From NCBI GenBank assembly GCA_964421015.1, contig CAYQUS010000002.1, positions 8,538 to 72,537 on the forward strand: DNA of 64,000 nt, read 5' to 3'. The translations under genes and the position numbers were made by a program. Of the stretch, positions 1-64,000 are shown in pieces (the first letter of the stretch is position 1; each line of letters starts with the position of its first letter). The notes beneath the pieces were generated by a model, which did not search any database, was not told where the DNA came from, and worked only from the letters and a program-made list of their open reading frames with translations. This stretch comes from an uncultured Planctomycetia bacterium. Its GTDB lineage: Bacteria; Omnitrophota; Gorgyraeia; Tantalellales; Tantalellaceae.

Positions 1-357
1 TTCCTCTTCGGTACCCTGATCGTAACTTATCGTGACGGTATCCCCTATGACTAGATCCTTGATATTGTTCTTGTGCTCTACGGTAACATCACCGTCTATC
101 GGAAGCAAAACTTCGTATTCGGCGTGCTTTTCTTCATCCCTGGCGTATACTACGGCGATATACTTATCGTCCATATGACTTATCTCTCCCGTTACTTCCC
201 CTGTCCCGGTCCATGTAACTGCTGCTTTTTCGCCGGTTTTTGCTTTGGTCTTTTCCTCTTTATCATCTTTCGCGGCAAAAGCATAAAAACTAAGGATCAG
301 GGCGGCCGCAACCATGAGTGCGCCCATCAATATCGTCTTTTTATTCAGCATCGTCAT
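1..357 (-). CDS. hypothetical secreted protein, partial (gene runs off window start)
   Basis: Minus-strand ORF not in the track because it is truncated by the window edge. ATG at ~357 is preceded by an AGGAGG SD. N-terminus MTMLNKKTILMGALMVAAALILSFYAFA is signal-peptide-like. The reading frame is open to position 1. Confidence 0.45.
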   Translation of the reverse strand, partial: MTMLNKKTILMGALMVAAALILSFYAFAAKDDKEEKTKAKTGEKAAVTWTGTGEVTGEISHMDDKYIAVVYARDEEKHAEYEVLLPIDGDVTVEHKNNIKDLVIGDTVTISYDQGTEEE

Positions 358-437
358 AATAGACCTCCTGTTTCCTTAGATTCCGCGTATATGTAGCGAT
401 CTCTTCGGATTTCTTCCGCAGAGATCTTTACTCTTTG

Positions 438-866
438 CTACCTGACCGACGACCCAGCAAAACTGTAATTCACCGTCTTGCCTCTGCCGTTATTGACGGA
501 GAGCATTCCGCTCATCATCCCGTCAGGGACGATGTCTCCTCTCCACGAGGCCATTGCCCCGCCTCCCGCGGCCTGAGTCGTTTCCCAGGTAAAGTTCCCA
601 TTTTCTTCCAGCCTTAAGCTGTAGCTTGTAGGCGCAAATCCCTGGTTCATCATGTTCCTGGAAGACACCTGCCCGGAATAGAAACTTACAACATCGGTCT
701 CGTTTTTGCCGCCGTCCAGGGGTCTCATCTCAACAAGCCATTCTGTCCCCTCAAGTTCGGCTCTTTTCTGAGATAGGATTTCGTCTATATCAATTGTTTC
801 CGCTTTGGCAAAGCTTGGGAGTAACAGGGAGAACACAACAAGCGCACAAAGGACAACCTTTTTCAT
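438..866 (-). CDS. secreted protein, stand-alone copy of the ~100 aa W..E/ASW.G domain family (paralog 1)
   Basis: Track ORF 438..1016. The internal Met at 866 begins a signal peptide, MKKVVLCALVVFSLLLPSFAKA. The C-terminal domain (LEGTEWLVEMRP...MASWRGDIVPDGMMSGMLSV) is homologous to the C-termini of CDS 976..2196 and CDS 3562..4263. Confidence 0.6.
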   Translation of the reverse strand: MKKVVLCALVVFSLLLPSFAKAETIDIDEILSQKRAELEGTEWLVEMRPLDGGKNETDVVSFYSGQVSSRNMMNQGFAPTSYSLRLEENGNFTWETTQAAGGGAMASWRGDIVPDGMMSGMLSVNNGRGKTVNYSFAGSSVR

Positions 867-975
867 GGAGGCACCTCTCGTGTTTTTGGAAGCAGCACTT
901 AAAGAAACGCGGAATTTGTCTTCTCCGCCTATTATATACAATTTATTTTTACAGTAATTATACATGACACTTCCC

Positions 976-2196
976 TCACTGTCTAATTTTCGGCTCAATA
1001 AGTTTTCTCCAGACATCTTTACCGGAATAACTTACGCTTACAAAGGAAAAGTCCCTGTTCTCAAGACCCTTCTGCCTGAGAGTAAGAGTTCCCCTCATTT
1101 CTCCGCTATCGGAAACTTCCCCGTACCAGGAAGCCATATCTTCTCCCCTTTTCATCTTTGCCGTGTACACCACTTCTCCTGTATCGTTAACCAGAAGCGA
1201 ATACTCTACCGGGAAAAATCCCCTAAAAACAAGATTATCCGATGAAAAAACCCCGTCGTAGAACTCTATGGTATCCATCTGCACTTTTCCCCCGGTCACC
1301 GGCACCATCCTTATCTGCCACTCGGAACCCTCAAGCCTTTTCATTATGTTCTGCAGCTGCTCGGGCAGGCTGTATTCCACAAAAGCGGGGTTTTTGGGAG
1401 CCTCTTCTCTTGTTCCGGGAGAGAAGATCCTGAAAACCGCATAAACCAGGATCAACCCGGCCACAAAAACAGCTATTTTTACCGGATTTTTCCGTTTCCC
1501 GGGCGCTTTTGGGTCTTTTTCTTCATCCCTCGGAGCCCCGGAAACCTCTTCCATTTCCTTTTTGACCATGTCTTCAAAACCTTTGGATCCGAGCATTCCC
1601 CTTTTCTGTAGCCTCTTGTGCAGGTTCAGGTTCCCGGCAGAGAGCAGTTCTCCGGCAGCCTGTGTGTAACCTTTTCCCGCCAGCAGGTTTTCCACCTCTT
1701 CTTTTTCCTTCTGCATGAGCCCATTGGAGAAATCTAGCCCCCCGGAATACATGGTACAGCTTGTGTAGGGGTATTCCGTGGGACTTGTGACAATCTTGAT
1801 TCTTTTAGGGTTCTGATGGGTATAAACTATCGCGGGGAAAAGATACCCCTCCTTTTCAACAAGGGCGGATCTGTATCTCTGCTTGAAAAGATGCCCTGTC
1901 CTTGAGTGAACACGATTGAAATATTTGGTGTACGATGAGTTTATGTCTCTCATTACTTCCGAAATGGCGGGTGTAGTTTCTTTTTCCTGTCCCGGAAGTT
2001 CAACCAAAAGGTGGAAATGATCCGGAAGCAGCGCATACGCGTACATCCGGAATTTGTACTGCTCTTTGTATTTCGCAAGAATACCCATAAAACTCCTGTG
2101 ATCCTCTTCCGTCACAAATATTCGTCCCCGCTGATTACCCTCGCAGGTTACGTAGTACAGAGCCCCTTCGATCTGTACACGCGGAAGTCTTGGCAT
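976..2196 (-). CDS. IS200/IS605-like Y1 (HuH) transposase, RAYT-like domain, fused to a TM helix and an extracytoplasmic W..E/ASW.G domain (paralog 2)
   Basis: Track ORF 976..2286. I place the start at Met31 (2196, MPRLPRVQIEG...) because an AAGGAAA SD lies 6 nt upstream and a terminator U-tract abuts the 2286 ATG. The N-terminal domain carries the HuH motif (YALLPDHFHLLV), then ...GHLFKQRYRSALVEKEGYLFPAIVYTHQNP, typical of PF01797 RAYT-like proteins. A single TM segment (KIAVFVAGLILVYAVFRIF) precedes a C-terminal domain homologous to the two neighbouring secreted proteins. Confidence 0.6.
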   Translation of the reverse strand: MPRLPRVQIEGALYYVTCEGNQRGRIFVTEEDHRSFMGILAKYKEQYKFRMYAYALLPDHFHLLVELPGQEKETTPAISEVMRDINSSYTKYFNRVHSRTGHLFKQRYRSALVEKEGYLFPAIVYTHQNPKRIKIVTSPTEYPYTSCTMYSGGLDFSNGLMQKEKEEVENLLAGKGYTQAAGELLSAGNLNLHKRLQKRGMLGSKGFEDMVKKEMEEVSGAPRDEEKDPKAPGKRKNPVKIAVFVAGLILVYAVFRIFSPGTREEAPKNPAFVEYSLPEQLQNIMKRLEGSEWQIRMVPVTGGKVQMDTIEFYDGVFSSDNLVFRGFFPVEYSLLVNDTGEVVYTAKMKRGEDMASWYGEVSDSGEMRGTLTLRQKGLENRDFSFVSVSYSGKDVWRKLIEPKIRQ

Positions 2197-2286
2197 CTTA
2201 GTTTCCTTTTCGTTAAATTTCTGCCTTTTTTTGCCATTAATGCCTGGCACTTTTCTTTGGTGCCTGGCACTTTTTGCTTTGGACAT

Positions 2287-2315
2287 AAAAAAAACCCAGG
2301 CTACTTACTCCTGGG
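2287..2315 (-). terminator. Rho-independent terminator (hairpin CCCAGG-loop-CCTGGG followed by a U8 tract on the minus strand)
   Basis: Plus strand reads aaaaaaaa cccagg ctacttactc cctggg. On the minus strand this is a GC stem followed by TTTTTTTT, immediately before the transposase-fusion gene. Confidence 0.5.
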
Positions 2316-2635
2316 CTTAATAAAAATCATCGAGTCCTTCGGTAACCTGCCGATCCTTTACTCTATTTCAAGGACGCACGGTTTTGCGCACCCGCCAATG
2401 CGGGATTGCCTTTTTCGGAACTTCGCGCAGTATTTTTCTACTTTAAGTATGCCACATAGGGTGGCGCTTTTCAAGTGAACCAAAGTAAAGCTGGCTTTCC
2501 CCAAGCCTATACCCTCCTCTCTTGGCTCTAAAACCCTTAAAAACAAAGAACTTTTAAAAAAATCCATTTTTTTTGAAAAAAATTTAAGGGAATAAAAAAT
2601 TTAAGAAAATTGTGTTCTCACAGATACATAGAAAA

Positions 2636-3170
2636 GCGAAGGTTCAGGTTGAGGTCAAGGTGCCTGGCAGTGAGACTGGTGTTTCATAGATTTGGCTATA
2701 GGTAAACTTAAGTACGCGAGACAGTATTTTTAAAATCCTGTCTCGCGGCCAAATCGATGAAACACCATAGTCGAACTGTCCCCGAGATAGTGAAGCTGCG
2801 GTTTCATGAGCAAAGAGAAATGAAACCGCACAGCTGAACTGCAGCGAAGGGGCACCAACGTGTCTTGGAGTAAAGGAGAAAGTAGTAAGGAGAAAAATAT
2901 CAGATCAAGGTTGAGGTTCAGGTTTAGGTTGAATTTGCCGGCAGATGCCGATGTTCCCGGAAGGGCGTTGGTCGACCGAGCGGGCACGGATCCCGAGGGC
3001 AGTGAGGCTGGTGTTTCATGATGGAATGAAACACCATGGCCGAACTGTCCCGAGGGAGAGCGAGGGAGAGCATCGAGCGAGATTTCCACGCCGGGGAAAT
3101 CGAGCGTCCCTGAAGGGAATATTGGCATCTGCCGGCAGATGCCGATGTTCCCGGAAGGGCGTTGACAGGC
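2636..3170. repeat. mosaic of nested palindromes and direct repeats (BIME-like cluster)
   Basis: Contains the perfect 10-bp stem ggtgtttcat/atgaaacacc (~3010-3040), a second copy split by a 75 nt insert (~2672-2770), and the hairpin tgcggtttcat/atgaaaccgca (~2795-2835). A 33 nt direct repeat, ccggcagatgccgatgttcccggaagggcgttg, occurs at 2938-2970 and again at 3132-3164. Long-arm REP motifs aggttcaggttgaggtcaaggtg occur at 2640 and 2906. Confidence 0.6.
3076..3135. repeat. repeat family B (gatttccacgccggggaaatcgagcgtccctgaagggaat)
   Basis: A near-identical copy occurs in inverse orientation at 12030..12100. Both contain the palindrome tccctgaaggga. The track ORFs over these copies are repeat-derived. 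Confidence 0.55.
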
Positions 3171-3177
3171 CGAGGGT

Positions 3178-3335
3178 ACGCGCAAGACCGCGGAGAGAGT
3201 GTGTTCGAGACTGGAATAATTCGCCGCCCGAAAGGGATAAAAATAAGGACACCCCCCTGAAGAGTCTGCTCCTGAAATATTAAATTAACAGGCGGATTAT
3301 GAAGAGCGCAGAATACACTCTCTTCGCGGAGAGCG
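3178..3335 (+). repeat. conserved ~150 nt element, copy 1, closed by a ~16-18 bp terminal stem; candidate structured RNA or MITE
   Basis: About 93% identical to copy 2 at 4546..4695. The 5' end cgcggagagagtgtg pairs with the 3' end cacactctcttcgcg. Confidence 0.5.
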
Positions 3336-3432
3336 GGTATCAAGATGCAAAATAAAAGCGGGAACACGCATCAAATTTACGCGTCCCCGCTTTTCTCTCA
3401 ACCTCAACCTTCTATTTTCCTCTTGCTCCTTA

Positions 3433-3485
3433 AAACCACATTGGTGACAGGCACTTCAACTCGGGGAAATACACTCCGTGCCAGT
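3433..3485. repeat. REP-like palindromic unit (ggtgacaggcac-loop-gtgccagtcacctcaacc)
   Basis: The same unit recurs at 6398..6450, 6456..6520 and, inverted, at 13281..13338. Confidence 0.6.
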
Positions 3486-3561
3486 CACCTCAACCTTTTT
3501 CTTACTCCTTACTCCTTACTACTTGCTACTTTCTACTTCCCTTCCCCTTCCCTCTTATTCC

Positions 3562-4263
3562 TTACATCCAGCTTCTCTTTGCCTTCTTTTCCGGTTTTTC
3601 AGCCTTGACCGGAACAACTTCAACAGCCTCTTCCTCAATAAGCTCCTCTCCGGAGGGGGTCTCGACAACTTCCTCTACGACCTCTTCCACTACAAGAGCT
3701 TCTCCGGCAGGGGTCTCAACAACCGCGGCCTCTTCTACTACAACTTCTTCCACTACCGCGCCTTTGCCTCTGCTCGCGAAGGTGTAGTTTTTAACTGTGC
3801 CCGCTTTGTCGTTCTTGTGTATGCTTAATACCCCGGTCATCGTTTCACTAAGGACGCCCGTTTCGGGATCTCTTCTCATGTCGCCTCTCCAGAAAGCCTG
3901 CTGGCCGTCTTCTGTGACCTGCATGGTCTCCCATGTAGCGCTGTTCTCTCTCCTTATCCTCAAGGTCAGGTTCGACGCCCCAAAACCCTGCTCCATCAGC
4001 ATCGCCGATTCCACCCTGCCCATATTCGTGAACTTTATAGTGTCGTCCACAACCTCTTTTTTGGCGTTATCCGTGCTTTCTGTTAGGGTTATTTCCCAGA
4101 GCGTGTCATTTATCTGCTTTTTGGCCGCTTCCACCATGAGAGCCCTCTTAACCGCCTCCTCCTCCGTTTCCTGAGCCATTAAGATGCTGGCCGAAAAACA
4201 AAACAAGGCCGAAGCCATTACAACTTTCACTACCTTCATCGCTTCTCTAGAGAACATGTCCAT
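3562..4263 (-). CDS. secreted protein, stand-alone copy of the W..E/ASW.G domain family (paralog 3) with an acidic tandem-repeat C-terminal tail
   Basis: Signal peptide MKVVKVVMASALFCFSASILMA (the start may be Met9 at ~4239). The domain NDTLWEITLTES...AFWRGDMRRDPETGVLSETMTGVLSI is homologous to the other two family members. The C-terminus is a low-complexity VVEEVVEEVVETP(A/S)GE repeat, encoded by a ~60 nt tandem repeat at ~3600-3760. Confidence 0.6.
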   Translation of the reverse strand: MDMFSREAMKVVKVVMASALFCFSASILMAQETEEEAVKRALMVEAAKKQINDTLWEITLTESTDNAKKEVVDDTIKFTNMGRVESAMLMEQGFGASNLTLRIRRENSATWETMQVTEDGQQAFWRGDMRRDPETGVLSETMTGVLSIHKNDKAGTVKNYTFASRGKGAVVEEVVVEEAAVVETPAGEALVVEEVVEEVVETPSGEELIEEEAVEVVPVKAEKPEKKAKRSWM

Positions 4264-4545
4264 ACCCCCTTTTTTATGATAAATCCCTTTTAAAAACCTT
4301 CCCTATTTACCTAAGTTCCTTTATTTTAGGTATTAATTATCCCATATTTTAAACTGTTTTGCAACAATGCCAGGTTATTGCGCTAATACGCTCCACCTTC
4401 CCGCACGATACCCTATCCGCGCCTCACTCAACCTTAACCCTTACTCCTTCCCTCTTTCTTCCTGCTCCACCCATATTCGACATATCCCGCTCGGAAAAAG
4501 TTCCATAAAAACACATTGGTGCCCCCTCAGCACATCGGTCTTGGA

Positions 4546-4695
4546 AAACCGCGGGGAGAGTGTGTCGAGACTGGAATAATTCGCCGCCCGAAAGGGATAA
4601 AATTAAGGACACTCCCCTGAAGAGTCTGCTCCTGAAGTATTACATTAACAGGCGGATTGTGAAGAGCGCAGAATACACTCTCTCCGCGGAAAGCG
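4546..4695 (+). repeat. conserved ~150 nt element, copy 2
   Basis: See copy 1. The terminal stem is cgcggggagagtgtg/cacactctctccgcg. Relative to copy 1 there is an a-to-g change on the 5' arm and a t-to-c change on the 3' arm. This is a compensatory A-U to G-C pair change. Confidence 0.5.
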
Positions 4696-4782
4696 ACCGT
4701 TCTAGATTCTTCGCCTTCGGCTCAGAATGACAATATTTATTCCTTCCGAACTTCCTACTTTACGCCTCTCTACGCTCTCAAT

Positions 4783-6375
4783 CTATTCCGCGACTACCGC
4801 CGCTTCAACTATCAGCACATCTTCCTTGGGCTTGTCGGAACTATCTGTCTCTACGATACTTATAGCATTAACAACGTCCATACCCCATATAACTTTTCCG
4901 AAAACGGTGTGCCTTCCGTAAAGATGTTTGGCCGGAGCTACGGTTATGAAAAACTGGCTTTTATTGGAATCCGGTCCGGAATTCGCCATGGCGAGTACCC
5001 CGGGTTCGTCGAAATTCAGACCTTCCTTTATTTCATCCACAAAAGGGCTCTCCCCCCAGAAAGATTCTCCCCCCGCTCCGGTGCCGCTGGGATCTCCCGC
5101 CTGAACCATAAAATCCTTTATTACTCTATGGAACTTTATGCCGTTATAGTATCCCTTCTCCACAAGACCGATAAAATTCTCGGCGGCCAGAGGCGCCGAT
5201 TCCGGGAAAAGCCTCAGAGCTACGTCCCCTTTAGAGGTTTTAAGGACTATAAGCGACTTTTTCTTCATACTTTCCACCTTTTCCTGCTGTCTCTTTTCCT
5301 CGACATAATCACGGAAACTGGCTCTAGAGAGAAGGTCATCGAAATATTCCTTAACGATTTTCTGTTTTTTGCCTCTTGTGAGCATTTCGCGGTAATATTC
5401 TTTTTTCTGGTCGTCATACTGCGCCATGTCGGCCCGGCGCGTATTAAGAAGCCTGACAACAACGGGGCCGTAATAGTTGTGGGCCGCCATAAAGGTTCCT
5501 GGTTCGCTCTCGACTATAGTGTACGCCTCGTCTTTTGGTATTTTCCACAGGTCGATAAGGGCCTCGAGCGTCATGCTGTTTATCCACGAAGCCCCTTTCT
5601 GCCCCAGGTCTTTCTTCGCCTCATAAGTGTCCCACCAGAGGCGCGGGTTATCACGCACTTTATCCTGAAACTCCCTCGCGGCCTCGTCAGTCGCAAAAAG
5701 TATGTACTCGCTCTCGAAAGAATTGTACTGGTTGAGGAATTTCTGCAGCATCTCGTCTTCCGTGACTACGACCTCGGGATTGGCCTTTATGCTGAGGAAC
5801 TTATTGACCGTAAGAAGGTCCTTTATCCGCCCCTCAAAAACTTCCGCGCTTTCGTTGAAAGTTTTCGGCACCCATTCCTTGTACTCGGCTGAACCGTACT
5901 CCAACCCCTGTTCTTTAACAAGCCTCTTAAGCTCCGTCTCCAGTTCTTCGCGGGTTATCTCTATTCCTATAGCCTTGGCCTCTATCCCGTATATAAGGTT
6001 CTGCCATGCCTCTATTCTTCTGGCATCCTCTCTGAGCTGCTCATTAAGCCCCTCCACTTCTTTTGCCATTCTTGTGAACATCGAAGCAGTTTTATACTGG
6101 TAAAGAAATTCCTGCGGTGTGACCGGGCGGTGAAAAACCTCTCCCACGGCCCCGGGCATCATGGGGCCCGGCGTTACCTTGGCCTCATCTTTAGGTTCGT
6201 CTGATCCCTCCTCGGCGGAACTTGTTTTTTCCTGGGCCTTTGATGCCTCTGCCGATTTTTGTTCGGCGGTAACTTCCTTAGTTTCCTGGGATACCTTAGA
6301 AGCCTCACGGGCGCATCCGTACGGCGCGCATGTTATCATCATTACGGCCAAGAGATATCCTAAAAATTTTTTCAT
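4783..6375 (-). CDS. periplasmic peptidyl-prolyl cis-trans isomerase, cyclophilin type, with an N-terminal SurA/PpiD-like chaperone region
   Basis: The C-terminal ~170 aa is a cyclophilin domain (FHRVIKDFMVQAGDP...GESFWG...QFFIT...HTVFGKV). The N-terminus has a signal or lipoprotein peptide. Confidence 0.8.
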   Translation of the reverse strand: MKKFLGYLLAVMMITCAPYGCAREASKVSQETKEVTAEQKSAEASKAQEKTSSAEEGSDEPKDEAKVTPGPMMPGAVGEVFHRPVTPQEFLYQYKTASMFTRMAKEVEGLNEQLREDARRIEAWQNLIYGIEAKAIGIEITREELETELKRLVKEQGLEYGSAEYKEWVPKTFNESAEVFEGRIKDLLTVNKFLSIKANPEVVVTEDEMLQKFLNQYNSFESEYILFATDEAAREFQDKVRDNPRLWWDTYEAKKDLGQKGASWINSMTLEALIDLWKIPKDEAYTIVESEPGTFMAAHNYYGPVVVRLLNTRRADMAQYDDQKKEYYREMLTRGKKQKIVKEYFDDLLSRASFRDYVEEKRQQEKVESMKKKSLIVLKTSKGDVALRLFPESAPLAAENFIGLVEKGYYNGIKFHRVIKDFMVQAGDPSGTGAGGESFWGESPFVDEIKEGLNFDEPGVLAMANSGPDSNKSQFFITVAPAKHLYGRHTVFGKVIWGMDVVNAISIVETDSSDKPKEDVLIVEAAVVAE

Positions 6376-6397
6376 TTCACCCTCCTAAAGACACATT

Positions 6398-6520
6398 GGT
6401 GACAGGCACTTCAATTCGGGAAATACGATCTGTGCCAGTCACCTAAACCTGCATCGATGACAGGCACTTCAACTCGGGAAATACGATCTGTGCCAGTCAC
6501 CTCGACCTTAACCTGAACCT
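6398..6520. repeat. two tandem REP-like palindromic units
   Basis: gacaggcacttcaaytcgggaaatacgatctgtgccagtcacct occurs twice. The second copy continues into the long arm cacctcgaccttaacctgaacct. Confidence 0.6.
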
Positions 6521-6534
6521 GCGGTCTTGCTACC

Positions 6535-7056
6535 TCATTCCGGAGACTTGATCTCGAACACCACGGGCTCTGCGGCTATGGGCCCTTTGACCGTATCCAG
6601 CCCTATCTCTTCGCCATACATGTTCTCATAAACCGCTTTTACCGTGTACTTTCCGGGTTTTTCTATATCAAAATACCCCTTGAGATTGCGGGGTCTCTCG
6701 GTTTTTGCGCTCTCGCCTTTTTCAAGCTTTTTGAAATTCCCGGTCCTTGGAAGCCCCGGGGTGTATGTGAATTTACAGGGCAGACTCTCCCCTTCCGGGG
6801 ATATAAGCTCGACGGTCACATCCCTGTCCCTGGCCTGGGAATCTTTCCCCATCGCGTAAAAGCGCTGATTGACATAAACAGCTTCCTCTCCATTATTTTC
6901 AAGAACGAAATCTATGTTCACGGCGTCACCCGTGGCATACTCCGCTTTATCAAGTTCTGCGGTGAATCTTACATCAGAGGAGCCGGCGGCCGCGCAGGAA
7001 TAAGTCAAACCCGACGCCGCGACAAGAACGGCAGCCATCATTCTGAATTTTGCCAT
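6535..7056 (-). CDS. hypothetical secreted protein or lipoprotein
   Basis: Signal peptide MAKFRMMAAVLVAASGLTYSC. No family recognised. Confidence 0.5.
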   Translation of the reverse strand: MAKFRMMAAVLVAASGLTYSCAAAGSSDVRFTAELDKAEYATGDAVNIDFVLENNGEEAVYVNQRFYAMGKDSQARDRDVTVELISPEGESLPCKFTYTPGLPRTGNFKKLEKGESAKTERPRNLKGYFDIEKPGKYTVKAVYENMYGEEIGLDTVKGPIAAEPVVFEIKSPE

Positions 7057-7107
7057 TTATCTACCTCCCTTTTTTCAGGGTTCCTTACAAAATATTTTTA
7101 CCGGTTT

Positions 7108-8280
7108 TCAGCGCATGGGAGAAGTACCCTCAAAGGCTTCCCATGTGAGGACGTACCTTTTAACCCAGTCGATATCGGGGTCGTCGCCTTTTGAGAGCCT
7201 TAGAAAATCCCTGAAATGCTCCAGGGCTTTCTTACGGTCAACAACGTGTTCCGCGTATATGTAACCAAGGTTAAAATGCGCGTATGGCTCGTCTGGAGCC
7301 ACTTCCAGGGCCTTTTCGAACTCCACGGCCGCCCTCTTATACTCTTTGTTCTTGGTGTAGAACACTCCCAGGTTATAATGCGTTTTTGCCGTCTGCTTTA
7401 TGAGTTTCGCGTTCTCTTTGGCCAGTTCCGAGAACTTCTTGGGCAGGTCCCTCATTTCCCTCTCCATTTCCCGGTTGGTCTTGACGGCATGTTCGTATTT
7501 TTTCTTGTACCCGGTTATCTCGTGGGAAAGTTTATTTTTATCGGTTTCTATCTTCTCTTTTTCTTTAGCTGTCTTTTCTAAAAGCCCCTGCAGTTTTTTC
7601 ACTTCACCCTCGAGAGCTCTTTTCTCCTGTTTAAGCTGGGATGTCTCGTTCTTGAGGTCCTTTAAAGCTCCTTCGGAAGTGGCTCTTTCATAAGAATCCA
7701 GCGCCTCATCCCTTTCCCTGGCGATATTAGAAGCCTGTGATTCCAGGTCCCTTATAACTCCCGCCAGAGACTCGTTTTTATCCGTAAGCTCCGCTTTCTC
7801 AGCCTCAAGAGCCTCTATCCTCTGTTGGGCCTCTTCCATAACCTCCAGAACCTCGGTGGCTTTATTTCTCTCGTTCAAAAGTATCTTCACCTGGGCGAGA
7901 ATATTATCCCTGTCTCTGCGCAGCGCCGAGTTCTCGATGCGAAGGTCGTCTATGCCCATAGCCATACCTTCGGGCCCCACCTCGCTTAACTGATCTATCC
8001 TTGCAAGGAGACTTTCTTTTTCTTTCTGCAAAAGGTCGTTCTGTTTTTTAAGAGCCTGGTTTTCCTGGCTGAAGTCCTTCTGCGGTTCGGACTTCTCAGG
8101 ACGGGCTTTTACCTGCTCGAGAAGGCTTTCCCTTTCCTCCACTATCTTCTCGTTCCTCCGCAGAAGGTCCTCGTTCTCCCGTTTAAGCTTGGAGACATCG
8201 TAAAAAACATAAGTCCCTCCTGCCGCCAGGGCGAAAAGCGACGCCGACAAGAAACTTATGATTATGCTTGTAGTTTTCAT
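7108..8280 (-). CDS. membrane-anchored coiled-coil protein with C-terminal TPR repeats
   Basis: N-terminal TM anchor. A long heptad-rich E/K/L region follows. The C-terminus holds TPR-like repeats (YNLGVFYTKNKEYKRAAVEFEKALEVAPDEPYAHFNLGYIY). Confidence 0.6.
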   Translation of the reverse strand: MKTTSIIISFLSASLFALAAGGTYVFYDVSKLKRENEDLLRRNEKIVEERESLLEQVKARPEKSEPQKDFSQENQALKKQNDLLQKEKESLLARIDQLSEVGPEGMAMGIDDLRIENSALRRDRDNILAQVKILLNERNKATEVLEVMEEAQQRIEALEAEKAELTDKNESLAGVIRDLESQASNIARERDEALDSYERATSEGALKDLKNETSQLKQEKRALEGEVKKLQGLLEKTAKEKEKIETDKNKLSHEITGYKKKYEHAVKTNREMEREMRDLPKKFSELAKENAKLIKQTAKTHYNLGVFYTKNKEYKRAAVEFEKALEVAPDEPYAHFNLGYIYAEHVVDRKKALEHFRDFLRLSKGDDPDIDWVKRYVLTWEAFEGTSPMR

Positions 8281-8304
8281 TTTTGCCTTCGGGTATTACC
8301 CGCC

Positions 8305-10119
8305 TCACATATACGGCTTTATCCTTACTTCGGGCTCGCTTACGGCGCCTGTAACTTCTTCCGGCTCCTTAGCGGCATCCGCCAAAGACCCGCCATCACC
8401 GTCTTTTTTGCTTCTTATGGGAGCGTAATCTTCATAGTCCTTCCCTATCTTATCGAACTCCCTTTCGTTGCCTGTATCCAGAGTGTCGTCATACGCCACA
8501 TGAGGAGTCATCATGACAAGTAGTTCGGTCCTTTCCGTCTTGTCGCCGCCTTCCTTAAAAAGGAAACCCAGAACCGGTATTTTGCTGAGATATGGGATGC
8601 CTTCCGAGTCCGAGCTCTTCTCTTCTTTTCTAAGCCCGCCTATTATCACGGTATGCCCGTCTTTCACCATTACCGTAGTTTCCGCCATTGATGTGTCGAT
8701 TATGGGTATCTTGTTATTGGTCGGAGTTATAAGATACGAGACAACACTCGAGATCTCGGGCTTTATCCTCATTGTGATGTAGCCTTCCTCGTTAATGGTA
8801 GGCGTCACCGCTATCTGTATCCCGACATCGACGAACTGCACATCTTCGGCGATGGTGCTTGTCGCCTGTCCGGTAGTGGTGGTGGTCGTTACATACGCCT
8901 GGCGTTCACCCACGTGTATCTTGGCCTCGTGATTATTCACTACCGAAAGCTTGGGATTGGAAAGTATCTGTGTTCTCCCGAGCGTCTGGAGATATTTTAC
9001 CAGAACATCATAGTCCCTTTTCCCGGTAACTGAACCGATATGCATGGTGCCTGGCGAGATCTTTCCTGCCGTGGGAGGCGTCTGCGGATAAGCTCCTATG
9101 TCCGAAGGCATAAAGCCTTCCCTGAACTGGTTGCGGGAAGCCCATGTCCCGGTCCAGTCCGCCACGGCGGTTGCCCCTTTCATCACGCTGAAGGGTACGG
9201 ACCCGAAATACATCATGCCGAACTGCGACCCTATATCAACGAGCCCTTCCCACTCTATTCCCTGGGTCATCTGATCGGAAAGTTTGACCTTTATTATCTT
9301 GACGTCTATAAGAACCCTTTTCGTTTTCTGGTCGAGTGCTTTTATCAGAGTCTCTATTTCGGCCATCCTCTCGGGAAGAGCCTGAATTATGACCTGGTTG
9401 GACCTTTCGTCAGCTCTTATGGAACCTACCTTTTTGGCGTCAAGCTGTTCCTTGAGTTGCTCCGTAACCTCTGTGGCGTTGGCGTATTCCAGGTTAAAGA
9501 CCTTCACCGTATTCCTCTGCTCGAGCGACGCCATGGCCTTTTCCATCTCCTTTATCGTTTCCGGAGTGTCCATAACTACCGCGGTCCCGGAATCCGGCTC
9601 CACCAGCACCCTTCCTATTTCGCTTTTAAGGGTATCCAGAAGAGAAAACACCTGCTCCGGGATGGCGTATTGTATCCGGAACATCTTGACTTCCCTGATA
9701 TCGTCGAACCTTTTACCGAAAAGAGCGCGGTACTCGGCCTCGGTCATTATGTTGTATATCTCGCCGGGCTTTGAATACGCCAAGCCGTTGGACCTCAGCA
9801 TGACGTCGAATATGTCCTTTACCGGAACGTTCTCCACCCTCAAGGAAACTCGCCCCGTAACGTTCTTGGTCATTACAAGGTTCATGCTCGCTCTCTGCGA
9901 GAGATACTGAAGAGCGTCTACCACCTCTATGTTCCTCAGGTCAAGCGATATCCTCGCGTCCATTCCGCCGGCAAGAGGCTCAAGATTGTTGACAGACTCC
10001 TCGGTTATGCCCGACGGTGTCTGGGTAGAAAGGGTCTCCTCTCCCGTAAGGCCCTGCCCCCCCACGGAAAGCGCGACAGAAAAAAGAAACACGAATAAAA
10101 ATAGTCCTGTCCTCTTCAC
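8305..10119 (-). CDS. secretin (GspD/PilQ/MshL family outer-membrane channel)
   Basis: Signal peptide. N0/N1-like domains (ISLDLRNIEVVDALQYL...). C-terminal secretin domain (RQAYVTTTTTTGQ..., PIIDTSMAETTVMVKDGHTVIIGGL..., IPYLSKIPVLGFLFK). Confidence 0.85.
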   Translation of the reverse strand: MKRTGLFLFVFLFSVALSVGGQGLTGEETLSTQTPSGITEESVNNLEPLAGGMDARISLDLRNIEVVDALQYLSQRASMNLVMTKNVTGRVSLRVENVPVKDIFDVMLRSNGLAYSKPGEIYNIMTEAEYRALFGKRFDDIREVKMFRIQYAIPEQVFSLLDTLKSEIGRVLVEPDSGTAVVMDTPETIKEMEKAMASLEQRNTVKVFNLEYANATEVTEQLKEQLDAKKVGSIRADERSNQVIIQALPERMAEIETLIKALDQKTKRVLIDVKIIKVKLSDQMTQGIEWEGLVDIGSQFGMMYFGSVPFSVMKGATAVADWTGTWASRNQFREGFMPSDIGAYPQTPPTAGKISPGTMHIGSVTGKRDYDVLVKYLQTLGRTQILSNPKLSVVNNHEAKIHVGERQAYVTTTTTTGQATSTIAEDVQFVDVGIQIAVTPTINEEGYITMRIKPEISSVVSYLITPTNNKIPIIDTSMAETTVMVKDGHTVIIGGLRKEEKSSDSEGIPYLSKIPVLGFLFKEGGDKTERTELLVMMTPHVAYDDTLDTGNEREFDKIGKDYEDYAPIRSKKDGDGGSLADAAKEPEEVTGAVSEPEVRIKPYM

Positions 10120-10820
10120 TTAAGCTCCACGGTGTCTTCCCCGTACCGCAATACCACCCTGTCTTTCAGTATCTGCTCGACCTTTACCTCTCCTATCATC
10201 TGTCCTTCTCTTACGAAAAAAGTCCTGAACGCTTTTGAGTCCTCTATCAGCGCGTCGGGCTTTTCCGACCAGGATATGCCTACAAGCCTGAGGTCCTGCG
10301 TCATCTCGGTTATGGCCGGTACCGGGCTGTATCTGGTCTCCCTTTCCACCGGAACCTCGGGTTCGGGTTCCGGGGCCTTGTATCCCATGCGGAAAATGTT
10401 CCGTTCCGCGGTCTTTTTCAGATAGTATTCCTCTCCTTTGTCGTCCGAAAAAGGTTTTGCGGAGAAATCAAACCCGCTTTTCTCGTACCGCCTGGCCTCC
10501 AGATCCTCCATCCTGTCCGAATAGTTCAAAAGATAAGAAAAATCTGCGATAGCGTAAGAGGCCGCCAGAAGCGCCCCGAAAAAAAGAAACCTGTTTATCA
10601 GGTTCTTTTCCGCGAGCCGCTTAAGCCCCGCGGGGCTGAAAACCTTCTTAAGGTTCCCCGTTAAAAAAAAAAACCTTTCCCTCAGGACGGCCGCCGAAAA
10701 AAGCGGCGACGAGCCCCTCCGGACCGCTCTAGCCCTCATTTTTAACTCATTCGGCCCTTCCGGGTTCTCTATAAGGCTTAACAGCTGTTTTTCTGAGGTA
10801 ATAGGCTTTCTCTGTACCAT
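10116..10820 (-). CDS. bitopic membrane protein, possible GspC/PilP-like secretin partner
   Basis: Single TM segment (FLFFGALLAASYAIADFSYLL) and a periplasmic beta-rich C-terminus. Position between the ExeA-like ATPase gene and the secretin gene. Its end overlaps the secretin start by 4 nt. The start may be Met28 (~10739). Confidence 0.45.
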   Translation of the reverse strand: MVQRKPITSEKQLLSLIENPEGPNELKMRARAVRRGSSPLFSAAVLRERFFFLTGNLKKVFSPAGLKRLAEKNLINRFLFFGALLAASYAIADFSYLLNYSDRMEDLEARRYEKSGFDFSAKPFSDDKGEEYYLKKTAERNIFRMGYKAPEPEPEVPVERETRYSPVPAITEMTQDLRLVGISWSEKPDALIEDSKAFRTFFVREGQMIGEVKVEQILKDRVVLRYGEDTVELK

Positions 10821-11656
10821 CCCGATTGTTTCTCCTCGTCTATAAGTTCGCGTATCAGCTCGGCATCCACCGCCATCTTGCTTGTCAGTATCAGCCTCTT
10901 AAGGGCCTTGTGGCAAAGCATTATTATCCTGCGGGGATATCCCTTTGAGTATTGATGTATCTCCCTTACCGCCTCCTCCAGAAATATGCGCATGCTCGAG
11001 GTATACCCTCCCTGCCTTACCCGGAACTCTATTATCTCCCGCGTTTCCTCGAGGTCAAGCGGGTTAAGAGTGTATTTGAAACTTATTCTGTCCAGGAAAT
11101 TCGGTATATCGACTATTTTAGCGTGCAGTTCGAGCTGCCCCATCAGCACTATCTGCAAAAGCTTGAACTTATTTGTCTCGAAATTCAGGAAGACCCTCAG
11201 GACCTCGAGCGAACTTTCGCTGAGTTTCTGAGCCTCGTCTATTATCAGCGTCACCGTTTTGTTTTCCGTAACCCCTTTTTTAAAAAGGAACTTCTCGAGG
11301 GATTCCCTCATATCCATTACCGTGGGCTCTGCGCCCGCGGGCCAGGTTTCGCATTCTATGTCCAGATTCCTCAAAAGCGATCTCAGGAAGGACTTCTCGT
11401 CTTCGAAAGAAGGATCGAGTATAAAGTGAAAAATAAAATCCTCGCGCATTTTAAGTTCCTGGATAAGTTTCCGGGAAAGGGTTGTTTTTCCCGTCCCCAC
11501 ATCGCCCAGGATCACCGAAAGCCCTCTTTTAAGCCTCAGGTCTATGAGCACATTATTGAGCGCGGCCTCGTGTTCCTTTGAAAGATAAAAGAACTCCGGG
11601 TCGGGACTTGTCGAAAAAGGCTCTTTTTCAAAACCCAGTATCTTGTAGTAGCTCAT
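10778..11656 (-). CDS. ExeA/GspA/MshM-like AAA ATPase
   Basis: Walker A motif GDVGTGKTT in an ExeA-like context (SYYKILGFEKEPFSTSPDPEFFYLSKEHEAALNNV...). Confidence 0.8.
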   Translation of the reverse strand: MSYYKILGFEKEPFSTSPDPEFFYLSKEHEAALNNVLIDLRLKRGLSVILGDVGTGKTTLSRKLIQELKMREDFIFHFILDPSFEDEKSFLRSLLRNLDIECETWPAGAEPTVMDMRESLEKFLFKKGVTENKTVTLIIDEAQKLSESSLEVLRVFLNFETNKFKLLQIVLMGQLELHAKIVDIPNFLDRISFKYTLNPLDLEETREIIEFRVRQGGYTSSMRIFLEEAVREIHQYSKGYPRRIIMLCHKALKRLILTSKMAVDAELIRELIDEEKQSGWYRESLLPQKNSC

Positions 11657-11880
11657 ACCCCGTCCAGTTTTTTTCTTATAAGGCTAAGGGGATATCCTTC
11701 CTTTATCATGCCCAGTATACGCTCTATCCTGGCTATAACCGTCTGCTCGTCATACACGCGTTTATTACCCGACCTGGAAAGGACGGGCAGCAAACCTATC
11801 ATTGTGTAATAATTCACCGTATGGTACGGCAGATTGAATTTTTTCGATATCTCTTTAGCGTTCAATGTCTTAGGATTCAT
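11653..11880 (-). CDS. MerR-family HTH DNA-binding protein (small)
   Basis: 75 aa with a helix-turn-helix (ISKKFNLPYHTVNYYTMIGLLP). Its stop overlaps the ExeA-like gene start by 4 nt. Confidence 0.6.
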   Translation of the reverse strand: MNPKTLNAKEISKKFNLPYHTVNYYTMIGLLPVLSRSGNKRVYDEQTVIARIERILGMIKEGYPLSLIRKKLDGV

Positions 11881-12029
11881 GAAATCTCTTCCGAGTAAAT
11901 GAAGTATGTACTTTAACTCTGATATTTACAGCAAGTATACTGACTTTTTACTCGCTGTCAAGCATCAGGTAAAAAATTGATCACTCCATTGTGCCGTCAT
12001 ATGTTCCGAAGTGTGTTTTAAGAGCGGCT

Positions 12030-12100
12030 GGCATTCCATCATTTCCTTCAGGGACGCTCGATTTGCCCAGCGTGGAAATCTTCACTCGGTGCTCTCCCTC
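12030..12100. repeat. repeat family B copy, inverse orientation
   Basis: The reverse complement matches 3076..3135 (gatttccacgc.gggcaaatcgagcgtccctgaagg.aat). Confidence 0.55.
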
Positions 12101-12169
12101 GCTTTATCACGCGGCTGGCGTACGCCTTGACTCCGAGCTTCGGGGCATGGTACACTTCCGTGAAAGGCG

Positions 12170-12730
12170 GTGTTCATGGCTATTTTAGAAGACCTTGTAG
12201 CGTCCGGCAGATTTTTACACTCCCATTCTCTTGTTATCGGGTCGGGCGGGAATATAAGCGCTCGCGAAAGCGGTGACATTTATATTAAAAAAAGAGGAGT
12301 CGATATGTCTTCGGCCGCTGAAAAGGACTATCTCAAGCTCGAGCTTTCGGGAACGTCCGTAACACCTGCGGGCAGGGAACTGAGTTCCGAGACACCACTT
12401 CATATTTCAATTTACAAGTCCCGAGCGGACATCTTCGCCGTAGCTCATACCCACTCCCCTTACGCTATCGCCTTTGCCGAAAAGTTCTCCGTCCTTGAAA
12501 GCCCGTCATACGAATTTGACTGCATGATAGGCAAGAGCTCTCTAGTACTGCCATATATACTGCCGGGAAGCCCTCAACTGGCCGAAGCCGTCGCGGGGAC
12601 TTTTTCTTCGGGGCATAACGCTGTCCTTTTAAGGCGTCATGGCGTGGTCTCTTCGGGGAAGGACATTTTTGAGGCATGCCTCAGGGCTCTCGCTGTTGAA
12701 AGAGCGGCCATGGTCCTTCTTTTGTCCTGA
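12170..12730 (+). CDS. class II aldolase/adducin family protein
   Basis: Motifs GSGGNISAR...FAVAHTHSPYAIAFA are typical of L-fuculose-phosphate aldolase-like or methylthioribulose-phosphate dehydratase-like proteins. Confidence 0.7.
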   Translation: MFMAILEDLVASGRFLHSHSLVIGSGGNISARESGDIYIKKRGVDMSSAAEKDYLKLELSGTSVTPAGRELSSETPLHISIYKSRADIFAVAHTHSPYAIAFAEKFSVLESPSYEFDCMIGKSSLVLPYILPGSPQLAEAVAGTFSSGHNAVLLRRHGVVSSGKDIFEACLRALAVERAAMVLLLS

Positions 12731-12829
12731 CAAGCCGGCATTAAACCCCTGATTGACTTAGCCATTCACGGTTGTTATAATGTGTGGGGTTTTATCCGGG
12801 ATTTTACAGAAAAACCGGCAATCAGGACC

Positions 12830-12906
12830 GGGAAGTAGCGCAGCCTGGCTAGCGCACCTGCTTTGGGAGCAGGGAGTCGTGGGTTCGAATCCCACCTTCC
12901 CGACCA
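12830..12906 (+). tRNA. tRNA-Pro (anticodon TGG)
   Basis: Cloverleaf folded by hand. Anticodon loop cttTGGga. CCA encoded. Confidence 0.8.
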
Positions 12907-12969
12907 GTTTTTATTTATCCGCCAAGTTACTCGAGTTTTTTGCTTGTTTTTTTGTTTGCTTGCGTTTCA

Positions 12970-13053
12970 GCGGGCGTGGCGGAATTGGCAGACGCGCTAG
13001 CCTTAGGAGCTAGTGGTTTTACCGTGGGGGTTCGAGTCCCTTCGCCCGCACCA
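12970..13053 (+). tRNA. tRNA-Leu (anticodon TAG), long variable arm
   Basis: Acceptor stem gcgggcg/cgcccgc. Anticodon loop ctTAGga. CCA encoded. Confidence 0.8.
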
Positions 13054-13155
13054 TTTTTTGCCCGGGCTCTTTTCCGGGTTGAAATGCGCTGTGTTTTATG
13101 TTTTACTGTTTTTGTTTTTAGGGTTTTTGGGTAAGATCGTGTTCTTTAAAAAGTT

Positions 13156-13232
13156 GCGCCCGTAGCTCACTTGGATAGAGCATCTGCCTTCTAAGCAGAG
13201 GGTAGCAGGTTCGAATCCTGCCGGGCGCGCCA
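13156..13232 (+). tRNA. tRNA-Arg (anticodon TCT)
   Basis: Acceptor stem gcgcccg/cgggcgc. Anticodon loop ctTCTaa. CCA encoded. Confidence 0.8.
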
Positions 13233-13280
13233 TGATCTGAATTTCGCTATCGCGAAATTCACCCGAAGGACCGATTGTTC

Positions 13281-13338
13281 GAGGTCGAGGTGACTGGCAA
13301 CACCATCGCTTTTTAATTGTAAGGTGGTGCCTGTCACC
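13281..13338. repeat. REP-like palindromic unit, inverted copy, between tRNA-Arg and tRNA-His
   Basis: gaggtcgaggtgactggca-loop-ggtggtgcctgtcacc. Confidence 0.55.
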
Positions 13339-13369
13339 AAAGTGTCTGTATCTGTAGATGTACATCGGT

Positions 13370-13446
13370 GGTGGGCGTAGCTCAGCTGGTAGAGCGCCTG
13401 ACTGTGGCTCAGGTTGCCGCGGGTTCAAATCCCGTCGCTCACCCCA
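13370..13446 (+). tRNA. tRNA-His (anticodon GTG) with an encoded G-1
   Basis: Anticodon loop ctGTGgc. An extra 5' G pairs with the discriminator C. CCA encoded. Confidence 0.75.
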
Positions 13447-13514
13447 TTTTTTTAAACTCGGATCAAGCCGGCCATCAGCGGAAGCTGTCTTCTTTAATGA
13501 GTGAGGTATAGATC

Positions 13515-14294
13515 ATGGGGTTCTTTTCGGTCGTAAGCCTTTGGAAGCTTTTTGCCGGCACCGTGCTCATATCGGTCTTGTTCTATGAGATAGGCTTTAA
13601 GTTCGGGAAATTCAGATGTTCTGTTTCCCGCGATACAAAAGACGCTCACATCGGCACTATGATAGGCTCGACATTCGGACTTCTGGCCTTTCTTCTGGCC
13701 TTTACTTTCGGCATAGCATCGTCCCATTTTGACGCGAGAAAAACAGCTTTCCTCGAAGACACCAATTCCATAAGATCGGTCTACCTCAAATCCAGGCTGC
13801 TGCCTGAACCAGCAAGAACAAAGATCAAAGAACTTTTGAAAGATTACATCGATATACGCCTCAGGATGGCCCATACAACTTCCCCAAAAGAGCTCCGGGA
13901 GCTGCTTTCCGATTCCGAAAAGATCCACGACCAGTTATGGTCCGAAGCGGTGTCGGCGGAAATAAATGCCACAGGGGCCAGCTCTTCCTGGCTTTTCACC
14001 GACAAATTAGATGAGATGATCGCCAAGCATTTTACACGTATCGCGGTCGCCTTAAGACCCCGCATTCCGGGCACTATCTGGATAGTTCTCTACGTTGTCG
14101 CGTTGCTGAGCATGTCGGCGGCCGGTTACCAGTCCGGCCTTAGCGGCGCGCGCGGCTCTTTTGTTTTCCTGATATCCTGTGTGGCGTTTTCTCTTATTCT
14201 TGTTCTGATCGCGGATCTCGACCGGCCTAAACAGGGTTTATTCAAGGTCAATCAGCAGCAGCTAGCTGATCTCAGGAACAGGATCGCATCTTGA
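13515..14294 (+). CDS. hypothetical integral membrane protein (N- and C-terminal TM segments, DUF-type)
   Basis: 259 aa with hydrophobic helices at both ends and a soluble central region. No confident family assignment. Confidence 0.55.
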   Translation: MGFFSVVSLWKLFAGTVLISVLFYEIGFKFGKFRCSVSRDTKDAHIGTMIGSTFGLLAFLLAFTFGIASSHFDARKTAFLEDTNSIRSVYLKSRLLPEPARTKIKELLKDYIDIRLRMAHTTSPKELRELLSDSEKIHDQLWSEAVSAEINATGASSSWLFTDKLDEMIAKHFTRIAVALRPRIPGTIWIVLYVVALLSMSAAGYQSGLSGARGSFVFLISCVAFSLILVLIADLDRPKQGLFKVNQQQLADLRNRIAS

Positions 14295-14398
14295 CCGCAG
14301 CGATAGTTTTTTCTTTCACCGATCAATACAAAAGTGCGGGGGTTTAAGGTATACTTGGTAATGGCTGTTTGGCCCGTAAGAACGTTCCGCCTTTTACA

Positions 14399-14433
14399 TT
14401 TGTCGCCATAGCTCCGGCCGGTGGTATAATATG
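14399..14433 (+). promoter_or_regulatory. putative sigma70-type promoter with an extended -10 (TGgTATAAT)
   Basis: ttgtcg-N19-tggtataat lies about 20 nt upstream of the 14451 ATG. Confidence 0.3.
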
Positions 14434-14450
14434 CAAAAAAGGATGTTATC

Positions 14451-14714
14451 ATGAATATCAGGAAAGCCTCGTGTTTTATCGTTATTCTGGCTTTAGCGTT
14501 TATGATCCAGGGTCCCATCGCTCTGGCCGCGGATCCTTTTGAACTGACGATCCAGTTATTCTACGAACACGGGGAAGATAAGAACATATATTACGAGTCC
14601 ATAAATCCGGTTATAGAGATCGGGGGCGGCCCTGTACGCCCTTTCAAAGTGGTTTTAAAAAATACTTCCTCGAGCCCCCGGCAAAACCAAGGAATTCGAG
14701 ATAATCCTGACTGA
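14451..14714 (+). CDS. small secreted protein, possibly frameshifted (continues in another frame to ~14841)
   Basis: Signal peptide MNIRKASCFIVILALAFMIQGPIALA. After the C5/A6 homopolymers at ~14660-14680 the +1 frame continues as ...KTKEFEIILTEREWNNAFKLIKQGSSKVRARASYKNGSKMIYSDYYTLVLKT. Confidence 0.4.
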   Translation: MNIRKASCFIVILALAFMIQGPIALAADPFELTIQLFYEHGEDKNIYYESINPVIEIGGGPVRPFKVVLKNTSSSPRQNQGIRDNPD

Positions 14715-14977
14715 ACGAGAATGGAACAACGCCTTCAAGCTTATCAAACAAGGCTCCTCGAAAGTGCGCGCGCGAGCCTCCTACAAAAACGGCTCCAAAA
14801 TGATATATTCGGATTATTATACTCTTGTCCTTAAAACATAATCTCTCGCCGGACAAACCTATCCTTTCTCTTGCCTTTTGTTAGGTTATAAAAAAGCTAA
14901 AATGCCACCTATTGCTTTCCTTCCGCCTTTGAGGTAGACTAATTAGATATTTAGGACAAAAAAAAGGTTGTTATCGC

Positions 14978-17900
14978 ATGACTGTACATTTCCTCTGCCG
15001 ATCAGCGCGCGCAAGTTTTAACCGCTTGAAAAAAGCTGTTTCACTATCATTGGCTTTTTGCCTGCTTTGTCCCGGCCTTTCTCTGGGGAAAGACCAATAT
15101 CCCGTTCCAAGCTCAGATCGCGCTGTCCATGATACCGCAAACTTGTCCGCGGCAAACACTATAGAAATTCCTTACGGACTCGGTTTTATAACCGACAGAT
15201 GGGACGGCGGAGCTGATCCCTCGGGATATACAGTGATCCACATACAGGATGCTCACTGTAATTACGACGCGCAAAAGGCTGTAGCCGGAATAATATCGTA
15301 CCTAAGCAAGCGTTACGGCGCATATGTCGTTAATCTGGAGGGAGGCGAGGGTCCTTATGATACGTCCCTTTTCTCTCACCTTGGTTCCGGAGACCTCGCT
15401 CAAAAAGCCGCCGACATCTTGCTTGAAAAGGGGCTTTTGAACGGCGCCGAGTACGCCGCTGTGTCAGAAGGCGGAGTTTTCCTCTGGGGGATCGAAGACC
15501 CCTTTCTTTACTCAAAAAACCTTTCGGCGTACAGGGAATCGGTTTCGGCAAAAGAAGAATCCGGCAGACTGCTTAGCGTGTTAAATGACGAGGTTTCCAA
15601 AGCCCAAAAAAGTGTTTTTTCGGAAAAACTTCTTGAGATCGAAAAATTCAAGGTCGGTTATCGCTCGGGGACCCTGGAACTAAAGGACTATTTCACCTAT
15701 CTCTGGTCTTTAGCCGAAGTTTCCGGCATAGACGTGTCTCTGTATCCCCTTTCTCAAAAAATGGCCGGAATACTGGAAAAGGAACGCGGTATAGATTTCG
15801 AAAAAGCCGGAACGGAGAGAACAATGCTTGTGGAGCTTCTTGGAGAACATCTCCCCGGGGAAGATGTTCTATCCATAGCCCAGGCGGCTGAAAATTTTCG
15901 TCTCGGGAAGATCTCCGAAGCGTCTTTCCATGGATATCTTTACGCCAGGTCAGCCATACTGGGAGAGAGATTTGAAGATTTCCGGGAACTCTCAAAATAC
16001 ATCTCTTATTCCGCGGACCACGGCGCTATCGACGACACATTTCTCACGGAAGAACTCCCGTCCCTTGAAAACTCTATTCTGGACCTTTTCGCGAGCACGC
16101 CTGAGGAGAAAGAACTTTTATTCTTTGCGCGGCTTCTTGAAACAGCGGGCAGAATACTTTCTTTTACCGTAACCGAAAAAGATTTCAATTTTTACAGAAC
16201 CCACTCTTCCCGCTTACAGGACCTGGGCAGTTTTGTGGAAAACTTTATTCCCTGCGGCTCCACGTCAGAGGGGGCTGGAAGCGCGGCCCGCGATCTTTCC
16301 GGGTACACGGCAAAAGCGGCCTTGTTCTATGAATACTCCTTACTTCGCGACGAAGCCTTTCTTGGGAATATGATATCGTCCCCCCTGTCACGGACGGCCG
16401 TTCTTGTTACCGGAGGGTTCCACACAAAAAACCTTGCCCGCGTCTTCCGGGAAAAAGGTATAGCATACGTAACGGTAATGCCTTCTTTCAGGAACGCGGA
16501 GGGATACGCCTCTCCGTATTTCAGCGTTCTGGAAGGCAGCAACGGCTTTTTCCCCATATCCGCAGCTCCCGGAGCCTATTCGCTGCAGGTGCCGAGCGCT
16601 CTGGCGCCGATAAAAGATGCCCTGACAGAGGCTGATCTGGAAGAATACGAAGTCAACGCCTATGTAACCGGGGAAATAGCGCGCGGAAAAAAACTGATAA
16701 TATCCATGGACGGCGGTAAGACCTTGGAAATAGGCTCGGGAACAACTGAACGTCTCTCGCTGGACGAACTTCTTCACAGGGTCCACGAGGTGTACATAGA
16801 CCGCATAATGGCCCGGGGCGATTTTACGGAAGTTTCGGACGAAGACCGCGACGACGCCTGCGGCATCGCCCTTGAGGTCACACAAGACCATTCTATCCAA
16901 CGCCAGATAATAGATCTTCACCGCGGCGAAAATGCCGAAGGCAAGAAGCTGCACATGCAGTTCTCCTCGGGGCTCGGCAGAACCAAAATACTGGAACACT
17001 CAGGAGGCATGGGAGTATCCATAAGCTCCGGGCTTTACACAATAGAAGAAGTGCGCCGGGCTCTGGTGCATGGTATTATCTCGGGATTCCTTGACGACCA
17101 CCGCATGGCGGACCTTATAACCGAAGCTCTTCTTAAAGACGACATTTCCCTCGCCTCTCGGATGTTTTCCTCGGCCATGAAAGGCAAACCGGCTATAGCC
17201 GTGTGGGAGAGATCCGACCTTGTCCGTCGGTCCGGAAAACGAGACTATGCCGACAGGCTCAGCGATCTTCAGGCTCTTATGAGTTCCCACAGCCTTATTC
17301 GCACGGAAAAAGGCACCTGGTATGAGTCTCAGGGACTCCGCTTTTACCGGGGCCTGTGGCAGAAAAACCATCAGATAGCCCAGGGCATAAAAGTCCACAT
17401 AGACGCTACTGACGACACGGGGAAAATAGATATCGATCTTCTTTCCGGCGCGGTGTCGCTTCTTGAAAAATGGGGGTTCCCTTTCAAAATATCCGAACCT
17501 TTCGGCCAAAAGCTGGTCCGGACACACGAAGACTCCTCTTCTTACGACCAGGAAGGCAAGACGGTTGTGATCTGGCTTGTCGACATCGAGGGGGCCCCAT
17601 TGAAGGATTGGAACAAGATAGAAGATTTCCTATCTTCGCTGGAGTCATATCTGTCAAAAAGCCCGAAAACAAAAACACATTTTTCGCATGACGGCACAAC
17701 CAACGATCAGCTTTACGGCGACTCCGGGAGGCTTGGATACCGTTTCGGGTCTTACAACTCCGGGGTTGTCATAGTGCCCTCAGAAAAAGGCCTGGAGCAG
17801 ATACGCCCGGACGACCATCACAAACACGACAGCGAACTTATCCGACATACCGGCCTCTACGGCAGCGTTCCCGAGGAACCTTTCGAGGTGCAAGCCGCTA

Positions 17901-20900
17901 AAAAAATGTCGCTCACTCCCGTTAAAAAAGAAACAAATGTAGTGGCCTTTTTAAACAGGATAATAAGACTGGCCGGACAGAAAACGACCATAACGGACAA
18001 CACTAATTTCCGCACCGCCATAAGAGGACGCTCGGACCAGATCTTCGGGATAAAGCTCGAAAGCGACTCCAAGAAAGACGATATTCCCTTACACGGAAAC
18101 TGGCTTGCGGGAATGAACTTCTCGCGGCTGGAAACCTACGATCCCGAAAGCCCATCGGACTGGGTCATAAAGTTCGGTCAGTTCGCCGATGGAACTTCGG
18201 CAATAGCAAGCTGGCTCAAAGAGTGGAAAATAAACTCTCTCGGCATGAAGGAGCTGTGCGCCCATGACCCTGTCAGTTTCCTCTCTTCTATAGGTCACGA
18301 GGACCAGGCCAAAAAACTGGAAAAGGCCTGGCTCGAGGGAGACCATGGAACAGTGAACAATATCATCAATACGTTTTTCTGCGTAAAGGATAAAGGCCTT
18401 TTTACGGCAGCCCCCATGGTGAAAGGCGGGTTCACCCTCAATAAGATCCTGCATGTTCTCTATCCCGAGATCCACGCCGGGCCGGATGTTAAGACCCCGG
18501 AAGAAGCCGAACGTTTTCAGGCGGAATGCGCCGAGATAAAGCGCCAGCTTGACGCGCTGTTCGCCCGAAAAACACCCGACCAGAGAAAAGAAATACTTTC
18601 GTCCTGGGCTCAGAGAATACATTCCATAGCCGGCAAACTTCACCGGAACGGCATAGTCCACCGGGACCTTAAACCCGATAACATCCTTATAAACATAGAA
18701 AAACAGGACATACGGATAATAGATTTTGAGACCGCGATATTCACCGAAAAAAGAGGAGAAAATATAATCATCCCGGAAGTAAAAAAAGCCGCGACTCCCG
18801 GATACGCGCATTTTTATCAGTTCAATGAGGACATCTACACGGCACTTAGAAGCGTCGGGGAAAAAGCGCTCTGGGCATACCTGAAAGCTCAGGACGTATT
18901 CGCCCTCGAAGTCATATCGGACGAGCTGGTCAACGGAGACACTCCTTTTGACGCGGCGGAATGGGAGACTTTTTCGTCTAAAGGGATGGCCCATCGGATG
19001 ATAAAGAACGGGCATGACCTTATCCTGGCCAGGAACATGGTAGACCTAGCCAGAGCGCATCAGACAGGTAATTATGAAAAACTGCTCGCCCAAAAAAGAA
19101 AAGAATACCAGTCTTTTTCCACCGGACCGCTTCTGGGAGCATACGAGGAAGCCTCCCGCCTTAAATATGACCTTCAGGCCCTTAGAAAAAAAGTGGAACT
19201 CTCCAATTCGCTGAAAAATCAGGCCGAGGAAAAAGAATACTCTTCCTGGGACGCTCTTGAGACTTTGCGGGAGGAGCTTTCCGCCGTAAGCGCGAGGGAA
19301 AAGTTCCTTTCCGAGAAGATAAACCAGCTTGAAATACGCAAAAGGTCTGGCTCCGATCTTTCTTCTTTGCGCGCGGAATTTTCCGAGATCAGGCATAAAA
19401 GAAGTGTTATCGCCTCGAGGGCTCAGGCCGCCGAGGAAAAATACTTCGCGTCTAAAGAAGAGGCCGATGCCGCCCGGAAAAACTCGCAGGCCGCCCGGCT
19501 GGAGTACGATGTTCTTGCCGGGAAATATGCTTCCTCCCAGTCTTTGCTGAGCCAGATGGAGAGGAGAAAGAACAACCTGGAACGCTTTCTTTCTCTGGTA
19601 GAATGGCTGTCGGAAGAAAAACCCGAAATGACCTCTCCTCTCTTGCCCGACGGGAACATCTCTCTTCTCGGCGGGGGGATCTCGTGGGTAGGCGGGGATA
19701 ATTTTACGGGGGGAACGCCGATGGTTAGTTCTCAGGACCTTGACCCTGTGTTCATCGGCGCGGAAAAAACGCTGTCCCTTTTAAGCAAAAGGGATGACGG
19801 GCTCCCTGAACTTCCCGTCGGCATCAGCTCTGAAGGAAAAGTTTTCCAGACTCTGGATTTTATTGACCTTGAGGGAAAACGGATAAACATAAGGCCGCTT
19901 AACGGATCTGTCCTGGCTTCGATTTCGGAAGACGGCAAAACCGCGGCCGTGAACTGGAACCTCATAAACGTCTTGCTCGCCCTTGCCGAGACCCCGGATT
20001 CCCCTGAAAAGATAACGGGAATGAAAAAGATCCTTTCAGACGCTCTTCTCCCCGCCGATATAGGAGAAAAGATCTATTCCGATTTTTCGAAAGTTTCGGG
20101 TCTTTCCTCAGCCGAAAAATACATGATAGCCGGCCGCGTTCTTCTTCATGAGATAACGGAAGCTTACCTCATACAATCCCAGCTGGAAGACGCTCAAGGT
20201 GCGGCTGAAAACCCCGTCGACAGGTCCAGGGCGCATTTCTCGGCCATGGTCGCGGAACTTTACGCGGGAAATACTTTAAAAATAAGGTCTGTCCTGGGGC
20301 CCATCCTGGCTTCGCGCGACCTTAACGAGGCCCGCGGGGTGATCTCATCGCGCGTATCCTCCGGGAAAAAGGATTTTCCGGCCGCGTCCCGGGAAGATTT
20401 TAAAGAAACTGCCGAAAAAATTTCCGGGAAATGTTATCAGGACCTCTTTTTCGGGAAAAACTCTTACATCTTCGTTTTGGGAGCCGAGCCATCCGTCTCT
20501 GAGGGTACTCTTCAGGAGGCTATGTCTCTAGGGCCATCAGTTTCTTCGTCCGCCGGCGCGGCGCGAAGTTTCGCGGCAAAGCAGAATTTCGGAAAGGTCT
20601 CCATATCCCATCATACCGGTAAAGACCAGGCGCTATCCGCCCTTGTTTCCATGGCCTCTCTCCCGGCCGGAAAAAACCGCGTGCATTGCTCTATAAGCCG
20701 GACCCTGCTTTCGGAGATGGACGCTGATCCCTCCGTACTCGCGGCGATTAACGCCTCTTCCGGAGCTAAAACATATTCCTCTGTTTCGGGATTTCTCTCT
20801 TCTTCCGCCATAACCGACATCATAGACGACAGGATTGAGCCGCACGGCGGAGACACGGCCAAAGTACTGCCCATGCCTTACAATGAGGCTTCTCTCCATG

Positions 20901-21199
20901 GCATAGCCCGTCTTAACCTTTCGCATCTGCTTTCCGAATTCCGCGACGAGGACCTTGACGCCGCGAACCCCGATTTCATGAGGGCGGTGAACATGGTGGC
21001 GCTTACAGTCGCCCTCATGTCCGGGAGAAATGACGTGGATTCCATAGCTTTTTCCCTTCTCTCTCTGGCCGGGAATAATCCCAGGGAATTCTTTGTGAGC
21101 GGGAACCTCAGCATTTTCCTCCCGCCCGCGGTTCCGAGGAATCACGAAGAAATACGGGAGGATTATCTTTCAAAGGCAGCTTTGCTCCGATATCTGTAA
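14978..21199 (+). CDS. giant (2073 aa) predicted secreted multidomain protein with an embedded eukaryotic-like Ser/Thr protein kinase domain and coiled-coil regions
   Basis: One uninterrupted 6.2 kb ORF. Signal-peptide-like N-terminus. Kinase catalytic loop HRDLKPDNIL (~18655-18690), then IIDFETAIF (DFG-like, reads DFE), ATPGYAHF (resembles the APE motif) and DVFALEVISDELVNGDTPF (subdomain IX-like). Long heptad and charged coiled-coil stretches lie downstream. Confidence 0.75.
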   Translation: MTVHFLCRSARASFNRLKKAVSLSLAFCLLCPGLSLGKDQYPVPSSDRAVHDTANLSAANTIEIPYGLGFITDRWDGGADPSGYTVIHIQDAHCNYDAQKAVAGIISYLSKRYGAYVVNLEGGEGPYDTSLFSHLGSGDLAQKAADILLEKGLLNGAEYAAVSEGGVFLWGIEDPFLYSKNLSAYRESVSAKEESGRLLSVLNDEVSKAQKSVFSEKLLEIEKFKVGYRSGTLELKDYFTYLWSLAEVSGIDVSLYPLSQKMAGILEKERGIDFEKAGTERTMLVELLGEHLPGEDVLSIAQAAENFRLGKISEASFHGYLYARSAILGERFEDFRELSKYISYSADHGAIDDTFLTEELPSLENSILDLFASTPEEKELLFFARLLETAGRILSFTVTEKDFNFYRTHSSRLQDLGSFVENFIPCGSTSEGAGSAARDLSGYTAKAALFYEYSLLRDEAFLGNMISSPLSRTAVLVTGGFHTKNLARVFREKGIAYVTVMPSFRNAEGYASPYFSVLEGSNGFFPISAAPGAYSLQVPSALAPIKDALTEADLEEYEVNAYVTGEIARGKKLIISMDGGKTLEIGSGTTERLSLDELLHRVHEVYIDRIMARGDFTEVSDEDRDDACGIALEVTQDHSIQRQIIDLHRGENAEGKKLHMQFSSGLGRTKILEHSGGMGVSISSGLYTIEEVRRALVHGIISGFLDDHRMADLITEALLKDDISLASRMFSSAMKGKPAIAVWERSDLVRRSGKRDYADRLSDLQALMSSHSLIRTEKGTWYESQGLRFYRGLWQKNHQIAQGIKVHIDATDDTGKIDIDLLSGAVSLLEKWGFPFKISEPFGQKLVRTHEDSSSYDQEGKTVVIWLVDIEGAPLKDWNKIEDFLSSLESYLSKSPKTKTHFSHDGTTNDQLYGDSGRLGYRFGSYNSGVVIVPSEKGLEQIRPDDHHKHDSELIRHTGLYGSVPEEPFEVQAAKKMSLTPVKKETNVVAFLNRIIRLAGQKTTITDNTNFRTAIRGRSDQIFGIKLESDSKKDDIPLHGNWLAGMNFSRLETYDPESPSDWVIKFGQFADGTSAIASWLKEWKINSLGMKELCAHDPVSFLSSIGHEDQAKKLEKAWLEGDHGTVNNIINTFFCVKDKGLFTAAPMVKGGFTLNKILHVLYPEIHAGPDVKTPEEAERFQAECAEIKRQLDALFARKTPDQRKEILSSWAQRIHSIAGKLHRNGIVHRDLKPDNILINIEKQDIRIIDFETAIFTEKRGENIIIPEVKKAATPGYAHFYQFNEDIYTALRSVGEKALWAYLKAQDVFALEVISDELVNGDTPFDAAEWETFSSKGMAHRMIKNGHDLILARNMVDLARAHQTGNYEKLLAQKRKEYQSFSTGPLLGAYEEASRLKYDLQALRKKVELSNSLKNQAEEKEYSSWDALETLREELSAVSAREKFLSEKINQLEIRKRSGSDLSSLRAEFSEIRHKRSVIASRAQAAEEKYFASKEEADAARKNSQAARLEYDVLAGKYASSQSLLSQMERRKNNLERFLSLVEWLSEEKPEMTSPLLPDGNISLLGGGISWVGGDNFTGGTPMVSSQDLDPVFIGAEKTLSLLSKRDDGLPELPVGISSEGKVFQTLDFIDLEGKRINIRPLNGSVLASISEDGKTAAVNWNLINVLLALAETPDSPEKITGMKKILSDALLPADIGEKIYSDFSKVSGLSSAEKYMIAGRVLLHEITEAYLIQSQLEDAQGAAENPVDRSRAHFSAMVAELYAGNTLKIRSVLGPILASRDLNEARGVISSRVSSGKKDFPAASREDFKETAEKISGKCYQDLFFGKNSYIFVLGAEPSVSEGTLQEAMSLGPSVSSSAGAARSFAAKQNFGKVSISHHTGKDQALSALVSMASLPAGKNRVHCSISRTLLSEMDADPSVLAAINASSGAKTYSSVSGFLSSSAITDIIDDRIEPHGGDTAKVLPMPYNEASLHGIARLNLSHLLSEFRDEDLDAANPDFMRAVNMVALTVALMSGRNDVDSIAFSLLSLAGNNPREFFVSGNLSIFLPPAVPRNHEEIREDYLSKAALLRYL

Positions 21200-21213
21200 A
21201 ACCGTCTGGATCC

Positions 21214-21813
21214 TTATTTAAGATACTTTTTAATGGCGGGTTTCATTTTCTTCAGAGCCTGGGCTCGGTGGCTTATTTTATTTTTTTCTTCAGCTTCCAT
21301 CTCCGCGAAAGTCTTGTTCTTGCCGCGGGGCAGAAAAAGCGGATCATAACCGAACCCGTTGTCCCCTCTTGGCTGCTCAAGTATGGCTCCCTCGACAACA
21401 CCTTCGAAACTTTCCAGAAGATGTCCGTCGGAAGCCAGCGCCAAGTGGCATACAAACCTGGCCGAGCGGTTCTTCTCCGGGATAAGGCTTAGGAGTTTAA
21501 GGACTTTCTCATTATTCTCTTCGTCGGTGGCCTTTGATCTGGCGAACCTGGCCGATCTCACGCCGGGCTTCCCTCCCAGCGCCTCTACCTCAAGGCCGGA
21601 ATCGTCAGCCAGAACAAGTCCGTCGAAAAACCTGGAAAGAGTGAGGGCCTTTTTCACCGCGTTCTGCCTGAAAGTCCTGCCGTCCTCGACCACCACCGGG
21701 ACTTCTATCTTCAGATCGTCCAATATCATGACCTTCACCGTCTTCGACCCGCCGAGTATGGTTTTAAGCTCATCTCTTTTTTTCCTGTTATGCGTGGCTA
21801 AAAGAAGTTTCAT
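21214..21813 (-). CDS. rdgB: non-canonical purine NTP pyrophosphatase (RdgB/HAM1)
   Basis: HAM1-family motifs ([17 protein letters not shown]...). Overlaps rph by 4 nt, the classic rph-rdgB arrangement. Confidence 0.85.
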
Positions 21814-22538
21814 ATGACCCCCGCTGATTTAAGAGCTTCTTTCTGTTTTTCCACTATTTTCATTATTCCCTTTTTCGCCAGGTCAAGCATTTCATCCAGA
21901 TCTTCTTTTCCGAACGGCTCTTTTTCCGCCGTTCCCTGCACCTCGACGAATTTCCCGCCATCGGTCATCACCACGTTCATATCTACTTCGGCGGCTGAAT
22001 CCTCCTCATACGTAAGATCCAGAAAAGGGGTTCCCCCTACCATTCCGGCGCTCACCGCGGCGATAAAACTGTTGATGGGTATTTCTTTCAGCGCATTATC
22101 TTTTTTAAGCCGCCCCAACGCCAGGTAAAGAGCTATAAAACTGCCGTTTATGCTGGCGCATCTGGTTCCGCCGTCCGCCTGGATCACGTCGCAGTCCATC
22201 CATATCGTCCTTTCTCCCAGCGCTTCCATGTTTACCACCCCGCGCATGGACCTTCCTATGAGACGCTGTATCTCATGAGTCCGCCCGCCTTGCTTTCCTT
22301 TTGAGGATTCTCTCTGCACTCTTTTCTGACAGGACCTTGGAAGCATGGAGTATTCAGAGGTTATCCAGCCCGTTCCTTTTCCCCGCAGAAAAAGCGGCAC
22401 CCCTTCCTCCACGCTGGCGGTGCATACCACTTTTGTTTTCCCCGCTTCAAAAAGGCAGGACCCTTCCGCGTAATCTATATAGTCCGTTGTGATGTTTATC
22501 TTTCTCATGCCGTTAGGCATTCTTCCGTCCTGTCTCAT
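21810..22538 (-). CDS. rph: ribonuclease PH
   Basis: RNase PH fold motifs ([24 protein letters not shown]..., [11 protein letters not shown]). Confidence 0.9.
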
Positions 22539-22539
22539 A

Positions 22540-23106
22540 TTATGAACTCCCTCTTTTGCGATCTTTTTTGCCCGATACGATAGAATATATGTCTTTTCCG
22601 CGAGAGTCTATTCCCACTATTAGAGGGAAGTCCTTCACCTCGAGCCTGTATACCGCTTCGGGACCGAGATCTTTAAAAGCCACTACCCGTGAACTTTTGA
22701 CTTTTTCCGAAAGGTAGGCTCCCGCCCCGGCCGGAGCCAAAAAATAGACAGCGCCGGCTTTTTTTACGGCGGCCCTCACATTTTCGGACCTCCTCCCCTT
22801 TCCTATAAGCCCCTTTGCCCCCAGACCAAGAACATCAGGAGTGAACCCGTCCATCCGGCTTGACGTTGTAGGCCCGCAGGAACCTATTACGCGTTTTCCT
22901 CTGGGCGTGGGCCCGGCGTAGAACAACACATTGCCCCTAAGCGTGAAAGGAGGTTTTTTGCCGCTTTTTATCCCTTCTGACAACCTGAGATGAGCCTGAT
23001 CCCTGGCGGTATACACCGTTCCCGAAAGAAATACCATTTCCCCGGCCTTGAGAGACCGGATCTCTTTTTCCGATAATGGCGCAAAGATCCTTTTCATATT
23101 TTTCAA
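22540..23106 (-). CDS. class I fumarate hydratase beta subunit (Fe-S hydro-lyase, tartrate/fumarate family)
   Basis: [14 protein letters not shown]...FYAGPTP...[12 protein letters not shown] is typical of the FumB C-terminal domain or TtdB. Confidence 0.8.
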
Positions 23107-23109
23107 AAC

Positions 23110-23958
23110 CTATATCACCCCTGAGGCTGACCGCAGTGAATGACAGGAGAGCGCCACCGATACCGGAAGGCCGGCTATGTGAGTGGGCCCTGTTTCCACA
23201 TTTACGGCCAGAGCCGTTGTCCTGCCTCCGAGACCCATTACCCCTATCCCGAGAGCGTTCACCTTTTTGAGTATTTTTTTCTCAAGCGCGCTTGTCCTTG
23301 CCGTAGCGCGCCTCCCGGAAACAGGGCCAAGCAGAGCTTTCTTGGCCATTAAAGCGCATGAATCCATTGTCCCGCCTATCCCTACTCCCAGCACATAAGG
23401 AGGACAGGCATCCGGTCCGGCCAAGGCCACGGTCTTTACGCAAAAATCCACTATCGCGTCTTCTCCTGCCGTGGGGTTCAGCATGGTTATTCTTCCCTTA
23501 TTCTCGCTTCCGAAACCTTTCGGCATTACCGTTATCTTTATCTCCCGGCCCTTCACTATGTCCACATGCTTAACGGCCGGAGAGTTGGTATTCTTGTATT
23601 TCCTCGTGATCGGGTCTGTAACCAGCGATTTCCTGAAGTTGTATTCCGTGTACGCTTTTTCCACTCCGCTGTCGATAGCCCCGGAAAAACTTCCTCCGAC
23701 TATCTTTACATCCTGCCCCAATTCAATAAAGACAGCGGCGAGGCCCGTATCCTGGCATAGCGGCAGTTTCTCTTTTTCCGCTATACCGGCATTCTCGATG
23801 AGGATCTTTATCATGCTCCTTGAAACAGGGGAAGTCTCGACGCGGAGAGCCGTCTTAAGAGCTTTCAGGATGTCGGGACGCATCACGACATTAGCCTTGT
23901 AACACAGCTCTTTGACCTTTTTCTCTATGTCCAGGATGTGGACCCGCCGGGTCGTCAT
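23110..23958 (-). CDS. class I fumarate hydratase alpha subunit (Fe-S hydro-lyase)
   Basis: Track ORF 23110..24045. The start is set at Met30 (MTTRRVHIL), which gives an ATGA overlap with the murI stop. Motifs CQDTGLAAVF...GVGIGGTMD. Confidence 0.75.
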   Translation of the reverse strand: MTTRRVHILDIEKKVKELCYKANVVMRPDILKALKTALRVETSPVSRSMIKILIENAGIAEKEKLPLCQDTGLAAVFIELGQDVKIVGGSFSGAIDSGVEKAYTEYNFRKSLVTDPITRKYKNTNSPAVKHVDIVKGREIKITVMPKGFGSENKGRITMLNPTAGEDAIVDFCVKTVALAGPDACPPYVLGVGIGGTMDSCALMAKKALLGPVSGRRATARTSALEKKILKKVNALGIGVMGLGGRTTALAVNVETGPTHIAGLPVSVALSCHSLRSASGVI

Positions 23959-24770
23959 AGAACCGCCTTTTTTACATCCACGTTCTCTTTGAGGAACATT
24001 CCTGATATTTTCTTGAATTTTTCGGGAGCGTCGCTGACGTAACACCTCATTTTTCCCTTTCTTCCGCGTCTTTCGGCCGAAAGGCCGTTTGATCGAAGGA
24101 CCATTTTAAGTTCCTCCGCCACGGCGCGGGATGAATCCACAAGACTTACGCCCTTCATTACGGAAGATATGACCTTCTTCAGCATGGGATAATGGGTACA
24201 TCCGAGGATCAGGGTATCAATTCCTCTTTTTCTAAGAGAAAACAGATATTTTTCGGCTATTTTCTCTGTTATTTCCCCGGAAATCATCCTGTTTTCTACA
24301 AGGGGCACAAAAAGAGGGCAGCTTTCCGAGAACAGCCTGAAATCACCCTTCTGTGTTTTTTCAAGCTCTCTGTCGTAGGCCCCGCTTGCCACGGTAGCCT
24401 CTGTGCCTATAACCCCTATTCTGCGGTTCTTAGATATGCCGACGGCCTTTCTTATGCCGGGGCCTATAACCCCGACTACGGGCATATCGTAATTTTTCTG
24501 AAGGAAAGCTCTGCTGAAACTCGACGCCGTATTGCAGGCAATAACAACCGCTTTGACCTTTTTACCCGCCAAAAAGTCCACTATTTCTTTCGAGAACCTG
24601 TTTATGGTATCCCTGGATTTGTTCCCGTACGGTACACGGGCCGTATCCCCGAAGTATATTATGTCCTCCATGGGAAGCATTTCCCGTATGCTTCTCGCCA
24701 CGGTAAGCCCCCCTACCCCGGAGTCAAAAACCCCTATAGGTCTGTTGTTTGGCCTCTCCATGAGCCACAT
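23955..24770 (-). CDS. murI: glutamate racemase
   Basis: GVFDSGVGGLTV...ACNTAS...LGCTHYP. Confidence 0.9.
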   Translation of the reverse strand: MWLMERPNNRPIGVFDSGVGGLTVARSIREMLPMEDIIYFGDTARVPYGNKSRDTINRFSKEIVDFLAGKKVKAVVIACNTASSFSRAFLQKNYDMPVVGVIGPGIRKAVGISKNRRIGVIGTEATVASGAYDRELEKTQKGDFRLFSESCPLFVPLVENRMISGEITEKIAEKYLFSLRKRGIDTLILGCTHYPMLKKVISSVMKGVSLVDSSRAVAEELKMVLRSNGLSAERRGRKGKMRCYVSDAPEKFKKISGMFLKENVDVKKAVL

Positions 24771-24821
24771 TATAACGGATATGTCCTTCGAGGTAAAGAA
24801 TTTACGTCCTCCTGCAGACAG

Positions 24822-24867
24822 AAAAACACCCCGAAACCTCTATTTCACGGGGTTACGGGGTGTTTTT
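24822..24867. terminator. bidirectional Rho-independent terminator (aaaaacacccc-loop-ggggtgttttt)
   Basis: Perfect 11-bp inverted repeat, flanked by A-runs on one side and T-runs on the other, between convergent or adjacent genes. Confidence 0.5.
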
Positions 24868-24883
24868 TCTTTAAATGCTCTTA

Positions 24884-25216
24884 TTACTTAGTTCCCTGAA
24901 CTGTCTTACCGGTGTTGACTGTGGCGTCATAAACCGTCTTGCCGCTCTTTTCTATCGGATCGGTCACTACGTTACGAGCCTTGCCTTTTCCTTTGAACCA
25001 TCTGCCTATCGCCTGGAAAGGACTTACAGCAACTTCGCCTGTGCCCTTTACCGCTTCGCCGACCGTATTCACTGAACCCTTGACCACATTCTCGGAATAC
25101 TGTGTCGTCTTCTTCGCGGCATCCATTGCCGGGCCCGTAGCTTCCTCAGCCATGACCTGACCGACGAACGCAAACACCATAACCATAACCACCATTACAG
25201 AAACAAGCTTCCTCAT
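24884..25216 (-). CDS. small secreted protein, hypothetical
   Basis: Signal peptide MRKLVSVMVVMVMVFAFVGQVMA. Lys/Gly/Thr-rich. Confidence 0.5.
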   Translation of the reverse strand: MRKLVSVMVVMVMVFAFVGQVMAEEATGPAMDAAKKTTQYSENVVKGSVNTVGEAVKGTGEVAVSPFQAIGRWFKGKGKARNVVTDPIEKSGKTVYDATVNTGKTVQGTK

Positions 25217-25302
25217 CTTATTCCCCCTTTTTTGAGAACCGCTATGAGGGAATTATACATTAATCCCCTCAGCTTCGCAAGATTATTTAGGCGCGTAAGA
25301 GC

Positions 25303-25497
25303 CTATTTCCTCACTATTTCCCTCAAAACTTCCACCATTTTCACATGCGACCCCTCGTCCCTCATGAGCCACTCCAGAACCGTCCTTACGGCGCCGTCCT
25401 CCACTCTGTCAAGACACCGGGCATATACGTCCCTCATGTCGCGTTCCACTTTTTCTATCTGGTCGATATACTCAAGGTAATCTTCTTTAGTAAGCAT
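25303..25497 (-). CDS. small acidic protein (64 aa), downstream member of duplicated two-gene cassette A
   Basis: MLTKEDYLEYIDQIE... is a paralog of the 63 aa ORF at 30764..30955. Its start overlaps the upstream 83 aa gene by 11 nt in a conserved configuration. Confidence 0.55.
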   Translation of the reverse strand: MLTKEDYLEYIDQIEKVERDMRDVYARCLDRVEDGAVRTVLEWLMRDEGSHVKMVEVLREIVRK

Positions 25498-25738
25498 CCC
25501 TGTCTCCGGTTTTAACGTCCCTTACAAGCCCCATGACCGCGGCCTTATGCCTTTCCGATTCGGAAAGAAGCACTTTGAGTATTTTCTTTACTTTTTCGGC
25601 GTCAGAAGTCCCCATCCCGGTCCAGAATACCGCTGTTTCAAGATGCCTGGCATAGATAGATATGGAACTTTCTTCCGCTATAAGGGCCTTTTCCAGTATT
25701 GTCAGCAGTTCCTTCTTGCTTATCATTTTATTCCTCAT
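25487..25738 (-). CDS. small helical protein (83 aa), upstream member of cassette A
   Basis: Paralog of the 79 aa ORF at 30945..31184 (shared pattern L..LEKA....R.L..HL...AV...G...EK..K.L......H.AA...). Confidence 0.55.
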   Translation of the reverse strand: MRNKMISKKELLTILEKALIAEESSISIYARHLETAVFWTGMGTSDAEKVKKILKVLLSESERHKAAVMGLVRDVKTGDRDAY

Positions 25739-26678
25739 CCTTGAAATAACCGCTTTTCAGGCTTTTCCCGAAACTTGCGGCGCCTTCCGTGCCCGGCTTA
25801 AAACTCCAGTCAACTTCCTTGTCTACGTTAAAAAGGATAAAACCTTTTACTTTTTTCCAGGACCTGATATTTTTCATGGCCTCGCGTATCCAAACGGCTT
25901 TATTTCCTCCCTGTCCCGAAGAGCCGAACTCGCTTATTATGACCGGCTTGCCGAATTCTTTCACGGCTCTCGTGTAGGCGGGGAGAAATATCTCCCTGAA
26001 ACTACGCCATCTGCTCCATTCGCGCGTATTCCCCCAATTATAACCGTCTATACCTACATAATCAACGTACCCGTCTCCGGGATAGTATTCCGCGAAATCA
26101 TTCCACGGTTCATCCGGGACATTTTCCCAGTTAAAGGAAAAGACCCATTTCACATTGGCGGCTCCCTCAGCGCTGAAAACATCCTTAACATGCCTGTACA
26201 TCTTCTTGTAGTTTTCGCTTCCTATAATGCTTCCGGACCAGGGATACCAGTCCCCGTTCATTTCATGAGCGAAACGTATAAGTATTTCGCGGTCGAACCC
26301 TGAGATCCGGGAAGCGAAGTTTCGTATATACTCATCGTACTCGCCTGCCAGAAGTTTCTCCGGGTCCACTCCCTCGGAATGGTTTTTCCATGGCTCCCAC
26401 GTTATAACAGGACGGCAGCCGTTCGCCAGTATGTCCCTTATCGTGTTATCTGGAGGGAACCTTTCCCAATCGGTAAAAACAAGAACATAGTATGGCTTTT
26501 TCCCGTAGGCTTTCTCGAAGGCTTTGATGTCCGCGTTCCCGGGATGATCCGTCAGAAAAGCCCCCGTGAAACATCCTCTGTGCTCTGACCAGATACTTGA
26601 CCTGGTAACGATGTACACCGAGACCCCGGCTATGATCAGAGTGAAAAATATCGCTAGTGCCTTATGCCCCGGGTTCAT
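25728..26678 (-). CDS. glycoside hydrolase, GH26-like (mannanase-type fold), membrane-anchored
   Basis: Motif RFAHEMNGDWYPWSG plus WEPW and FGSSGQ-type catalytic-region motifs. N-terminal TM anchor. Confidence 0.6.
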   Translation of the reverse strand: MNPGHKALAIFFTLIIAGVSVYIVTRSSIWSEHRGCFTGAFLTDHPGNADIKAFEKAYGKKPYYVLVFTDWERFPPDNTIRDILANGCRPVITWEPWKNHSEGVDPEKLLAGEYDEYIRNFASRISGFDREILIRFAHEMNGDWYPWSGSIIGSENYKKMYRHVKDVFSAEGAANVKWVFSFNWENVPDEPWNDFAEYYPGDGYVDYVGIDGYNWGNTREWSRWRSFREIFLPAYTRAVKEFGKPVIISEFGSSGQGGNKAVWIREAMKNIRSWKKVKGFILFNVDKEVDWSFKPGTEGAASFGKSLKSGYFKDEE

Positions 26679-27045
26679 TGTTCTCCGGGATGAATTCTCT
26701 TATTTTCGCCAATAATTCCGCATATTGGAAAGGCTTAAGGATAAAACCATCGTGGGAACATCCCTCAAAATCCTTTTTCCTTATGCCGGCGCTTGCCGTA
26801 AGAAGGATTATGGGGATATTTCTGAAATTTTGGTCGCCTTTAAGCTCTCCGCATACCTCAAACCCGTCCTTCCCGGGGAGCCTCAGGTCCAGCAGTATAA
26901 TATCGGGCCTTTGTTTCTTGGCCATTTCAACGCCTTCCTCGCCGTCGTCCGCCGTAAAAACCTCGTAACCGGCTTTTTCGAGTATGAACTTTACGGATTT
27001 AAGTATATCCGGCTCGTCGTCCACGATAAGTATTCTTTTAGGCAC
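26662..27045 (-). CDS. response regulator, receiver domain only (CheY-like)
   Basis: ILIVDDEPDILKS...DIILLDLRLPGKDGFEV...PIILLTA. Confidence 0.85.
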   Translation of the reverse strand: MPKRILIVDDEPDILKSVKFILEKAGYEVFTADDGEEGVEMAKKQRPDIILLDLRLPGKDGFEVCGELKGDQNFRNIPIILLTASAGIRKKDFEGCSHDGFILKPFQYAELLAKIREFIPENNEPGA

Positions 27046-30000
27046 GACCCGACCCCCTTCTTTCTTGAATGGGAATCACAAAGGAAAAACGCGACCATTT
27101 GCCGTATTCCGATTCCGCCCAGATCCTCCCGCCGTGGTAGGAAACCAGTTTTTTGCATATGGCAAGCCCCAGCCCTGTTCCGCCGGTTTTCCTGTCCTTG
27201 CCCTTGTCGAGCTGAACATATTCGTCAAAAAGCCTTGAAAGGTCCTCCTCTCTTATTCCGGCGCCAGTGTCTTCCACGGAAACCATGACCACATTTTCTT
27301 CTGTTTTAGCCTTGGTGAATATCGTAACCCCGCCTTTTTCGGTGAACTTAAAGGCGTTACTGAGAAGATTAACAAGCACCCTTGTTATAGCGTCGCTATC
27401 GAAAACAACTTGCGGAACATCTTCCCCGAGAGAAAGCGAAAACTCCAGACCTCTTTTTTCGGCTTCCGCGAGCATATCCCTGTACGTGCTCTCTACAAGT
27501 TTGTTTATATCGCCTTTTTCCATCACGAATTTTTCCTTGCCGGATTTAAGCCTCTGAAAATCCAGGACGTCGTTTATAAGCCTTCCAAGCCTGTCCACAT
27601 TTCGCGTGACGGTCTCGAGGAAATCTTTCTGCTCTTTGTTGATATCCCCGGCTATACCGTCAAGCACTATGGAAACTCCCGCTTTTATTGTAGTAAGGGG
27701 GGTCCTCAGCTCGTGGGAAACAGTAGATGTGAATTCTGTCTGCATATCCATGGCTTTCTCAAGCTCCGCCTCGGCTCTTTTCTGAAGGCTCAGGTCCACT
27801 ATTACTCCGTCCAGCCATACCGCTTTTCCTTCGTCGTCAAAAATACACTTGCCTTTATCTTTTACCCATACCATTTTCCCGTCACAACAGCGCAGCCTGT
27901 ACTCCACGTCATAAGCGCGCCTTGCGGCTACGGCTTCTCCTATCTCCTTATTGACACTTTCTCTGTCCTCTTCCTCTATAATGGAAGAAAAGGACCTTAC
28001 CCGGTTCATTATGAAATCCGTCACCGGGTACCCCGTAAGTCTCTGTATCTCATCGCTTATGAAATACATGGTCCAATCGGCGTCTTTTGCGCATCTATAG
28101 ACTATGCCGGGCATGTTCTCTACCAGGGTCCTGTACTTCTCCTCGCTTTCCCCTATTGCCCTCTGTGCCTTTTTAAGCTCGGAGATATCCGCGAAAGTCT
28201 CGAGAATGACCCTTTCTCCGCTTATCTCTATTTCTCTCACGTTCTTTATTATAGGAAGCTCTTCTCCGTCTGTTCTAAGAAGAGCGCTTTCAAAATTGAC
28301 CATTTCTCCGCCGGACCCCTCTGACGGGCAGGAACATGAACCATCAGCCTTGAAAAACCTTCCGCAATCGCTGCCCTCGGCGTCAAGCCTGGAAGAACCG
28401 CTCATTTTAAGGGCCATCTCGTTCATCCAAAGGATGGTCTTTTTGCTGTTCAGGATGGCTACGCCGAAAGGCGCTCTTTCAAGTATCTCTCTCACCTCAT
28501 CGTGAGCCTTCTGAAGTTCTGCCTCGAACCTTTTCCTTTCGGTGATATCTTCCTTGACCGCTACGAAATGTGTTACCTTGCCGTCAATGCCGCGTATGGC
28601 CGATATAGAAGCGCTTTCCCAGTAAAACTCTCCGTTCTTTTTTTTGTTGTAAAACTCGCCCCGCCACTCGCCTCCTGCCGAAATCGTGTCCCATAGGTTT
28701 TTATATACAAGGGCCGACTGCGCTCCGGACTTCAGTATTCTCGGGTTTTTGCCGAGACACTCTTCCCTTGTGTAGCCGGTGATCTCGGAGAATTTAGGAT
28801 TAACGTATTCTATTCTCCCGGAGGTATCGGTTATTACCACGCATGCGGGACTTTGTTCCACCGCCGCCGATAAATAACGCAGACGCCGCTCCCTTTGGTT
28901 CCTTTCGGTTACATCCCAAAAAACAAGTATAGCTCCGATCATTTTCTGATTCCTTATATTCCTTATCGGAGACGCGCTGCATTCTATCGCGAGTGTTTTT
29001 CCTTTCATCCCGGCAAAGACCATGTCCCCGGACAATTTCACGGTATTACCGGAGGCGATCGCCGCAAGAACGGGATTATCCAGCTTTTTCCCGGTAACTC
29101 TTTCCTTTATGGCAAAAATGTCATCTATTCGGCCTTCCGTTGACTCGGCGGACTCCCACCCTATCATTTCGCGGGCCACCCGGTTTATGGTCGCTATCCT
29201 TCCTTTTACATCCGTAAGAACTACTCCTTCCGCTATGCTCTCAAGGGCGGCGGAAAACCATTCCCGGCTTGTAGTGGTGCCCTGGAGTTCCATGGTCATT
29301 TTGTCGAAAGCCCTAGAAAGCTCGCCGACCTCATCGTTTGTCGTTATGTTTATCCTGTGCTTCAGGTCTCCCGCTCCTATTACCTCGGCTCCCTTCCTGA
29401 GAGCGGCCAGTGACGATGTTATTCTCCTTGAAACGATATTGCCGACCACAAAAAAAAGCATCACAGACAAAACAAATATCGCCCCGAGCCATAGTATGGT
29501 TTTTCTGGCTTCCTCATACGCCTCTTCCTCGTCCACCTTGGCGACAAGGGCCAGATTGGCCGTTCTGGCGTATCCCGTAGCCGCTATTACCTTTCTTCCC
29601 CTGTAATCCTCTACCCCGAACATCACTCTTATTTTCCCGGAGAGAGCCTCACGGGTAGAAACGGGAATGCTCCCTTCCTGTCCTCTCCATATGGCTTCTT
29701 CTTCAAAACGTCTCTTTATGGGCAAATTTATCTTCCCGGAACTGTCGCGGAAGACCACCAGTACTTCCCCCGTTTTCCCTCTACCGGCTATGCCGGTGAT
29801 AATATCGGTGAGAACTCCTGTTTTGAGCACCATGACGCCTACTCCCGTAACTCCGCCCGACGTCAAAAGGGGCCCGGACACAAAGATCTTATACTCCCCG
29901 TTCTCTTGGAAAAAGTGGATAGTCTCTTCTCTGGAGAAAAATCCTTCCCTTGAAATATCCTTCCCGATAAAATCTTCATCGGTAGAGACCATTACCCTTC

Positions 30001-30358
30001 CTGAAACATCCGCCAGCATTATCCTCTCTATATCCGCCGCCGCGTCTTCCGCTGTTTCCATCATTTTCTGTATACCTTCGAGATATTCCGCTTTACCGCT
30101 TTCAATGTATCCATCCCAAAACTCCCTAAGCCTTATCCTCCCGAGTATGAGCCTCAGCCCCATCATGCTTTTACCAAGGTAAGTTTCTATGTGATCGGCG
30201 GTGGAATCCGCCATGACCTCAAGCCGGCTCACCTCACGTTCCAGGACAGCCGCGTAAAAAAAACTTCCTATCACGGCGAAAACGAGCAGAAGAACGGAAA
30301 CGAATACCGCCAAGAAAGTTAAGCTTATCTTCGTCCCTATCCTTAGCCCCTTTTTCAT
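27038..30358 (-). CDS. sensor histidine kinase with periplasmic sensor domain, HAMP, multiple PAS/PAC domains, HisKA and HATPase_c
   Basis: TM-sensor-TM-HAMP region. Several PAS blocks (SPACVVITDTSGRIEYVNPKFSEITGY..., PGIVYRCAKDADWTMYFISDEIQRLTGY...). H-box VSHELRTPL. N/G boxes (LLSNAFKFT, GGTGLGLAICK). Confidence 0.9.
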   Translation of the reverse strand: MKKGLRIGTKISLTFLAVFVSVLLLVFAVIGSFFYAAVLEREVSRLEVMADSTADHIETYLGKSMMGLRLILGRIRLREFWDGYIESGKAEYLEGIQKMMETAEDAAADIERIMLADVSGRVMVSTDEDFIGKDISREGFFSREETIHFFQENGEYKIFVSGPLLTSGGVTGVGVMVLKTGVLTDIITGIAGRGKTGEVLVVFRDSSGKINLPIKRRFEEEAIWRGQEGSIPVSTREALSGKIRVMFGVEDYRGRKVIAATGYARTANLALVAKVDEEEAYEEARKTILWLGAIFVLSVMLFFVVGNIVSRRITSSLAALRKGAEVIGAGDLKHRINITTNDEVGELSRAFDKMTMELQGTTTSREWFSAALESIAEGVVLTDVKGRIATINRVAREMIGWESAESTEGRIDDIFAIKERVTGKKLDNPVLAAIASGNTVKLSGDMVFAGMKGKTLAIECSASPIRNIRNQKMIGAILVFWDVTERNQRERRLRYLSAAVEQSPACVVITDTSGRIEYVNPKFSEITGYTREECLGKNPRILKSGAQSALVYKNLWDTISAGGEWRGEFYNKKKNGEFYWESASISAIRGIDGKVTHFVAVKEDITERKRFEAELQKAHDEVREILERAPFGVAILNSKKTILWMNEMALKMSGSSRLDAEGSDCGRFFKADGSCSCPSEGSGGEMVNFESALLRTDGEELPIIKNVREIEISGERVILETFADISELKKAQRAIGESEEKYRTLVENMPGIVYRCAKDADWTMYFISDEIQRLTGYPVTDFIMNRVRSFSSIIEEEDRESVNKEIGEAVAARRAYDVEYRLRCCDGKMVWVKDKGKCIFDDEGKAVWLDGVIVDLSLQKRAEAELEKAMDMQTEFTSTVSHELRTPLTTIKAGVSIVLDGIAGDINKEQKDFLETVTRNVDRLGRLINDVLDFQRLKSGKEKFVMEKGDINKLVESTYRDMLAEAEKRGLEFSLSLGEDVPQVVFDSDAITRVLVNLLSNAFKFTEKGGVTIFTKAKTEENVVMVSVEDTGAGIREEDLSRLFDEYVQLDKGKDRKTGGTGLGLAICKKLVSYHGGRIWAESEYGKWSRFSFVIPIQERRGSGRA

Positions 30359-30359
30359 C

Positions 30360-30740
30360 CTAGCCCCTCTTTTGGGTAACGGTTTCTATCTTGTTTATAA
30401 GAAGCCCCAGGTCGAATGGTTTTATGAAATACGCGTCGGCGCCGGTTTCGAAAGCTTTTTCCCTGTCTTTCTGGCGGTCCAGCGCCGAAAGGACTATTAT
30501 GGGGATATCTTTGTATCTCTCGTCGAATTTAAGCATCCGGCAGACCTCGAACCCGCTGATCTTCGGCATCATGAGGTCCAGTATGATAACGTCGGGCGGG
30601 GATTTTTTCACTATATCCATCGTCTCTTCTCCGTCTCTCGCCTGCATGACGCTGTACCCCGCTACCTCAAGGCGCATAGAGAGTATTTTCCTGATATCGT
30701 CATTGTCCTCGCTTAAAAGAACTTTTATATTCCCGCTCAT
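30360..30740 (-). CDS. response regulator, receiver domain only
   Basis: KVLLSEDNDDIRK...DVIILDLMMPKISGFEV...PIIVLSA...ADAYFIKPF. Confidence 0.85.
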   Translation of the reverse strand: MSGNIKVLLSEDNDDIRKILSMRLEVAGYSVMQARDGEETMDIVKKSPPDVIILDLMMPKISGFEVCRMLKFDERYKDIPIIVLSALDRQKDREKAFETGADAYFIKPFDLGLLINKIETVTQKRG

Positions 30741-30763
30741 TCGTTACCGTCCTTCGTTTGACG

Positions 30764-30955
30764 TCAGACGAACTTTTCTTTTTGAGATCTTATGTACCTG
30801 TACGAATCCATGCTTTCGGACGCCAGGGGTTCTATTTTGCTTTTTATGGAGCTGTCAGAAAGTTCATTGAGTAGGTCCGTGTACACCACTACCGCTTCCC
30901 TTATGAGATCTTCTATTTCGTTCATGTACTCCGCGTAATCCTCTTTAGTAAACAT
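30764..30955 (-). CDS. small acidic protein (63 aa), cassette B paralog of 25303..25497
   Basis: MFTKEDYAEYMNEIE... The 11-nt overlap with the upstream gene is the same as in cassette A. Confidence 0.55.
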   Translation of the reverse strand: MFTKEDYAEYMNEIEDLIREAVVVYTDLLNELSDSSIKSKIEPLASESMDSYRYIRSQKEKFV

Positions 30956-31184
30956 TAGTTTCCCCGTTTTTTATCTCTTCCATTATGGACTCCAGCGCCG
31001 CGAAATGTTTGGTATGCGTCACCGCCATCTCCTGGAACTTCTCCAGCATCTTCTCCTTTTGCTCTCCCCCGAGAGAGCCGTGCGTCACGGCGGAGGCTAT
31101 ATGCCTGTTGAGGTGGAGAACCAGCCTCTTCTGTATTTCCATGGCCTTTTCCACGCCTTCTATGAGCTTCTTTTTCCCTATCAC
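30945..31184 (-). CDS. small helical protein (79 aa), cassette B paralog of 25487..25738
   Basis: See cassette A. Confidence 0.55.
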   Translation of the reverse strand: MIGKKKLIEGVEKAMEIQKRLVLHLNRHIASAVTHGSLGGEQKEKMLEKFQEMAVTHTKHFAALESIMEEIKNGETNVY

Positions 31185-33013
31185 CTTAACATCTCCTTTT
31201 CCAGGGTTTCCCTGTCTGACTGAGTTATGGTTATAACTCCTATCCTCGCGGGGTATCCGCTCTTTTCTTTTTTTGCGCAGATCTCCACCACGCTCCCGTC
31301 GAATATTATGGTTTTCCCGTTTTTTTGCTCAAGCCTGCACATTATCACGGTCCCCGGCTCGGCCTTCTCTTTTAATCTCCCCTCAAAACAGACCTGCCAT
31401 GTCTGGGGAGAGAGCTTAACGAGTTCCGGCCTGGAATCTACCGTCCTGTAAGCGAATATTACATTCTTTCTCAGCTTTTTGCAAACACCTTCCTCGATAC
31501 CCTTACGGTTAAAATAGAATACGGAAGAAAGAACAAAACAGTGATATGCCGCCCAGAAACAGTTCACTATTATCGCGGGTTCCCTTTCATACAGAAACCT
31601 GTTGAAACCCCAGACCATTGAGATATAACTTATCGCCAGCATCCCAAGCTGCGGCCATAGCCTTACGTAGGGTATCACCGCCCCTTTTGTTTTTTCGGTT
31701 ATCCCGAAGGTCGTTTTTATCCCGAAAAGCGAGCTGACGGCGGCTCTCACGTATACAGTGAACGTTATGCTCCCGAGAAGCTGGCCGGTAAAGAGGTCCT
31801 TCACTGTATAGTGCCTGTCCCCGAGAACGGTGTAGAATACCGTCATGGTAAGCATTATGTACGGCAGGAACGTGAGAAGGTATATGTCAGGATTAATGAA
31901 GAACGACGGCACTCTAAAAAGAAGGTAAAGCGCGGGGAATATCATAAGGATAAAAAAGGCGAAACCTACCAGATAGTACGACCCCGACAGAAAATATTCC
32001 CACCACTGGCGGAGTTTCAGCGAAAAAGGATCCGAGACCATCCCGAGAAGCACTCTTTTCAATACCGCTATCGTCCCGTTAGCCCACCTGTACTGCTGTT
32101 TAAGGTAACCTGTAAGGTTTTCCGGGGCCATACCGAAGGCGTAAGTGTGGTTGTAATACAGAGATCTCCATTTTCTTTTGTGGAGCTTGAGCGACGTGGC
32201 GAAATCCTCGGTCACCGTGGATTCATCCAGCCCTCCCACATCCATAAGAGCCTCTCTCCTGAAAATTATGTTGGTGCCGCAGCAGAACATGGCTTCCTGG
32301 GAACTTTTGCCCTCGCAGATATACTCATAAAAAACAGCCTGCTGGAAAGCCGCCGCCTTGGCCACCCGGCTTTCCTCGGTGTTAGTATAGAACTGGGGTG
32401 TCTGAACAAAGGCCAGCCTGTCATCCTCCTCCATTATGGAAACCACCCTGTTGAGGAACTCCGGAAGGGGGCACTGGTCCGCGTCGAAGACCGCGACATA
32501 TTTGTGGTCTATTGTCCCGAGAAAATCGTTTATTATGCCGGCCTTGGCTCCGTGCCTTTTTTCTCTCCTGAAAAGCCTTACGCCCAGCGCCGACGTTATT
32601 TCATCCGCTTCTTTCTTGTATTTTTCGTCGGAACTGTCGTCGAGAAAGAACACTTCCTTGTTGGTGTAATTAAGATTCACAAGGCTTATTAAGGTGTCTT
32701 CCAGAACCTCTTTGGGTTCATGTCTCGCGGCCACTATCACGGCTACCGTGGGTTCATGCTCGACTTTAACATGCGCCGTCTTATCCGCTCTCTCCTGTAG
32801 TTTCTTGGTATTGTACGCTCTGGCCACGTTCATCACATATCCTATCCCGTGGAGAATTATGAAAAATTCCCCGAAAAGCAGGAACATCGAGGCTATCTTA
32901 TCGGCGCCGGAATAGTTGGCATACCCGAAAAAAACGGACCTGACTACGACATAGACAATGATCGCCATCACCGACATAAGGACCAGAGAATCAATGAGAG
33001 TTCTTTTTTTCAC
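31181..33013 (-). CDS. GT2-family processive polysaccharide synthase (cellulose-synthase-like), multi-TM, possible C-terminal PilZ-like region
   Basis: Motifs DDSSDE, VFDADQ, TEDFATS and QQYRWANG (QxxRW), with flanking TM helices. The C-terminal ~120 aa is soluble. Confidence 0.75.
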   Translation of the reverse strand: MKKRTLIDSLVLMSVMAIIVYVVVRSVFFGYANYSGADKIASMFLLFGEFFIILHGIGYVMNVARAYNTKKLQERADKTAHVKVEHEPTVAVIVAARHEPKEVLEDTLISLVNLNYTNKEVFFLDDSSDEKYKKEADEITSALGVRLFRREKRHGAKAGIINDFLGTIDHKYVAVFDADQCPLPEFLNRVVSIMEEDDRLAFVQTPQFYTNTEESRVAKAAAFQQAVFYEYICEGKSSQEAMFCCGTNIIFRREALMDVGGLDESTVTEDFATSLKLHKRKWRSLYYNHTYAFGMAPENLTGYLKQQYRWANGTIAVLKRVLLGMVSDPFSLKLRQWWEYFLSGSYYLVGFAFFILMIFPALYLLFRVPSFFINPDIYLLTFLPYIMLTMTVFYTVLGDRHYTVKDLFTGQLLGSITFTVYVRAAVSSLFGIKTTFGITEKTKGAVIPYVRLWPQLGMLAISYISMVWGFNRFLYEREPAIIVNCFWAAYHCFVLSSVFYFNRKGIEEGVCKKLRKNVIFAYRTVDSRPELVKLSPQTWQVCFEGRLKEKAEPGTVIMCRLEQKNGKTIIFDGSVVEICAKKEKSGYPARIGVITITQSDRETLEKEMLR

Positions 33014-33049
33014 GAAAATCCCTGTTTTTTACCGACATAACGTTCGCTT

Positions 33050-35074
33050 TTAAAAGTAATACTTTATTCCTGCCACGAACTCGCTTTCCTCATAAACCCC
33101 CGCGCTTGAACCCATGAACCCGCCTCGCACGTTCAGATTGAACCTTTTTGTGATATCCCACCCCGCTTCCCATGAGAACTTGTTGCCGGCTATGTACTGG
33201 GAATCCACGATGAGCTCATATTTGACGTCGTAGTATATGTCGTTGGCCCCGAAAAATCTCTCTTCCTTATTAAGATAGTGCCTCCAGTTGACAAGGAAGG
33301 TGTTGGACGAGAACCCTTTCGGGGAAAAATACTCCCCCACCTTGTTCTTGAACTCCCTGTAGGAGTATCTGTACCCCGCGGTCAGAAGTCTCGGCTCAAA
33401 GGATAACCTGTAAAGAACATCGACCGAAGGCTCATTGAGGACATTCCCGTCGGAATAGGCCGCCGCCGTGTAATCCGCTCCGGCTCTCAAACGGTTTGTG
33501 ATATCGAAATAAACGCTGTTCCGGAACCTGTTACGGGTAAAGTTCCTTCGTATGACCTCGCTGTTATTCTCAAGCTTCTCCCTGTCATAGGTAAAAAGAA
33601 ATTCTCCCAAGTCGAATATCCTGCGGGAAAAACTTGCGCCGAATAAATGCGTAAATTCATCGATGCCTCCGGCATATCCCATAACTCCGTAATATCCCGA
33701 AGCTCTCCAGTCCGGGCCATTGAGCCAGGTAAACTTGAATCTTCCCTCGTTCTCGGTAGTATCCCGGAAATCCCGATACTGCCTTCCCCTGAGAGCGTAT
33801 TCAACATCCATGAAAAACCTGCCGGACAGGGGGAACCTCACTCCGCTGAGAAGCTCATGTATCCTCATATCCATGTCCCTTCCCGCAGAATCTCCTTCGA
33901 AATACCTGTACCTCGCCGATGAAAGCGGATGTTTTGAGATGAGAAGGGCCTTTTCTTTTCCTTCCTTCGCCCTGAAGTGCGCAGGGTTTTTCTCCAAAAT
34001 CCCTTCGTATTCGCTCAGCGCGTCGTCCCACATTGATTGGTACGCGTAGATCTGGCTGAGGTCGAACATGGCTTCCGTGTTTTCCGGCTCAAGTTTTATA
34101 AGCTCTGAATAGAGTTTTATGGCTTTTTTGACCCTTCCCGACCAGTACGCCTTTTTAGCCCCGCCTTCGAGCCTGGCCGCAGAGCTTTCGCTTTTTGCTG
34201 CCAGGGACTCGTACTCTTTTTCAGCCTCAGAATATCTTCTGTCCCATCCCATAACTCTCGCCTTCTGCCTGTGGACCTTTTCGTCGTATTTTGCGGACAG
34301 GATCTCGTCGTATAGATTAAGGGCTTTTTCGTACTGTTTGTCCCAACTGAGAACATCGGCCAGTTTTATCTTAACTTCGTCGTTTGGTTTATCCTTAAGG
34401 ATCTCGCCGTAAAGCTTCTCGGCTTCCGCGAACCTCCGGCTGTAGGCATATGTATCGGCCAAAAGGGCCTTAGCCTCAATGTTATCTTTGTCCCCTGCCA
34501 GGATACTTTTAAGGACCTCTTCGGCTAGGGCTGGCTTACCTGAATACAAGAACGCTTTTGCCTTAAGCATCCCCGCCCTCGGCTCTTTCGCCGAGCCCGA
34601 CTCTTCTATAAAGCGCAGGGCTTCGTCATATTCCCCCTTCCAGATAAGTATCTCGGCGAACCTCAAAAGAACATCTTCGTTTTTATCTCCCGAAGAAACA
34701 AGCTTCTTGTATTCTTCTTTCGCGCTGTCTATATCGCCTCTCCAGACATATACCTCCGCCAGATCTTTCATCGCTTCCCTGTTTGAAGGGTCGATCTTAA
34801 GTATTTCCCGGTATTCCGTTACGGCCTCGCCGTACCTTTTCTCCCAGCTCAAAAGTTTAGCCAGCGACATCCTCGCCTTGATATCGTCCGGCTTGTCTTT
34901 TACTATCAGGGAATAAGCTGCGATTGCCTTTTCGTTCTGTCCGCTGGCAAGATACGTTTCCGCGAGAAGAGCGGAAATCTTGTCTTTGTCGGCCGAAAGA
35001 GCATTCTTCCCGGAGAGAAAGAATAGGGATGCGCACAAAAGAGAAAAAACAACCCTGGCGAGATTATTTTTCAT
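33050..35074 (-). CDS. TPR-repeat protein with a C-terminal outer-membrane beta-barrel (BcsC/PgaA-like polysaccharide export porin)
   Basis: Signal peptide. More than 8 TPR units in the N-terminal 400 aa. The C-terminal 270 aa has alternating aromatic beta-strands and ends in a terminal F (…GIKYYF). Confidence 0.65.
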   Translation of the reverse strand: MKNNLARVVFSLLCASLFFLSGKNALSADKDKISALLAETYLASGQNEKAIAAYSLIVKDKPDDIKARMSLAKLLSWEKRYGEAVTEYREILKIDPSNREAMKDLAEVYVWRGDIDSAKEEYKKLVSSGDKNEDVLLRFAEILIWKGEYDEALRFIEESGSAKEPRAGMLKAKAFLYSGKPALAEEVLKSILAGDKDNIEAKALLADTYAYSRRFAEAEKLYGEILKDKPNDEVKIKLADVLSWDKQYEKALNLYDEILSAKYDEKVHRQKARVMGWDRRYSEAEKEYESLAAKSESSAARLEGGAKKAYWSGRVKKAIKLYSELIKLEPENTEAMFDLSQIYAYQSMWDDALSEYEGILEKNPAHFRAKEGKEKALLISKHPLSSARYRYFEGDSAGRDMDMRIHELLSGVRFPLSGRFFMDVEYALRGRQYRDFRDTTENEGRFKFTWLNGPDWRASGYYGVMGYAGGIDEFTHLFGASFSRRIFDLGEFLFTYDREKLENNSEVIRRNFTRNRFRNSVYFDITNRLRAGADYTAAAYSDGNVLNEPSVDVLYRLSFEPRLLTAGYRYSYREFKNKVGEYFSPKGFSSNTFLVNWRHYLNKEERFFGANDIYYDVKYELIVDSQYIAGNKFSWEAGWDITKRFNLNVRGGFMGSSAGVYEESEFVAGIKYYF

Positions 35075-35684
35075 TGCTCTCCTTCAGCATTCTTTCAAGA
35101 ACACTCGACGCTTCAAGGCTGTTCCCCGAGTAGTAGAGCGCTTTGCCCATCATAAAAAGAGCATCCATGTCCCGGGGGTCCCTTTCAAGTATAGGCCCCA
35201 GCATATTCTCCGCCTTGTCGTATTTACCGCTCCAGAGATAAAGTTCGGCAAGCTTCTTTTTAACCGTTATATTTCCGGTTTCCAGCAGTTTTTCCCTTAA
35301 TATCGCTACCGCCTCGTCATATTGCCTGTTCCATGAATAGGCATCCGCGAGAGCGCATGGTATTTTTTTATCATCGGGAAAATCCGCTTCGGCCTTTAAA
35401 AGAAAAGGTATGGCTTCTCCGGGTCTTCCTGTCCAGAGATAGGAGTATCCCAGTTCAAGCTCGGCTTCTTTGTTCCCGGGGGAAAGTTCCAGGCTTTTTT
35501 CAAGGAACGGGGCCGCCTGCAGGTATTTCCCTGAAAGAAAAAGCCGGTGTCCCTGATAAAAATTAATGCTGGGTTTTTGTGTGGAGTGGTATAGCAGGGA
35601 AATAACGAACGCCGCCGCGGCAAGGGCTAATACAGCTATGACCCTTCTCATTTCAATGGCTCCTGGTTGTTTTTTTACCCGCAA
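35064..35684 (-). CDS. TPR-repeat protein, membrane-anchored
   Basis: TM anchor followed by TPR units (LELGYSYLWTGRPGEAIPFLLKA...). Confidence 0.6.
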   Translation of the reverse strand: MRVKKQPGAIEMRRVIAVLALAAAAFVISLLYHSTQKPSINFYQGHRLFLSGKYLQAAPFLEKSLELSPGNKEAELELGYSYLWTGRPGEAIPFLLKAEADFPDDKKIPCALADAYSWNRQYDEAVAILREKLLETGNITVKKKLAELYLWSGKYDKAENMLGPILERDPRDMDALFMMGKALYYSGNSLEASSVLERMLKESNEK

Positions 35685-36081
35685 ATGGCCGCGTTTTTCT
35701 CTTTTTGCCGAACCTTAAAGCCGTGTACCCGTCTATTTCCGCCACAGACCTGAAAACATGCCTGTGCCCGAATTCATTTGAGATCCCCTCACAGTCGTCT
35801 GCCGGATGGTCCCGGCATATAAGAGGCCTGTCTTCGTATATGGCGCATTCGCCACGCCTCGTAAGAAAAGAGCAGTCGCTGAAAACCTGCAGGAACCATT
35901 TGCGCTTATCCACGAACACAACCACTTTTTTGTGCGCGAGGTACCACCTTATTTCGTCGAAATCCTCCAGGGTCCTCGGCGTATCTATCTCTAAAGCGAA
36001 ATAACGGCAGCATTTTGCCCCGCATCTCTCGCAGTCCGCCTGTTTCTTTTTAGAAAGATCTCTCTTGCCCCTGCCGGCCAT
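35653..36081 (-). CDS. YkgJ-family cysteine-cluster (zinc/iron-chelating) protein
   Basis: CERCGAKCCRYF...C.IY..RP..CR is the characteristic YkgJ/UPF0153 Cys motif. Confidence 0.65.
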   Translation of the reverse strand: MAGRGKRDLSKKKQADCERCGAKCCRYFALEIDTPRTLEDFDEIRWYLAHKKVVVFVDKRKWFLQVFSDCSFLTRRGECAIYEDRPLICRDHPADDCEGISNEFGHRHVFRSVAEIDGYTALRFGKKRKTRPFAGKKTTRSH

Positions 36082-36082
36082 A

Positions 36083-38026
36083 TCAATGCCCTTTCTCCGT
36101 CGGCCTTACCTTCTGGGCGTTCATCTCTTTCTGTTTACCGTCTATCCTTTTTCCCCTGGAAAGATAGTTCGTATGCAAAAGCTTGTGGCTCAAAGCCCCG
36201 CACGGCCCTTCGGTGAAAAATTCCTCGTATATTTTTTTCACTATCGGATTGTCATGTGATTTCCTGTATTCAAGCGTCTTATCCTCGGCGTAAATGGCCT
36301 TTGCCCTGGCCTCTCTTATGGCCGGCGTAGTGGGAACGGGCTGGCCGCCTCCTCCTATGCATCCTCCGGGGCAGGCCATGATCTCTATGAAGTGGTAATC
36401 CTTGAGCTCACCGGCGGAAAGCATTTCGAGTATTTTTTTGGCGTTAGCTGTTCCGTGCCCTACCATTACCTTGAGTACGACCCCTTCCAGGAATTTCCAC
36501 TCCGGAAGGGCCCTTTTTATCGGGAGCTCCGCCTTTCTTATGCCTTCCATTCCCCTCAGGGGCTCTATGCAAAGATCCTTGAACGGCACGGGTTCACCGG
36601 TAACTATCTCGTACGCTGTCCTTATGGCGGCTTCCATTACGCCTCCCGTGGCCCCGAAAATAAGGGCGGCCCCGGAACCTATCCCCAAGGGGTCGTCGAA
36701 CTCCGACTCCGGCAGATTCGGCAGGTCCAGCCCGGCTTCCTTTATCATCTTGGCCAGCTCCCTTGTTGTAAGCGCATAGTCCACGTCCTTGTAGCCGGAA
36801 CTTTCCATTTCGGGGCGCTCACACTCGAATTTTTTAGCCGTGCACGGCATAAGGGAAATACTTACCAGTTTGGACGGATCTATATTGTTCCGTTTAGTAT
36901 ACCATGTTTTTACAACCGCCCCGAACATCTGCTGCGGGCTTTTAGCCGTGGAGACATGGGCGAGTTTTTCGGGATAAAAATGTTCTATGAACTTTACCCA
37001 TCCTGGAGAACAGGAAGTCATAAGCGGCAGGGCCACGGAAGCGTCCTTTTCAACTATCGCTTTTTTGAGGCGGAGCAAAAGTTCCGTCCCCTCTTCCATT
37101 ATGGTAAGGTCAGCGGTAAAGTTGGTGTCGAAAACCTTATCGAATCCCATCCTCTTTAGAGCGGTATTAAGTTTTTTCGTAACGCATGTTCCGGGCGGAA
37201 GCCCGAACTCCTCGCCTATTGCGGCCCTTGGAGAAGGAGCTGTCTGTATTACAACGTGCTTCCCGGGATCGTCTATCGCTTCCCAGACCACGTCGGTATC
37301 GTCGTTCTCTCTAAGAGCCCCGGTGGGGCATCTGTTGATGCACTGCCCGCAATTTATACACACAACATCCGACATGGGCTCGTCCCTGAAGGTGGTTATT
37401 TTTGTCTTCGCTCCCCTGTACGACGCCTCCAGCACTCCCACTTCCTGAAGATCTATGCAGCTTCTCACGCACCTCTTACACAATATGCACTTATCCATGT
37501 CCCTGACCACAGAATAGCTGGACTCGTCCACCTTATATCTTGGTTTTTCTATGTGCCCGAACTTGTATTCCGTAACTCCGTATTCTTCGGCAAGATCCTG
37601 CAGCTCGCAGTTGCCGTTCTTCTTGCACGAGTAACATTCCCCGTAATGGTTTCTCAAAAGGAGCTGTATTATGTTCCTTCTCGCCCTGCGGACCCTCGGT
37701 GAAGAGGTTTTTACAACAGTGGTGTCGAAGAGCGGGTAGGAACATGCGGCCTGAAGGGTGCGCTGCCCCTCGACTTCCACTACGCAAACCCTGCATACCC
37801 CGGCCAGGCACAGATCCTCATGATGGCACAAAGTCGGTATCCGCACGCCGGCCAGCCTAGCCCCTTCAAGTATGGTTGTTCCCATCGGGACCCTGACGTT
37901 CTCGTCGTCGACAGTAAGCTTTACGGTGCCGCCAAGTGAAGCCGCGTTAATATCCTCGACCTTGCGTGTTCTCTGGCTCACAGGAGCTCTTGACGTGTCC
38001 GAGCTGAACGGTTTTTTTTCTTCCAT
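36083..38026 (-). CDS. [FeFe]-hydrogenase catalytic subunit (HydA-type) with N-terminal 2Fe-2S and 4Fe-4S ferredoxin domains
   Basis: Track ORF runs to 38200. I set the start at Met59 (MEEKKP...), 20 nt after the upstream stop. H-cluster motifs L2 (MPCTAKKFE) and L3 (EIMACPGGCIGGGGQP). L1 reads TSCSPGW in place of the canonical TSCCPxW; I re-read the DNA and it is tcc tgt tct. Confidence 0.85.
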   Translation of the reverse strand: MEEKKPFSSDTSRAPVSQRTRKVEDINAASLGGTVKLTVDDENVRVPMGTTILEGARLAGVRIPTLCHHEDLCLAGVCRVCVVEVEGQRTLQAACSYPLFDTTVVKTSSPRVRRARRNIIQLLLRNHYGECYSCKKNGNCELQDLAEEYGVTEYKFGHIEKPRYKVDESSYSVVRDMDKCILCKRCVRSCIDLQEVGVLEASYRGAKTKITTFRDEPMSDVVCINCGQCINRCPTGALRENDDTDVVWEAIDDPGKHVVIQTAPSPRAAIGEEFGLPPGTCVTKKLNTALKRMGFDKVFDTNFTADLTIMEEGTELLLRLKKAIVEKDASVALPLMTSCSPGWVKFIEHFYPEKLAHVSTAKSPQQMFGAVVKTWYTKRNNIDPSKLVSISLMPCTAKKFECERPEMESSGYKDVDYALTTRELAKMIKEAGLDLPNLPESEFDDPLGIGSGAALIFGATGGVMEAAIRTAYEIVTGEPVPFKDLCIEPLRGMEGIRKAELPIKRALPEWKFLEGVVLKVMVGHGTANAKKILEMLSAGELKDYHFIEIMACPGGCIGGGGQPVPTTPAIREARAKAIYAEDKTLEYRKSHDNPIVKKIYEEFFTEGPCGALSHKLLHTNYLSRGKRIDGKQKEMNAQKVRPTEKGH

Positions 38027-38045
38027 AAGGTTCTCCCTTTTCGTT

Positions 38046-39710
38046 TCAGCTGAAATTTTTGAGTATGGAAAGGAACGCGTTAGCGCTTGTCTGCCCGAGC
38101 CCGCACTTCGAGGCAAGCTGCATTGTCTCCGCGAGAGAGTAAAGATCGTTCCTGTCTTTTTCGGAAAGCTTACCCTCTCTGGCCTTATCCCAGAAATCAA
38201 GAAGCACCGGGATCCCCTCTCTGCACGGAGTGCATTGCCCGCATGACTCTTCCTCGAAAAATTTAAGGAAATTACGGGCCATATCCATCATGTTACGCCC
38301 TTTACCGAATATTATGACCGCCCCCCCGGTGGGTATATCCTCGAAAGATATGTTCCGAGAGAACTCTTTTTGGCCTACGCATATGCCGGAAGCTCCTCCT
38401 ATCTGAACAGCCTGCGTATCCGATGCTTCGGCCATTTCCAGTATGTCTTTTATCGCGGTTCCGAAAGGGATCTCGTAAACTCCGGGTTTACGGCAGTCTC
38501 CGGAAACGCTTATAAGTTTGGTTCCAGAGGATTTTTCTGTTCCGTGTTCCCTGAACCAGTCGGACCCTTTGGATATTATGTGCACCGCCGCCAGGCATGT
38601 CTCTACGTTATTGACGACTGTCGGGTCCCCCATATACCCTGTATTCACCGGAAAAGGCGGCCTGTTCCTGGGTTCTCCCCGGTTACCTTCAAGCGATTCT
38701 ATGAGCGCCGTCTCCTCTCCGCATACATAGGCTCCGCTTCCCAGCCTTATTTCTATGTCAAAATCAAAACCCCTCCCGAATATATCCTTGCCCAACGCCC
38801 TGTCTTTCCGCATTTCCGCGAGAGTGGACTCTAGATAACCCAGGAAAGAAGCGTACTCACCTCTCATATAGAGCACGCCCTTTTTAGCCCCTATGGCGAA
38901 GGCGGCTATAGTCATCCCTTCAAAAACAGTCCTTGCGTATTCGCTTAAAAGGACCCTGTCCTTGAATGTTCCCGGTTCCCCTTCATCGGCATTACAGACA
39001 ACATATTTGTTTTCGGCTTGCGCGGCCGCCGCCAGATTCCATTTAACCCCTGTCGGGAAACCGGCGCCGCCTCTTCCTTTTATGCCGGAGGATCTTATCT
39101 CTTCCAGAACAGCGACCCTTCCCATATCGAGTGCCTTTTTGAGGGCTTCGTGGGGTCGGGTCTCTGAAAGAAGAACGTCCTTTCTCTTCACGGAAGACCC
39201 GGGTTCATACTCTCCAGTGAGCGCGCTCTTGCCTTTTCTGCATTCTTCCGCGATAGCCCTGACTTTCTCCGCTGTCAGATTCCCCACAAGACGTGTTCCC
39301 ACCATTGCGGCGGGAGCGCTGTCACACATGCCTATGCAACTCGAGTATTCAAGCGAAAAAAGTCCGTCAGGGGACACCTCCCCTTCTTTTACGGAGAGTT
39401 CCTTTTCAAAGGCTCTCATTATCTCCCTGCTCCCGGAGCATTCACAACTGGGGCATGTGGACACTCTTATGTGGTTTTTTCCCTGTTTTTTTGTCTTAAG
39501 GAAGGAATAGAACGTGACCACCGAATAGACTTCCACGGGATGTATACCGAACTTATCGGCAAGGTCCTGCATGTCAGGGTCCGATATAAACCCTTTTTCT
39601 TCCTGTATTTTCTGCAGGGCGGGAAGGAGCCCGGAACGGCTCTCGTCGCAGACAAGGGCCTCTTTCCCTCCATCAAGGACCCTTTTGTGGACAGAACAGT
39701 TTTTAGCCAT
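38046..39710 (-). CDS. NuoE-NuoF fusion (HydC-HydB-like flavoprotein subunit: 2Fe-2S thioredoxin-like domain plus NADH-binding FMN/4Fe-4S 51 kDa domain)
   Basis: N-terminus is NuoE-like (…CPSCECSG…CIGMCDSAP). The C-terminus is NuoF-like (GRGGAGFPTGVKW, YVCGEETALIESLEG, ESCGQCTPCREG). Confidence 0.85.
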   Translation of the reverse strand: MAKNCSVHKRVLDGGKEALVCDESRSGLLPALQKIQEEKGFISDPDMQDLADKFGIHPVEVYSVVTFYSFLKTKKQGKNHIRVSTCPSCECSGSREIMRAFEKELSVKEGEVSPDGLFSLEYSSCIGMCDSAPAAMVGTRLVGNLTAEKVRAIAEECRKGKSALTGEYEPGSSVKRKDVLLSETRPHEALKKALDMGRVAVLEEIRSSGIKGRGGAGFPTGVKWNLAAAAQAENKYVVCNADEGEPGTFKDRVLLSEYARTVFEGMTIAAFAIGAKKGVLYMRGEYASFLGYLESTLAEMRKDRALGKDIFGRGFDFDIEIRLGSGAYVCGEETALIESLEGNRGEPRNRPPFPVNTGYMGDPTVVNNVETCLAAVHIISKGSDWFREHGTEKSSGTKLISVSGDCRKPGVYEIPFGTAIKDILEMAEASDTQAVQIGGASGICVGQKEFSRNISFEDIPTGGAVIIFGKGRNMMDMARNFLKFFEEESCGQCTPCREGIPVLLDFWDKAREGKLSEKDRNDLYSLAETMQLASKCGLGQTSANAFLSILKNFS

Positions 39711-39736
39711 AGATAGCCCCCTCGCTTTTGGCGCGG

Positions 39737-40108
39737 TTATCTGTTCAGGATCTTGTCTATTTTGTCGAGAAATATCTCCGGAGATACCGGCTTTTCGATA
39801 AATTCGTCACAGGGGAGAACTGAATCGCACTTTCCGTAGGTATATCCTGTTACCTTGCCGACCCCGCTCAGCATTACTATGGGTGTCTTTATTCCTTGTT
39901 TTCTCAGTTTATTGGCCAGCGCTATTCCGTCGTCGGGGCTTGCCATCATTATGTCCAGCAGGATGAGGTCGGGTTTCTCTGTTTTTATTTTCTTTTCACC
40001 TTCTTCCGGATCGTTAGCGGTAACTACCGTATGTCCTTTTCTTAAAAGAATCGACGTAGCGGCTTCTAAAAAATCCTGATCATCGTCTACCATCAGTATC
40101 TTTGCCAT
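39737..40108 (-). CDS. response regulator, receiver domain only
   Basis: KILMVDDDQDFLE...DLILLDIMM... It lies immediately upstream of the hydrogenase genes on the same strand. Confidence 0.8.
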   Translation of the reverse strand: MAKILMVDDDQDFLEAATSILLRKGHTVVTANDPEEGEKKIKTEKPDLILLDIMMASPDDGIALANKLRKQGIKTPIVMLSGVGKVTGYTYGKCDSVLPCDEFIEKPVSPEIFLDKIDKILNR

Positions 40109-40364
40109 AACCCTCCCCCTTTTCCCGGCCGTTCAGGAATTCCGCTTCGCGGGGTCTGGTAACACGCCCCTTCGCGAGGGGAATGCGCATGATCTTAAAA
40201 GTCACCGGGCAAGACATTCCCGCACGCTCAAGAACATATTATATATCACGATCTGCTCATGTCAACCCGCCCCTTAGCCCGCCTCTTTATCTATTGCCTT
40301 ACTTCGGGTTTCATTATATAATCGTCGTGTCCTTAAAAACCCCAAATTCCGGGAGAGAAAACAA

Positions 40365-40553
40365 ATGCCTCTTAAAAGATCTAAAAAACTCACCTGCTGC
40401 GAAAAATGCCAGAACTACTGGACATGTGAGACAAAGTGGTATCGCGGCGAGCACAACAAGACCAACGTCTGCTGCTCGCTGTGTTCTTTCTACACAGACT
40501 GCTGGGAACCTCTTCTCCCCGGGTCTAAATGCGGGCGATCTAAACGGGCTTAG
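40365..40553 (+). CDS. small cysteine-rich protein (62 aa, 10 Cys), hypothetical
   Basis: GGGAGAG SD about 8 nt upstream and a TATAAT box ~45 nt upstream. Cysteines arranged as CC..C....C / CC..C....C. It is the only plus-strand ORF in a minus-strand neighbourhood. Confidence 0.35.
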   Translation: MPLKRSKKLTCCEKCQNYWTCETKWYRGEHNKTNVCCSLCSFYTDCWEPLLPGSKCGRSKRA

Positions 40554-41821
40554 TCGGTTTGCCGTTCCTGTCTTCTCCTGACCATAAAGATCCCAATGAT
40601 AGCCGACGCGGAAAACATTATCCCCCCCCAGAACAGGATATCGAATGTCGAGAAAACTCTGGCAGCCAGAGCAGATATACCCATAAAAAGTATGAACCCC
40701 AGGTGCATTATGGATTCCATAGAGCTAAAAACCCTTCCTCTTGCCTCATCCGGAACGGATATATGCGCGATGTAGTTCGCGCAGCTGGCTATCGGCCCGG
40801 CGAAAAATCCCGTTAAAAAAAGAGCCAGCCACCTGAGCGCATGCTCACCCGTGAACATTTCGTTGGCCGCGAAAAAACTTAACGATATCCCGGTCAAGGC
40901 AGAAGCGGCAAGCATAGACTTTACTTTATTGAACCTTCCCCAGAATTTACCGTATACCAAAGCTCCGAAAAGAAGCCCTACTCCGCAAAAAGCTCCCATT
41001 ACGCCCAGCTCTCTGGTGCTCCCCTTCATTATCTCCTGAACAAATACGATGAGAACGCAAAAGATGAAACCCGCCCCCGACATGACAAAAAAAAGCGCAA
41101 GGGACATTTCTCTCATTTTCCCGGGCTTTGTCATGAACGAAAGTCCCTCTATCATCTCTTTAAAGAGGTTTTTCCTGACAACGGCCTTTATTAACTCGCT
41201 CGTGACAGGCGAAGAAAAAGTACGCGACTTCTCGCCCGGGAGAGCCCTCATCGCGATGGTGAATATCAGCGCGGCTGAGATAAAATACGTAAGCCCGTCT
41301 ATATAAAATCCCCAGGAATACCCGAGCCATTTGACAAGGAACCCGGATACCACAAAACCCAGCGCCGAAGCTATAACGCGGGTCGTACTGGTAAGCGCGT
41401 TAGCCTCTAGAAGATCCTCTTCGGGGACAACACACGGTATTATCGCCATTTTGGAAGGAAGAAAGAACCTGGTGCCGGAGAATATCAGGAAAATAAGGAC
41501 ATACACAGCCGGCATAAAGCCCCGTAAGACAAAAAAGGGGATCATCGCCGCCATTACTCCCCTGGAAACATCAGCTATGATCATTATTTTTTTACGGCTC
41601 CACCTGTCGGCCAAAGCCCCGGCTACGGGTCCCACGATAAAAACCGGTATTACCGTAAAAAAAACCAGCTTGGCCATGGCGCTTACCGATCCCGGGGCTT
41701 TGGAATACACCAGAGCCACAAGCGCCATCTGATTGAGCCTGTCGCCGAATTCAGAGATTATCTGGCTTGACCATAAGGTGAAAAAACCGCGTCTGAAAAG
41801 TGTCTTTCGCAGGTTGCTCAT
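40550..41821 (-). CDS. MFS transporter
   Basis: 12-TM profile. Track ORF runs to 41881 and would overlap tRNA-Thr, so I set the start at Met21 (MSNLRK...). Confidence 0.8.
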   Translation of the reverse strand: MSNLRKTLFRRGFFTLWSSQIISEFGDRLNQMALVALVYSKAPGSVSAMAKLVFFTVIPVFIVGPVAGALADRWSRKKIMIIADVSRGVMAAMIPFFVLRGFMPAVYVLIFLIFSGTRFFLPSKMAIIPCVVPEEDLLEANALTSTTRVIASALGFVVSGFLVKWLGYSWGFYIDGLTYFISAALIFTIAMRALPGEKSRTFSSPVTSELIKAVVRKNLFKEMIEGLSFMTKPGKMREMSLALFFVMSGAGFIFCVLIVFVQEIMKGSTRELGVMGAFCGVGLLFGALVYGKFWGRFNKVKSMLAASALTGISLSFFAANEMFTGEHALRWLALFLTGFFAGPIASCANYIAHISVPDEARGRVFSSMESIMHLGFILFMGISALAARVFSTFDILFWGGIMFSASAIIGIFMVRRRQERQTD

Positions 41822-41843
41822 AAAGAAAGGGATAAAAAAGAAT

Positions 41844-41919
41844 GGAGCCCGCAAGTGGACTCGAACCACCGACCTAAGCATTACGAATGCTTTGCTCTAC
41901 CAGCTGAGCTACGCGGGCC
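41844..41919 (-). tRNA. tRNA-Thr (anticodon CGT)
   Basis: Hand-folded cloverleaf. Anticodon loop ttCGTaa. CCA encoded. Confidence 0.75.
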
Positions 41920-41945
41920 CCGGCATCAAAAGACCGTCCGAGATC

Positions 41946-42278
41946 TTACTTGGTCTGATCCTTGAATCCTGAAGTAGATTCCAGTATAGGCCTGTATCCG
42001 TTGGGCCAGGGTATCAGAAAGGTGCCTACCTCGACTATACCCGTGGCTCCTTTTACAATGAACCTTGAGACTCCCTCAAGGAACCCGTGGGAAGTCCCGG
42101 CAAGAAGACCTGTCCCTGTTCTGTTTTCCTTAACCGAATAAAGCATCTCCCCGGGAGACGAAAGAATGTTCCACAAGCCGGTGTTAAGTTTTTCTATAGG
42201 ACCCGGCTCGGATCCCGCGAACGCGCATGCCCCGGACATAACGGAAAAAACCACGGCTAGAACTACGAGCTTTTTCAT
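41946..42278 (-). CDS. small secreted protein, hypothetical
   Basis: Signal peptide MKKLVVLAVVFSVMSGACAFA. Confidence 0.5.
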   Translation of the reverse strand: MKKLVVLAVVFSVMSGACAFAGSEPGPIEKLNTGLWNILSSPGEMLYSVKENRTGTGLLAGTSHGFLEGVSRFIVKGATGIVEVGTFLIPWPNGYRPILESTSGFKDQTK

Positions 42279-42380
42279 TTTCCCTCCCTTGTTCCGTGCC
42301 CACTAAAACTAAAGAAGAATAACGACATAGATTTTATACGTTCGCGCTTTTTTTAGCAAGATTTTCCTGTTGCCAGGACC

Positions 42381-42659
42381 TCATACGGAAGCCCCCACGG
42401 CCCTGGACTCGGTAGACTCGAACTCTGCCGTATCTCCGGGTCCGGCGGAAGGAAGAAGAAACTTCACAAGCTCCCCCAAAACATCTTTTTCCGTGACAAA
42501 GTCGCCGAAAGAACTCATATTGCTGCCGCTCTGCTCGAAACAGTCTATCTTAGGACCTGTCGGCGTGATCGGTCTTTCGGGAAAGGCCGGAATGATCGTG
42601 CCCGCTTGCTCGGGGAAATGGACCAGGACGAAAAGCGCCAGAAAAAGGGATCTTTTCAT
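42381..42659 (-). CDS. small secreted protein, hypothetical
   Basis: Signal peptide MKRSLFLALFVLVHFPEQAG. Confidence 0.4.
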   Translation of the reverse strand: MKRSLFLALFVLVHFPEQAGTIIPAFPERPITPTGPKIDCFEQSGSNMSSFGDFVTEKDVLGELVKFLLPSAGPGDTAEFESTESRAVGASV

Positions 42660-42786
42660 GTTTTCCTCCTTGCGGCAAAATCCGAACTTTATCCGGATCC
42701 GCTGCTTTCCTCATTATACATAGCCGGGCCGGAATATGGAAGAGCTTTCAGGTGGGAAGAAAGCGATTTATTGAAGTGGTGCCGCG

Positions 42787-42862
<76 letters not shown>

Positions 42863-42930
42863 GAGATTATAACATAGACCTAAATTATGGCAAGGGGAAA
42901 TTCCGGCAGGTTTTTAATGCGCTTGAGCTC

Positions 42931-43329
42931 TCAGAAAGACCTTCTCTTCTGGTATTCTATAGAGGCTACCCTGAAATCTATCTCTCTCTCTCGTCCCTTA
43001 TCGGACTTCCGGATCTGTTCTATATCTTCGAGTTCCGTTTCCAGCTGTTCCCTGAAATCTCCGGGAAGATCCGTGAAGATCGCGCCTATCCTGTTGGTTT
43101 TTTCGGCTATTTCCCGGGCATACCTTACGATCGCCCCGATAGTGAACATCCTTTTTTTAAGGAACACCTTAAGACAGAAAGCCTCATCTTTCTTAAGGGC
43201 CTGCGTGGTTTTAAAGGCCGCCCCGCCCGCGCTTATGTCCTCAAGACTTACTATCTTCCCTCCGGACCTGGCGCAAGCTTCCGCGGCGTACGCCGCCTGG
43301 TATCTGGTGGATGTTCTTCGTTCCTTCAT
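42931..43329 (-). CDS. PilZ-domain protein (c-di-GMP binding)
   Basis: ERRTSTR (RxxxR-type) and DISAGGAAF (DxSxGG) motifs. Confidence 0.7.
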   Translation of the reverse strand: MKERRTSTRYQAAYAAEACARSGGKIVSLEDISAGGAAFKTTQALKKDEAFCLKVFLKKRMFTIGAIVRYAREIAEKTNRIGAIFTDLPGDFREQLETELEDIEQIRKSDKGREREIDFRVASIEYQKRRSF

Positions 43330-43398
43330 GACTCATTTATTTTATCACAGTTTAGGGTTTTCAGGAAGTAAGATTTTAAAAAGTAAGTTTCGTAGCGC

Positions 43399-44355
43399 CT
43401 ATTTCAGGAGTTTCGAGGCTTCACGGAGGAATTTTTCCATCTCTTCAGGGGAATTCTTTATAACACATCCCGCCACGTCGGAATGTCCTCCGCCTCCATA
43501 TTCTTTGGCCAGAGTCCCTACATTTATGTCCTTCCTGGACCTTAAGCTCACCCTTAACTTATTACGGGATTTTTCCCGGAAAAAAACCGTGATCTCGACT
43601 CCCTGTATGGCTCTTATCTCGTCGGGAATAACGTCGACGTCTCTGTCTTTTCCCCCGGTTAGCTTAAAATCCTTTCTTCTCACTACTGTCCATGCGAGTT
43701 TCCCGCCGCGTCGAAAACGGCATCTTGACAGACAAAGCCCCCCGAGAATAACGGCATTCTTATTTTTTTTCCAAAAAACATCCTCGACAAGACCGTTAAA
43801 ATCCAGCCCTGTCCTGATAAGGTCCGAGGATATCTGAAAAGTTTCGGCTCGCACGGAAGGAAGCCTGAAAGAGCTTGTCTCAACTATTATGGAAGTAAGT
43901 ATACTGCGGGCCATAGAACGGTCGATCTTCACTTTAAGTTCCCCGAGAAGAATATAGACCATCTCCCCTACCGCCGCCGCGTCCGGGGAGATGAACGCCA
44001 TATCTTCATAGGGCTCTCTTATGATGTGATGGTCTATGGCGAGTATCTCCCGGGACCTTTCTCTTATTTCCCTGAACCCGGGTCCGATCATTTCCGAGGA
44101 ATTACAATCAACCGTCACCGCCAGATCCACATCCGAATCAAGCTCTCTTCTGGTTTTCGCGGCTCCGGCAAGTCCGGCGTACCGCGCGGGTATGCCGTCG
44201 TAGCTTACTCTTACGCATTTCTTGCCCATCTTCTCAAGCGCGAGAGCCAGGGACAGCATAGAACCTACCGTGTCCCCGTCCGGGTTTATATGGCAGATCA
44301 CCGCTGTTTTTTTTGCGCGGTTTATGGCTTTTGCCGCTGCGGAAAGCCCTTCCAT
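43399..44355 (-). CDS. nrnA: DHH/DHHA1 phosphoesterase (NrnA-like oligoribonuclease/pAp phosphatase)
   Basis: Track ORF runs to 44550. The start is set at Met66 (MEGLSAAAK...), after the upstream gene stop. Motifs HINPDGDTVGS, DHH, GGGH. Confidence 0.75.
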   Translation of the reverse strand: MEGLSAAAKAINRAKKTAVICHINPDGDTVGSMLSLALALEKMGKKCVRVSYDGIPARYAGLAGAAKTRRELDSDVDLAVTVDCNSSEMIGPGFREIRERSREILAIDHHIIREPYEDMAFISPDAAAVGEMVYILLGELKVKIDRSMARSILTSIIVETSSFRLPSVRAETFQISSDLIRTGLDFNGLVEDVFWKKNKNAVILGGLCLSRCRFRRGGKLAWTVVRRKDFKLTGGKDRDVDVIPDEIRAIQGVEITVFFREKSRNKLRVSLRSRKDINVGTLAKEYGGGGHSDVAGCVIKNSPEEMEKFLREASKLLK

Positions 44356-44360
44356 GCGCC

Positions 44361-44594
44361 TTACATTTCCTTGAAGACTTCCTGCATGAGAGGGATAACG
44401 GCTTCGGCTTCTTCTCTCGTGAGCCTGCCGAGCTTGGCGAATCTGTATTCCCCGTCCATGTTCCTGTTTTCCCTGGATATCTGCATTTTTTTCTGGCCGT
44501 TGTTGTAAGAATATATGCTCACCGTTATACGGTCGGGGCCGTTTTCCCATACTTTTTTAGCTAAACACGCGTCAAGACTGCTGTCATAAGGCAT
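44361..44594 (-). CDS. hypothetical small protein (77 aa)
   Basis: Compact ORF in an operon position between pyk and nrnA. Confidence 0.4.
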   Translation of the reverse strand: MPYDSSLDACLAKKVWENGPDRITVSIYSYNNGQKKMQISRENRNMDGEYRFAKLGRLTREEAEAVIPLMQEVFKEM

Positions 44595-44612
44595 ATTTTC
44601 CTCCTTTTGCCG

Positions 44613-45677
44613 TTACTTTTGTGTTTTTATTTCGTTTTCGTAAGTTTCTGTGAATTTGATTATTTTATCCATCATCGTTACGGCTTCCACCGGGAACGCT
44701 CCGGCGGCCGTTTCTCCCGAAAGCATCACAAAATCCGTTCCGTCAAGAATGGCGTTGGCGACATCTGTTACCTCGGCCCTGGTCGGCCTTGAGTGTTCCG
44801 TCATATGCTCAAGCATCTGCGTGGCTGTTATTACTGGCTTGCCGGCAATATTGCATTTTCTTATTATCATTTTCTGTATCACCGGGACGGTATACATCGG
44901 AACGGCTATTCCCATGTCCCCTCTTGCTATCATGATCCCGTCCGATACTTTTATGATGGAATCTATGTTATTTATGGCCTCCCTGGACTCTATTTTAGCT
45001 ATTACCCCGCAACAGGGTAGCCTGTCAGATACGACGGACTTTATCTTTTCCACATCCCGGGCTGTCCTTACAAAGGACTGCGCCACGTAATCAAACTTAT
45101 GTTTTATGCCGAACTCAAGGTCCCTGATATCTTTTTCGGTTACGCCCGAAAAAGGTATCTTGACCCCGGGCATGTTGACTCCCTTTCGTTCCTTGAGAAT
45201 GCCTCCTTCTACAACTACCGCATCCAGCTGCTTGGCGGAAGACCTAAGCACTTTAAGGATTATGTTTCCGTCATCTATGTACACTATGGTCCCGGAAGTT
45301 ATCTTTCGAAAGTCTCCGCGGTAGTCCATGGGTATTACAAGCGGGTCTTTCTGGTCCTCCCCGGAAACTATGCGCACTTTAGCGTGTTTCTTAAGCGCCT
45401 TGACTCCCTTGCCGCTAAACCGCGAGATCCTTATTCTGTAGCCCTCCAGGTCCTGGAGCAGCTTGACGTTCCTTCGGTATTTTCTGTTTATCTCCCTGAC
45501 CAGCCTTATTTTCCCCAGATGCTCGGCATGCGTTCCGTGAGAAAAGTTTATCCTCGCCATGTCGAGCCCCGCTGAAACCATTTTCCTGAGAACTGCGTAA
45601 GTCTCGCTGGAAGGACCCAGTGTCGCTATTATCCTGGTCCTTGCTCTTCGGTTTATTTCTCTTTTTTTTATTTTCAT
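44613..45677 (-). CDS. pyk: pyruvate kinase (short form, ~354 aa, no C-terminal allosteric domain)
   Basis: [12 protein letters not shown]...MARINFSHG, then the MDKG-equivalent region. The start is set at MKIKK (45677). Confidence 0.85.
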
Positions 45678-45807
45678 AAGCTTACGCTCTGGCCGGAATG
45701 GCCGCATTTTTTATCGCGCTTTTTATCCGGGGGAAATTCCCTCTGTCAGGCTAGATTATATACCATCACCCTTAAAACACAAAACATCCGCGAACAAAAA
45801 CTTTCTT

Positions 45808-46896
45808 TCAAAGCCCCAGGCTCTTTTCCGCTTCCCGGACGACTTCTTCGATCAGCTCCTTCACGGGAACTATCTTCTTTATCTCCGAAACCCTCGACCC
45901 GGCGAAAACAAGAGCGTTATCCATGTCTCCTTCCGCGGCGTTTATGAGGGCCTTGGCTATACAGAACTGGACCTCGTTCGGGTCGCAAGTCCTTAGGCAC
46001 CTGTAAGCGCATCTTATGGGTTTTCTCTCCCCCTTAAGCACGTCATCTATGAATTTTGTCCTGAGAACTTTAGCCGGCATCCCTACCGGGCTTTGTATGA
46101 AAACTATGGAGCTTGCGTCCGAATTCACATAAAGGTCCTTATACGCCTGGGCCACCGAACACTCCAGGGTCGCCACGAACCTTGTCCCCATCTGCACGCC
46201 GGAAGCTCCCATGGCCATGAATCTGGCCATATCCCGTCCGTCAAAAATACCCCCCGCCGCCATTACCGGTATCTTCTTCTTTTTTACTTTCTCATATTCC
46301 CCCACGGCTTTTAAGACCTCCGTGAAGTTATCTTCAAGTTTTCTCAGCCTTCCGGCTTTCAGGTCCTCTATGGTGTGTCCTCCGATATGCCCGCCCGATA
46401 GGGGCCCTTCCACTATGACCGCGTCCGGAAGAACGTTGTACCTTCTTTTCCAAGTCCTGGCTACCACTTCCAGCCCCCTGGCCGAAGAGATAAGGGGGAT
46501 GAGCTTGATCTGTGAACCTTCCGTATACTCGGGAAGCCTTAATGGCAGACCGGCCCCGGAAATTATATAGTCGGCTTTTTCCTCGACCGTAGTCCGCACA
46601 ATGTCTTCGTAATTACTGAGAGCTACCATCACGTTCACGCCTATAACCCCGGATGACATCTTTCGGGCAAGCCTTATCTCTTTACGCAGATGTTCGCGGC
46701 AGGACTTGGGCACATCGGCCCTGTTCTCTTCGGTATCGGGAGCCAAACCGACGCTGGCTATGGTCCCGGCCGCCCCGCAATCGGCTACCGCCGCGGCCAG
46801 GCTGGAAGTGGAAACTCTTACCCCCATGCCCCCCTGTATTATCGGGACCTTTATTACAAGCTCCCCCATATCTATCGGTCTAAGTTTTGTGTCCAC
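45808..46896 (-). CDS. nitronate monooxygenase family flavin oxidoreductase (FabK-like enoyl-ACP reductase II candidate)
   Basis: PIIQGGMGV..., GGHIGG and AAGGI motifs of the NMO/2-nitropropane dioxygenase TIM-barrel family. Confidence 0.75.
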   Translation of the reverse strand: MDTKLRPIDMGELVIKVPIIQGGMGVRVSTSSLAAAVADCGAAGTIASVGLAPDTEENRADVPKSCREHLRKEIRLARKMSSGVIGVNVMVALSNYEDIVRTTVEEKADYIISGAGLPLRLPEYTEGSQIKLIPLISSARGLEVVARTWKRRYNVLPDAVIVEGPLSGGHIGGHTIEDLKAGRLRKLEDNFTEVLKAVGEYEKVKKKKIPVMAAGGIFDGRDMARFMAMGASGVQMGTRFVATLECSVAQAYKDLYVNSDASSIVFIQSPVGMPAKVLRTKFIDDVLKGERKPIRCAYRCLRTCDPNEVQFCIAKALINAAEGDMDNALVFAGSRVSEIKKIVPVKELIEEVVREAEKSLGL

Positions 46897-46926
46897 CCTA
46901 TGTCCTTTTATGCCGTAAATATCCGG

Positions 46927-48162
46927 TCATCGTCGTATTCTTCTTCTCATTCCTTCGTGAACTTTTCGCTTCCCGGGGCGGAAAGCTCTTCTTCCGGCGC
47001 CTCTTCCCGGAGAAGCCGTTATGAACTTCTCGTCGGGGAGTTCTGGATGCCTCAATATCGGGATGGGAGTCTTTATGAGCTTCTCGATATTCCTTACGTC
47101 GTTTCCCTGTTCGGGTGTCGCGAAAGATATTGCTCTCCCCTCCTGCCCCGCCCTTCCGGTCCTTCCTATCCTGTGAACGTAATTTTCCGTGTCATCGGGA
47201 AGGTCATGGTTTATAACAAGCTCTATTCCGGAAACGTCTATTCCCCTTGAAGCTATGTCCGTAGCCACCAGTATCCGGTACCTTCCGTTCTTGAATCCTT
47301 CCAAAGCTTCTTTTCTCTGTCCCAGGGTCCTGTCGGAATGGATCTCGGCTGCCCGGTGCCCCATGTTCCTGATCATGGATGTTATTTTTCTTGCCCCGAT
47401 CTTGGTCCTGGAAAAAATAAGCACGGAACCCTTGTATTGATCGAGTATTTTTCCAAGGATACGTTTCTTGTCCTCTTTCTTGACTATGAAAAGTTCCTGC
47501 GCGACCTTTTCCGCAGCCGTTCCGGAAGGCGCGACCTCTATATGTACCGGGAGCTTCATCTCCGTGGCCGCGATCTTTAGAACATCCTCCGGTATGGTCG
47601 CGGAAAAAAGCATGGTCTGTCTGTCCTTCGGAATAAGCCCCAGGATCCTTTTTATGTCCGGGAGAAAACCCATATCAAGCATCCTGTCGGCCTCGTCTAT
47701 GACAAGTATCTCTATATCCGAAAGCCGGAGGGTTTTTTGCGTAACATGGTCCATTAGCCTGCCGGGAGTAGCGATTATCACCCTGGGCCTTCTTTTAAGA
47801 TCGGCTATTTGCCTGGTCATCGAGGCTCCGCCTATTATAACGACCGTTTTTACCCCAAAAGCGGGAGAGAGCTTCCTGAAAGTCTCGTCCACCTGTACAG
47901 CCAGCTCCCTGGTAGGGACGAGAACAAGGCACCTTCCCTTTTTCTGCAAAAGTCCCTGCAGGCTCGGTATGGCGAAAGCCAGGGTCTTTCCCGTCCCCGT
48001 CTGAGCGACACCTATAACATCCGTTCCTTCTATAGCCGCCGGTATGGCCTTTTTTTGTATCGGAGTGGGTACTTTGAACTTCATCCGGTCAAGAAGGTCC
48101 AGTATTTTAGGGGCTATCCCCAAATGGTAAAAAGACGCGCCTGTGTCTGTTAGTCCTGTCAT
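46927..48162 (-). CDS. DEAD-box ATP-dependent RNA helicase
   Basis: Q-motif. AQTGTGKT (motif I). PTRELA. DEAD. SAT. HRIGRTGRAG. Confidence 0.9.
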   Translation of the reverse strand: MTGLTDTGASFYHLGIAPKILDLLDRMKFKVPTPIQKKAIPAAIEGTDVIGVAQTGTGKTLAFAIPSLQGLLQKKGRCLVLVPTRELAVQVDETFRKLSPAFGVKTVVIIGGASMTRQIADLKRRPRVIIATPGRLMDHVTQKTLRLSDIEILVIDEADRMLDMGFLPDIKRILGLIPKDRQTMLFSATIPEDVLKIAATEMKLPVHIEVAPSGTAAEKVAQELFIVKKEDKKRILGKILDQYKGSVLIFSRTKIGARKITSMIRNMGHRAAEIHSDRTLGQRKEALEGFKNGRYRILVATDIASRGIDVSGIELVINHDLPDDTENYVHRIGRTGRAGQEGRAISFATPEQGNDVRNIEKLIKTPIPILRHPELPDEKFITASPGRGAGRRAFRPGKRKVHEGMRRRIRR

Positions 48163-48201
48163 ATTTCCCTTTTTCTCCTGCCCGCCTCTTGCGGGACCTT
48201 T

Positions 48202-48828
48202 TTATTTTAAAGCTCTCATCGCTGACGCGAATACCACGGCCGAAAAACCCACAAGTAATACTCCCGAGATCCTGTTGAAAACTCTCAGCGCCGAGAAACG
48301 GAACCTCGGCCTTAATATATCCACTATTCCGCTTAAAACGAACCAGCAGAGGGCGGATCCGGCGATAACGCCTCCGACTATGGCGGTGGAATGACTGACC
48401 CCCGTTCCGCTTTGACCTAATCCCAAAGCGGCGAAAACAGCCCCGAAAACCACTACAGTCACGGGATTCGTGGCAGTTATGGCTGCCGCGGAGACATAAT
48501 TTTCCGCCAGACTTCCGGCTTCCCTCTTTTCTTCCGGAGCCGCGGGCTTGGTTAAAAGAAGCCTGCTTCCTATAAGCGCCAGAAAAAAGCTTCCTGCAAG
48601 AGAAAACCAAACGCTGTTCGCTGACATGAAAGAAGTTATAACGCTTATCCCGTACGCGGCCACAGCCGCGTAAAAACCGTCTCCGGTGACGGCTCCCATT
48701 CCCGAAACAAAACCGGCAAGCCTGCCCCGGGTAAGAGTGCGGTTAACACAAAGCACCCCTACCGGCCCTACCGGAGCGGCTATAAGAACACCTATAATAA
48801 GCCCTTTTAAAAAAAATACGTATTCCAT
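48202..48828 (-). CDS. LysE/RhtB-family amino-acid exporter
   Basis: Six-TM LysE-type profile. Start set at Met13 (MEYVFF). Confidence 0.7.
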   Translation of the reverse strand: MEYVFFLKGLIIGVLIAAPVGPVGVLCVNRTLTRGRLAGFVSGMGAVTGDGFYAAVAAYGISVITSFMSANSVWFSLAGSFFLALIGSRLLLTKPAAPEEKREAGSLAENYVSAAAITATNPVTVVVFGAVFAALGLGQSGTGVSHSTAIVGGVIAGSALCWFVLSGIVDILRPRFRFSALRVFNRISGVLLVGFSAVVFASAMRALK

Positions 48829-48962
48829 GTCCGCACGCCGGATAAAAAACCCTCCTGCCGGCAAAAAGATCGGGTAACGGGGGATTTACCTCGAAAAGTC
48901 CTCTACAAACTACCACTTAATCCAACGGGGGTCAATGTTTTTCGGCTTTATACACCGGTGTC

Positions 48963-49505
48963 TCAAATGAGGGATACAGCCACGCTGAGGGCGGTAGAAA
49001 TAAGCTGGGCGGCCACGCGCCAGGCCTGGCGCGTGTTCTCTCTTTTTTCCAGTTCATTGACCAGGCTCTGCATCCCCACAAGATAAATTATCTTTTTGGC
49101 GTTTTGCTCTTCCGAGATCTCCTTAAGGCCCTGGAAAGCGGTGAACCTGCCGCGAAGCTCGTTATATACGCTCAAGAGGTCCTCCTCGGACCATATCTTA
49201 AGATCTATCTTTTCGAATTTTATTTTCTCGAAAACCCCGGAGGCTTTGATGTATTCTGTTCTTCTCTTTTCTAAAAGCTCCATCTGGACCTGCAGCGTAA
49301 GCGCCTTTGCCGTTTCCTCCGGGCCGGGTTCGACCGGGACGTTGTACGTCATGACCACGGCCTTAAGAGCGGCCTCATCGTCAAGGCTTTTAAAATCCCT
49401 GTACTCTTTGCCCTCGAGCCTGTATGTATGCGGGAACTTCGTGGTCGCGCAGCCGGAGAGAAAAAACAAAAAAACCACGGCTAGCGTGAGAACGGGCAGT
49501 TTCAT
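48963..49505 (-). CDS. lipoprotein, hypothetical
   Basis: MKLPVLTLAVVFLFFLSGC lipobox. Start set at Met14. Confidence 0.5.
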   Translation of the reverse strand: MKLPVLTLAVVFLFFLSGCATTKFPHTYRLEGKEYRDFKSLDDEAALKAVVMTYNVPVEPGPEETAKALTLQVQMELLEKRRTEYIKASGVFEKIKFEKIDLKIWSEEDLLSVYNELRGRFTAFQGLKEISEEQNAKKIIYLVGMQSLVNELEKRENTRQAWRVAAQLISTALSVAVSLI

Positions 49506-49540
49506 GGTCGGCTTTTTCTTCGGGTAAAAATTATGTTTTC

Positions 49541-49705
49541 TCACTTTTTAAGAAGCGCGGCTATTCCCATTCCCAGAACGCCGAAAGCAAGGCATGAGAC
49601 AGCCGGAGATCTCATTATGGGGCATCCGCCGGAAAGACACGCCCCGGATAAAGACAATCCCAGTCCAAGCAGCGCCCCGGCAAGTCCGCCTAAGAGTACC
49701 TTCAT
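49541..49705 (-). CDS. small hydrophobic membrane peptide (54 aa), candidate translationally coupled partner of the CDF transporter
   Basis: Not in the track because it is under 60 aa. Sequence MKVLLGGLAGALLGLGLSLSGACLSGGCPIMRSPAVSCLAFGVLGMGIAALLKK. Its ATG overlaps the CDF stop as ATGA. Confidence 0.35.
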   Translation of the reverse strand: MKVLLGGLAGALLGLGLSLSGACLSGGCPIMRSPAVSCLAFGVLGMGIAALLKK

Positions 49706-50640
49706 GCCGAGTGCCTCCCTGAGGAGGCCATGGGATTGAAGAAAACAACTACATCACAGTTCGGCAGATGCTCTCCGACCTCCTTTTCGAACTCAACGGC
49801 AAGTTCCCACATCCTCTCTGCCGTAAGGTCCGGCAGCACATCAAACCTGACATCGACAAAAAACCTTTCACCGGCCTTTCTTATCCTCACCCGGTGCCTC
49901 CCGAGCCCGCCGGGACTGTATTTTTCGACCGTCCTTTTTATCCTGTCCCTGACATCTTTGCTCGGCGACGCGTCCAATAGATCGCCGGAGCTTTTAAAAA
50001 GAGCCGCCAAAGGCTCTTTTACAAGATACCCCGCCAGGATTATGGTCATAACAGGGTCCAGGTAATGCGTGTATTTTGTTTGCCCGGCGGCCGTAAGAAC
50101 AATCCCCAGAGTGAACCCCAGGAATAAGCCGAACTCAAGAACCGCCTCGGTGAACCAGTGTACGCTGGCCATTCTTAAAAGGCCCGACCCGGTGATCTCA
50201 GCTTCGCGCCTCATATGCAAAAAAACCGCCGTTCCGGTAAAACCGGCAAGAGCCGTCGCGGCGGCCGGAACCCAGTAATTTTTTATGTCTTCGGGGTGGA
50301 TTATGTCCTGTACGGCGAACTTTATTCCCATGACACATGTCGCCACTATAAGAAAACCTTGTCCGGCGACGGTAAAGGGTTCGTATTTATGGTATCCGAA
50401 ATTAAAAAACTCGTCCGGGGGGCGGTGTATCTTGCCTATGGCGTGGAACATGAGAAGTCCCGTCAGCACCATTATGAGGCTTGTCGCAGCGTCTACCATC
50501 ATCGTTATGGAATCCACCGCCAGGCCCGCGGCGGCCGTTATGATCATGATGAAACCCGCCGCACCGACGGAGATCTTGGAAGCCCTGTCCTGCCTTATTC
50601 TGCGAGCCTCTCCCGTTACTGCCATCGCCCCAGAGATCAT
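49702..50640 (-). CDS. cation diffusion facilitator (CDF) family metal efflux transporter
   Basis: Six TM helices plus a C-terminal cytoplasmic domain, with a CzcD-like profile (…SLIMVLTGL…HYLDPVM…). Confidence 0.85.
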   Translation of the reverse strand: MISGAMAVTGEARRIRQDRASKISVGAAGFIMIITAAAGLAVDSITMMVDAATSLIMVLTGLLMFHAIGKIHRPPDEFFNFGYHKYEPFTVAGQGFLIVATCVMGIKFAVQDIIHPEDIKNYWVPAAATALAGFTGTAVFLHMRREAEITGSGLLRMASVHWFTEAVLEFGLFLGFTLGIVLTAAGQTKYTHYLDPVMTIILAGYLVKEPLAALFKSSGDLLDASPSKDVRDRIKRTVEKYSPGGLGRHRVRIRKAGERFFVDVRFDVLPDLTAERMWELAVEFEKEVGEHLPNCDVVVFFNPMASSGRHSA

Positions 50641-50653
50641 TTTCCCTCCACCG

Positions 50654-51220
50654 TCAGATCCTGTCCAGAAGCTGTTTTTTCTTGGACGAGAACTCTTCCT
50701 CAGATATGATCCCTCTATTCCTGAGGGCCTGAACCCTTTCTATCTTCTCGTATATGTCTATCGCTGTTTCCTCTTTTATTTCCGTTCTTTCTTTTTCCCG
50801 GATGGATGTTTTCTCCTCAAAAGCGCGGTCTTCCTCTTTTCTCCTGTCCTTTTCCGGCGCATTTTCCGGGCTTGCCTTTTTGCTTTTTCTTCCCACGCCC
50901 CCCAGGATCTTTGTCAGCATAAAAGTCACTACCGCCGTGATGACGACCGCCAGTACCAGATGCGCCCTGGGAACATTCCCGGTCATATCGAATTTGTCTT
51001 TCTCTCCGGAAGAAGCGGCGGTTTGCGGTTCGGCCTTAACAGCCTTCTGCGTATACGCCGGAGCCGCCCCGAGCCCCATATCTCTCCTTACGCTTGCCCT
51101 TATGTCTGCCTGGAGATCCTCTAAACTTCTTGATTGCGCCCGGGCAGTGCCGTAAATACCCCCGACAGGGAGAGCGACTGCCGCCAACAGAAAAATAACA
51201 TAGTATACCCTTTTAGCCAT
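50654..51220 (-). CDS. membrane protein with a C-terminal SHOCT domain
   Basis: The C-terminus EKIERVQALRNRGIISEEEFSSKKKQLL is a SHOCT motif. Confidence 0.6.
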   Translation of the reverse strand: MAKRVYYVIFLLAAVALPVGGIYGTARAQSRSLEDLQADIRASVRRDMGLGAAPAYTQKAVKAEPQTAASSGEKDKFDMTGNVPRAHLVLAVVITAVVTFMLTKILGGVGRKSKKASPENAPEKDRRKEEDRAFEEKTSIREKERTEIKEETAIDIYEKIERVQALRNRGIISEEEFSSKKKQLLDRI

Positions 51221-51223
51221 GCG

Positions 51224-51553
51224 CTACCCTCCCTTCATAAAGACCATTTTCACTGTTATCCTTTCCCCGTCCTGCCAGGGCCACAGCATTATCATCATGG
51301 CCCCGGAATCGTTCCTTCTTACGTACAGCGTCTGCGTTTTTTCTATCCCGCCGTATTCCTCCGTTATCATCACCTGTTCCGCCGTGGCTTTGCTGCCGGA
51401 GGGCTTTACCGCGGCTCCCATGACTTCACGGAAAATATTTTCCCACAGGTTAAGGTCCCTGGAGTATATCACCATTTCGTGATACTCGGGCTCTTCAGTC
51501 CTTGTCTCATGGACCTCAAGACCCAAAGCTCTTTCCAGTATCTCTTTTATCAT
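51224..51553 (-). CDS. hypothetical protein
   Basis: 109 aa, no family recognised. Confidence 0.45.
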   Translation of the reverse strand: MIKEILERALGLEVHETRTEEPEYHEMVIYSRDLNLWENIFREVMGAAVKPSGSKATAEQVMITEEYGGIEKTQTLYVRRNDSGAMMIMLWPWQDGERITVKMVFMKGG

Positions 51554-51569
51554 GACAGCCTGTTTCCTT

Positions 51570-52139
51570 TCAGGGTCTCAGGTTGGATCTTTTCCCTTTT
51601 CTGAAGATGTCCCGATTAAGCATCTTTTTCCCGCGCTCATACATCATGTCGTAGCTTTTTTCCTCGGGCATGCCTTTTCTTTTAAGAGTGACCAGCGTTT
51701 CCTTATCAAGAAGGACCTGTCCTGACGCGGCGTCGCATATCTGATAATCTATTATCTTTCGCGCGTAATTTTTCCCGGATCTGGTGGCTAGGTCCATAGC
51801 CAGGGCTCCCGCGCCGTATATGTCCGTTACTGGAGCTTTCTCCATCCATACATATTCTTTTACCTCTCCCTTGAACACTATATCGGCGTTCTCCTTAAGT
51901 TCCACTACCTCGAACTTGGGAGATATTCTCGAGGCGAAAACGCTCTTCACCACATCTGTTGACCTTTCCTCGCTGATCTTCGGGTTACCTGTAGCGTTCA
52001 CCATTCTCTCGACGTGCACCTTGACTATGTCCCGGGAAGAGAGAACATCCTCCCACTTCTTATATTCCCTGGCCTCGGACAGGCATGAAAAAGCCAGCAA
52101 CGCGCACACAGCTATCAAGAACATCTTTGTCGGTCTCAT
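51570..52139 (-). CDS. secreted hypothetical protein
   Basis: Signal peptide MRPTKMFLIAVCALLAFSCLSEA. Confidence 0.5.
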   Translation of the reverse strand: MRPTKMFLIAVCALLAFSCLSEAREYKKWEDVLSSRDIVKVHVERMVNATGNPKISEERSTDVVKSVFASRISPKFEVVELKENADIVFKGEVKEYVWMEKAPVTDIYGAGALAMDLATRSGKNYARKIIDYQICDAASGQVLLDKETLVTLKRKGMPEEKSYDMMYERGKKMLNRDIFRKGKRSNLRP

Positions 52140-52774
52140 TTTTCCCCCTCTTTTGTTTTTTCGTCGGATCTCTCATCCCATTCCTCGCCGTCTTTTGTAA
52201 AAAGATAAGGCTCTATTATTACCTTAAGGTCCTCCCAGAATTTTATCCTCTTTTCCGAGGCGGGTTCGGAGCGTGCCGGGAACTCAAGGAACGGAACTTC
52301 TATACCAGATGTTTTCATCTCTTCCGAAATGATCTCCGCCATTATTCCCTTAAGAGCCGGCCCTTCCCCCGCGTCTTCTTCCGCCGGATTCGGGGATTCC
52401 GTCCTGAATTTATTCACCTTGTGCTTGCCCCACTTGACGGCGCATGTCGGGCTGTTCTCAAGCCCTATGAAACACGTCAGGGTATATCCGTTCTTAAGGA
52501 ACTCCCTGACCATGAGCATCGGCACTTTTAAAAGTTCCTTGCAGTGGCTCCTGAAGAACACGCTGTCGTACTGCTGCCTGCCCTGCGGGTTGCGCATAAG
52601 CCCCATTGCGGTGGTCTCGGGGCACGGATACTGTATGACCCCGACCCTCCTATCCATAAGATATGTCATAAGCTCGCTGGATAAGCGGAAATTCTGCCCG
52701 AGCATATGCACCCGGCAATAAGGGTTCACCAGGCACTGCGCTATAAGTATTATTTTCCGTTCTTTTTTGCCCAT
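52136..52774 (-). CDS. hypothetical protein (DUF523-like N-terminus)
   Basis: KIILIAQCLVNPYCRV... Overlaps its neighbour by 4 nt. Confidence 0.45.
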   Translation of the reverse strand: MGKKERKIILIAQCLVNPYCRVHMLGQNFRLSSELMTYLMDRRVGVIQYPCPETTAMGLMRNPQGRQQYDSVFFRSHCKELLKVPMLMVREFLKNGYTLTCFIGLENSPTCAVKWGKHKVNKFRTESPNPAEEDAGEGPALKGIMAEIISEEMKTSGIEVPFLEFPARSEPASEKRIKFWEDLKVIIEPYLFTKDGEEWDERSDEKTKEGEK

Positions 52775-52792
52775 ACCGTCTCTCTCGTATAA

Positions 52793-53335
52793 CTAGAACA
52801 GGAATATGGCCGCCGCCACCACGGTCGTATAGTCGCCTTCGGAACCTATTACGGCGGTCTGGGTTATGTTCGTTGTCTTAACTATCTTGTCGCTCAGCTG
52901 GTATATGGCCCTGTTCTCGTCCCAGGATTTCTGTTCGTCGAATTCAAGCCCCAGCGTCGAGGCCAGCATCGCCGCGGCTATGTCCTCGGCGAAATCCCCC
53001 GCTGTTTTTTCGTTCTGGCCGTATGAGTGATGCTCGCTCAGATACCCGTAAGCGTTGGGGTCGGCCGGGACCGCGCACCCCACGCTTGCCGCTACGAGAC
53101 GATGCGCCTCGTTCGAGGAACACCTGGCCATTACGGTGAAAGTCACCATCCCGGGGGAAAGTTCCTTAATGCCTTCGTTCTTGGATATTACCTGGCAGGA
53201 TGGCGGCAGTATGCTGGAAACGGAAACGAGGTTGCATTTTTCTATACCGGCGTCCCTGAGCGCAAGTTCGAAACTCCTGAGTTCGGCTTTCTGGGTTCCG
53301 ACCCCTTTTGTGAAAAAAACTTTTCTGGGAACCAT
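52793..53335 (-). CDS. pdaD: pyruvoyl-dependent arginine decarboxylase
   Basis: [13 protein letters not shown]...VSVSSILP (Ser-Ser self-cleavage site). Start set at Met8. Confidence 0.8.
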
Positions 53336-53450
53336 CTGTTTTGTGTGAAGGAACATTCCGGCACCTCCCGTTGTTTTTCAAAAGAACTTGTCTCGTCTAT
53401 TGTACACTCTCGGCGCTAATGTGTAAACGCATGCCTTCCCGCGGGATATT

Positions 53451-53849
53451 TCACTCCGCTATTTTCCTGACCGTGACAGCGGGCAGGACCCTTGGTCTTT
53501 TTTTAAAATAGAACGCCACAGCCGCGTATGCCGCCGCCATGGCAGACACAGCCCCGAAAAAACTCAGGACGGGCGATGCCCATACCTTGTAAAAGATCGA
53601 TAGAAATAACAGAAAAACGGCCAGAGGCGCGGCGTAGATCAAAAAGTATATCCTCATCATCGAAGAATTGCTGACCTCTATATCAAGGAGGTCCCCCGGG
53701 GAAACCCCTCCCGCCTCCTCAATGTTTATCTTGAAAGTTTTTGTTCTCGAAGCGGAACAGGAACAGCATTTAGAACATTTTTCGTCGGGAATGGTCCGTA
53801 CAAGCGCTTCCTTGCCTTCGATGCTGATCACGATTGTTTTTTCTTTCAC
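53451..53849 (-). CDS. RseC/MucC-family protein (SoxR-reducing-system component-like)
   Basis: N-terminal Cys cluster (CSKCCSCS) followed by two C-terminal TM helices. Confidence 0.55.
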   Translation of the reverse strand: MKEKTIVISIEGKEALVRTIPDEKCSKCCSCSASRTKTFKINIEEAGGVSPGDLLDIEVSNSSMMRIYFLIYAAPLAVFLLFLSIFYKVWASPVLSFFGAVSAMAAAYAAVAFYFKKRPRVLPAVTVRKIAE

Positions 53850-55162
53850 CGCTGTTTTCCTTTTCCCCGCAGAAAATCCATTCTTTCTTTTATTTTTTTC
53901 TCGAACCCTTCGTCGGAGGGAGTGTAATATTCTCTTTTCTCGCTCATGTACTCCTGGTCCACGTAATGCCCTTCATATTCATGCGCGTACTTATACCCCA
54001 CTCCCCTTCCCAGGGCCTCCGCTCCCTTGTACCCCGAGGATTTCAGATGGTCCGGGACCTCCTGTGTTCTCCGGTTCTTGACGTCATCCATGGCCTTTTC
54101 TATGGCTTCGTAAGCGGAATTGCTTTTAGGGGCGCACGCTACATATATCGTGGCCTGGGCCAGCGGTATTCTCGCCTCCGGCAGGCCTATGAATTCGGCC
54201 GCCTGCAAAGCCGAATTGGCTATAACAAGCGCCTGCGGATCGGCGTTCCCCACATCTTCGGAAGCGCAGATGACAAGCCTTCTGGCCACGAACCTTGGAT
54301 CCTCTCCGGCGGTTATCATTTTAGCCAGCCAGTAAAGCGCCGCGTCCGGGTCAGAACCTCGCATGCTCTTTATGTAGGCGCTGGCGGCGTCATAATGCCC
54401 GTCGCCGGTTTTGTCGTAAACTATGCTTTTTTTCTGGATAGAGTCTTCCGCCGCCTCCAGCGTGACATTCACCGTACCGTCTGGACCGGCCTCTGTCGTA
54501 AGAACGGCGATCTCAAGAGCTCCGAGGGCCTTACGCGCGTCCCCGTCGGACGTTCTGGCGATATGTTCCAGGGCTTTTTCGTCAACCGAGGTCTTTATCC
54601 TTCCGAAACCCCTTTCCTCGTCCTTAAGGGCTTTTTTCAAAAGACCGATTATTCCCTCGTCAGTGAGTTTTTTGAACTCAAATACCTGGCTCCTTGAAAG
54701 AAGCGCCGAATTCACATAAAAAAAGGGGTTCTCCGTGGTCGTGCCTATGAGTATTATGCCGCCTCGCTCTATCTCGGGCAAAAGAACGTCCTGCTGGGAT
54801 TTACTGAACCTGTGTATCTCGTCAAGGAGAAGTATGGTTTTTCTGCCGCTAAGGTTTTTTTTGCTCCAGGCGGCCTCTATGACGGATCTGATCTCCGCTA
54901 CATTGCTGGAAACGGCGTTCTTTCTTACAAAATCCGCTCCGGTCTTTCTTGAAATGACCTCGGCAAGAGCTGTTTTCCCGACCCCGGGGGGACCGTAAAA
55001 GATAACCGAGGCCACCCTGTCCGACTCTATGGCCCTTTTTAAAAGTTTTCCCTCGCCCAGGATATGTTCCTGGCAGGCTATATCATCAAGCTCCCGGGGA
55101 CACATCCTCGCGGCCAGGGGCAAGCGTGTTTTATTTTCTGGAAGGCTCTCGAAAAGATCCAT
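53846..55162 (-). CDS. rarA: replication-associated recombination protein A (MgsA/RarA AAA+ ATPase)
   Basis: GPPGVGKTALA, LLLDEIHRF and RarA C-terminal motifs. Confidence 0.9.
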   Translation of the reverse strand: MDLFESLPENKTRLPLAARMCPRELDDIACQEHILGEGKLLKRAIESDRVASVIFYGPPGVGKTALAEVISRKTGADFVRKNAVSSNVAEIRSVIEAAWSKKNLSGRKTILLLDEIHRFSKSQQDVLLPEIERGGIILIGTTTENPFFYVNSALLSRSQVFEFKKLTDEGIIGLLKKALKDEERGFGRIKTSVDEKALEHIARTSDGDARKALGALEIAVLTTEAGPDGTVNVTLEAAEDSIQKKSIVYDKTGDGHYDAASAYIKSMRGSDPDAALYWLAKMITAGEDPRFVARRLVICASEDVGNADPQALVIANSALQAAEFIGLPEARIPLAQATIYVACAPKSNSAYEAIEKAMDDVKNRRTQEVPDHLKSSGYKGAEALGRGVGYKYAHEYEGHYVDQEYMSEKREYYTPSDEGFEKKIKERMDFLRGKGKQR

Positions 55163-55211
55163 TTTTGATCTCGGCTATAGGTCTTTCGGGTTAAAAACGC
55201 GCCGCCGCGCG

Positions 55212-55241
55212 AAAAACAGGGGCCGGAACGAGTCCGGCCCC
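55212..55241 (-). terminator. Rho-independent terminator downstream of pheT
   Basis: On the minus strand: ggggccgga-ctcgt-tccggcccc followed by tgttttt. Confidence 0.55.
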
Positions 55242-55450
55242 CGGACCATCGTGCCGTCCGCAAGAAAGAGAATTTTAGACCTGGTAATCCAGGTGGGTGC
55301 CCTCCCGCATGCCTCGAAAGGCGAGCGAAGTTAGGCTCCCGGGTCGTAAGTGTTGGTCAAATTCTCTGTTCCAGGTCACGCGCACAACAGAGCATTAATG
55401 ACTGTGTTATCTATCTTCCGGACAAAATACCGTCCCGGATAGACCGTTCT

Positions 55451-57487
55451 TTACCTAAAACTTACGGCAAGTTTTACGGAAAGTTCGCTTTTTACCGCCG
55501 AATGGGCCGCCTCTACTTCCTGGTCGGTAAGCGTCCTGTCGGCAACCCCGTAAGTTATCCTGAAACTCACGCTTTTCTTCCCGTCCGGGATCTGTTTGCC
55601 CTCGTACATATCAGTTATTTCAACTTCTCTGGCAAGCCCTTTCGCGCTTTCCGTTATAACTTCCTTTATGTCCGCGGCCCTGGTCTTTTTTTCGCACAAT
55701 ACGGAAACATCCCTTGAAGAGAAGGGGAACCTGGGCACGGGAGAATAGGCTCCTTTTAAAACGGCTTTGCCTAGAAATTCCGTAAGCTCTATTTCCGCGA
55801 CGAACACTCTCTGGTTTATTCCGTAAACGCCGAGTTTCTCCGCGGCGACTTCGCCGATAAATCCTGTTTGTGTCCCTTGGGCAAGAATGGCGGCCGCGTT
55901 GGTAAATCCGTCAGTTTCTCTGGGCTCAAAACAAATGCCGACCCTGAGATGTTCCGCCAGGTTCTCGATAACTCCCTTAAGCCTGTATATGTCGGCTTTT
56001 CTCTCTCCTTCCGCCCAGCTCCTGGAAGCAAGCCCTGTCATTCCCACGCAAAGCACCGGTTTTTCCGCAAAACCCGTACCGTCCTGGTTTCTTGTGTATC
56101 TCTTGCCGGATTCGAACAGCATAAGGTCCCGGTTGCCTCTATTGAGGTTCCACACCATTGCCTTCATCATGCCGTCAACAAGATGCGGTGTAAGCATCTC
56201 CTGTTCCGCGGATAGGGGATTTTTTATTCTGACCTCGTTCTTTACAAGCTCCGGGAAATTATAAGCCGCTTTCTGGCTTATCATACTGTAGGTCATTATC
56301 TCATTAAGCCCCATCGCCGCAAGAAGCCTTTTGACCTTTTCCAAAGCCATCCTGTCCCGGGTTTTTCTCTCTCTCCACGGCGCCGGCACCGGTACCGTCT
56401 CGGATATACGATGGTAACCGTATATCCTGGCTATCTCTTCTATAATGTCTATCTCCCTGGAAACGTCTTCTCTGAAACTCGGCACCTTCACTTTCATTTT
56501 GCCGCCCGACAGAACGGACACTCCCATTCCAAGGCTTTCAAGTATCCTCTTAGCCGTCTCTCCGTCAAGCGGAAGGCCGAGTACTGCGGCGGCCCTCGCC
56601 GTGTCGATTTCTATTTCTTTTTCGTCTCCGCCGTAAGACCCAGAATCATAGATCTCTCCAGGGATCCCTCCCGCGTGCTCAAGTATAAGACCTGCCGCCC
56701 TCGCGGAAGCCTTTATGACCCATCCCTTGTCCACTCCTCTTTCGAAACGGTAGCTGGAATCCGTCGAGATCCCGAGGGCTCTGGAAGTCCTGCGGACAGA
56801 AACGGGATCGAAATAGGCGCTTTCGAGAAGGATATTTCTGGTGTTCCCGGTCACCTCGGTATCTTTCCCTCCCATGACCCCCGCTACGGCGATGGGTCTT
56901 TCCGCGTCGGCAATGACCAGCATATTTTCCGCCAGCTCTCTTTCTTCCCCGTCGATCGTGACGATCTTTTCGCCTTTACGGGCCGTCCTTACTTCTACTC
57001 TTGCGCCTTTTATCTTGTCGAGATCAAAAGCGTGGAGAGGCTGTCCCGTCTCCATGAGACAGAAATTGGTTATATCGACCACGTTGTTTACTTTCCTCAT
57101 CCCCAAGGCCTCTAATCTGTCGGATATTTTACCGGCAATATCCTTCACATTCACTCCCTCGATTATCCTGGCGGTATATCTCGGGCAAAGTTCCGGAGCC
57201 TTTATATCGCACCTTACCGAAAGCCTCGCTTTTCCCTCTTTCGGAAGATCTTTCGGGAAGGGTATCGAGATTTTAGCTCCGGCAACAGCCGCCGCTTCCC
57301 GCGCGAGGCCTATCATGTTAAGGCAGTCGGGACGGTTTGACGTTATCTCTAGCTCCATTACCGTATCGCCTTTCACCTTAGAGCATGAGCCGACCTCGGA
57401 TCCGCTCATGGTAAGTTTCTCGGCAAGAGCTTCCGGCCCCTCTTTTATATCCGCGTAGTCCTTTATCCAGTTATAACTGAGTTTCAT
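55451..57487 (-). CDS. pheT: phenylalanine--tRNA ligase beta subunit (short form, lacks the N-terminal tRNA-binding domain)
   Basis: B3/B4, B5 and FDX-ACB domains are recognisable. It follows pheS directly. Confidence 0.85.
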   Translation of the reverse strand: MKLSYNWIKDYADIKEGPEALAEKLTMSGSEVGSCSKVKGDTVMELEITSNRPDCLNMIGLAREAAAVAGAKISIPFPKDLPKEGKARLSVRCDIKAPELCPRYTARIIEGVNVKDIAGKISDRLEALGMRKVNNVVDITNFCLMETGQPLHAFDLDKIKGARVEVRTARKGEKIVTIDGEERELAENMLVIADAERPIAVAGVMGGKDTEVTGNTRNILLESAYFDPVSVRRTSRALGISTDSSYRFERGVDKGWVIKASARAAGLILEHAGGIPGEIYDSGSYGGDEKEIEIDTARAAAVLGLPLDGETAKRILESLGMGVSVLSGGKMKVKVPSFREDVSREIDIIEEIARIYGYHRISETVPVPAPWRERKTRDRMALEKVKRLLAAMGLNEIMTYSMISQKAAYNFPELVKNEVRIKNPLSAEQEMLTPHLVDGMMKAMVWNLNRGNRDLMLFESGKRYTRNQDGTGFAEKPVLCVGMTGLASRSWAEGERKADIYRLKGVIENLAEHLRVGICFEPRETDGFTNAAAILAQGTQTGFIGEVAAEKLGVYGINQRVFVAEIELTEFLGKAVLKGAYSPVPRFPFSSRDVSVLCEKKTRAADIKEVITESAKGLAREVEITDMYEGKQIPDGKKSVSFRITYGVADRTLTDQEVEAAHSAVKSELSVKLAVSFR

Positions 57488-57496
57488 CTTATCCGC

Positions 57497-58516
57497 CTAA
57501 ATGAACTGCCTTAAGAACCTGATATCATTGTCGTAAAAAAACCTTATGTCTTCCACTCCGTAAAGAAGCATCGCTATTCTCTCCACTCCCATCCCGAAAG
57601 CAAAACCTGTATATTCTTTTTCGCCGTACCCTACCGCCTCGAAAACCTTCGGGTCCACCATCCCGGACCCCAGTATTTCCAGCCACCCGCTGTTCTTGCA
57701 TACCCTGCACCCTCTTCCGCCGCATATTATGCAGGTTATATCCACCTCGGCGCTTGGTTCCGTGAACGGGAAAAAATGAGGCCTTAATCGCGTTTTGGTC
57801 GATTCTCCGAACATGGCCCTGCAAAACCCTCCGAGTACCCCCTTAAGGTCAGAGAACCTGATATCTTTATCCACCATAAGCCCCTCCACCTGGTGGAACA
57901 TAAAACAATGCGAGGCGTCCACCGCGTCCGGCCTGTAAACCCTGCCCGGCATTATGACCTGCAGCGGCGGCTTTTCTTTCTGCATTACGTGTATCTGTAC
58001 GTTTGAAGTATGGCTTCTGAGAAGCGTCTCCCCTTCTATATAAAACGTGTCGAACGCGTCCCTTGAGGGGTGATCGAGCGGGATATTAAGCGCCTCAAAA
58101 TTATAGAATTCCGTCTCTATCTCCGGACCTTCCGCTATGGAAAACCCCATGGAGATAAAAATATCGTTTATTCTGTCCATGACCTGCGTAAGGGGGTGCA
58201 GGGCTCCCGGAGAAAGGGCCGATCCGGGCATGGTTATATCTAGACCTCCATCCTCGTCCCGACCGGCTCCGGCTAGTTCTTTTTTTCTTTCTTCCAGCCG
58301 CGAGGTTATTTTTCCCCGGAGCTCGTTCGCCGCCTTGCCCGCCTCTTTTTTCTCTTCCGGGGCAAGTTCCGCCAGAGACCTTAGAACACCGGTAAGATCG
58401 GCTTTCCTTCCGAGAAATCTGACCTTGAGGTTTTCAAGCCCGTTTTCGTCCCGGCAAGAAGCGAGATCTTTATCGAAAAGTTCCTCTATTTCTTTTATCC
58501 TCTTTAAAATGCTCAT
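57497..58516 (-). CDS. pheS: phenylalanine--tRNA ligase alpha subunit
   Basis: Class II aaRS motifs (FRLEGLMVDKD, GFAFGMGVERIAML). Confidence 0.9.
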   Translation of the reverse strand: MSILKRIKEIEELFDKDLASCRDENGLENLKVRFLGRKADLTGVLRSLAELAPEEKKEAGKAANELRGKITSRLEERKKELAGAGRDEDGGLDITMPGSALSPGALHPLTQVMDRINDIFISMGFSIAEGPEIETEFYNFEALNIPLDHPSRDAFDTFYIEGETLLRSHTSNVQIHVMQKEKPPLQVIMPGRVYRPDAVDASHCFMFHQVEGLMVDKDIRFSDLKGVLGGFCRAMFGESTKTRLRPHFFPFTEPSAEVDITCIICGGRGCRVCKNSGWLEILGSGMVDPKVFEAVGYGEKEYTGFAFGMGVERIAMLLYGVEDIRFFYDNDIRFLRQFI

Positions 58517-58517
58517 T

Positions 58518-59231
58518 CTACCTTTCCGCCTCTGCGGACTTGAACATATCTCTCAAAGTTTCGATCTTTTCGTTGGAACCAAGAAGCACCAGTATGTCCC
58601 TTTTGCTGACTATATCGTCCGCCTGCGGGTTCACGTTTATATTCTCTTCGGGAATGGGCGCGCCTTGGGCCGTCTCTTCTCCCTTTCTTTTAACAGCTAT
58701 GACATTGACTCCGAAGGTCGCCCTTATATCGAGATCTCTCAGGCTTTTCCCTATGAACTCCCTGGGAGGGACGAACTCTATTATGCTGGCCCCTCCGGCC
58801 AGCCCTATCCGGTCGAGCACGGTCTCTGAAAGCGACACCAGCGTCTCGGCCACGCGCTCTCCCGTGTCCTTTTCCGGCAGAATGACCTTCGTCGCCCCGA
58901 CTTTCTCAAGGACCTTCTTGTGGGCTTTACTCGTCGCCTTGCATATTACTACCGGTATCCCCAGTTCTTTGAGGAGCAGGGTTATCAATATGCTCGATTC
59001 CATGTCGGTCCCTACCCCGCATATCGCCACATCCACGTTATGCAGCCCCACGGACCTGGCGGCTTTTTCGTCAACGGCATCAAGGCATACCGCCTTGGTA
59101 ACATTGTCCATTATGTCATGCACGAGTTCCTCGTTCTTGTCTATTGCCAGCACCTGCTGCCCTTTTTCCGCCAGTGTAAGCGCGACGCTGGAACCGAACC
59201 TGCCAAGACCTATAACCGCGTACTGTTTCAT
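58518..59231 (-). CDS. trkA: Trk/Ktr potassium uptake NAD-binding regulatory subunit
   Basis: Rossmann GLGRFG motif plus a C-terminal RCK/TrkA_C domain. Confidence 0.8.
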   Translation of the reverse strand: MKQYAVIGLGRFGSSVALTLAEKGQQVLAIDKNEELVHDIMDNVTKAVCLDAVDEKAARSVGLHNVDVAICGVGTDMESSILITLLLKELGIPVVICKATSKAHKKVLEKVGATKVILPEKDTGERVAETLVSLSETVLDRIGLAGGASIIEFVPPREFIGKSLRDLDIRATFGVNVIAVKRKGEETAQGAPIPEENINVNPQADDIVSKRDILVLLGSNEKIETLRDMFKSAEAER

Positions 59232-59247
59232 CTTGCCCTCCCGAAGG

Positions 59248-60594
59248 TCACCCGACCATTATGTTCTCTTCCGGATAAAAATATCTCTCGGACTTATCTT
59301 TGAAAGCCACCGCCAGCGCCAGTGTAAGCGGCCCTATCCTGCCGGCGAACATTGTAGCGATAATACAGAGTTTTCCGCCCCAGCTCAGGCTCGAGGTGAT
59401 CCCCGTGGAAAGCCCTACGGTCCCGAAAGCGGAAACCACCTCAAAAAAAACATTCATGAAGTTCCCCCCTACCGCGGGGTTATTCCTCTCAAGAAAGGCC
59501 AGCAAAGTCGTGGCCGCGAACACCCACGCAAGGGCGAGAAATATTATCACCGTGGCTTCTCTTACTATCTGAGAGGTAATGGATCTTCCCAAAAGAGACG
59601 TCTTTTTCCTGTCCTTAAGTATGCAGTACACGCTCGCCGCTATTACCGCCAGAGTGCACGTCTTTATCCCACCCCCGGTAGAACCGGGAGAAGCGCCCAC
59701 GAACATAAGGAACATAATGACCATCTGTGTCGGCATTGACATGCTTGAAACAGGAAGAGTGTTGAACCCGGCCGTTCTTGCCGCCACCGAATGGAACGCC
59801 GAGGCCATAAGCCCCTCTCCCGTTCCCAGATTTTTAAGCGTATTGCCTTTTTCAAGAAAGAAGATAAGCAAGGCGCCCGCCGCTATCAGTATCGCCGAAG
59901 TGGTTATGGCTATTTTGGATTGAAGGCTGAGCCGGCGCGCCGGATGTTTTTTCACAAAAAGCCCGGCTATCTCCATAAGCACGACAAACCCCAGTCCCCC
60001 CAGCACTATGAGGCTCATCATGGTAAAGTTCACGACCGGGTCGGCCCTGTAACCCGTCAGCGAATCCTTAAAAAGCGAAAACCCTGCGTTGCAGAACCCT
60101 GAAACGGAATGGAACAACGCCTGGCGCAAGCTTTCCCCTGCCGTCCACGATGAAACAGCTTTCCATCTGAAAAATAGGGCCGCGGTCCCGGCCGCCTCAA
60201 TGGCTATAGTAAGCCCGAGGATGTAGTACAGCAGCCTCTCAAGGCCGTATACGCTGTTGCGGTCCATGGACCCTTTTATGGTGTCGGTCTCGCTGAAGCC
60301 TATTTTGCGTCCCATGAGCACGGCGAAAAACGTGGAGAATGTCATTATCCCAAGTCCTCCGGCCTGAAAAAGGAGAAGTATCACCCATTCTCCCAAACCC
60401 GAGAACGTTCCGCCCGTATCGACAACGGTCAGCCCGGTAACGCATATAGCGCTGGTTGATGTGAACAGGCTGTCGATAAGGGGAAGTCTGGATCCGCTGG
60501 CTGAAGCCGCCGGCAGGGAAAGAACCACCGCCCCGATGAGGATGAACAAAAGAAAACTCCCAGCAAATATCCGCGGTGGTTTCAGTTTAAGCAT
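59248..60594 (-). CDS. trkH: TrkH/KtrB-family potassium transporter
   Basis: Multi-TM protein with repeated selectivity-filter-like G-rich segments. Adjacent to trkA. Confidence 0.8.
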   Translation of the reverse strand: MLKLKPPRIFAGSFLLFILIGAVVLSLPAASASGSRLPLIDSLFTSTSAICVTGLTVVDTGGTFSGLGEWVILLLFQAGGLGIMTFSTFFAVLMGRKIGFSETDTIKGSMDRNSVYGLERLLYYILGLTIAIEAAGTAALFFRWKAVSSWTAGESLRQALFHSVSGFCNAGFSLFKDSLTGYRADPVVNFTMMSLIVLGGLGFVVLMEIAGLFVKKHPARRLSLQSKIAITTSAILIAAGALLIFFLEKGNTLKNLGTGEGLMASAFHSVAARTAGFNTLPVSSMSMPTQMVIMFLMFVGASPGSTGGGIKTCTLAVIAASVYCILKDRKKTSLLGRSITSQIVREATVIIFLALAWVFAATTLLAFLERNNPAVGGNFMNVFFEVVSAFGTVGLSTGITSSLSWGGKLCIIATMFAGRIGPLTLALAVAFKDKSERYFYPEENIMVG

Positions 60595-60603
60595 AATTGA
60601 GTC

Positions 60604-60951
60604 TTACGCTTTTACCTTGTCCAAAAGCTCCCTGAATGCCTTGGGGTCGTTAGCGGCAAGATCCGCCAGCATTTTTCTGTTAAGGGTGATCTCCGCCTTT
60701 TTCAATCCGTTCATGAACTTGCTGTAAGAGGTCCCGGCAGCCTTGCACGCGGCCGTTATCCTCGTTATCCACAGCGCCCGGAAATCTCCCTTTTTATCTT
60801 TTCTGCCTATGTAGTTGGCTATAAGGCTTTTTCTGACAGCCTCTTTCGCCGTTTTCAGCAGCTTCGATCTTGTCCCTACCTGCCCTTTAACCGTTCTGAA
60901 GATCTTTTTTTTCCGCCTTAGAGAACTCGCGGCGTGTTTTACTTTGGTCAT
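60604..60951 (-). CDS. rplT: 50S ribosomal protein L20
   Basis: Canonical L20 sequence. Confidence 0.95.
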   Translation of the reverse strand: MTKVKHAASSLRRKKKIFRTVKGQVGTRSKLLKTAKEAVRKSLIANYIGRKDKKGDFRALWITRITAACKAAGTSYSKFMNGLKKAEITLNRKMLADLAANDPKAFRELLDKVKA

Positions 60952-60996
60952 TTCTTCTCCTTATTCTTTGTCTCTTCTATTTTTACAATCAGCTTT

Positions 60997-61194
60997 TTAG
61001 CCGTACGGCAGAAGTTTTTTCATCTTCTTCTCGAAGGTCTTGTCTACCGTTGTAGCGGCCCTGAGTCGCCTTTTTCTTTTTCTGCTCTTTTTGGTGAGAA
61101 TGTGCCTGCCCCCCTCTCTCATCCTTTTTACTTTTCCCTTCTTCGTCAGTCTGAGCCTTTTTTTCGCGCCTTTATTTGTCTTTAGTTTCGGCAT
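60997..61194 (-). CDS. rpmI: 50S ribosomal protein L35
   Basis: MPKLKTNKGAKKR... Confidence 0.95.
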   Translation of the reverse strand: MPKLKTNKGAKKRLRLTKKGKVKRMREGGRHILTKKSRKRKRRLRAATTVDKTFEKKMKKLLPYG

Positions 61195-61226
61195 TGTTTT
61201 CCCCTTCTTATTTTGTTTTTCTTTCC

Positions 61227-61793
61227 TTATCCCTGGGCTTCGCCTTTAGGGACTATGGTCATTGTCATCGTCTTTCCTAAGGTCTGCGGGGAACCATCCA
61301 TCTCCCCGAGAGCAGATACGTCCGATGCTATCTTATCTAAAAGCGCCTTCCCCAGGTCCTTGTGCGCGTTCTCTCTTCCCCTGAACCTTAGAGACACCCT
61401 TACCTTATCTTTCGCCCCCAGAAACTCCTTTATATGCTTTAGTTTGACCTGATAGTCATGGTCTTCTATCTGGGGCTTAAATCTTACTTCCTTAAGATGC
61501 GTAACATGCTGTTTTTTCTTTGCCAGTTTCTGTCTTTTTTTCTGCTCATACTTGTACTTGCTGTAATCCATTATCCTGCATACCGGAGGATCGACATTCG
61601 GCGCTACCTCGACAAGATCAAGCCCTCTGTCCTGAGCTTTTAATATGCCTTCGGAAACGCTCACAACCCCCAGCTGGTTGCCCTCATCATCGACCAGTCT
61701 TATTTTAGGAGCTCTTATCTGCTGGTTTATCCTGGTCGTGTCCTGTACCCTGGCGAATTTCTTACCGTAGCTTTTGTTGTCGAATGCGCTAAT
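61227..61793 (-). CDS. infC: translation initiation factor IF-3, AUU start codon
   Basis: The track ORF begins at an internal GTG. Extending the frame upstream gives …KKFARVQDTTRINQQIRAPKIRLVDDEGNQLGV… An in-frame ATT codon lies 7 nt after a GGAGGGG SD, the classic infC arrangement. Confidence 0.8.
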   Translation of the reverse strand: MSAFDNKSYGKKFARVQDTTRINQQIRAPKIRLVDDEGNQLGVVSVSEGILKAQDRGLDLVEVAPNVDPPVCRIMDYSKYKYEQKKRQKLAKKKQHVTHLKEVRFKPQIEDHDYQVKLKHIKEFLGAKDKVRVSLRFRGRENAHKDLGKALLDKIASDVSALGEMDGSPQTLGKTMTMTIVPKGEAQG

Positions 61794-61854
61794 AGTTCCC
61801 CTCCTGGTTTATTTTTATCGACATCACCATTTCAGCTCCCCTAAAAGAGCTGTT

Positions 61855-63636
61855 CTATGCCTTTGCCTTCGTGCTTACTTCCTTGGACAAATTCTCGGCC
61901 AGCTGTTCCACCGTTACCGTCCCCAGATTCCCGTCTTTCCGGCTTCGGAGAGAAACACTCGCCGTTTCCATCTCCCTTGAACCCACGACCGCCATATACG
62001 GCACTTTTTCCATTTCGGCATCGCGTATCTTTCTCTGCATCTTCTCGTCGCGTTCGTCGGTCCTTACCCTGAGCCCCACCGCCTTAAGCGCGGCTTCGAC
62101 CTCTCTTGCGTATTCGTTGTGCGCCGCGGCTATTGGTATTATCCTGACCTGGTCGGGCGCCAGCCACAGGGGAAAATCCCCTCCGTAATGTTCTATGAGG
62201 GCCCCCATGAAACGTTCGAGGCTTCCCAGGATGACCCTGTGCAGCATCACGGGCCGCCTCTCCGAACCGTCGCGGTCGGTATATTTAAGATCAAATCTCT
62301 CGGGCAAAGCGAAATCGCATTGTATAGTAGCGCATTGCCAGGACCTTCCTATTGCATCCTTAAGCTTTATGTCTATTTTGGGGCCGTAGAAAGCTCCGTC
62401 GCCCTCGTTTATATCGTATCTGATCCCTTTTGTCTTTAGAGCGTTCTCAAGGGCTCTGGTGGCTTCTTCCCATGCCTCGCCGGTGCCTATATGTTTTTCG
62501 GGCATAGTGCTGAGCTCCACTTCTATCTCTTTGAACCCGAAAACTTCCAGCGTCTCGTTAACGAACTCTATTACCTTGAGGACCTCTTCTTCCACCTGTT
62601 CTCTAAGACAGAATATGTGGGCGTCGTCCTGGGTGAAACCCCTCACTCTTAAAAGCCCGTGAAGAACCCCTGACTTTTCATGTCTGTAAACGTTCCCAAG
62701 CTCGAAATATCTTATGGGCAGGTCCCTGTAACTTCTCATCTTCGAGGAGTAAACTATTATGTGCCCGGGGCAGTTCATCGGCTTAACGGCGTATTCCTGT
62801 TTCTCGCTTTCAAAGATGTACATGTTGTCTTTATAATAATCGTAGTGCCCCGACCTCATCCATATATCGCTTTTCAGTATCTGCGGGCTTGTTATGAGCT
62901 CGTAGCCTTTCTCTATGTGCCTGGCTGTTATGTAATCGGATATTATCCTTCTAAGCATCGCTCCTTTAGGATGGTATATTACAAGACCCGCCCCGGCCAT
63001 ATCGTTGAAACTGAAAAGATCCATCTCCTTGCCCAGTTTGCGGTGATCTCGCTTAAGGGCTTCTTCTCTGAGGCGCAAAAAATCCTCGAGCTCCGCTTTT
63101 GTCCTGAACGCGGTAGCGTATATGCGCTGCAGCATGGTATTCTCTTCGCTGCCCTTCCAGTATGCTCCGGCTACCGAAAGCAGTTTAAACTCGCCTACCT
63201 GGGAAGTCCTTTCCACATGAGGCCCCTTGCAAAGATCCTTAAAGTCGCCGTGGCTGTAAACGCTCACCGTCTTCTCGCCGGCCAGGTCCTTGAGTATCTC
63301 CGTCTTATAGATCTCCCCGTCTGCTGAAAAGAGTTTTTCCGCCTCGGCCAAGGACATGTCCCTTCTCTCGAACGGCATATCCATCCCTGCGATCTTTTTC
63401 ATCTCTTCCTCTATCCTGGGGAGGTCTTCAGGGGTTATTACCGCCGCTTCCGCTCCTTTTTTGCCGGAGGGACACAAAGAACATGAAGAAAAATCAAAAT
63501 CGTAATAAAAACCGTCCTCTATGGCGGGGCCCATACCGAGCTTCACTCCCGGATAAAGCCTTTTGACCGCGTCGGCCATAACATGCGCCGCCGAATGCCT
63601 TATTTTCTGAAGATCCTCGTCTTTCTTTCTTGCCAT
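61855..63636 (-). CDS. thrS: threonine--tRNA ligase (short N-terminus)
   Basis: Class II core, editing-domain HxxxH (HSAAHVMA) and anticodon-binding domain. Confidence 0.9.
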   Translation of the reverse strand: MARKKDEDLQKIRHSAAHVMADAVKRLYPGVKLGMGPAIEDGFYYDFDFSSCSLCPSGKKGAEAAVITPEDLPRIEEEMKKIAGMDMPFERRDMSLAEAEKLFSADGEIYKTEILKDLAGEKTVSVYSHGDFKDLCKGPHVERTSQVGEFKLLSVAGAYWKGSEENTMLQRIYATAFRTKAELEDFLRLREEALKRDHRKLGKEMDLFSFNDMAGAGLVIYHPKGAMLRRIISDYITARHIEKGYELITSPQILKSDIWMRSGHYDYYKDNMYIFESEKQEYAVKPMNCPGHIIVYSSKMRSYRDLPIRYFELGNVYRHEKSGVLHGLLRVRGFTQDDAHIFCLREQVEEEVLKVIEFVNETLEVFGFKEIEVELSTMPEKHIGTGEAWEEATRALENALKTKGIRYDINEGDGAFYGPKIDIKLKDAIGRSWQCATIQCDFALPERFDLKYTDRDGSERRPVMLHRVILGSLERFMGALIEHYGGDFPLWLAPDQVRIIPIAAAHNEYAREVEAALKAVGLRVRTDERDEKMQRKIRDAEMEKVPYMAVVGSREMETASVSLRSRKDGNLGTVTVEQLAENLSKEVSTKAKA

Positions 63637-63694
63637 TTTGCCTTTCCTCTGACTTCCCGGGGCCTGACTCCGTCAGGCTCTCTTAAAATAAGTA

Positions 63695-63771
63695 TGGTGG
63701 GCGGTACTGGGATCGAACCGGTGACCTCCACGATGTCAACGTGGCGCTCTAACCATCTGAGCTAACCGCCC
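63695..63771 (-). tRNA. tRNA-Val (anticodon GAC)
   Basis: Acceptor stem gggcggt/accgccc. Anticodon loop ttGACat. CCA encoded. Confidence 0.7.
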
Positions 63772-63861
63772 ACTATATCTATTTTTACCTCATTGTTACA
63801 TTATATACAAAACATTTCATTCAGTATACCGCAATCTGCCCTGCGCCGCTCTGCGCCTGAA

Positions 63862-63948
63862 TGGTGGGCGAGGAGGGACTTGAACCCTCACAAGCTTGCG
63901 CCCGAGGGATTTTAAGTCCCTTGCGTCTGCCGATTCCGCCACTCGCCC
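63862..63948 (-). tRNA. tRNA-Leu (anticodon TAA), long variable arm
   Basis: Acceptor stem gggcgag/ctcgccc. Anticodon loop ctTAAaa. CCA encoded. Confidence 0.7.
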
Positions 63949-64000
63949 ACTGGTCGCTTCCGCATTATTTTCCCTGGACCCCGCAAAGCTGTTACCTATA

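Follow-up and report, generated by a model that had tools for sequence, protein, structure and literature searches.

Gene B, at 976..2196 on the minus strand of the 64-kb stretch of DNA analyzed here (the window), encodes a 406-aa protein in which a RAYT-like Y1 domain is joined to a helical extension, a transmembrane (TM) helix and a beta-barrel. Throughout the Omnitrophota, genes of this kind come first behind a c-di-GMP riboswitch and ahead of giant genes, so gene B probably serves as a regulator or adaptor rather than as a mobile element. More specifically, we propose that its product is a domesticated nucleic-acid-binding protein, tethered to the membrane, that regulates the giant-gene operon or acts as its adaptor; we give this reading even weight for and against. 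The gene is at home in the Omnitrophota, tiny and possibly predatory bacteria, and we found no published description of a membrane RAYT-like gene headed by a riboswitch.

The minus strand carries all three ORFs considered here: A (438..866), B and C (3562..4263). A preliminary description of this DNA had recognized them, together with the fusion of a RAYT-like Y1 domain to a TM segment and an exported domain, and this architecture is real and conserved in roughly 60 genomes. It is virtually impossible that the fusion is only a chimeric junction or frameshift between a RAYT gene and the gene of a secreted protein: one continuous ORF with a constant TM position recurs, at 28-70% identity, in ~60 independent genome assemblies and in dozens of contigs from metagenomes, and the chimeric assembly raised earlier as a concern is excluded. 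The sole annotation problem at gene B is its start codon. The earliest in-frame ATG (2286) abuts the terminator U-tract, at its end, and would give an ORF of 436 aa; comparison with homologues, every one of which begins MPRLPR, places the start at 2196.

Residues 1-145 (1762..2196, minus strand) form the HuH/Y1 domain, predicted to be cytoplasmic. Pfam Y1_Tnp matches residues 21-116 as numbered from the 2196 start (51-146 on the 436-aa ORF from 2286; E=1.6e-9), and NCBIfam REP_Tyr_transpos scores 80.0 bits, exactly its cut-off of 80. The HuH motif had been described as intact, and both catalytic motifs are indeed whole: DHFHLL, within PDHFHLL, and Tyr125 of YTHQNP, within VYTHQNP. The AF2 model of the protein (pLDDT 83.9) has 4er8_A as its top Foldseek match (E=1.7e-7, TMt 0.70), and the same structure is the sole match of the Y1 domain in a profile comparison with the PDB, with the HuH and Tyr motifs both aligned. 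By predicted fold and by profile, the N-terminal domain belongs to the RAYT-like HuH/Y1 class, with E. coli TnpA_REP (4er8) as the nearest solved structure, and the earlier assignment stands. A helical extension follows (aa 146-220; 1537..1761, minus strand), in which the alignment shows a conserved LHK.LQ+GG.LGS..F box and AF2 places helices at aa 147-219; the N-terminal HMM reaches well beyond the Y1 core, also in TM-less relatives of other phyla. The single TM helix (aa 239-259; 1420..1482, minus strand; hydropathy 2.35; AF2 helix 238-257) is preceded by the flank KAPGKRKNP, whose KRK, by the positive-inside rule, orients the protein N-in and C-out. An extracytoplasmic helix and a predicted 8-stranded up-and-down beta-barrel occupy aa 279-391 (1024..1362, minus strand). 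In the predicted topology, the Y1 domain and extension are cytoplasmic, the TM helix lies in the inner membrane, and the barrel is periplasmic in most family members.

Gene B-type proteins occur in ~60 Omnitrophota species genomes, and the family is confined almost entirely to genomes labelled Candidatus Omnitrophota. Our set of related loci comprised 80 loci, one genome per species, with a full-length match in about 55; ~55 protein clusters match gene B over its full length. The gene is nearly always single-copy (one per genome except in two MAGs), its synteny is conserved, and no complete ortholog of the Omnitrophota-type clade lacks a TM segment, not even the barrel-less ones. The HuH histidines (HxH) are gone from 25 of 70 orthologs, 11 of which lack the Tyr as well, and the HxH-less proteins still have the fold and TM anchor and, in most cases, the riboswitch. 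Transposition can therefore not be the conserved role. In the 45 orthologs where HuH and Tyr are intact, the window protein among them, catalysis may still be relevant. Outside the catalytic residues, the motifs YTKYFN, GHLF..RF and Y.H.NP are almost invariant in the alignment. The preliminary description had weighed a domesticated HuH enzyme against a RAYT that had captured a local gene family. Domestication fits a nearly always single-copy, syntenic gene that has lost its catalytic residues in about one third of orthologs; a recent local capture does not, since the architecture is conserved over a phylum-wide sample.

Several features of the locus had gone unnoticed earlier, namely a riboswitch with its terminator, a twin leader motif, and the place of gene B as lead gene of a giant-gene operon beside a T2SS-like locus. 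The c-di-GMP-I (GEMM-I) aptamer lies at 2333..2425 on the minus strand (43.5 bits with Rfam RF01051, whose gathering score is 35; 72.8 bits with our own covariance model). RF01051 was found in the window and in 12 of the 13 related loci tested, and our own model places an aptamer directly upstream of the gene, on the same strand, in the window and 59 of the 80 related loci; five (L041, L055, L061, L064 and L077) gave no riboswitch match. Across 64 aligned aptamers, 97.2% of cells pair and compensatory changes occur in 17 of 20 pairs (0 of 500 shuffles). The positions that we ourselves equate with G20, A47 and C92 hold G, A and C in the window, and do so in 57, 63 and 64 of the 64 sequences, respectively. 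An intrinsic terminator (GCCCAGG-loop-CCTGGG, then T8; 2287..2318, minus strand; RNAfold -13.8 kcal/mol) forms the predicted expression platform, and a hairpin and U-run follow almost every orthologous aptamer, 25-50 nt downstream in most. A consensus scan alone suggests a weak sigma-70-like promoter candidate some 20 nt ahead of the aptamer (TTGAAA-17-CATACT with TG; 2446..2474, minus strand). The riboswitch in the leader is thus backed by covariance models and covariation, from which we infer ligand binding; the literature searched contained no report of a c-di-GMP riboswitch in Omnitrophota. RNA-level rearrangements in the leader are hinted at by the 3' arm and loop of the terminator (GUUUGCCUG), which complement the aptamer core GGCAAAC and, as we read the sequences, CAGGCAAA in the second leader motif copy as well.

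The leader motif is present twice on the minus strand, as AAAGTGCCAGGCAC (2260..2273; palindromic core GTGCC-A-GGCAC) and as AAAGTGCCAGGCAT (2240..2253), 20 nt apart centre to centre. Among 700 kb scanned with at most one mismatch, 97 of 113 matches fall within 260 nt before the gene; the exact 12-mer is present in 48 of the 80 loci, and the motif is almost absent from the rest of the loci. The spacing between copies changes in steps of ~10.5 nt (classes 20-21, 30-33, 42-43, 51-53 and 63), which suggests double-stranded DNA sites on one helix face. The substitutions instead suggest single-strand pairing, in conflict with the clue from the spacing: core positions 7 and 12 show 25 C>T changes, while the mirror positions show only 0-1 G>A. 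The two copies can form an imperfect hairpin, by our reading of 13/14 bp in L026/L043, where copy 2 is inverted.

Such pairing bears on whether the protein is an active RAYT-type nuclease or transposase that nicks and rejoins hairpin DNA, either local palindromes or the leader pair, with the anchor merely localizing it. Short repeats, of which several are palindromic, make up the mosaic intergenic regions 2430-3560, 4264-4782 and 6376-6534. One is a 152-nt palindromic (MITE/REPIN-like) repeat at 3184..3335 (fold z = -4.0), with a second copy at 4545-4695 (93% identical). Another is the hairpin repeat D2 at 3426..3496, with more copies at 6382-6450 and 6444-6509, whose stem carries GGCAC:GTGCC beside the loop and an A.A mismatch, matching the pairing possible between the leader motifs. 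This shared stem top, the leader hairpin itself, the tolerance of C>T alone (which fits G.U or G.T pairs), the intact HuH and Tyr motifs of the window protein and other orthologs, and the kinship with TnpA_REP all speak for an active enzyme. We nonetheless consider one distinctly unlikely. The catalytic losses leave fold, anchor and mostly context unchanged, the gene is syntenic and single-copy in all but two MAGs, the motif is undispersed and restricted to its own leader, GGCAC-N(8-38)-GTGCC occurs only four times in 64 kb, always at the gene B locus, and ~10.5-nt steps are unexpected of a hairpin loop. The REP/BIME-like palindromes reported in the preliminary description are thus present in the sense that several repeats are palindromic, but each occurs just 2-4 times in 64 kb, and an association with REP arrays of the RAYT-mobilized kind was not borne out.

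Downstream in the conserved gene string, the Y1-TM gene is followed first by the gene of a ~157-aa secreted protein and next by a very large ORF. The window holds the 5' part of the small secreted gene (1..357, minus strand; 119 aa, cut by the window edge), which corresponds to the ~157-aa signal-peptide protein of other loci. By neighbour clustering it follows the Y1 gene in at least 43 loci, with a median of 5 nt between, and it matches no Pfam family. The giant ORF follows in 51 loci of other genomes (the window ends inside the small secreted gene), its products as called reaching at least 6,237, 6,721 and 1,989 aa. Spacing and gene order suggest that the Y1 gene and the giant ORF form one transcription unit. 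Upstream are, by Pfam, a cyclophilin PPIase with a SurA-like N-terminus (4783..6375, minus strand) and a T2SS-like locus with a TPR protein (7111..8280) and a secretin (from 8308). Across loci the conserved upstream neighbours are a secretin, T2SS-C, an ExeA-like ATPase, a TPR protein and the PPIase, and no further nucleic-acid-binding protein was observed in this conserved set. Machines resembling type IV pili can import DNA, and with such a locus adjoining and HuH whole in the window protein, an HuH enzyme might handle single-stranded DNA at the envelope during uptake or export, as suggested previously. This is highly improbable: the HuH domain is predicted to face the cytoplasm, no competence (ComEC/DprA-like), relaxase-coupling or conjugation genes occur among the conserved neighbours, catalysis has been lost in a third of lineages, and the locus has been interpreted in print as one for secreting a giant protein (West-Roberts et al., 2023; bioRxiv 10.1101/2023.11.21.568195). 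The T2SS-like locus of the window agrees with the Omnitrophota giant-gene locus of that study, and the gene family's neighbourhood shares its order of T2SS-like locus, PPIase and giant gene. Its authors suspected a c-di-GMP link from downstream pilZ genes; the preprint mentions no riboswitch of the c-di-GMP or any other kind and no transposase, and a 2026 Omnitrophota genome preprint is likewise silent on riboswitch and transposase.

The C-terminal domain of gene B recurs, as had been noted, in two signal-peptide proteins, both with hydrophobic, signal-peptide-like N-termini. Paralog A (142 aa, minus strand) consists of a signal peptide and the barrel and is an extra downstream copy found elsewhere in L001 only; a promoter-like TAGACA-17-TATAAT (985..957, minus strand; promoter scan) precedes it. 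Paralog C (233 aa, minus strand) adds an acidic VVEE-rich tail, is followed by a terminator-like hairpin (3394..3354, minus strand; scan), and corresponds to a free barrel paralog sited upstream on the same strand in ~25 loci. The barrel of A matches that of B at 34% identity (E=6e-21) and that of C at 30% (E=1e-17); direct comparison of B and C gave no significant match, and a single HMM matches A, B and C (3e-39, 1e-28 and 5e-20) and no further copy in the window. The barrel matches no Pfam or NCBIfam family and constitutes a family of its own, with ~1,200 representatives at 50% identity. Minimal 8-stranded barrels (Cap15 7N34, avidins, fHbp/NHBA C-domains, lipocalin-like proteins) show 5-15% identity to it, and since the gene B-type barrel is exported, Cap15-style cyclic-dinucleotide binding is unlikely to apply.

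In the mechanism that we propose, c-di-GMP would act on the aptamer to set read-through or stop at the terminator before the operon. The domesticated Y1 domain would serve as a sequence-specific nucleic-acid-binding module and not a transposase, its likeliest target being the pair of AAAGTGCCAGGCAC motifs in the leader of its own gene, through which it might exert feedback control on the operon. Such binding is suggested solely by exclusive co-occurrence, and the binder could be encoded elsewhere. The periplasmic barrel may bind a ligand or partner (for instance one of the free paralogs, the small secreted protein or the giant protein), and could thereby couple envelope or surface state to expression. 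An unlikely but serious alternative is that Y1 has ceased to bind nucleic acid and that the protein, anchored in the membrane, serves the giant protein and the T2SS-like machine as an adaptor for assembly or secretion, or as a chaperone; the leader motif would then be the site of an unrelated regulator or form part of the RNA leader structure. Dispensable catalytic residues, the constant adjacency of secretion locus and giant ORF, the periplasmic protein-protein contacts to which barrel paralogs and small secreted protein point, and the GUUUGCCUG complementarities all suit this alternative, whereas the near-invariant YTKYFN, GHLF..RF and Y.H.NP better fit a nucleic-acid-binding surface than a bare scaffold, and motif and gene co-occur exclusively.

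Among known systems, gene B shares with RAYT/TnpA_REP (E. coli YafM, PDB 4ER8; Bertels et al., 2017, PMC5581495) the HuH/Y1 fold, the HuH and Y...NP motifs, and a nearly always single-copy, syntenic, housekeeping-like character. It differs in length (406 aa against ~160) through the helical extension, TM anchor and periplasmic barrel, in the loss of catalytic residues from one third of orthologs, in lacking a demonstrated REP/REPIN array, and in its setting, as it leads a giant-gene operon behind a c-di-GMP riboswitch. IS200/IS605 TnpA (IS608, ISDra2) has the fold of the Y1 domain, and an AAAG-preceded, hairpin-capable element just upstream of gene B recalls the left-end hairpin and guide tetranucleotide of these elements, AAAG being that of IS608. 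We treat this as a lead only; gene B, unlike them, is not multicopy, has no right end and no tnpB, and keeps its chromosomal synteny. ToxR/ToxS, TcpP/TcpH and CadC-type proteins are membrane-bound one-component regulators in which a single TM helix links a cytoplasmic domain of nucleic-acid-binding fold to a periplasmic one; the RsgI-type sensors of Clostridium thermocellum have ectodomains paralogous to secreted-protein modules. Gene B resembles these in topology, co-encoded periplasmic partners and an ectodomain paralogous to secreted modules, so the proposed barrel sensor matches both ToxR/ToxS topology and the RsgI-type logic of reusing a secreted-protein module; its cytoplasmic module, however, is HuH/Y1 and not a winged helix or anti-sigma domain. 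Finally, the c-di-GMP-I riboswitch operons for surface and adhesion functions in Vibrio and Clostridioides likewise place a canonical GEMM-I aptamer and terminator platform before secreted or surface genes, but at gene B the first regulated gene is one annotated "transposase" and the downstream cargo gene is very large.

The fusion gene at 976..2196 (B) encodes an architectural variant of a domesticated HuH/Y1 protein, set in a conserved c-di-GMP-riboswitch cassette that precedes very large genes of the Omnitrophota. The preliminary description had proposed three ORFs with a shared C-terminal domain, namely B and the two smaller paralogs A (438..866) and C (3562..4263), and this arrangement is borne out. 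All three lie on the minus strand of the window and have the C-terminal ~120 residues of B in common, with 34% identity between B and A (E=6e-21) and 30% between A and C (E=1e-17); a direct comparison of B with C is not significant, yet A, B and C all match one HMM, a search with which found no fourth copy in the 64-kb window. Read from its first ATG, the ORF of B would span 2286 to 976. This codon stands immediately after the U-tract of a terminator hairpin, the 30 extra residues would be translated leader motif, and every homologue in the alignment begins with MPRLPR; we therefore reject it and place the start at 2196, as first proposed, which gives a protein of 406 aa.

Multiple lines of evidence agree on the N-terminal module. 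Pfam Y1_Tnp matches residues 21-116 in the numbering from 2196 (E=1.6e-9), NCBIfam REP_Tyr_transpos scores 80.0 bits, exactly its cut-off of 80, and both the HuH motif (PDHFHLL) and the tyrosine motif (VYTHQNP) are intact. An AlphaFold2 model made with 33 homologues as input (mean pLDDT 83.9) comprises an alpha/beta domain (aa 12-135), a helical extension (aa 147-219), a transmembrane (TM) helix (aa 238-257) and then a helix with eight strands (aa 279-391). Foldseek matched this model best to PDB entry 4er8_A (E=1.7e-7; target TM-score 0.70), the E. coli REP-associated tyrosine transposase with a REP hairpin bound; IS200, IS608 and ISDra2 TnpA came next. B as a single sequence matched nothing in the PDB, and the family profile, run against all PDB sequences, matched 4er8_A alone, with HuH and Y...NP aligned; the RAYT-like domain with an intact HuH motif that had been read from the sequence is thus upheld by families, fold and profile alike. 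The fusion to a single TM segment and a C-terminal domain predicted to be exported is also confirmed. The modelled helix coincides with the one hydrophobic segment of the protein (aa 239-259), which KAPGKRKNP precedes. An N-terminus inside and a C-terminus outside are predicted from hydropathy and charge together with the paralogs' signal peptides. That the fusion is an artefact of chimeric assembly, a concern raised at the outset, is virtually inconceivable, since independent assemblies carry the same ORF. PADLOC returned no match and so lent no support to an anti-phage defence system, which we set aside.

The fusion recurs in other genomes. In a search of 5.8 billion proteins, about 55 clusters align over the full length of B at 28-70% identity, and those that carry names are nearly all Candidatus Omnitrophota, annotated 'transposase' or 'RayT'. 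Contigs from one genome per species hold the family at 80 loci, about 55 of them full-length; going by submitters' titles, these are mostly Omnitrophota, with a few Planctomycetia, Deltaproteobacteria, Eisenbacteria or Ratteibacteria MAGs. Single copy is nearly universal, with one locus per species genome and two MAGs with two loci each (L011/L013 and L048/L049) as the exceptions. On the basis of this single locus and its conserved neighbours, the gene is single-copy and probably vertically inherited, as RAYTs are. A TM segment is found at aa 225-285 in every complete ortholog of B's clade, and it is still present in a sub-clade that has a ~70-residue tail in place of the barrel formed by the C-terminal strands. 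Relatives that lack the TM segment, 190-250 aa long, were found in Clostridia, Gammaproteobacteria and one Daviesbacteria genome. Outside the Omnitrophota the Y1 module is reused as a fusion partner, joined to HTH or chorismate-binding (PabB-like) domains, and a few source names point to Campylobacterota (Sulfurovum, Sulfurimonas). Among the homologous proteins, such fusions were noted in P0066-P0074, P0100 and P0110, and in P0063, P0078 and P0080, the partners being PabB-like (one record: uncultured Sulfurovum), HTH or sigma-70 region 4.

The exported domain consists of eight antiparallel strands in a closed up-and-down barrel, as in lipocalin-, avidin- and Cap15-type folds. As to whether it is a known DUF, a check proposed at the outset, Pfam and NCBIfam contain no family for it; it forms a family of its own, with 1,209 representatives at 50% identity (E<=1e-3). 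An exhaustive profile search was needed to see this family, as word-indexed searches with the barrel returned just 2 and 8 proteins. The best 150 of the 1,209 representatives are nearly all free proteins of 140-275 aa. Both A and C begin with signal-peptide-like segments, and a cytoplasmic cyclic-dinucleotide receptor like Cap15 is ruled against by topology and signal peptides. About 25 loci have a free barrel paralog, the counterpart of C, upstream of the fusion gene and on its strand; a downstream copy like A occurs elsewhere only in L001. The C-terminus of C (3562-3760, minus strand) is an acidic repetitive tail after the barrel (VVEEVVVEE...VVEEVVEEVVE...), and some free paralogs (P0117, P0118) have similar tails. 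At 957-985 (minus strand), overlapping the end of the fusion gene and just before A, there is a near-consensus sigma-70-like promoter (TAGACA-17-TATAAT, 11/12); the extra paralog A may therefore escape riboswitch control.

That riboswitch, upstream of B, was missed in the preliminary description, whose finding is real and more interesting than first stated. A c-di-GMP-I aptamer (Rfam RF01051, 43.5 bits against a gathering score of 35) occupies 2338..2420 on the minus strand, and after it comes a terminator, GCCCAGG-loop-CCTGGG with eight U, at 2287..2318 (minus strand). Among 13 loci tested, Rfam places the aptamer 100-300 nt upstream of the gene and on its strand in 12 (40-62 bits); a covariance model built from those loci finds it at that position in 59 loci and the window, and upstream of none of the TM-less relatives. 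Across 64 aptamer sequences 97.2% of cells pair, a figure favoured by the alignment having been fitted to the model, and 17 of 20 pairs show compensatory double changes; no shuffle among 500 reached the observed value, and slid controls pair at 31-46%. The putative ligand-contact positions, which we take to correspond to G20, A47 and C92 in Vc2 numbering, are G in 57, A in 63 and C in all 64 sequences, and G, A and C in the window. Five of the 64 have A, as aligned (A3 alignment), at the G20 equivalent. A G-to-A change at that position in Geobacter GEMM-Ib shifts specificity to 3'3'-cGAMP. The c-di-GMP-I-GGC variant (RF03167) scores 43.6 in the window, under its gathering score of 59, and passes in L007 and L019; all A2 sequences read GCAAAG rather than the variant consensus GCGAAG, and the aptamers are therefore treated as canonical c-di-GMP-I. 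The predicted aptamer would be expected to bind c-di-GMP and to switch expression.

A canonical terminator is present in nearly every leader, mostly 25-50 nt past the aptamer, and in constrained folding aptamer and terminator coexist in minimum-energy folds. In about half of the leaders (e.g., L019, L027, L039) the aptamer core GGCAAAC(UC) has its complement in the loop and 3' arm of the terminator (GUUUGCCUG), in some cases with covarying extensions, and in the window aptamer CAGGUUAC (2342-2349) can pair with terminator GUAGCCUG (2296-2303). Such complementarity could provide a ligand-free antiterminator and make c-di-GMP an OFF signal, a polarity that we suggest with low confidence; the alternative pairings exist and are not decisive.

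Between terminator and start codon lies a further conserved element, the leader motif AAAGTGCCAGGCAC, at 2260..2273 and 2240..2253 (minus strand) in the window and in one or two copies in nearly every locus (leaders of L001-L068). The exact 12-mer occurs in 48 of the 80 loci and is nearly always confined to the leader; with at most one mismatch, 97 of 113 matches in 700 kb fall within 260 nt before the Y1 gene (B or its orthologs), on the gene's strand. The core, GTGCC-A-GGCAC, is a palindrome. Two copies can pair mutually (5 bp, an A.A mismatch, 5 bp). Copy 2 is inverted in L026, L043 and L059, and with an inverted copy the pairing, read from the L026 and L043 sequences, comprises 13 of 14 bp. 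In the barrel-less sub-clade the motif takes the form GTGCCACGCA. Two members of that sub-clade, L047 and L059, together with L066, have one copy ahead of the riboswitch and a second immediately preceding the gene, 197-215 bp apart, so that the pair brackets the whole riboswitch; the core is the variant GTGCCACG in L047 and L059, and GTGCCAGGCAC and GTGCCCGGCAC in L066.

Two clues to how the motif might be recognized differ in direction, the one toward a DNA operator and the other toward a single-strand hairpin. Centre-to-centre spacings of 20-21 (11 loci), 30-33 (28), 42-43 (2), 51-53 (2) and 63 nt (1), with one outlier at 23, suggest steps of about 10.5 nt, reminiscent of binding sites for a protein aligned along one side of a DNA duplex; given that the loci are not independent, only about five independent spacing classes support these steps. 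On the gene strand, core substitutions are nearly all C>T (13 cases at position 7, 12 cases at position 12), and the mirror positions have 0 and 1 G>A, a bias that would fit G.U- or G.T-tolerant single-strand pairing. HuH domains are known to recognize duplex iterons as well as hairpin stems. The motif corresponds to no Rfam family. It accompanies this gene alone, and the conserved neighbours included no other nucleic-acid-binding protein; the most parsimonious candidate for its binder is therefore the Y1 domain, which would serve as a binding module acting on the leader motif. A CsrA-type site is also conceivable, though the motif carries GGC, not GGA. The reverse strand (CTGGCAC...) was examined as a sigma-54 promoter and rejected: its GG and GC are spaced by 8 instead of 10, the -12 element is unconserved, and it points away from the gene.

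The surroundings of the gene are rich in other repeats, the non-coding stretches 2430-3560, 4264-4782 and 6376-6534 being mosaics of short ones. A 152-nt palindromic repeat, 93% identical between its copies at 3184-3335 and 4545-4695 on both sides of C, folds into a long hairpin (z = -4.0), matches no Rfam family and looks MITE/REPIN-like. A second family, of ~65-nt hairpins (3426-3496, 6382-6450 and 6444-6509, with a partial copy at 13282-13350), has a stem of GGCAC:GTGCC near the loop and then an A.A mismatch, so that its top resembles the pairing predicted between two leader motifs. All its copies are inside the type II secretion system (T2SS)-like/giant-gene locus or near a tRNA cluster, and GGCAC-N(8-38)-GTGCC occurs four times in the 64 kb, always at this locus. 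'REP/BIME-like palindromes', as these were first called, is a fair description of the repeats seen. Within the 64 kb there are 2-4 copies of the flanking palindromes, and the conserved leader motif is not dispersed; REPs/REPINs are defined by 16-mers highly abundant genome-wide that flank RAYTs of Groups 2 and 3 (Bertels et al., 2017, PMC5581495). The window otherwise has ordinary chromosomal content, including a 6S RNA gene (55239-55396, minus strand, 54 bits) and three tRNA clusters at 12829-13446 (plus strand), 41843-42852 (minus) and 63695-63948 (minus).

What is conserved in the protein itself bears on what the family does. In the TM-anchored clade HxH is kept in 45 of 70 orthologs and absent in 25, the L043 type among them (e.g., PDRLSLL, PNQLDLL, PDRLELL, SDKVYLL), 11 of which have also lost the tyrosine; a third of lineages are thus catalytically degenerate and fall short of the HuH/Y1 fold with HuH and a catalytic Tyr in Y...NP that characterizes RAYTs and that the window protein has. 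YTKYFN, GHLF..RF and the His of Y.H.NP are near-invariant. Since riboswitch, TM helix and a large ORF downstream persist in most of the degenerate members, the common function of the family cannot be DNA cleavage and rejoining. We consider it improbable that B is a still-active nuclease; its catalytic residues are nonetheless intact, so activity may persist in the window's own lineage, and its predicted HuH domain could in principle cleave and rejoin REP single-stranded DNA as RAYTs do. Handling of single-stranded DNA at the envelope by such an enzyme is a far more remote prospect.

Clustering of all ORFs of the loci reveals extensive synteny. In 43 loci a ~157-aa signal-peptide protein with no Pfam family begins just downstream of the Y1 gene, at a median distance of 5 nt (its 5' part lies at the window edge, 1..357, minus strand), and in 51 loci a very long ORF comes next, which in nearly all reaches past the end of the DNA examined; giant products on record measure at least 6,237 aa in one case, cut short by the end of the locus, and 6,721 aa in another. 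The barrel-less sub-clade has three small genes and then a 1,989-aa gene. Two long contigs (L086, L087) end no more than a few hundred bases past the Y1 gene, at the place that the very large gene occupies in other loci; the giant gene may break assemblies, and many MAGs may therefore lack it. In L081-L083 (Omnitrophica WOR_2 GWF2_43_52 and relatives) a nucleotidyltransferase/HEPN pair (12454-13195), which we read as a toxin-antitoxin-like module, stands between the small genes and the large ORF. Conserved same-strand neighbours upstream are a GT4 glycosyltransferase, PIG-L, WbqC, a TPR/coiled-coil protein, secretin, T2SS-C, an ExeA-like ATPase and a cyclophilin PPIase, represented in the window by the PPIase (4783..6375), the TPR protein (7111..8280) and the secretin (from 8308). 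The Omnitrophota are tiny, some of them have been shown to be predatory, and the giant genes reported from them rank among the largest in public data. West-Roberts et al. (bioRxiv 10.1101/2023.11.21.568195) describe a T2SS-like locus and a PPIase ahead of these giant genes, with pilZ genes behind. The neighbourhood of the Y1 gene is that of these giant-gene loci. Neither 'riboswitch' nor 'transposase' occurs in the text of West-Roberts et al., a 2026 preprint on 176 complete Omnitrophota genomes (bioRxiv 10.64898/2026.06.07.730766) mentions no riboswitch or RAYT, and searches for Omnitrophota with c-di-GMP or GEMM found nothing relevant.

We hypothesize that the operon, including the giant ORF, would be co-transcribed and gated by c-di-GMP, and that the periplasmic barrel would sense a ligand or partner. 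In a bolder reading, which we consider rather unlikely, the HuH domain tethers nucleic acid to the membrane: by binding the twin motif, as DNA or as nascent transcript, it would hold the giant-gene locus or its mRNA beside the T2SS-like machine, while the barrel reports the state of the surface or of the paralogs and c-di-GMP gates the unit. A giant protein of thousands of residues would then be made where it is exported, at the inner membrane. It is also conceivable, if rather doubtful, that B has no part in nucleic-acid binding and acts as an adaptor for secretion or assembly, a reading to set beside the secretion genes upstream on the one hand and the leader motif on the other. Were the tether to prove correct, a transposase fold would have been put to a new use, and one-component transmembrane regulators would gain a new class.

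The locus offers testable handles on giant-gene control in the form of a canonical c-di-GMP riboswitch before the operon, a twin cis-motif and a dedicated membrane protein of transposase fold. Few examples of transposase domestication would be as clear: the HuH/Y1 fold has been kept and the catalytic residues dropped in many lineages, and a membrane anchor and sensor-like ectodomain have been gained. Public annotation is corrected as well, as these genes carry 'transposase' or 'RayT' labels, which could make giant-gene neighbourhoods score as rich in mobile DNA, a signal that one preprint reports around giant genes (bioRxiv 10.64898/2026.06.07.730766).

No published description of this fusion cassette was found in the literature searched, and comparison with known systems places B beside several of them. 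RAYTs are small soluble proteins of about 150-200 aa; the cytoplasmic module of B is RAYT-like, but its 406 aa, TM helix and exported barrel depart from them in size and solubility. Elements of the IS200/IS605 type are multicopy with left- and right-end hairpins, whereas the Y1 gene is single-copy with its motif only 5' of the gene. The predicted topology of B matches that of ToxR-like regulators, with a cytoplasmic N-terminal domain, one TM helix and a periplasmic domain; those regulators have an OmpR-type winged helix, which B does not, Y1_Tnp being the only domain found. Its modelled cytoplasmic domain has a DNA-binding fold, and B may work like the ToxR-type family without being a member. 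The nearest functional analogies would therefore be the membrane-bound regulators of the ToxR/ToxS type and the sensors of the RsgI type, with B in neither family.

Follow-up and report, generated by a model that had tools for sequence, protein, structure and literature searches.

Genes and repeats at the locus

The window analysed here, a 64-kb stretch of DNA from a Candidatus Omnitrophota bacterium, contains on its minus strand (976-2196) a gene for a fusion protein made of a Y1/HUH RAYT domain at the N-terminus, then a membrane helix, and at the C-terminus a beta-barrel domain of ~110 aa. The RAYT-type domain is a true one: it reaches 80.1 bits with the NCBIfam model REP_Tyr_transpos, just at the cut-off of 80, stays far below the cut-off of the NCBIfam IS200 model (17 bits for a cut-off of 55), matches Pfam Y1_Tnp with an E value of 1.6e-9, and has in E. 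coli TnpA_REP (4ER8) both its sole PDB sequence match and its best fold match (TM 0.70). The HUH (HFH) and tyrosine (Y-T-H-Q-N-P) motifs are intact, and 34 family members show conservation of HUH and Y-x-H-x-N-P. The gene occurs once in the 64 kb and stands in synteny with cyclophilin and barrel-domain genes in several Omnitrophota loci, the cyclophilin gene being directly upstream of it in L039, the closest relative (70% amino acid identity), and in L047. In the window, it is preceded by a pair of palindromic boxes in its 5′ leader and, further upstream, by a mosaic containing REPs, with no REP-like sequence downstream. The membrane anchor and the periplasmic-type domain are odd features for an enzyme acting on chromosomal DNA.

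Upstream of this gene, as far as a gene encoding a secreted-type protein of 233 aa (3562-4263, minus strand) that is a paralogue of the RAYT-fusion C-terminal domain, extends an interval that an earlier note on this DNA had described as gene-free and made of nested hairpins and REP/BIME-like mosaics. The interval is indeed non-coding and a mosaic of palindromic repeat families, and the features listed in that note are all found at or near the places where it put them. The repeats and hairpins of 2330-3560 are real and far beyond chance. In the 64-kb window, the REP arm described below has 8 matches with at most one mismatch for 0.13 expected, and the hexamer tail motif has 10 for 0.37 expected; folding z-scores of the mosaic range from -7 to -15, against -2.4 to +2 for five other intergenic and two coding stretches of the window. 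All repeated sequences in the 64 kb involve either this interval or a REP doublet at 6384-6520, the exceptions being two tRNA genes and, at 25-31 kb, two weak similarities; the doublet itself belongs to a family with one copy inside the interval. The whole appears to be composed of two unlike parts placed end to end, a conserved leader (2196-2475, minus strand) and a repeat pile-up (~2500-3560), and homology to L039 covers 2218-2497 only.

A c-di-GMP riboswitch in the leader of the RAYT-fusion gene

The first part, 2196-2475 on the minus strand, is the conserved 5′ leader of the RAYT-fusion gene. It comprises, in this order, a promoter, a c-di-GMP-I aptamer, an intrinsic terminator, two GTGCC-A-GGCAC boxes, a ribosome-binding site, and a start at MPRLPR; the start codon given for the gene in the deposited record is probably within this leader. 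The putative sigma-70-type promoter (TTGAAA-17-(TG)CATACT, 2446-2474, minus strand), detected by a consensus scan, has a counterpart in L039 (TTGCAA-17-CATACT) with the same spacing and -10 hexamer. The aptamer (2338-2420, minus strand), of the c-di-GMP-I (GEMM-I) class, scores 43.5 bits with Rfam RF01051, for which the gathering score is 35, and 68.8 bits with a model of our own. Its two-hairpin fold (P1a and P1b closed by P1) is backed by covariation: in a small alignment of eight related leaders (that of the window and seven orthologous aptamers), RNAalifold predicted 22 pairs, 8 of them with compensatory double changes. The core GGCAAAC...GACGCAAA...GCCGAA is conserved. Alignment to the Rfam consensus also places in the window aptamer the nucleotides corresponding to ligand contacts (AAAGGCAA..., GCGCAAAACC, GUUACCGAA), which, by our reading of that alignment, are G20, A47, and C92 in Vc2 numbering. 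Among the orthologous loci available in full length, 10 of 17 match RF01051 (45-63 bits), and our own model matched 27 metagenome loci, always on the strand of the gene (27/27) and, in all of them except L065, just upstream of a RAYT-like gene. Several orthologous aptamers carry insertions of 40-110 nt between the two hairpins.

The aptamer is followed, 21 nt further on, by the hairpin GCCCAGG-loop-CCUGGGU and a run of eight uridines (2287-2316, minus strand), read from the sequence as the intrinsic terminator that would serve as expression platform of the riboswitch. The earlier note had seen in this hairpin the end of a gene, followed by empty DNA, which is wrong for 2287-2475: the U8 tail is on the minus strand, upstream of a minus-strand gene, and the hairpin ends no gene. 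The succession of aptamer, hairpin with U-run, and boxes is present in the 13 orthologous leaders that were read (13/13), and in 9 of these 13 the terminator loop and 3′ half have their complement in the 3′ segment of the aptamer. Without c-di-GMP, the aptamer 3′ segment (CAGGUUAC) would pair with GUAGCCUG, which spans the terminator loop and 3′ half, and RNA polymerase would read through; with c-di-GMP bound, this segment would be kept in the aptamer, the terminator would form, and the operon would be switched off. From these complementarities we infer an OFF polarity for the riboswitch. With 43.5 bits, the window aptamer falls short of its orthologues (59-63 bits), whose GNRA loop it also lacks, and the L039 homologue is not recognised by the Rfam model at all, so that the switch may be decaying in the lineage of the window.

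Compared with c-di-GMP-I riboswitches such as Vc2 of Vibrio cholerae (RF01051), the leader has the same two-hairpin aptamer, core, ligand-contact nucleotides, and terminator placed after the aptamer, but the gene downstream encodes a RAYT-type transposase homologue instead of a function in motility, pilus formation, adhesion, or signalling. We found no report in the literature of an association between a riboswitch and a RAYT gene. To our knowledge, no cellular signal controlling RAYTs has been described. The RAYT family, in which the enzyme domain is joined to a membrane anchor and a beta-barrel domain, is conserved across Candidatus Omnitrophota; a c-di-GMP riboswitch and a REP-like hairpin precede it in 27 sampled loci, and the leader thus ties a RAYT to a defined second messenger. 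For annotation, the lesson is that a repeat region considered to be gene-free concealed a riboswitch.

A lineage-specific pile-up of palindromic repeats

The second part (2500-3560) is a lineage-specific pile-up, ~1 kb long, of at least six palindromic repeat families, including REPs with hexamer tails, families E, D, B, and C, and polypurine/hexamer arrays. It is absent in L039, and in three other loci with the order barrel-domain gene, riboswitch, RAYT (L061, L062, and L116) the gap measures 54-165 nt, compared with 1138 nt in the window; the cluster would have grown by lineage-specific accumulation in an otherwise short spacer. It does not derive from a duplicated and decayed copy of the leader, as 2200-2500 shows no significant similarity to the rest. 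No relation to the RAYT gene is evident for families B, C, D, or E.

The pile-up begins with an AT-rich spacer (2520-2640) containing a 17-nt tandem repeat (2577-2610), and a solo variant of the REP arm or box, GCCAGGCACC, with a (TNRACC)3 hexamer tail (2632-2670, minus strand) that is 84% identical to the REP tail at 6491-6528. Hairpin family E is present in three copies. Copy 1 (2666-2785) has the stem ggtgtttcat/atgaaacacc (2677-2696/2748-2767, 19 of 20 pairs), and nested in its loop is a 69-nt palindrome (2688-2756) that itself encloses a 16-bp inner hairpin (gcgagacag/ctgtctcgc, 2715-2730/2732-2747). Copy 3 (2786-2860; GCGGTTTCAT/ATGAAACCGC), with the stem tgcggtttcat/atgaaaccgca (2797-2807/2820-2830), shows two compensatory pair changes relative to copies 1 and 2, read from the sequences, and after it comes part of the REP left-flank motif, ACACGTTGGTG, on the minus strand; copy 2 (2998-3058) has a 6-nt loop and a stem at 3009-3019/3026-3036. 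Between copies 3 and 2 lies a polypurine tract of AAGGAG type continued by (AGGTYR)5 hexamers (2862-2930, plus strand), the inverted counterpart of 3487-3532, to which it is 78% complementary. These hexamer and polypurine tails resemble Shine-Dalgarno and anti-Shine-Dalgarno sequences. The direct repeat of 33 nt mentioned in the earlier note proved to be longer and corresponds to family D, whose copies 1 (2933-2980, plus strand, beginning with the box-like TGCCGGCA) and 2 (3127-3174) are 90% identical around an exact core of 35 nt; a third copy is inverted (3108-3140). Copy 2 overlaps, within 3108-3174 (plus strand), a 52-nt imperfect palindrome centred on TGCC|GGCA (3108-3159), both wobbles of which are G.T on the plus strand whereas its three other mismatches are not wobble pairs. 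Family B (3059-3128, plus strand) does recur where the earlier note had located it, near 12030-12100, as an inverted copy (12033-12103, minus strand) with 87% identity over 71 nt.

One repeat absent from the earlier note is element C, a long hairpin of 152 nt (3184-3335, plus strand) that has terminal inverted repeats of 19 nt and encloses a CCC-GAAA-GGG hairpin, found again with 93% identity on the other side of the 233-aa gene (4545-4695, plus strand). An integron cassette was considered for this gene flanked by two copies of C and discarded: Pfam searches revealed no integrase among the neighbours and, by inspection, element C has no attC-type core sites. The intrinsic terminator of the 233-aa gene (3354-3394, minus strand) has three G.U pairs on the minus strand that become A.C mismatches on the plus strand. 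The pile-up ends with a composite REP unit (3395-3560, plus strand), in which (CTCAAC)n, a polypyrimidine stretch, the flank AAAACCACATT, the REP hairpin (3443-3489), a (TNRACC) tail, and 7-mer polypyrimidine repeats follow one another; polypurine and polypyrimidine stretches had also been announced by the earlier note. The 7-mer repeats extend as far as the 233-aa gene, which they meet at its stop codon.

The earlier note had proposed as an alternative a large structured non-coding RNA locus, and the mosaic core (~2640-3350) could be one such RNA, or several small RNAs including element C, expressed from the plus strand and antisense to the neighbouring genes, with the hairpins as its folded structure. 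We regard this as rather improbable, even if several signals do point to the plus strand. The segment 2600-3400 folds better on this strand (z -14.8) than on the minus strand (z -8.9), as do both of its 400-nt halves, and GC and AT skews are positive over 2550-3300, sense-strand-like and opposite to the flanking minus-strand genes, but we found no convincing plus-strand promoter and the sole terminator at the right end is the one stabilised on the minus strand. Wobbles in the family D and C stems are all, seven against none, of the G.T kind when read on the plus strand; moreover, the two copies of C show three stem differences and two constant wobbles in which pairing is kept only on the plus strand, and the copies of family E show compensatory differences. 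A pure junk model does not predict wobbles restricted to one strand in families C and D, yet G.T wobbles fit hairpins of single-stranded DNA equally well. Conservation offers no support to a structured RNA, the mosaic being absent in the closest relative and in the equivalent spacers of the three same-order loci, and its pieces recur apart from one another in both orientations, B2 as an inverted copy and C2 alone between two genes. Finally, an Rfam search of both strands, even at E≤1, returned the riboswitch as its sole match and no other RNA family.

The REP family and its relation to the leader boxes

The REPs have the consensus GGTGAC-A-GGCAC / GTGCC-A-GTCACC followed by (TNRACC)n, that is, a short imperfect palindrome with a 12-bp stem and a central A.A mismatch, extragenic in all four dispersed copies. 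The REP-like units that the earlier note had indicated were recovered at 3431-3497, 6386-6450, 6444-6520, and 13276-13345 (minus strand). The second and third form a tandem doublet with hexamer tail and a 58-nt period (6384-6520, plus strand) between a 173-aa gene and a cyclophilin-fusion gene, and the fourth, with a different loop, occupies the spacer between tRNA-Arg and tRNA-His genes. All four are in transcribed spacers (3′ UTR, intercistronic gap, and tRNA spacer), in one and the same orientation relative to transcription (4/4), and although the window spans 64 kb, they all fall within ~13.4 kb. Their conserved 5′ flank is (A)CACATTGGTG (also written ACACATTGGTG or ACACATTGG), with no GTAG. 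A 5′ GTAG guide tetranucleotide is conserved in enterobacterial and pseudomonad REPs, and a different guide sequence may possibly take its place here. A literature search with the REP arm sequences yielded unrelated primers only.

A palindromic box, (A)AAGTGCC-A-GGCA(C), occurs twice in direct orientation in the leader of the RAYT-fusion gene (2240-2273, minus strand), and the two copies, 9 nt apart, can pair with each other in a hairpin of 5+5 bp around an A.A mismatch. This box is almost confined to the stretch just upstream of RAYT-like genes (22 loci), and in most loci the two boxes can form 9-10 of 10 pairs with the A.A centre. At the sequence level, boxes and REPs are related: the REP arm and the box are identical at 10 of 11 positions, both have GGCAC/GTGCC as inner stem and an A.A mismatch in mid-stem, and the leader box pair is the best non-REP match of the REP covariance model in the window (E 0.03). 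Of the 12 box-family sites in the 64 kb, 11 are within 11 kb of the RAYT gene. In E. coli, TnpA_REP binding needs the mid-stem mismatch of the REP (PMC3479197). Because inner stem and A.A mismatch are held in common, we read the REP family as the probable cognate hairpin of the RAYT, which would have spread to nearby transcribed spacers in a REP-like manner, and the cluster as the likely equivalent of a BIME adjoining its RAYT gene; the RAYT domain would then be expected to recognise such hairpins. A riboswitch-controlled RAYT gene beside a BIME-like cluster of cognate and other hairpins is the best reading of the locus and, in our judgement, a reasonably probable one.

The active REP/RAYT system suggested by the earlier note holds as far as the RAYT-type domain and the relation of one repeat family to the leader hairpin are concerned, but the classical hallmarks of REPs are missing. 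A high genome-wide copy number, with tens to hundreds of dispersed copies, is a defining property of REPs. No inverted doublet of the REPIN kind exists in the window, its sole doublet (~6384-6520) being a direct tandem of 58 nt. Since no dispersed copies were found within ±5 kb of ~80 related Omnitrophota RAYT loci, the RAYT family is not generally accompanied by REP clusters. A scan of a genome collection with the REP pattern also revealed REP arms in unrelated phyla, with no RAYT gene beside these hairpins within 8-kb loci.

The lack of REP clusters at the ~80 other RAYT loci and the presence of the same arms in unrelated phyla would both suit a cluster that has nothing to do with the RAYT gene and consists of miniature-element debris (a MITE-like C and end hairpins of IS200/IS605 type) and slippage microsatellites in a tolerant spacer. 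With this origin, the likeness of REP arms to leader boxes would be coincidental or convergent, which is difficult to reconcile with identity at 10 of 11 positions and the same mid-stem mismatch, and with the concentration of box-family sites near the RAYT gene. Element C has the terminal inverted repeats and the two closely similar copies, here flanking the 233-aa gene, expected of a MITE, but a target-site duplication is evident at neither copy. The insertion nested within the first copy of family E and the hexamer and heptamer arrays, which resemble slippage products, also fit this origin, whereas searches of plasmid and viral collections gave no match. On balance, we consider an accumulation of unrelated debris about as improbable as the structured RNA.

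A third possibility is that the interval is mainly a regulatory array, its box-like palindromes being double-stranded sites for a dimeric regulator and its hairpins a by-product. Seven box-like sites occur inside 1.3 kb (TGCCWGGCA in the leader, 2661, TGCCGGCA at 2936 and 3130, and the REP arms at 3444 and 3478), boxes have the palindromic form common among operator sites, and in L070 they adjoin the -35 element of strong promoters. Any two copies of such a palindrome can automatically pair, so that the leader hairpin could be two double-stranded operator sites. Nevertheless, in most leaders the boxes are downstream of the terminator, within the transcribed 5′ UTR and away from the promoter, and the variants in L040, L047, and L077 have lost the internal box symmetry while maintaining the pairing of box 1 with box 2 by wobbles, compatible with the sense strand in all three. 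Families B, C, and E and the hexamer tails are left unexplained by such an array, which we judge very unlikely. The regulator could be the RAYT fusion or a nearby MerR-type protein, acting on divergent or tandem envelope genes.

That the interval is a decayed protein-coding gene deserves next to no credence, for although it has ORFs of 112-151 aa and a peptide, FPSGTLD(F/L)P(G/S)VEI, that is common to two loci as the earlier note had pointed out (FPSGTLDFPGVEI and FPSGTLDLPSVEI, both in repeat-derived ORFs) and might be a relic of a functional domain, none of the three ORFs examined is credible as a gene (no Pfam match, and no homologue of the largest, of 151 aa, among 5.8 billion proteins), ORFs of the two strands overlap and have the richness in Arg, Ser, and Pro that translation of GC-rich palindromes would give, and the peptide is shared because both sites carry the same 71-nt DNA repeat, 87% identical and intergenic at each of them.

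Comparison with known systems and possible function

Among the closest known counterparts of the locus is the REP/BIME system of E. coli with TnpA_REP (4ER8; PMC3479197), which shares the single Y1/HUH domain, the best match in sequence and fold, the short imperfect extragenic hairpins with a conserved mid-stem mismatch, their location in 3′ UTRs and intercistronic spacers, and a mosaic of hairpins and linkers beside the RAYT gene. The differences are equally clear. The REPs of the window have the flank ACACATTGGTG instead of a 5′ GTAG, a single A.A where those of E. coli have a 2×2 bulge, and hexamer and polypyrimidine tails. The RAYT gene is not flanked on both sides, its sole hairpin being that of the 5′ leader; its product continues into a membrane helix and a beta-barrel domain, and a c-di-GMP riboswitch governs it. 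BIMEs are built of REPs in alternating orientation with recurrent linkers; the interval is a mosaic of recurrent modules in both orientations, of which the majority (B, C, D, and E) do not derive from copying of the REP itself. In common with the REPIN-RAYT systems of Pseudomonas (PMC3116915, PMC5581495), the locus has a conserved RAYT gene and a sequence-related palindromic repeat forming a lineage-specific family. REPINs consist of two inverted REPs that form one long hairpin (PMC3116915, PMC5581495), unlike the direct tandem of the window. RAYT genes are flanked by their REPs or REPINs, with flanking 16-mers highly over-represented genome-wide (PMC5581495), and the passage on taxonomic distribution in the same source, an incomplete list, does not name Omnitrophota.

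The likeness to IS200/IS605 transposons lies in a Y1/HUH enzyme encoded near imperfect hairpins, one of which is in the 5′ UTR of the enzyme gene; by contrast, no left-end and right-end hairpins bracket the RAYT-fusion gene, which is present in a single copy in the window and in conserved synteny across the phylum. In IS200/IS605 elements, TnpA is associated with subterminal imperfect hairpins, and IS200 tnpA has a hairpin in its 5′ UTR. The role of RAYTs and REPs in their hosts is a long-standing open question, and RAYTs look domesticated. A tentative idea, in which we place little confidence, is that the RAYT fusion might be a domesticated, membrane-anchored HUH nuclease, its synthesis gated by c-di-GMP and its recognition hairpin placed in its own mRNA leader, that in the lineage of the window this hairpin might have escaped to neighbouring transcribed spacers while a nursery of hairpins arose beside the gene, and that the protein might act on such hairpins, as single-stranded DNA or RNA, to tune the surrounding genes of the envelope and secretion. 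If true, this would give the REP/RAYT pair a physiological role controlled by a second messenger. The locus supplies directly testable parts (an aptamer, a terminator, a hairpin, and a small enzyme domain), together with a natural contrast, the leader hairpin having apparently multiplied in the lineage of the window and not in ~80 related loci.

A predicted c-di-GMP riboswitch in the leader of the RAYT fusion

The strongest of the new results is the leader of a conserved RAYT fusion, which combines a riboswitch, a terminator and a hairpin. The fusion protein, encoded on the minus strand (2196-976), carries a Y1/HUH domain in residues 1-145 (Pfam Y1_Tnp; NCBIfam REP_Tyr_transpos, 80.1 against a cut-off of 80). 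A linker leads from there to a single membrane helix and a beta-barrel domain of ~110 aa. In the PDB, E. coli TnpA_REP (4ER8) is its sole relative by sequence and its top match by fold. Its relatives, ~60 of them full-length, keep the HUH and Tyr motifs, and those that are named belong to Candidatus Omnitrophota. The beta-barrel domain, with weak fold matches to lipoprotein-carrier (LolA-like) proteins and to the factor-H-binding-protein barrel, also occurs in separate signal-peptide proteins encoded downstream (438-1016, minus strand) and upstream (3562-4263, minus strand); the three domains are paralogous, eight-stranded and uncharacterised, the fused copy spanning residues 280-395. Among the neighbours are genes for a secretin, an ExeA-like ATPase, a TPR protein and a cyclophilin fusion.

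The hairpin at 2290-2315, which the earlier note had taken for a terminator bordering the gene-free region, ends in a minus-strand U8 tail and lies 21 nt past a c-di-GMP-I aptamer (2338-2420, minus strand; Rfam, 43.5 bits, threshold 35); it is thus the predicted expression platform of a riboswitch upstream of the RAYT fusion gene. A promoter-like site, TTGAAA-17-(TG)CATACT, lies at 2474-2446 on the same strand, and two copies of AAAGTGCCAGGCA, the palindromic leader boxes, are located between terminator and start codon. In the identical NCBI-sourced product, of 424 aa, the start is placed within box 2, 18 codons ahead of the conserved MPRLPR start, and is probably mis-called (region 2196-2250, minus strand).

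We compared this leader with 80 related metagenome loci and contigs for two close relatives. The aptamer exceeds the Rfam threshold in 10 of 17 full-length loci, and our own model, trained on eight leaders in which 8 of 22 pairs covary, detects it in 27 loci, always on the strand of the gene (27/27) and, except in L065, directly upstream of a RAYT-like gene. In each of the leaders that we read, the aptamer comes first, then the terminator, then one or two boxes and the start codon. In 9 of 13, the aptamer 3' segment is complementary to the terminator loop and 3' half, through pairs that vary by lineage (CAGGUUAC/GUAGCCUG in the window, GGCAGAC/GUCUGCC in L048 and L051), which suggests that ligand binding would free the terminator and that the leader may act as a c-di-GMP OFF switch. 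A literature search turned up no earlier description of a c-di-GMP riboswitch preceding a RAYT.

Several orthologous aptamers carry, between their two helices, 40-110 nt of added small hairpins (e.g., GCCACAAUAAGUGGC, CGCCAAGAAAUAUGGCG) (L040/L046, 5612-5812; L054, 2148-2263; L055, 4738-4853; L058, 266-399; L062, about 4700-4864; L092, 3873-3995; L116, 1243-1370). Their Rfam scores fall or fail, but our model still detects them; they may be structurally variant members of the c-di-GMP-I class. In the closest relative (L039), Rfam does not detect the aptamer homologue (499-590) even at E<=1 because its first hairpin is remodelled; terminator and boxes are intact, and this sub-lineage may be losing the switch. 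One RAYT-fusion orthologue (L070, 1-623) lacks a riboswitch. There, a unit made of a box and a TTGACA-17-TATAAT promoter occurs twice in tandem, with nested inverted heptamer-repeat arrays ahead of the pair. It is the second instance in this gene family of a gene with repeat arrays upstream.

Leader boxes and dispersed REP hairpins

The 11-mer GTGCCAGGCAC is nearly restricted to the stretch just upstream of RAYT-like genes (22 loci). The box pair can form a 5+5 bp stem with a central A.A mismatch, and variants in L040, L047 and L077 keep box-box pairing by sense-strand G.U wobbles while each box loses its own symmetry. The dispersed REP (GGTGAC-A-GGCAC / GTGCC-A-GTCACC) has the same inner stem and mismatch but a different outer stem. 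A four-REP covariance model retrieves the leader box pair as the top non-REP match in the window and, across 402 kb of related loci, nothing beyond leader box pairs. TnpA_REP binding in E. coli needs a mid-stem mismatch (PMC3479197). Taking these observations together, we read the REP as the putative cognate hairpin of the RAYT fusion, multiplied in this lineage only. The REP/RAYT system that the earlier note proposed, and suspected to be active, is partly supported by the predicted RAYT domain and a box-related REP family, but lacks several classical hallmarks.

REP hairpins, each followed by (TNRACC)n hexamers, lie at 3443-3489, 6398-6443, 6456-6501 and 13289-13338 (minus strand). All four sit in spacers that are transcribed, namely a 3' UTR ahead of the terminator at 3394-3354, the gap between two cistrons and a tRNA spacer, and all share one orientation relative to transcription (4/4). 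The tRNA spacer separates Arg and His in a four-tRNA cluster (Pro, Leu, Arg, His; 12829-13446, plus strand). In mRNA sense, the flank at 6376-6400 (minus strand) and REP tails generally read as Shine-Dalgarno-like strings (AAGGAG, GAGGTGA), and the cyclophilin-fusion gene takes its ribosome-binding site, TAGGAGGGTGAAATG, from the sequence flanking the REP at 6398.

Hairpins with the exact REP arms and variable loops also occur as multi-copy families in several MAGs, among them Planctomycetota (3 MAGs), Oxalobacteraceae, an unclassified bacterium and Chloroflexota (17 loci in one MAG, within a larger inverted repeat). These loci (L001-L038) share identical 12-nt arms and the A.A mismatch and differ in their loops; by our own estimate, chance would yield about 2 hits in 596 Gb. 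No RAYT was found inside the 8-kb loci. A recognition stem conserved across phyla would be notable, if true.

A lineage-specific mosaic of hairpin modules

Direct reading of 1800-4900 and the other cited sites, repeat finders and self-BLAST of the window recovered every hairpin and repeat listed in the earlier note, plus an overlooked 152-nt hairpin element, C (3184-3335 and 4545-4695, 93% identical). Family E (arms GGCAGTGAGRCTGGTGTTTCAT / ATGAAACACCATRGYCGAACTGTCC) occupies 2666-2785 and 2998-3058, with a variant copy at 2786-2860; the loop of its first copy contains a nested 69-nt palindrome, within which lies an inner hairpin of 16 bp. Family D (2933-2980 and 3127-3174) forms, through an inverted copy, a 52-nt palindrome at 3108-3159, and family B is a 71-nt repeat (3059-3128 and 12033-12103, minus strand). 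Leaving aside two tRNA genes and a pair of weak similarities at 25-31 kb, all repeats in the 64 kb touch the interval 2330-3560 or the REP doublet 6384-6520, whose family has another copy inside the interval.

The modules succeed one another in constant order, the 3' arm of a hairpin leading into (TNRACC)n, then CTTACT-type polypyrimidine and AAAGACACATTGGTG, before the next hairpin. The hexamer copies the final six bases of the REP arm, which suggests growth through slippage or recurrent cut-and-join at the hairpin foot. The closest relative (70% amino acid identity) aligns only over 2218-2497, and there, as in L047, the leader directly follows the cyclophilin gene; where barrel gene, riboswitch and RAYT occur in this order, as in L061, L062 and L116, a gap of 54-165 nt takes the place of the 1138 nt in the window. 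Approximately 1 kb of hairpin modules was therefore added in the window lineage.

An RNA from the plus strand of this mosaic, or hairpins of that strand as single-stranded DNA, are candidates, since stem wobble positions in families C and D, as well as every stem difference between the two C copies, pair on the plus strand only; the plus strand is also rich in purines and gives the better fold of the two. For a single large RNA, there is no supporting promoter, terminator, Rfam match or conservation. The interval's ORFs have no Pfam match and the largest has no homologue; the peptide common to two loci results from the underlying repeat B. Chance does not explain the repeats and hairpins, given 8 REP-arm matches against 0.13 expected in the window, 10 hexamer-motif matches against 0.37, and folding z-scores of -7 to -15 in the mosaic versus -2.4 to +2 in the window's other intergenic and coding stretches.

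Elsewhere, the window contains a 6S RNA gene (55239-55396, minus strand; Rfam, 54 bits against 46.4) and a 2073-aa ORF (14978-21199, plus strand) whose sole recognisable part is protein-kinase-like (Pfam Pkinase, residues 1191-1331). Two minus-strand coding regions, 26795-26974 and 30484-30663, share 63% identity over 180 nt and are probably paralogous gene segments.

Follow-up and report, generated by a model that had tools for sequence, protein, structure and literature searches.

What kind of element is a non-coding sequence of about 150 nt that occurs twice within a short distance and whose two ends are complementary to each other? The question is raised by a 64-kb stretch of DNA (the window), housekeeping chromosomal DNA of an uncultured Candidatus Omnitrophota bacterium. 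An earlier note on this DNA had proposed either a structured RNA or a hairpin-ended MITE (a small non-autonomous DNA transposon), and had seen in a compensatory base change within the stem the signature of selection on structure. The reading that we prefer, at a probability of roughly one half, is a new low-copy MITE-like element.

Results

Two intergenic copies of a non-coding repeat

By blastn the two direct copies (3184-3335 and 4545-4695) are 93.4% identical over 152 nt, which agrees with the earlier note, where they had been described as about 93% identical, in the same orientation and each located in an intergenic region downstream of a minus-strand gene. Copy 1 lies ~225 nt downstream of the gene for a 233-aa protein, which sits between the two copies, and copy 2 lies 1.2 kb away from copy 1 and ~90 nt downstream of a PPIase gene whose best homologues are Omnitrophota proteins with at most 64% identity (Table 1). 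The similarity between the copies starts 2-3 nt before the left inverted repeat and stops ~6 nt past the right one, the flanks being otherwise unrelated. Seven substitutions distinguish the cores, five of them at an A of copy 1; the differences also include C-to-T and T-to-C changes and one indel.

No frame combines a start codon with an open frame conserved in both copies. Of the small ORFs within the element, some are broken in one copy and the others extend past the repeat, for which reason we rejected a small coding ORF. The short ORF after an AGGCGGA motif that had been pointed out in copy 1 is present (MKSAEYTLFAESGYQDAK) and encodes a hydrophilic peptide of 18 aa. In copy 2 its start codon is GUG and the frame departs from that of copy 1 at the repeat end, and the peptide is indeed not conserved, as had been said.

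Table 1. Position of the repeat, its parts and the surrounding features (window coordinates unless a relative is named)
Feature	Position	Strand	Remarks
Copy 1 core	3188-3329	+	142 bp, bounded by the terminal inverted repeat; covariance model R1, 194.9 bits
Copy 1 left terminal inverted repeat, CCGCGGAGAGAGTGTGTTC	3188-3206	+	0 mismatches to query arm; part of closing stem
Copy 1 right terminal inverted repeat, CCGCGAAGAGAGTGTATTC (minus-strand reading)	3311-3329	-	2 mismatches, both G-U on the plus strand
Copy 1 left flank AGA, candidate target-site duplication	3185-3187		...gcgcaAGA/CCGCGG
Copy 1 right flank AGA, candidate target-site duplication	3330-3332		CGCGG/AGAgcgggt
Copy 2 core	4549-4689	+	141 bp; covariance model R1, 189.9 bits
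Copy 2 left terminal inverted repeat, CCGCGGGGAGAGTGTGTCG	4549-4567	+	3 mismatches; 1-nt deletion touches last bases
Copy 2 right terminal inverted repeat, CCGCGGAGAGAGTGTATTC (minus-strand reading)	4671-4689	-	1 mismatch
Copy 2 left flank AAA, candidate target-site duplication	4546-4548		ggtcttggaAAA/CCGCGG
Copy 2 right flank AAA, candidate target-site duplication	4690-4692		CCGCGG/AAAgcgaccg
Promoter-like TTAACA-18-CAGAAT, copy 1	3285-3314	+	weak
Promoter-like TTAACA-18-CAGAAT, copy 2	4645-4674	+	weak
Terminator hairpin with T-run	3354-3394		strong, bidirectional
Terminator-like hairpin with T-tail	4533-4519
192-aa protein gene	438-1016	-
436-aa Y1_Tnp fusion gene	976-2286	-
c-di-GMP-I riboswitch	2338-2420	-	upstream of gene 976-2286
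233-aa protein gene	3562-4263	-
PPIase gene	4783-6375	-	stop codon at 4783
c-di-GMP-I riboswitch, L014	11070-11185
c-di-GMP-I riboswitch, L015	1136-1215
c-di-GMP-I riboswitch, L016	11035-11155
c-di-GMP-I riboswitch, L017	4171-4256
Hairpin repeats of ~58-70 nt	3426-3497, 6382-6450, 6444-6509
Hairpin repeat of the same family	~13283-13340		opposite strand to the other three
Short repeat pair	3059-3128 and 12033-12103		inverted
Short repeat pair	2933-2970 and 3127-3164
Short repeat pair	2637-2669 and 6491-6523		inverted
Short repeat pair	2757-2782 and 3026-3051
Short repeat pair	2872-2917 and 3487-3532		inverted
Palindrome, GATTCTTCGCCTTCGGCTCAGAATGACA	4703-4731
Hairpin in L014	~10718-10760		downstream of 233-aa homologue
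ORF of 2073 aa	14978-21199
6S RNA	55239-55396	-	54 bits, above the Rfam gathering score
pheT-like gene	55451-57487

The ends of the repeat

The arms measure 19 bp, with 2-3 mismatches, and the four listed in Table 1 are the only sites in the window within three mismatches of the query arm, with 0.02 expected by chance. The inverted repeat ends in CCGCGG at both termini; one base further out, A faces A and no pair can form. Directly outside it, copy 1 is flanked on both sides by AGA and copy 2 on both sides by AAA, so that the search for target-site duplications, which had been suggested as a test for a MITE, gave a positive answer at both copies. The G/A difference between the copies is thus correlated in the manner of a direct repeat: two of the differences are one and the same change in either unit of the 3 bp, which is what one would expect from independent insertions with a 3-bp target-site duplication. 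Equal 3-mers at such a spacing occur at 1.7% of window positions (0.017 per site), which amounts to ~3e-4 for both copies, for a duplication that is short and was spotted post hoc. After the flanking 3-mer both right flanks read GCG and before the left 3-mer both have an A; given these shared bases (A-ARA ... ARA-GCG), the repeat unit may extend slightly past the inverted repeat. A search of the window and the loci for a reconstructed empty site gave no match; the relatives are too divergent for a comparison at the level of single bases (PPIase at most 64% identical).

Folding and substitutions in the stem

The plus strands of copies 1 and 2 fold at -57 and -56 kcal/mol (z = -6.1 and -5.3). 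The 5' end had been predicted to pair with the 3' end over ~16-18 bp, and the closing helix that we obtain is in fact of 19 bp in copy 1 and 18 bp in copy 2; the fold further comprises a nested inner helix of 10 bp (AAUAAUUCGC / GCGGAUUAU) and a CCC-GAAA-GGG hairpin. The minus strand keeps the closing helix and folds more weakly, at -49 and -46 kcal/mol (z = -4.0 and -2.5). With the terminal stem removed, the z of the interior 105 nt against shuffled sequence rises to -0.86 and -0.34 for the plus strands and to about 0 for the minus strands, and for the inner 67 nt it is +0.4. Since z comes close to 0 once the terminal stem is taken away, the entire excess of the folding signal is that of the terminal inverted repeat.

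The compensatory exchange of A-U for G-C that had been reported does not exist. The a-to-g change on the 5' arm and the t-to-c change on the 3' arm do not face each other but fall into adjacent pairs, with pair 10:139 going from A-U to G-U and pair 9:140 from G-U to G-C, and a third change in the stems converts a U-A pair of the inner helix to U-G. Over 40 pairs predicted by RNAalifold there are no double-sided changes and three one-sided ones, in a covariation test that rests on two sequences and has nearly no statistical power. All three substitutions remain paired on the plus strand and produce C-A mismatches on the minus strand. In simulations, three random stem substitutions all pair on the plus strand with p = 0.02-0.10, according to the transition fraction. 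This retention of plus-strand pairing is not predicted by a purely DNA-level element, and the G-U-preserving changes constitute weak evidence for selection on structure, a hint but no signature. The stronger statement, that the repeat bears the signature of selection on structure, fails: neither double-sided covariation, nor stability in excess of the terminal helix, nor a match to a curated family in Rfam, nor a homologue in four relatives was found, by which a conserved structured non-coding RNA would be recognized.

Transcription signals around the two copies

No canonical promoter was seen on the plus strand upstream of copy 1 or copy 2, in a genome that has canonical sigma-70 promoters such as the TTGACT-17-TATAAT ahead of the tRNA at 12829. 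A weak promoter-like sequence, the same in both copies, points outward from the right end of the element; if it is active in copy 2, it would give rise to transcripts antisense to the PPIase gene at its 3' end. Located 25 nt past copy 1 is a strong terminator hairpin, bidirectional and with a T-run, which also serves the convergent 233-aa gene; nothing comparable is present at copy 2. Copy 1 is situated beyond the terminator of the 233-aa gene and therefore outside its mRNA. Copy 2 comes after the PPIase stop codon and before a hairpin that resembles a terminator and has a T-tail, and so is probably within the 3' UTR of the PPIase gene, where it is presumably co-transcribed on the minus strand and would form a long hairpin.

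Search for further copies and for mobility genes

The earlier note had counted an Rfam assignment to a known terminator or riboswitch class as evidence against its reading; Rfam 15 returned no family on the element, whether at the gathering score or at E <= 10. The covariance model R1, built from copies 1 and 2, found no third copy in the 64-kb window or in the loci L014-L017 with filters switched off, and nothing in the loci L009-L013 with default filters; nor did nhmmer and blastn detect a further copy in any of the 17 loci. The pattern GAGACTGG-N10-14-CCCGAAAGGGAT had no match in the GTDB species genomes and eight in JGI metagenomes, all due to chance as they share no similarity outside the pattern, while pattern scans of viral contigs (IMG/VR) had none. 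BLAST searches yielded only a 35-nt chance match inside mobA among plasmids and nothing among phages. The concatenated six-frame translation, used to catch spurious ORFs over other copies, matched none of 5.8 billion protein clusters. Among window ORFs of at least 200 aa, apart from the 2073-aa ORF, there is no DDE transposase, reverse transcriptase or integrase, and the sole transposase-like gene is a conserved Y1 fusion. A literature search on MITEs or RNAs of Omnitrophota retrieved nothing relevant.

Relatives and gene neighbourhood

Four Omnitrophota relatives, L014 (GCA_024277375.1), L015, L016 (GCA_043822885.1) and L017, were retrieved through homologues of the 233-aa protein. All four keep the gene order 233-aa homologue, Y1_Tnp fusion, small protein, with a giant protein next where the contig extends. 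From the 233-aa homologue to the Y1_Tnp gene, the spacer measures 89-721 nt in the relatives versus 1275 nt here. With covariance model R1 the element was not found at the syntenic spacers of the four relatives, and the PPIase loci of the closest relatives (L010-L013) are also devoid of it, the PPIase gene running straight into the next gene. Being missing from relatives with the same gene order, the element is a lineage-specific addition to these spacers.

The Y1_Tnp-domain gene lies 900 nt from copy 1. It encodes a 436-aa protein with an N-terminal IS200-like Y1 transposase domain, in which the HUH motif is present, and a C-terminal domain in common with the neighbouring small protein. The latter (192 aa) has a signal-peptide-like N-terminus and is paralogous to the C-terminal ~120 aa of the fusion (34% identity, E = 1e-20). 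A likeness of the 233-aa protein to this region is visible by eye only and insignificant by BLASTP (E = 1.0), and no Pfam family was found for the 192-aa protein, the 233-aa protein or the C-terminal region of the fusion. A c-di-GMP-I riboswitch is present inside the cluster in all four relatives, upstream of the Y1_Tnp gene in three and after it in L017. The pairing of riboswitch and fusion, beside a secretin/TPR cluster and, in two relatives, a giant protein of ~3000 aa, thus recurs in 4/4 relatives. The fusion looks like a domesticated transposase-like gene under second-messenger control; we found no description of this combination in the literature.

Other repeats in the window

Further families of short repeats, which have partners in other parts of the window, make up a mosaic in the 1.3-kb spacer from the 233-aa gene to the riboswitch (Table 1). 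Another family in the window, of ~58-70 nt (GGTGACAGGCAC...GTGCCAGTCACC), forms hairpins that are often flanked by runs of GGTTGA-type hexamers and by purine-rich AAGGAG tracts, and two of its members stand in tandem between a 173-aa gene and the PPIase start. Each hairpin is followed on the minus strand by CCAAUGUG and a U-rich stretch, and these repeats may therefore be REP-like terminators downstream of minus-strand genes. Right after copy 2 there is a palindrome of the widespread CATTCTGAGC...GAAGAATC type, and a similar hairpin (catcctgagcgagg...cgaaggatc) occurs downstream of the 233-aa homologue in L014. Elsewhere in the window, a 6S RNA is located just downstream of a pheT-like gene.

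Discussion

Of the two possibilities raised for this repeat at the outset, the hairpin-ended MITE has gained from the flanking 3-mers (~3e-4 for both copies), while the argument for a structured RNA from selection on structure has fallen with the finding of 0/40 pairs changed on both sides. Several traits of a MITE are present: cores of 142 and 141 bp devoid of coding capacity, terminal inverted repeats and flanking 3-mers that are specific to each copy. The surrounding spacers, with their mosaic of small repeats and palindromes, are also typical of regions that gather such elements.

On the assumption that the repeat is a MITE-like element, it would be a ~142 bp core without coding capacity, whose terminal inverted repeats (CCGCGGRGAGAGTGTG...) are 19 bp long and imperfect. 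Somewhere else in the genome, a full-length insertion sequence that shares these ends would encode the transposase, which would bind both inverted repeats, excise or copy the element and place it at a staggered cut of 3 bp in intergenic DNA rich in A. Insertion at such a cut would leave the flanking duplications AGA at copy 1 and AAA at copy 2. The status of these flanks as target-site duplications is putative, as is the cognate transposase. The inverted repeats would account for the 'stem-closed' RNA fold as a by-product. Several observations count against such an element. Only two copies are known, 1.2 kb apart, with none in the other 60 kb or in the public collections searched; the window ORFs scanned contain no autonomous element or DDE transposase; no empty site was found; there is a nested 10-bp inner stem; and the pairing retained by the stem substitutions is not what a purely DNA-level element predicts.

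A first alternative is that the copies are two paralogous, lineage-specific small-RNA genes of ~150 nt on the plus strand, whose ends form the long closing helix. The inner helix would enclose a mostly unpaired loop with a stretch rich in C (CACCCCCCUG / CACUCCCCUG), a possible pairing partner of purine-rich ribosome-binding regions. The plus strand does fold better than the minus strand, the stem substitutions give G-U pairs on the former and C-A mismatches on the latter, and copy 1 is followed by a strong terminator. However, this terminator also belongs to the convergent 233-aa gene and is without a counterpart at copy 2, the sequences upstream of the two copies are unrelated and lack a promoter-like site on the plus strand, and neither excess interior structure, double-sided covariation, an Rfam family nor a homologue at the syntenic sites of the four relatives speaks for an RNA. 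Moreover, the repeat unit would need to have been copied exactly from helix end to helix end, and the copy-specific direct flanks would be left unexplained. We consider such a pair of genes unlikely. That the element is, or has become, a functional plus-strand RNA of this Omnitrophota lineage, represented by two copies with a 19-bp end helix pairable through G-U and an exposed C-rich loop, seems to us quite doubtful; it may in that case be derived from a MITE, a mobile hairpin doubling as a regulatory RNA gene.

The two copies lie a short distance apart in spacers dense with other short repeats and palindromes, and could also have arisen when a palindromic segment of the spacer was duplicated locally, through template switching or through illegitimate recombination at the hairpin. 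The repeat would then be passive DNA comparable to REP/BIME-like intergenic palindromes, with neither a transposase nor an RNA function. The failure to find another copy in any collection searched is compatible with such an event, and so are the extra bases shared by the flanks, if the duplicated unit was slightly larger than the inverted repeat. Yet the boundaries of the unit match the inverted repeat, and the correlated difference of the flanking 3-mers would need two parallel G/A changes at equivalent positions. In our view a passive duplication is improbable. Finally, the location of both copies downstream of minus-strand genes, together with a closing helix that still forms on the minus strand, might point to a cis-acting hairpin in the 3' regions of these genes, for protection of the mRNA 3' end, as an RNase III site or as an aid to termination. 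This would suit copy 2, which is probably within the PPIase 3' UTR, but not copy 1, which is separated from its upstream gene by that gene's terminator. The C-A mismatches on the minus strand and the absence of the element downstream of the orthologous genes in relatives also argue against a cis-acting hairpin, and we hold it to be very unlikely.

If the MITE-like nature of the repeat is confirmed, it would represent a MITE family not described before, in an uncultured phylum (Omnitrophota) for which there is hardly any catalogue of mobile elements. Direct repeats of ~150 bp around a gene for a secreted protein could drive its deletion or amplification by recombination. Beyond this, the repeat is a routine genome feature. 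The case also illustrates that terminal inverted repeats may pass for a structured RNA that shows covariation.

Comparison with known systems

The repeat was compared with several known systems. The attC sites of integrons were rejected for lack of a GTTRRRY/RYYYAAC core at either end on either strand; no integrase was found among the scanned ORFs of at least 200 aa, and the adjacent genes are conserved chromosomal genes and no cassettes. The same set of ORFs yielded no reverse transcriptase, which led us to reject a retron and also a DGR. In the latter case both copies are in addition non-coding, and the differences between them comprise C-to-T and T-to-C changes and an indel besides the changes at A (5/7 core substitutions).

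The QUAD/Sib sequences of E. coli are repeated small-RNA genes belonging to type I toxin-antitoxin systems, and our repeat is like them in consisting of ~140-150 nt intergenic units that lie near each other in the same orientation with a tiny ORF inside. It is unlike them in that no small hydrophobic ORF is conserved on either strand and no promoter is conserved with the repeat. A type I toxin-antitoxin system was rejected, given that the 18-aa ORF is hydrophilic and diverges at the repeat end.

With REP and REPIN sequences the element shares an intergenic location, palindromic features and the proximity of a Y1_Tnp gene. However, REPs are 20-40 nt long and REPINs are near-perfect hairpins over their full length without target-site duplications, whereas the interior of the present element is non-palindromic and 3-bp repeats flank it. 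Unlike the RAYT (Y1/HUH) proteins that mobilize REP/REPIN sequences, the Y1_Tnp gene here is a conserved riboswitch-associated fusion and is found in four relatives that do not have the element. A REP/REPIN-RAYT system was rejected on these grounds.

The repeat also resembles the Correia elements of Neisseria, RUP of Streptococcus pneumoniae and ERIC of enterobacteria. These bacterial MITEs are non-coding intergenic sequences of ~100-160 bp with terminal inverted repeats and short flanking target-site duplications, and they form a long hairpin once transcribed. They are dispersed in tens to hundreds of copies, usually with TA duplications, and for some, such as RUP, the parent insertion sequence has been identified. 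The present repeat differs from them in its two adjacent copies, its 3-bp (ARA) duplication, the lack of a parent element among the sequences searched and the absence of sequence similarity to known families. It is like them in its size, its non-coding intergenic site, its terminal inverted repeats, its short flanking repeats and its long hairpin, and the weak outward-facing TTAACA-18-CAGAAT recalls the promoters that Correia elements carry.
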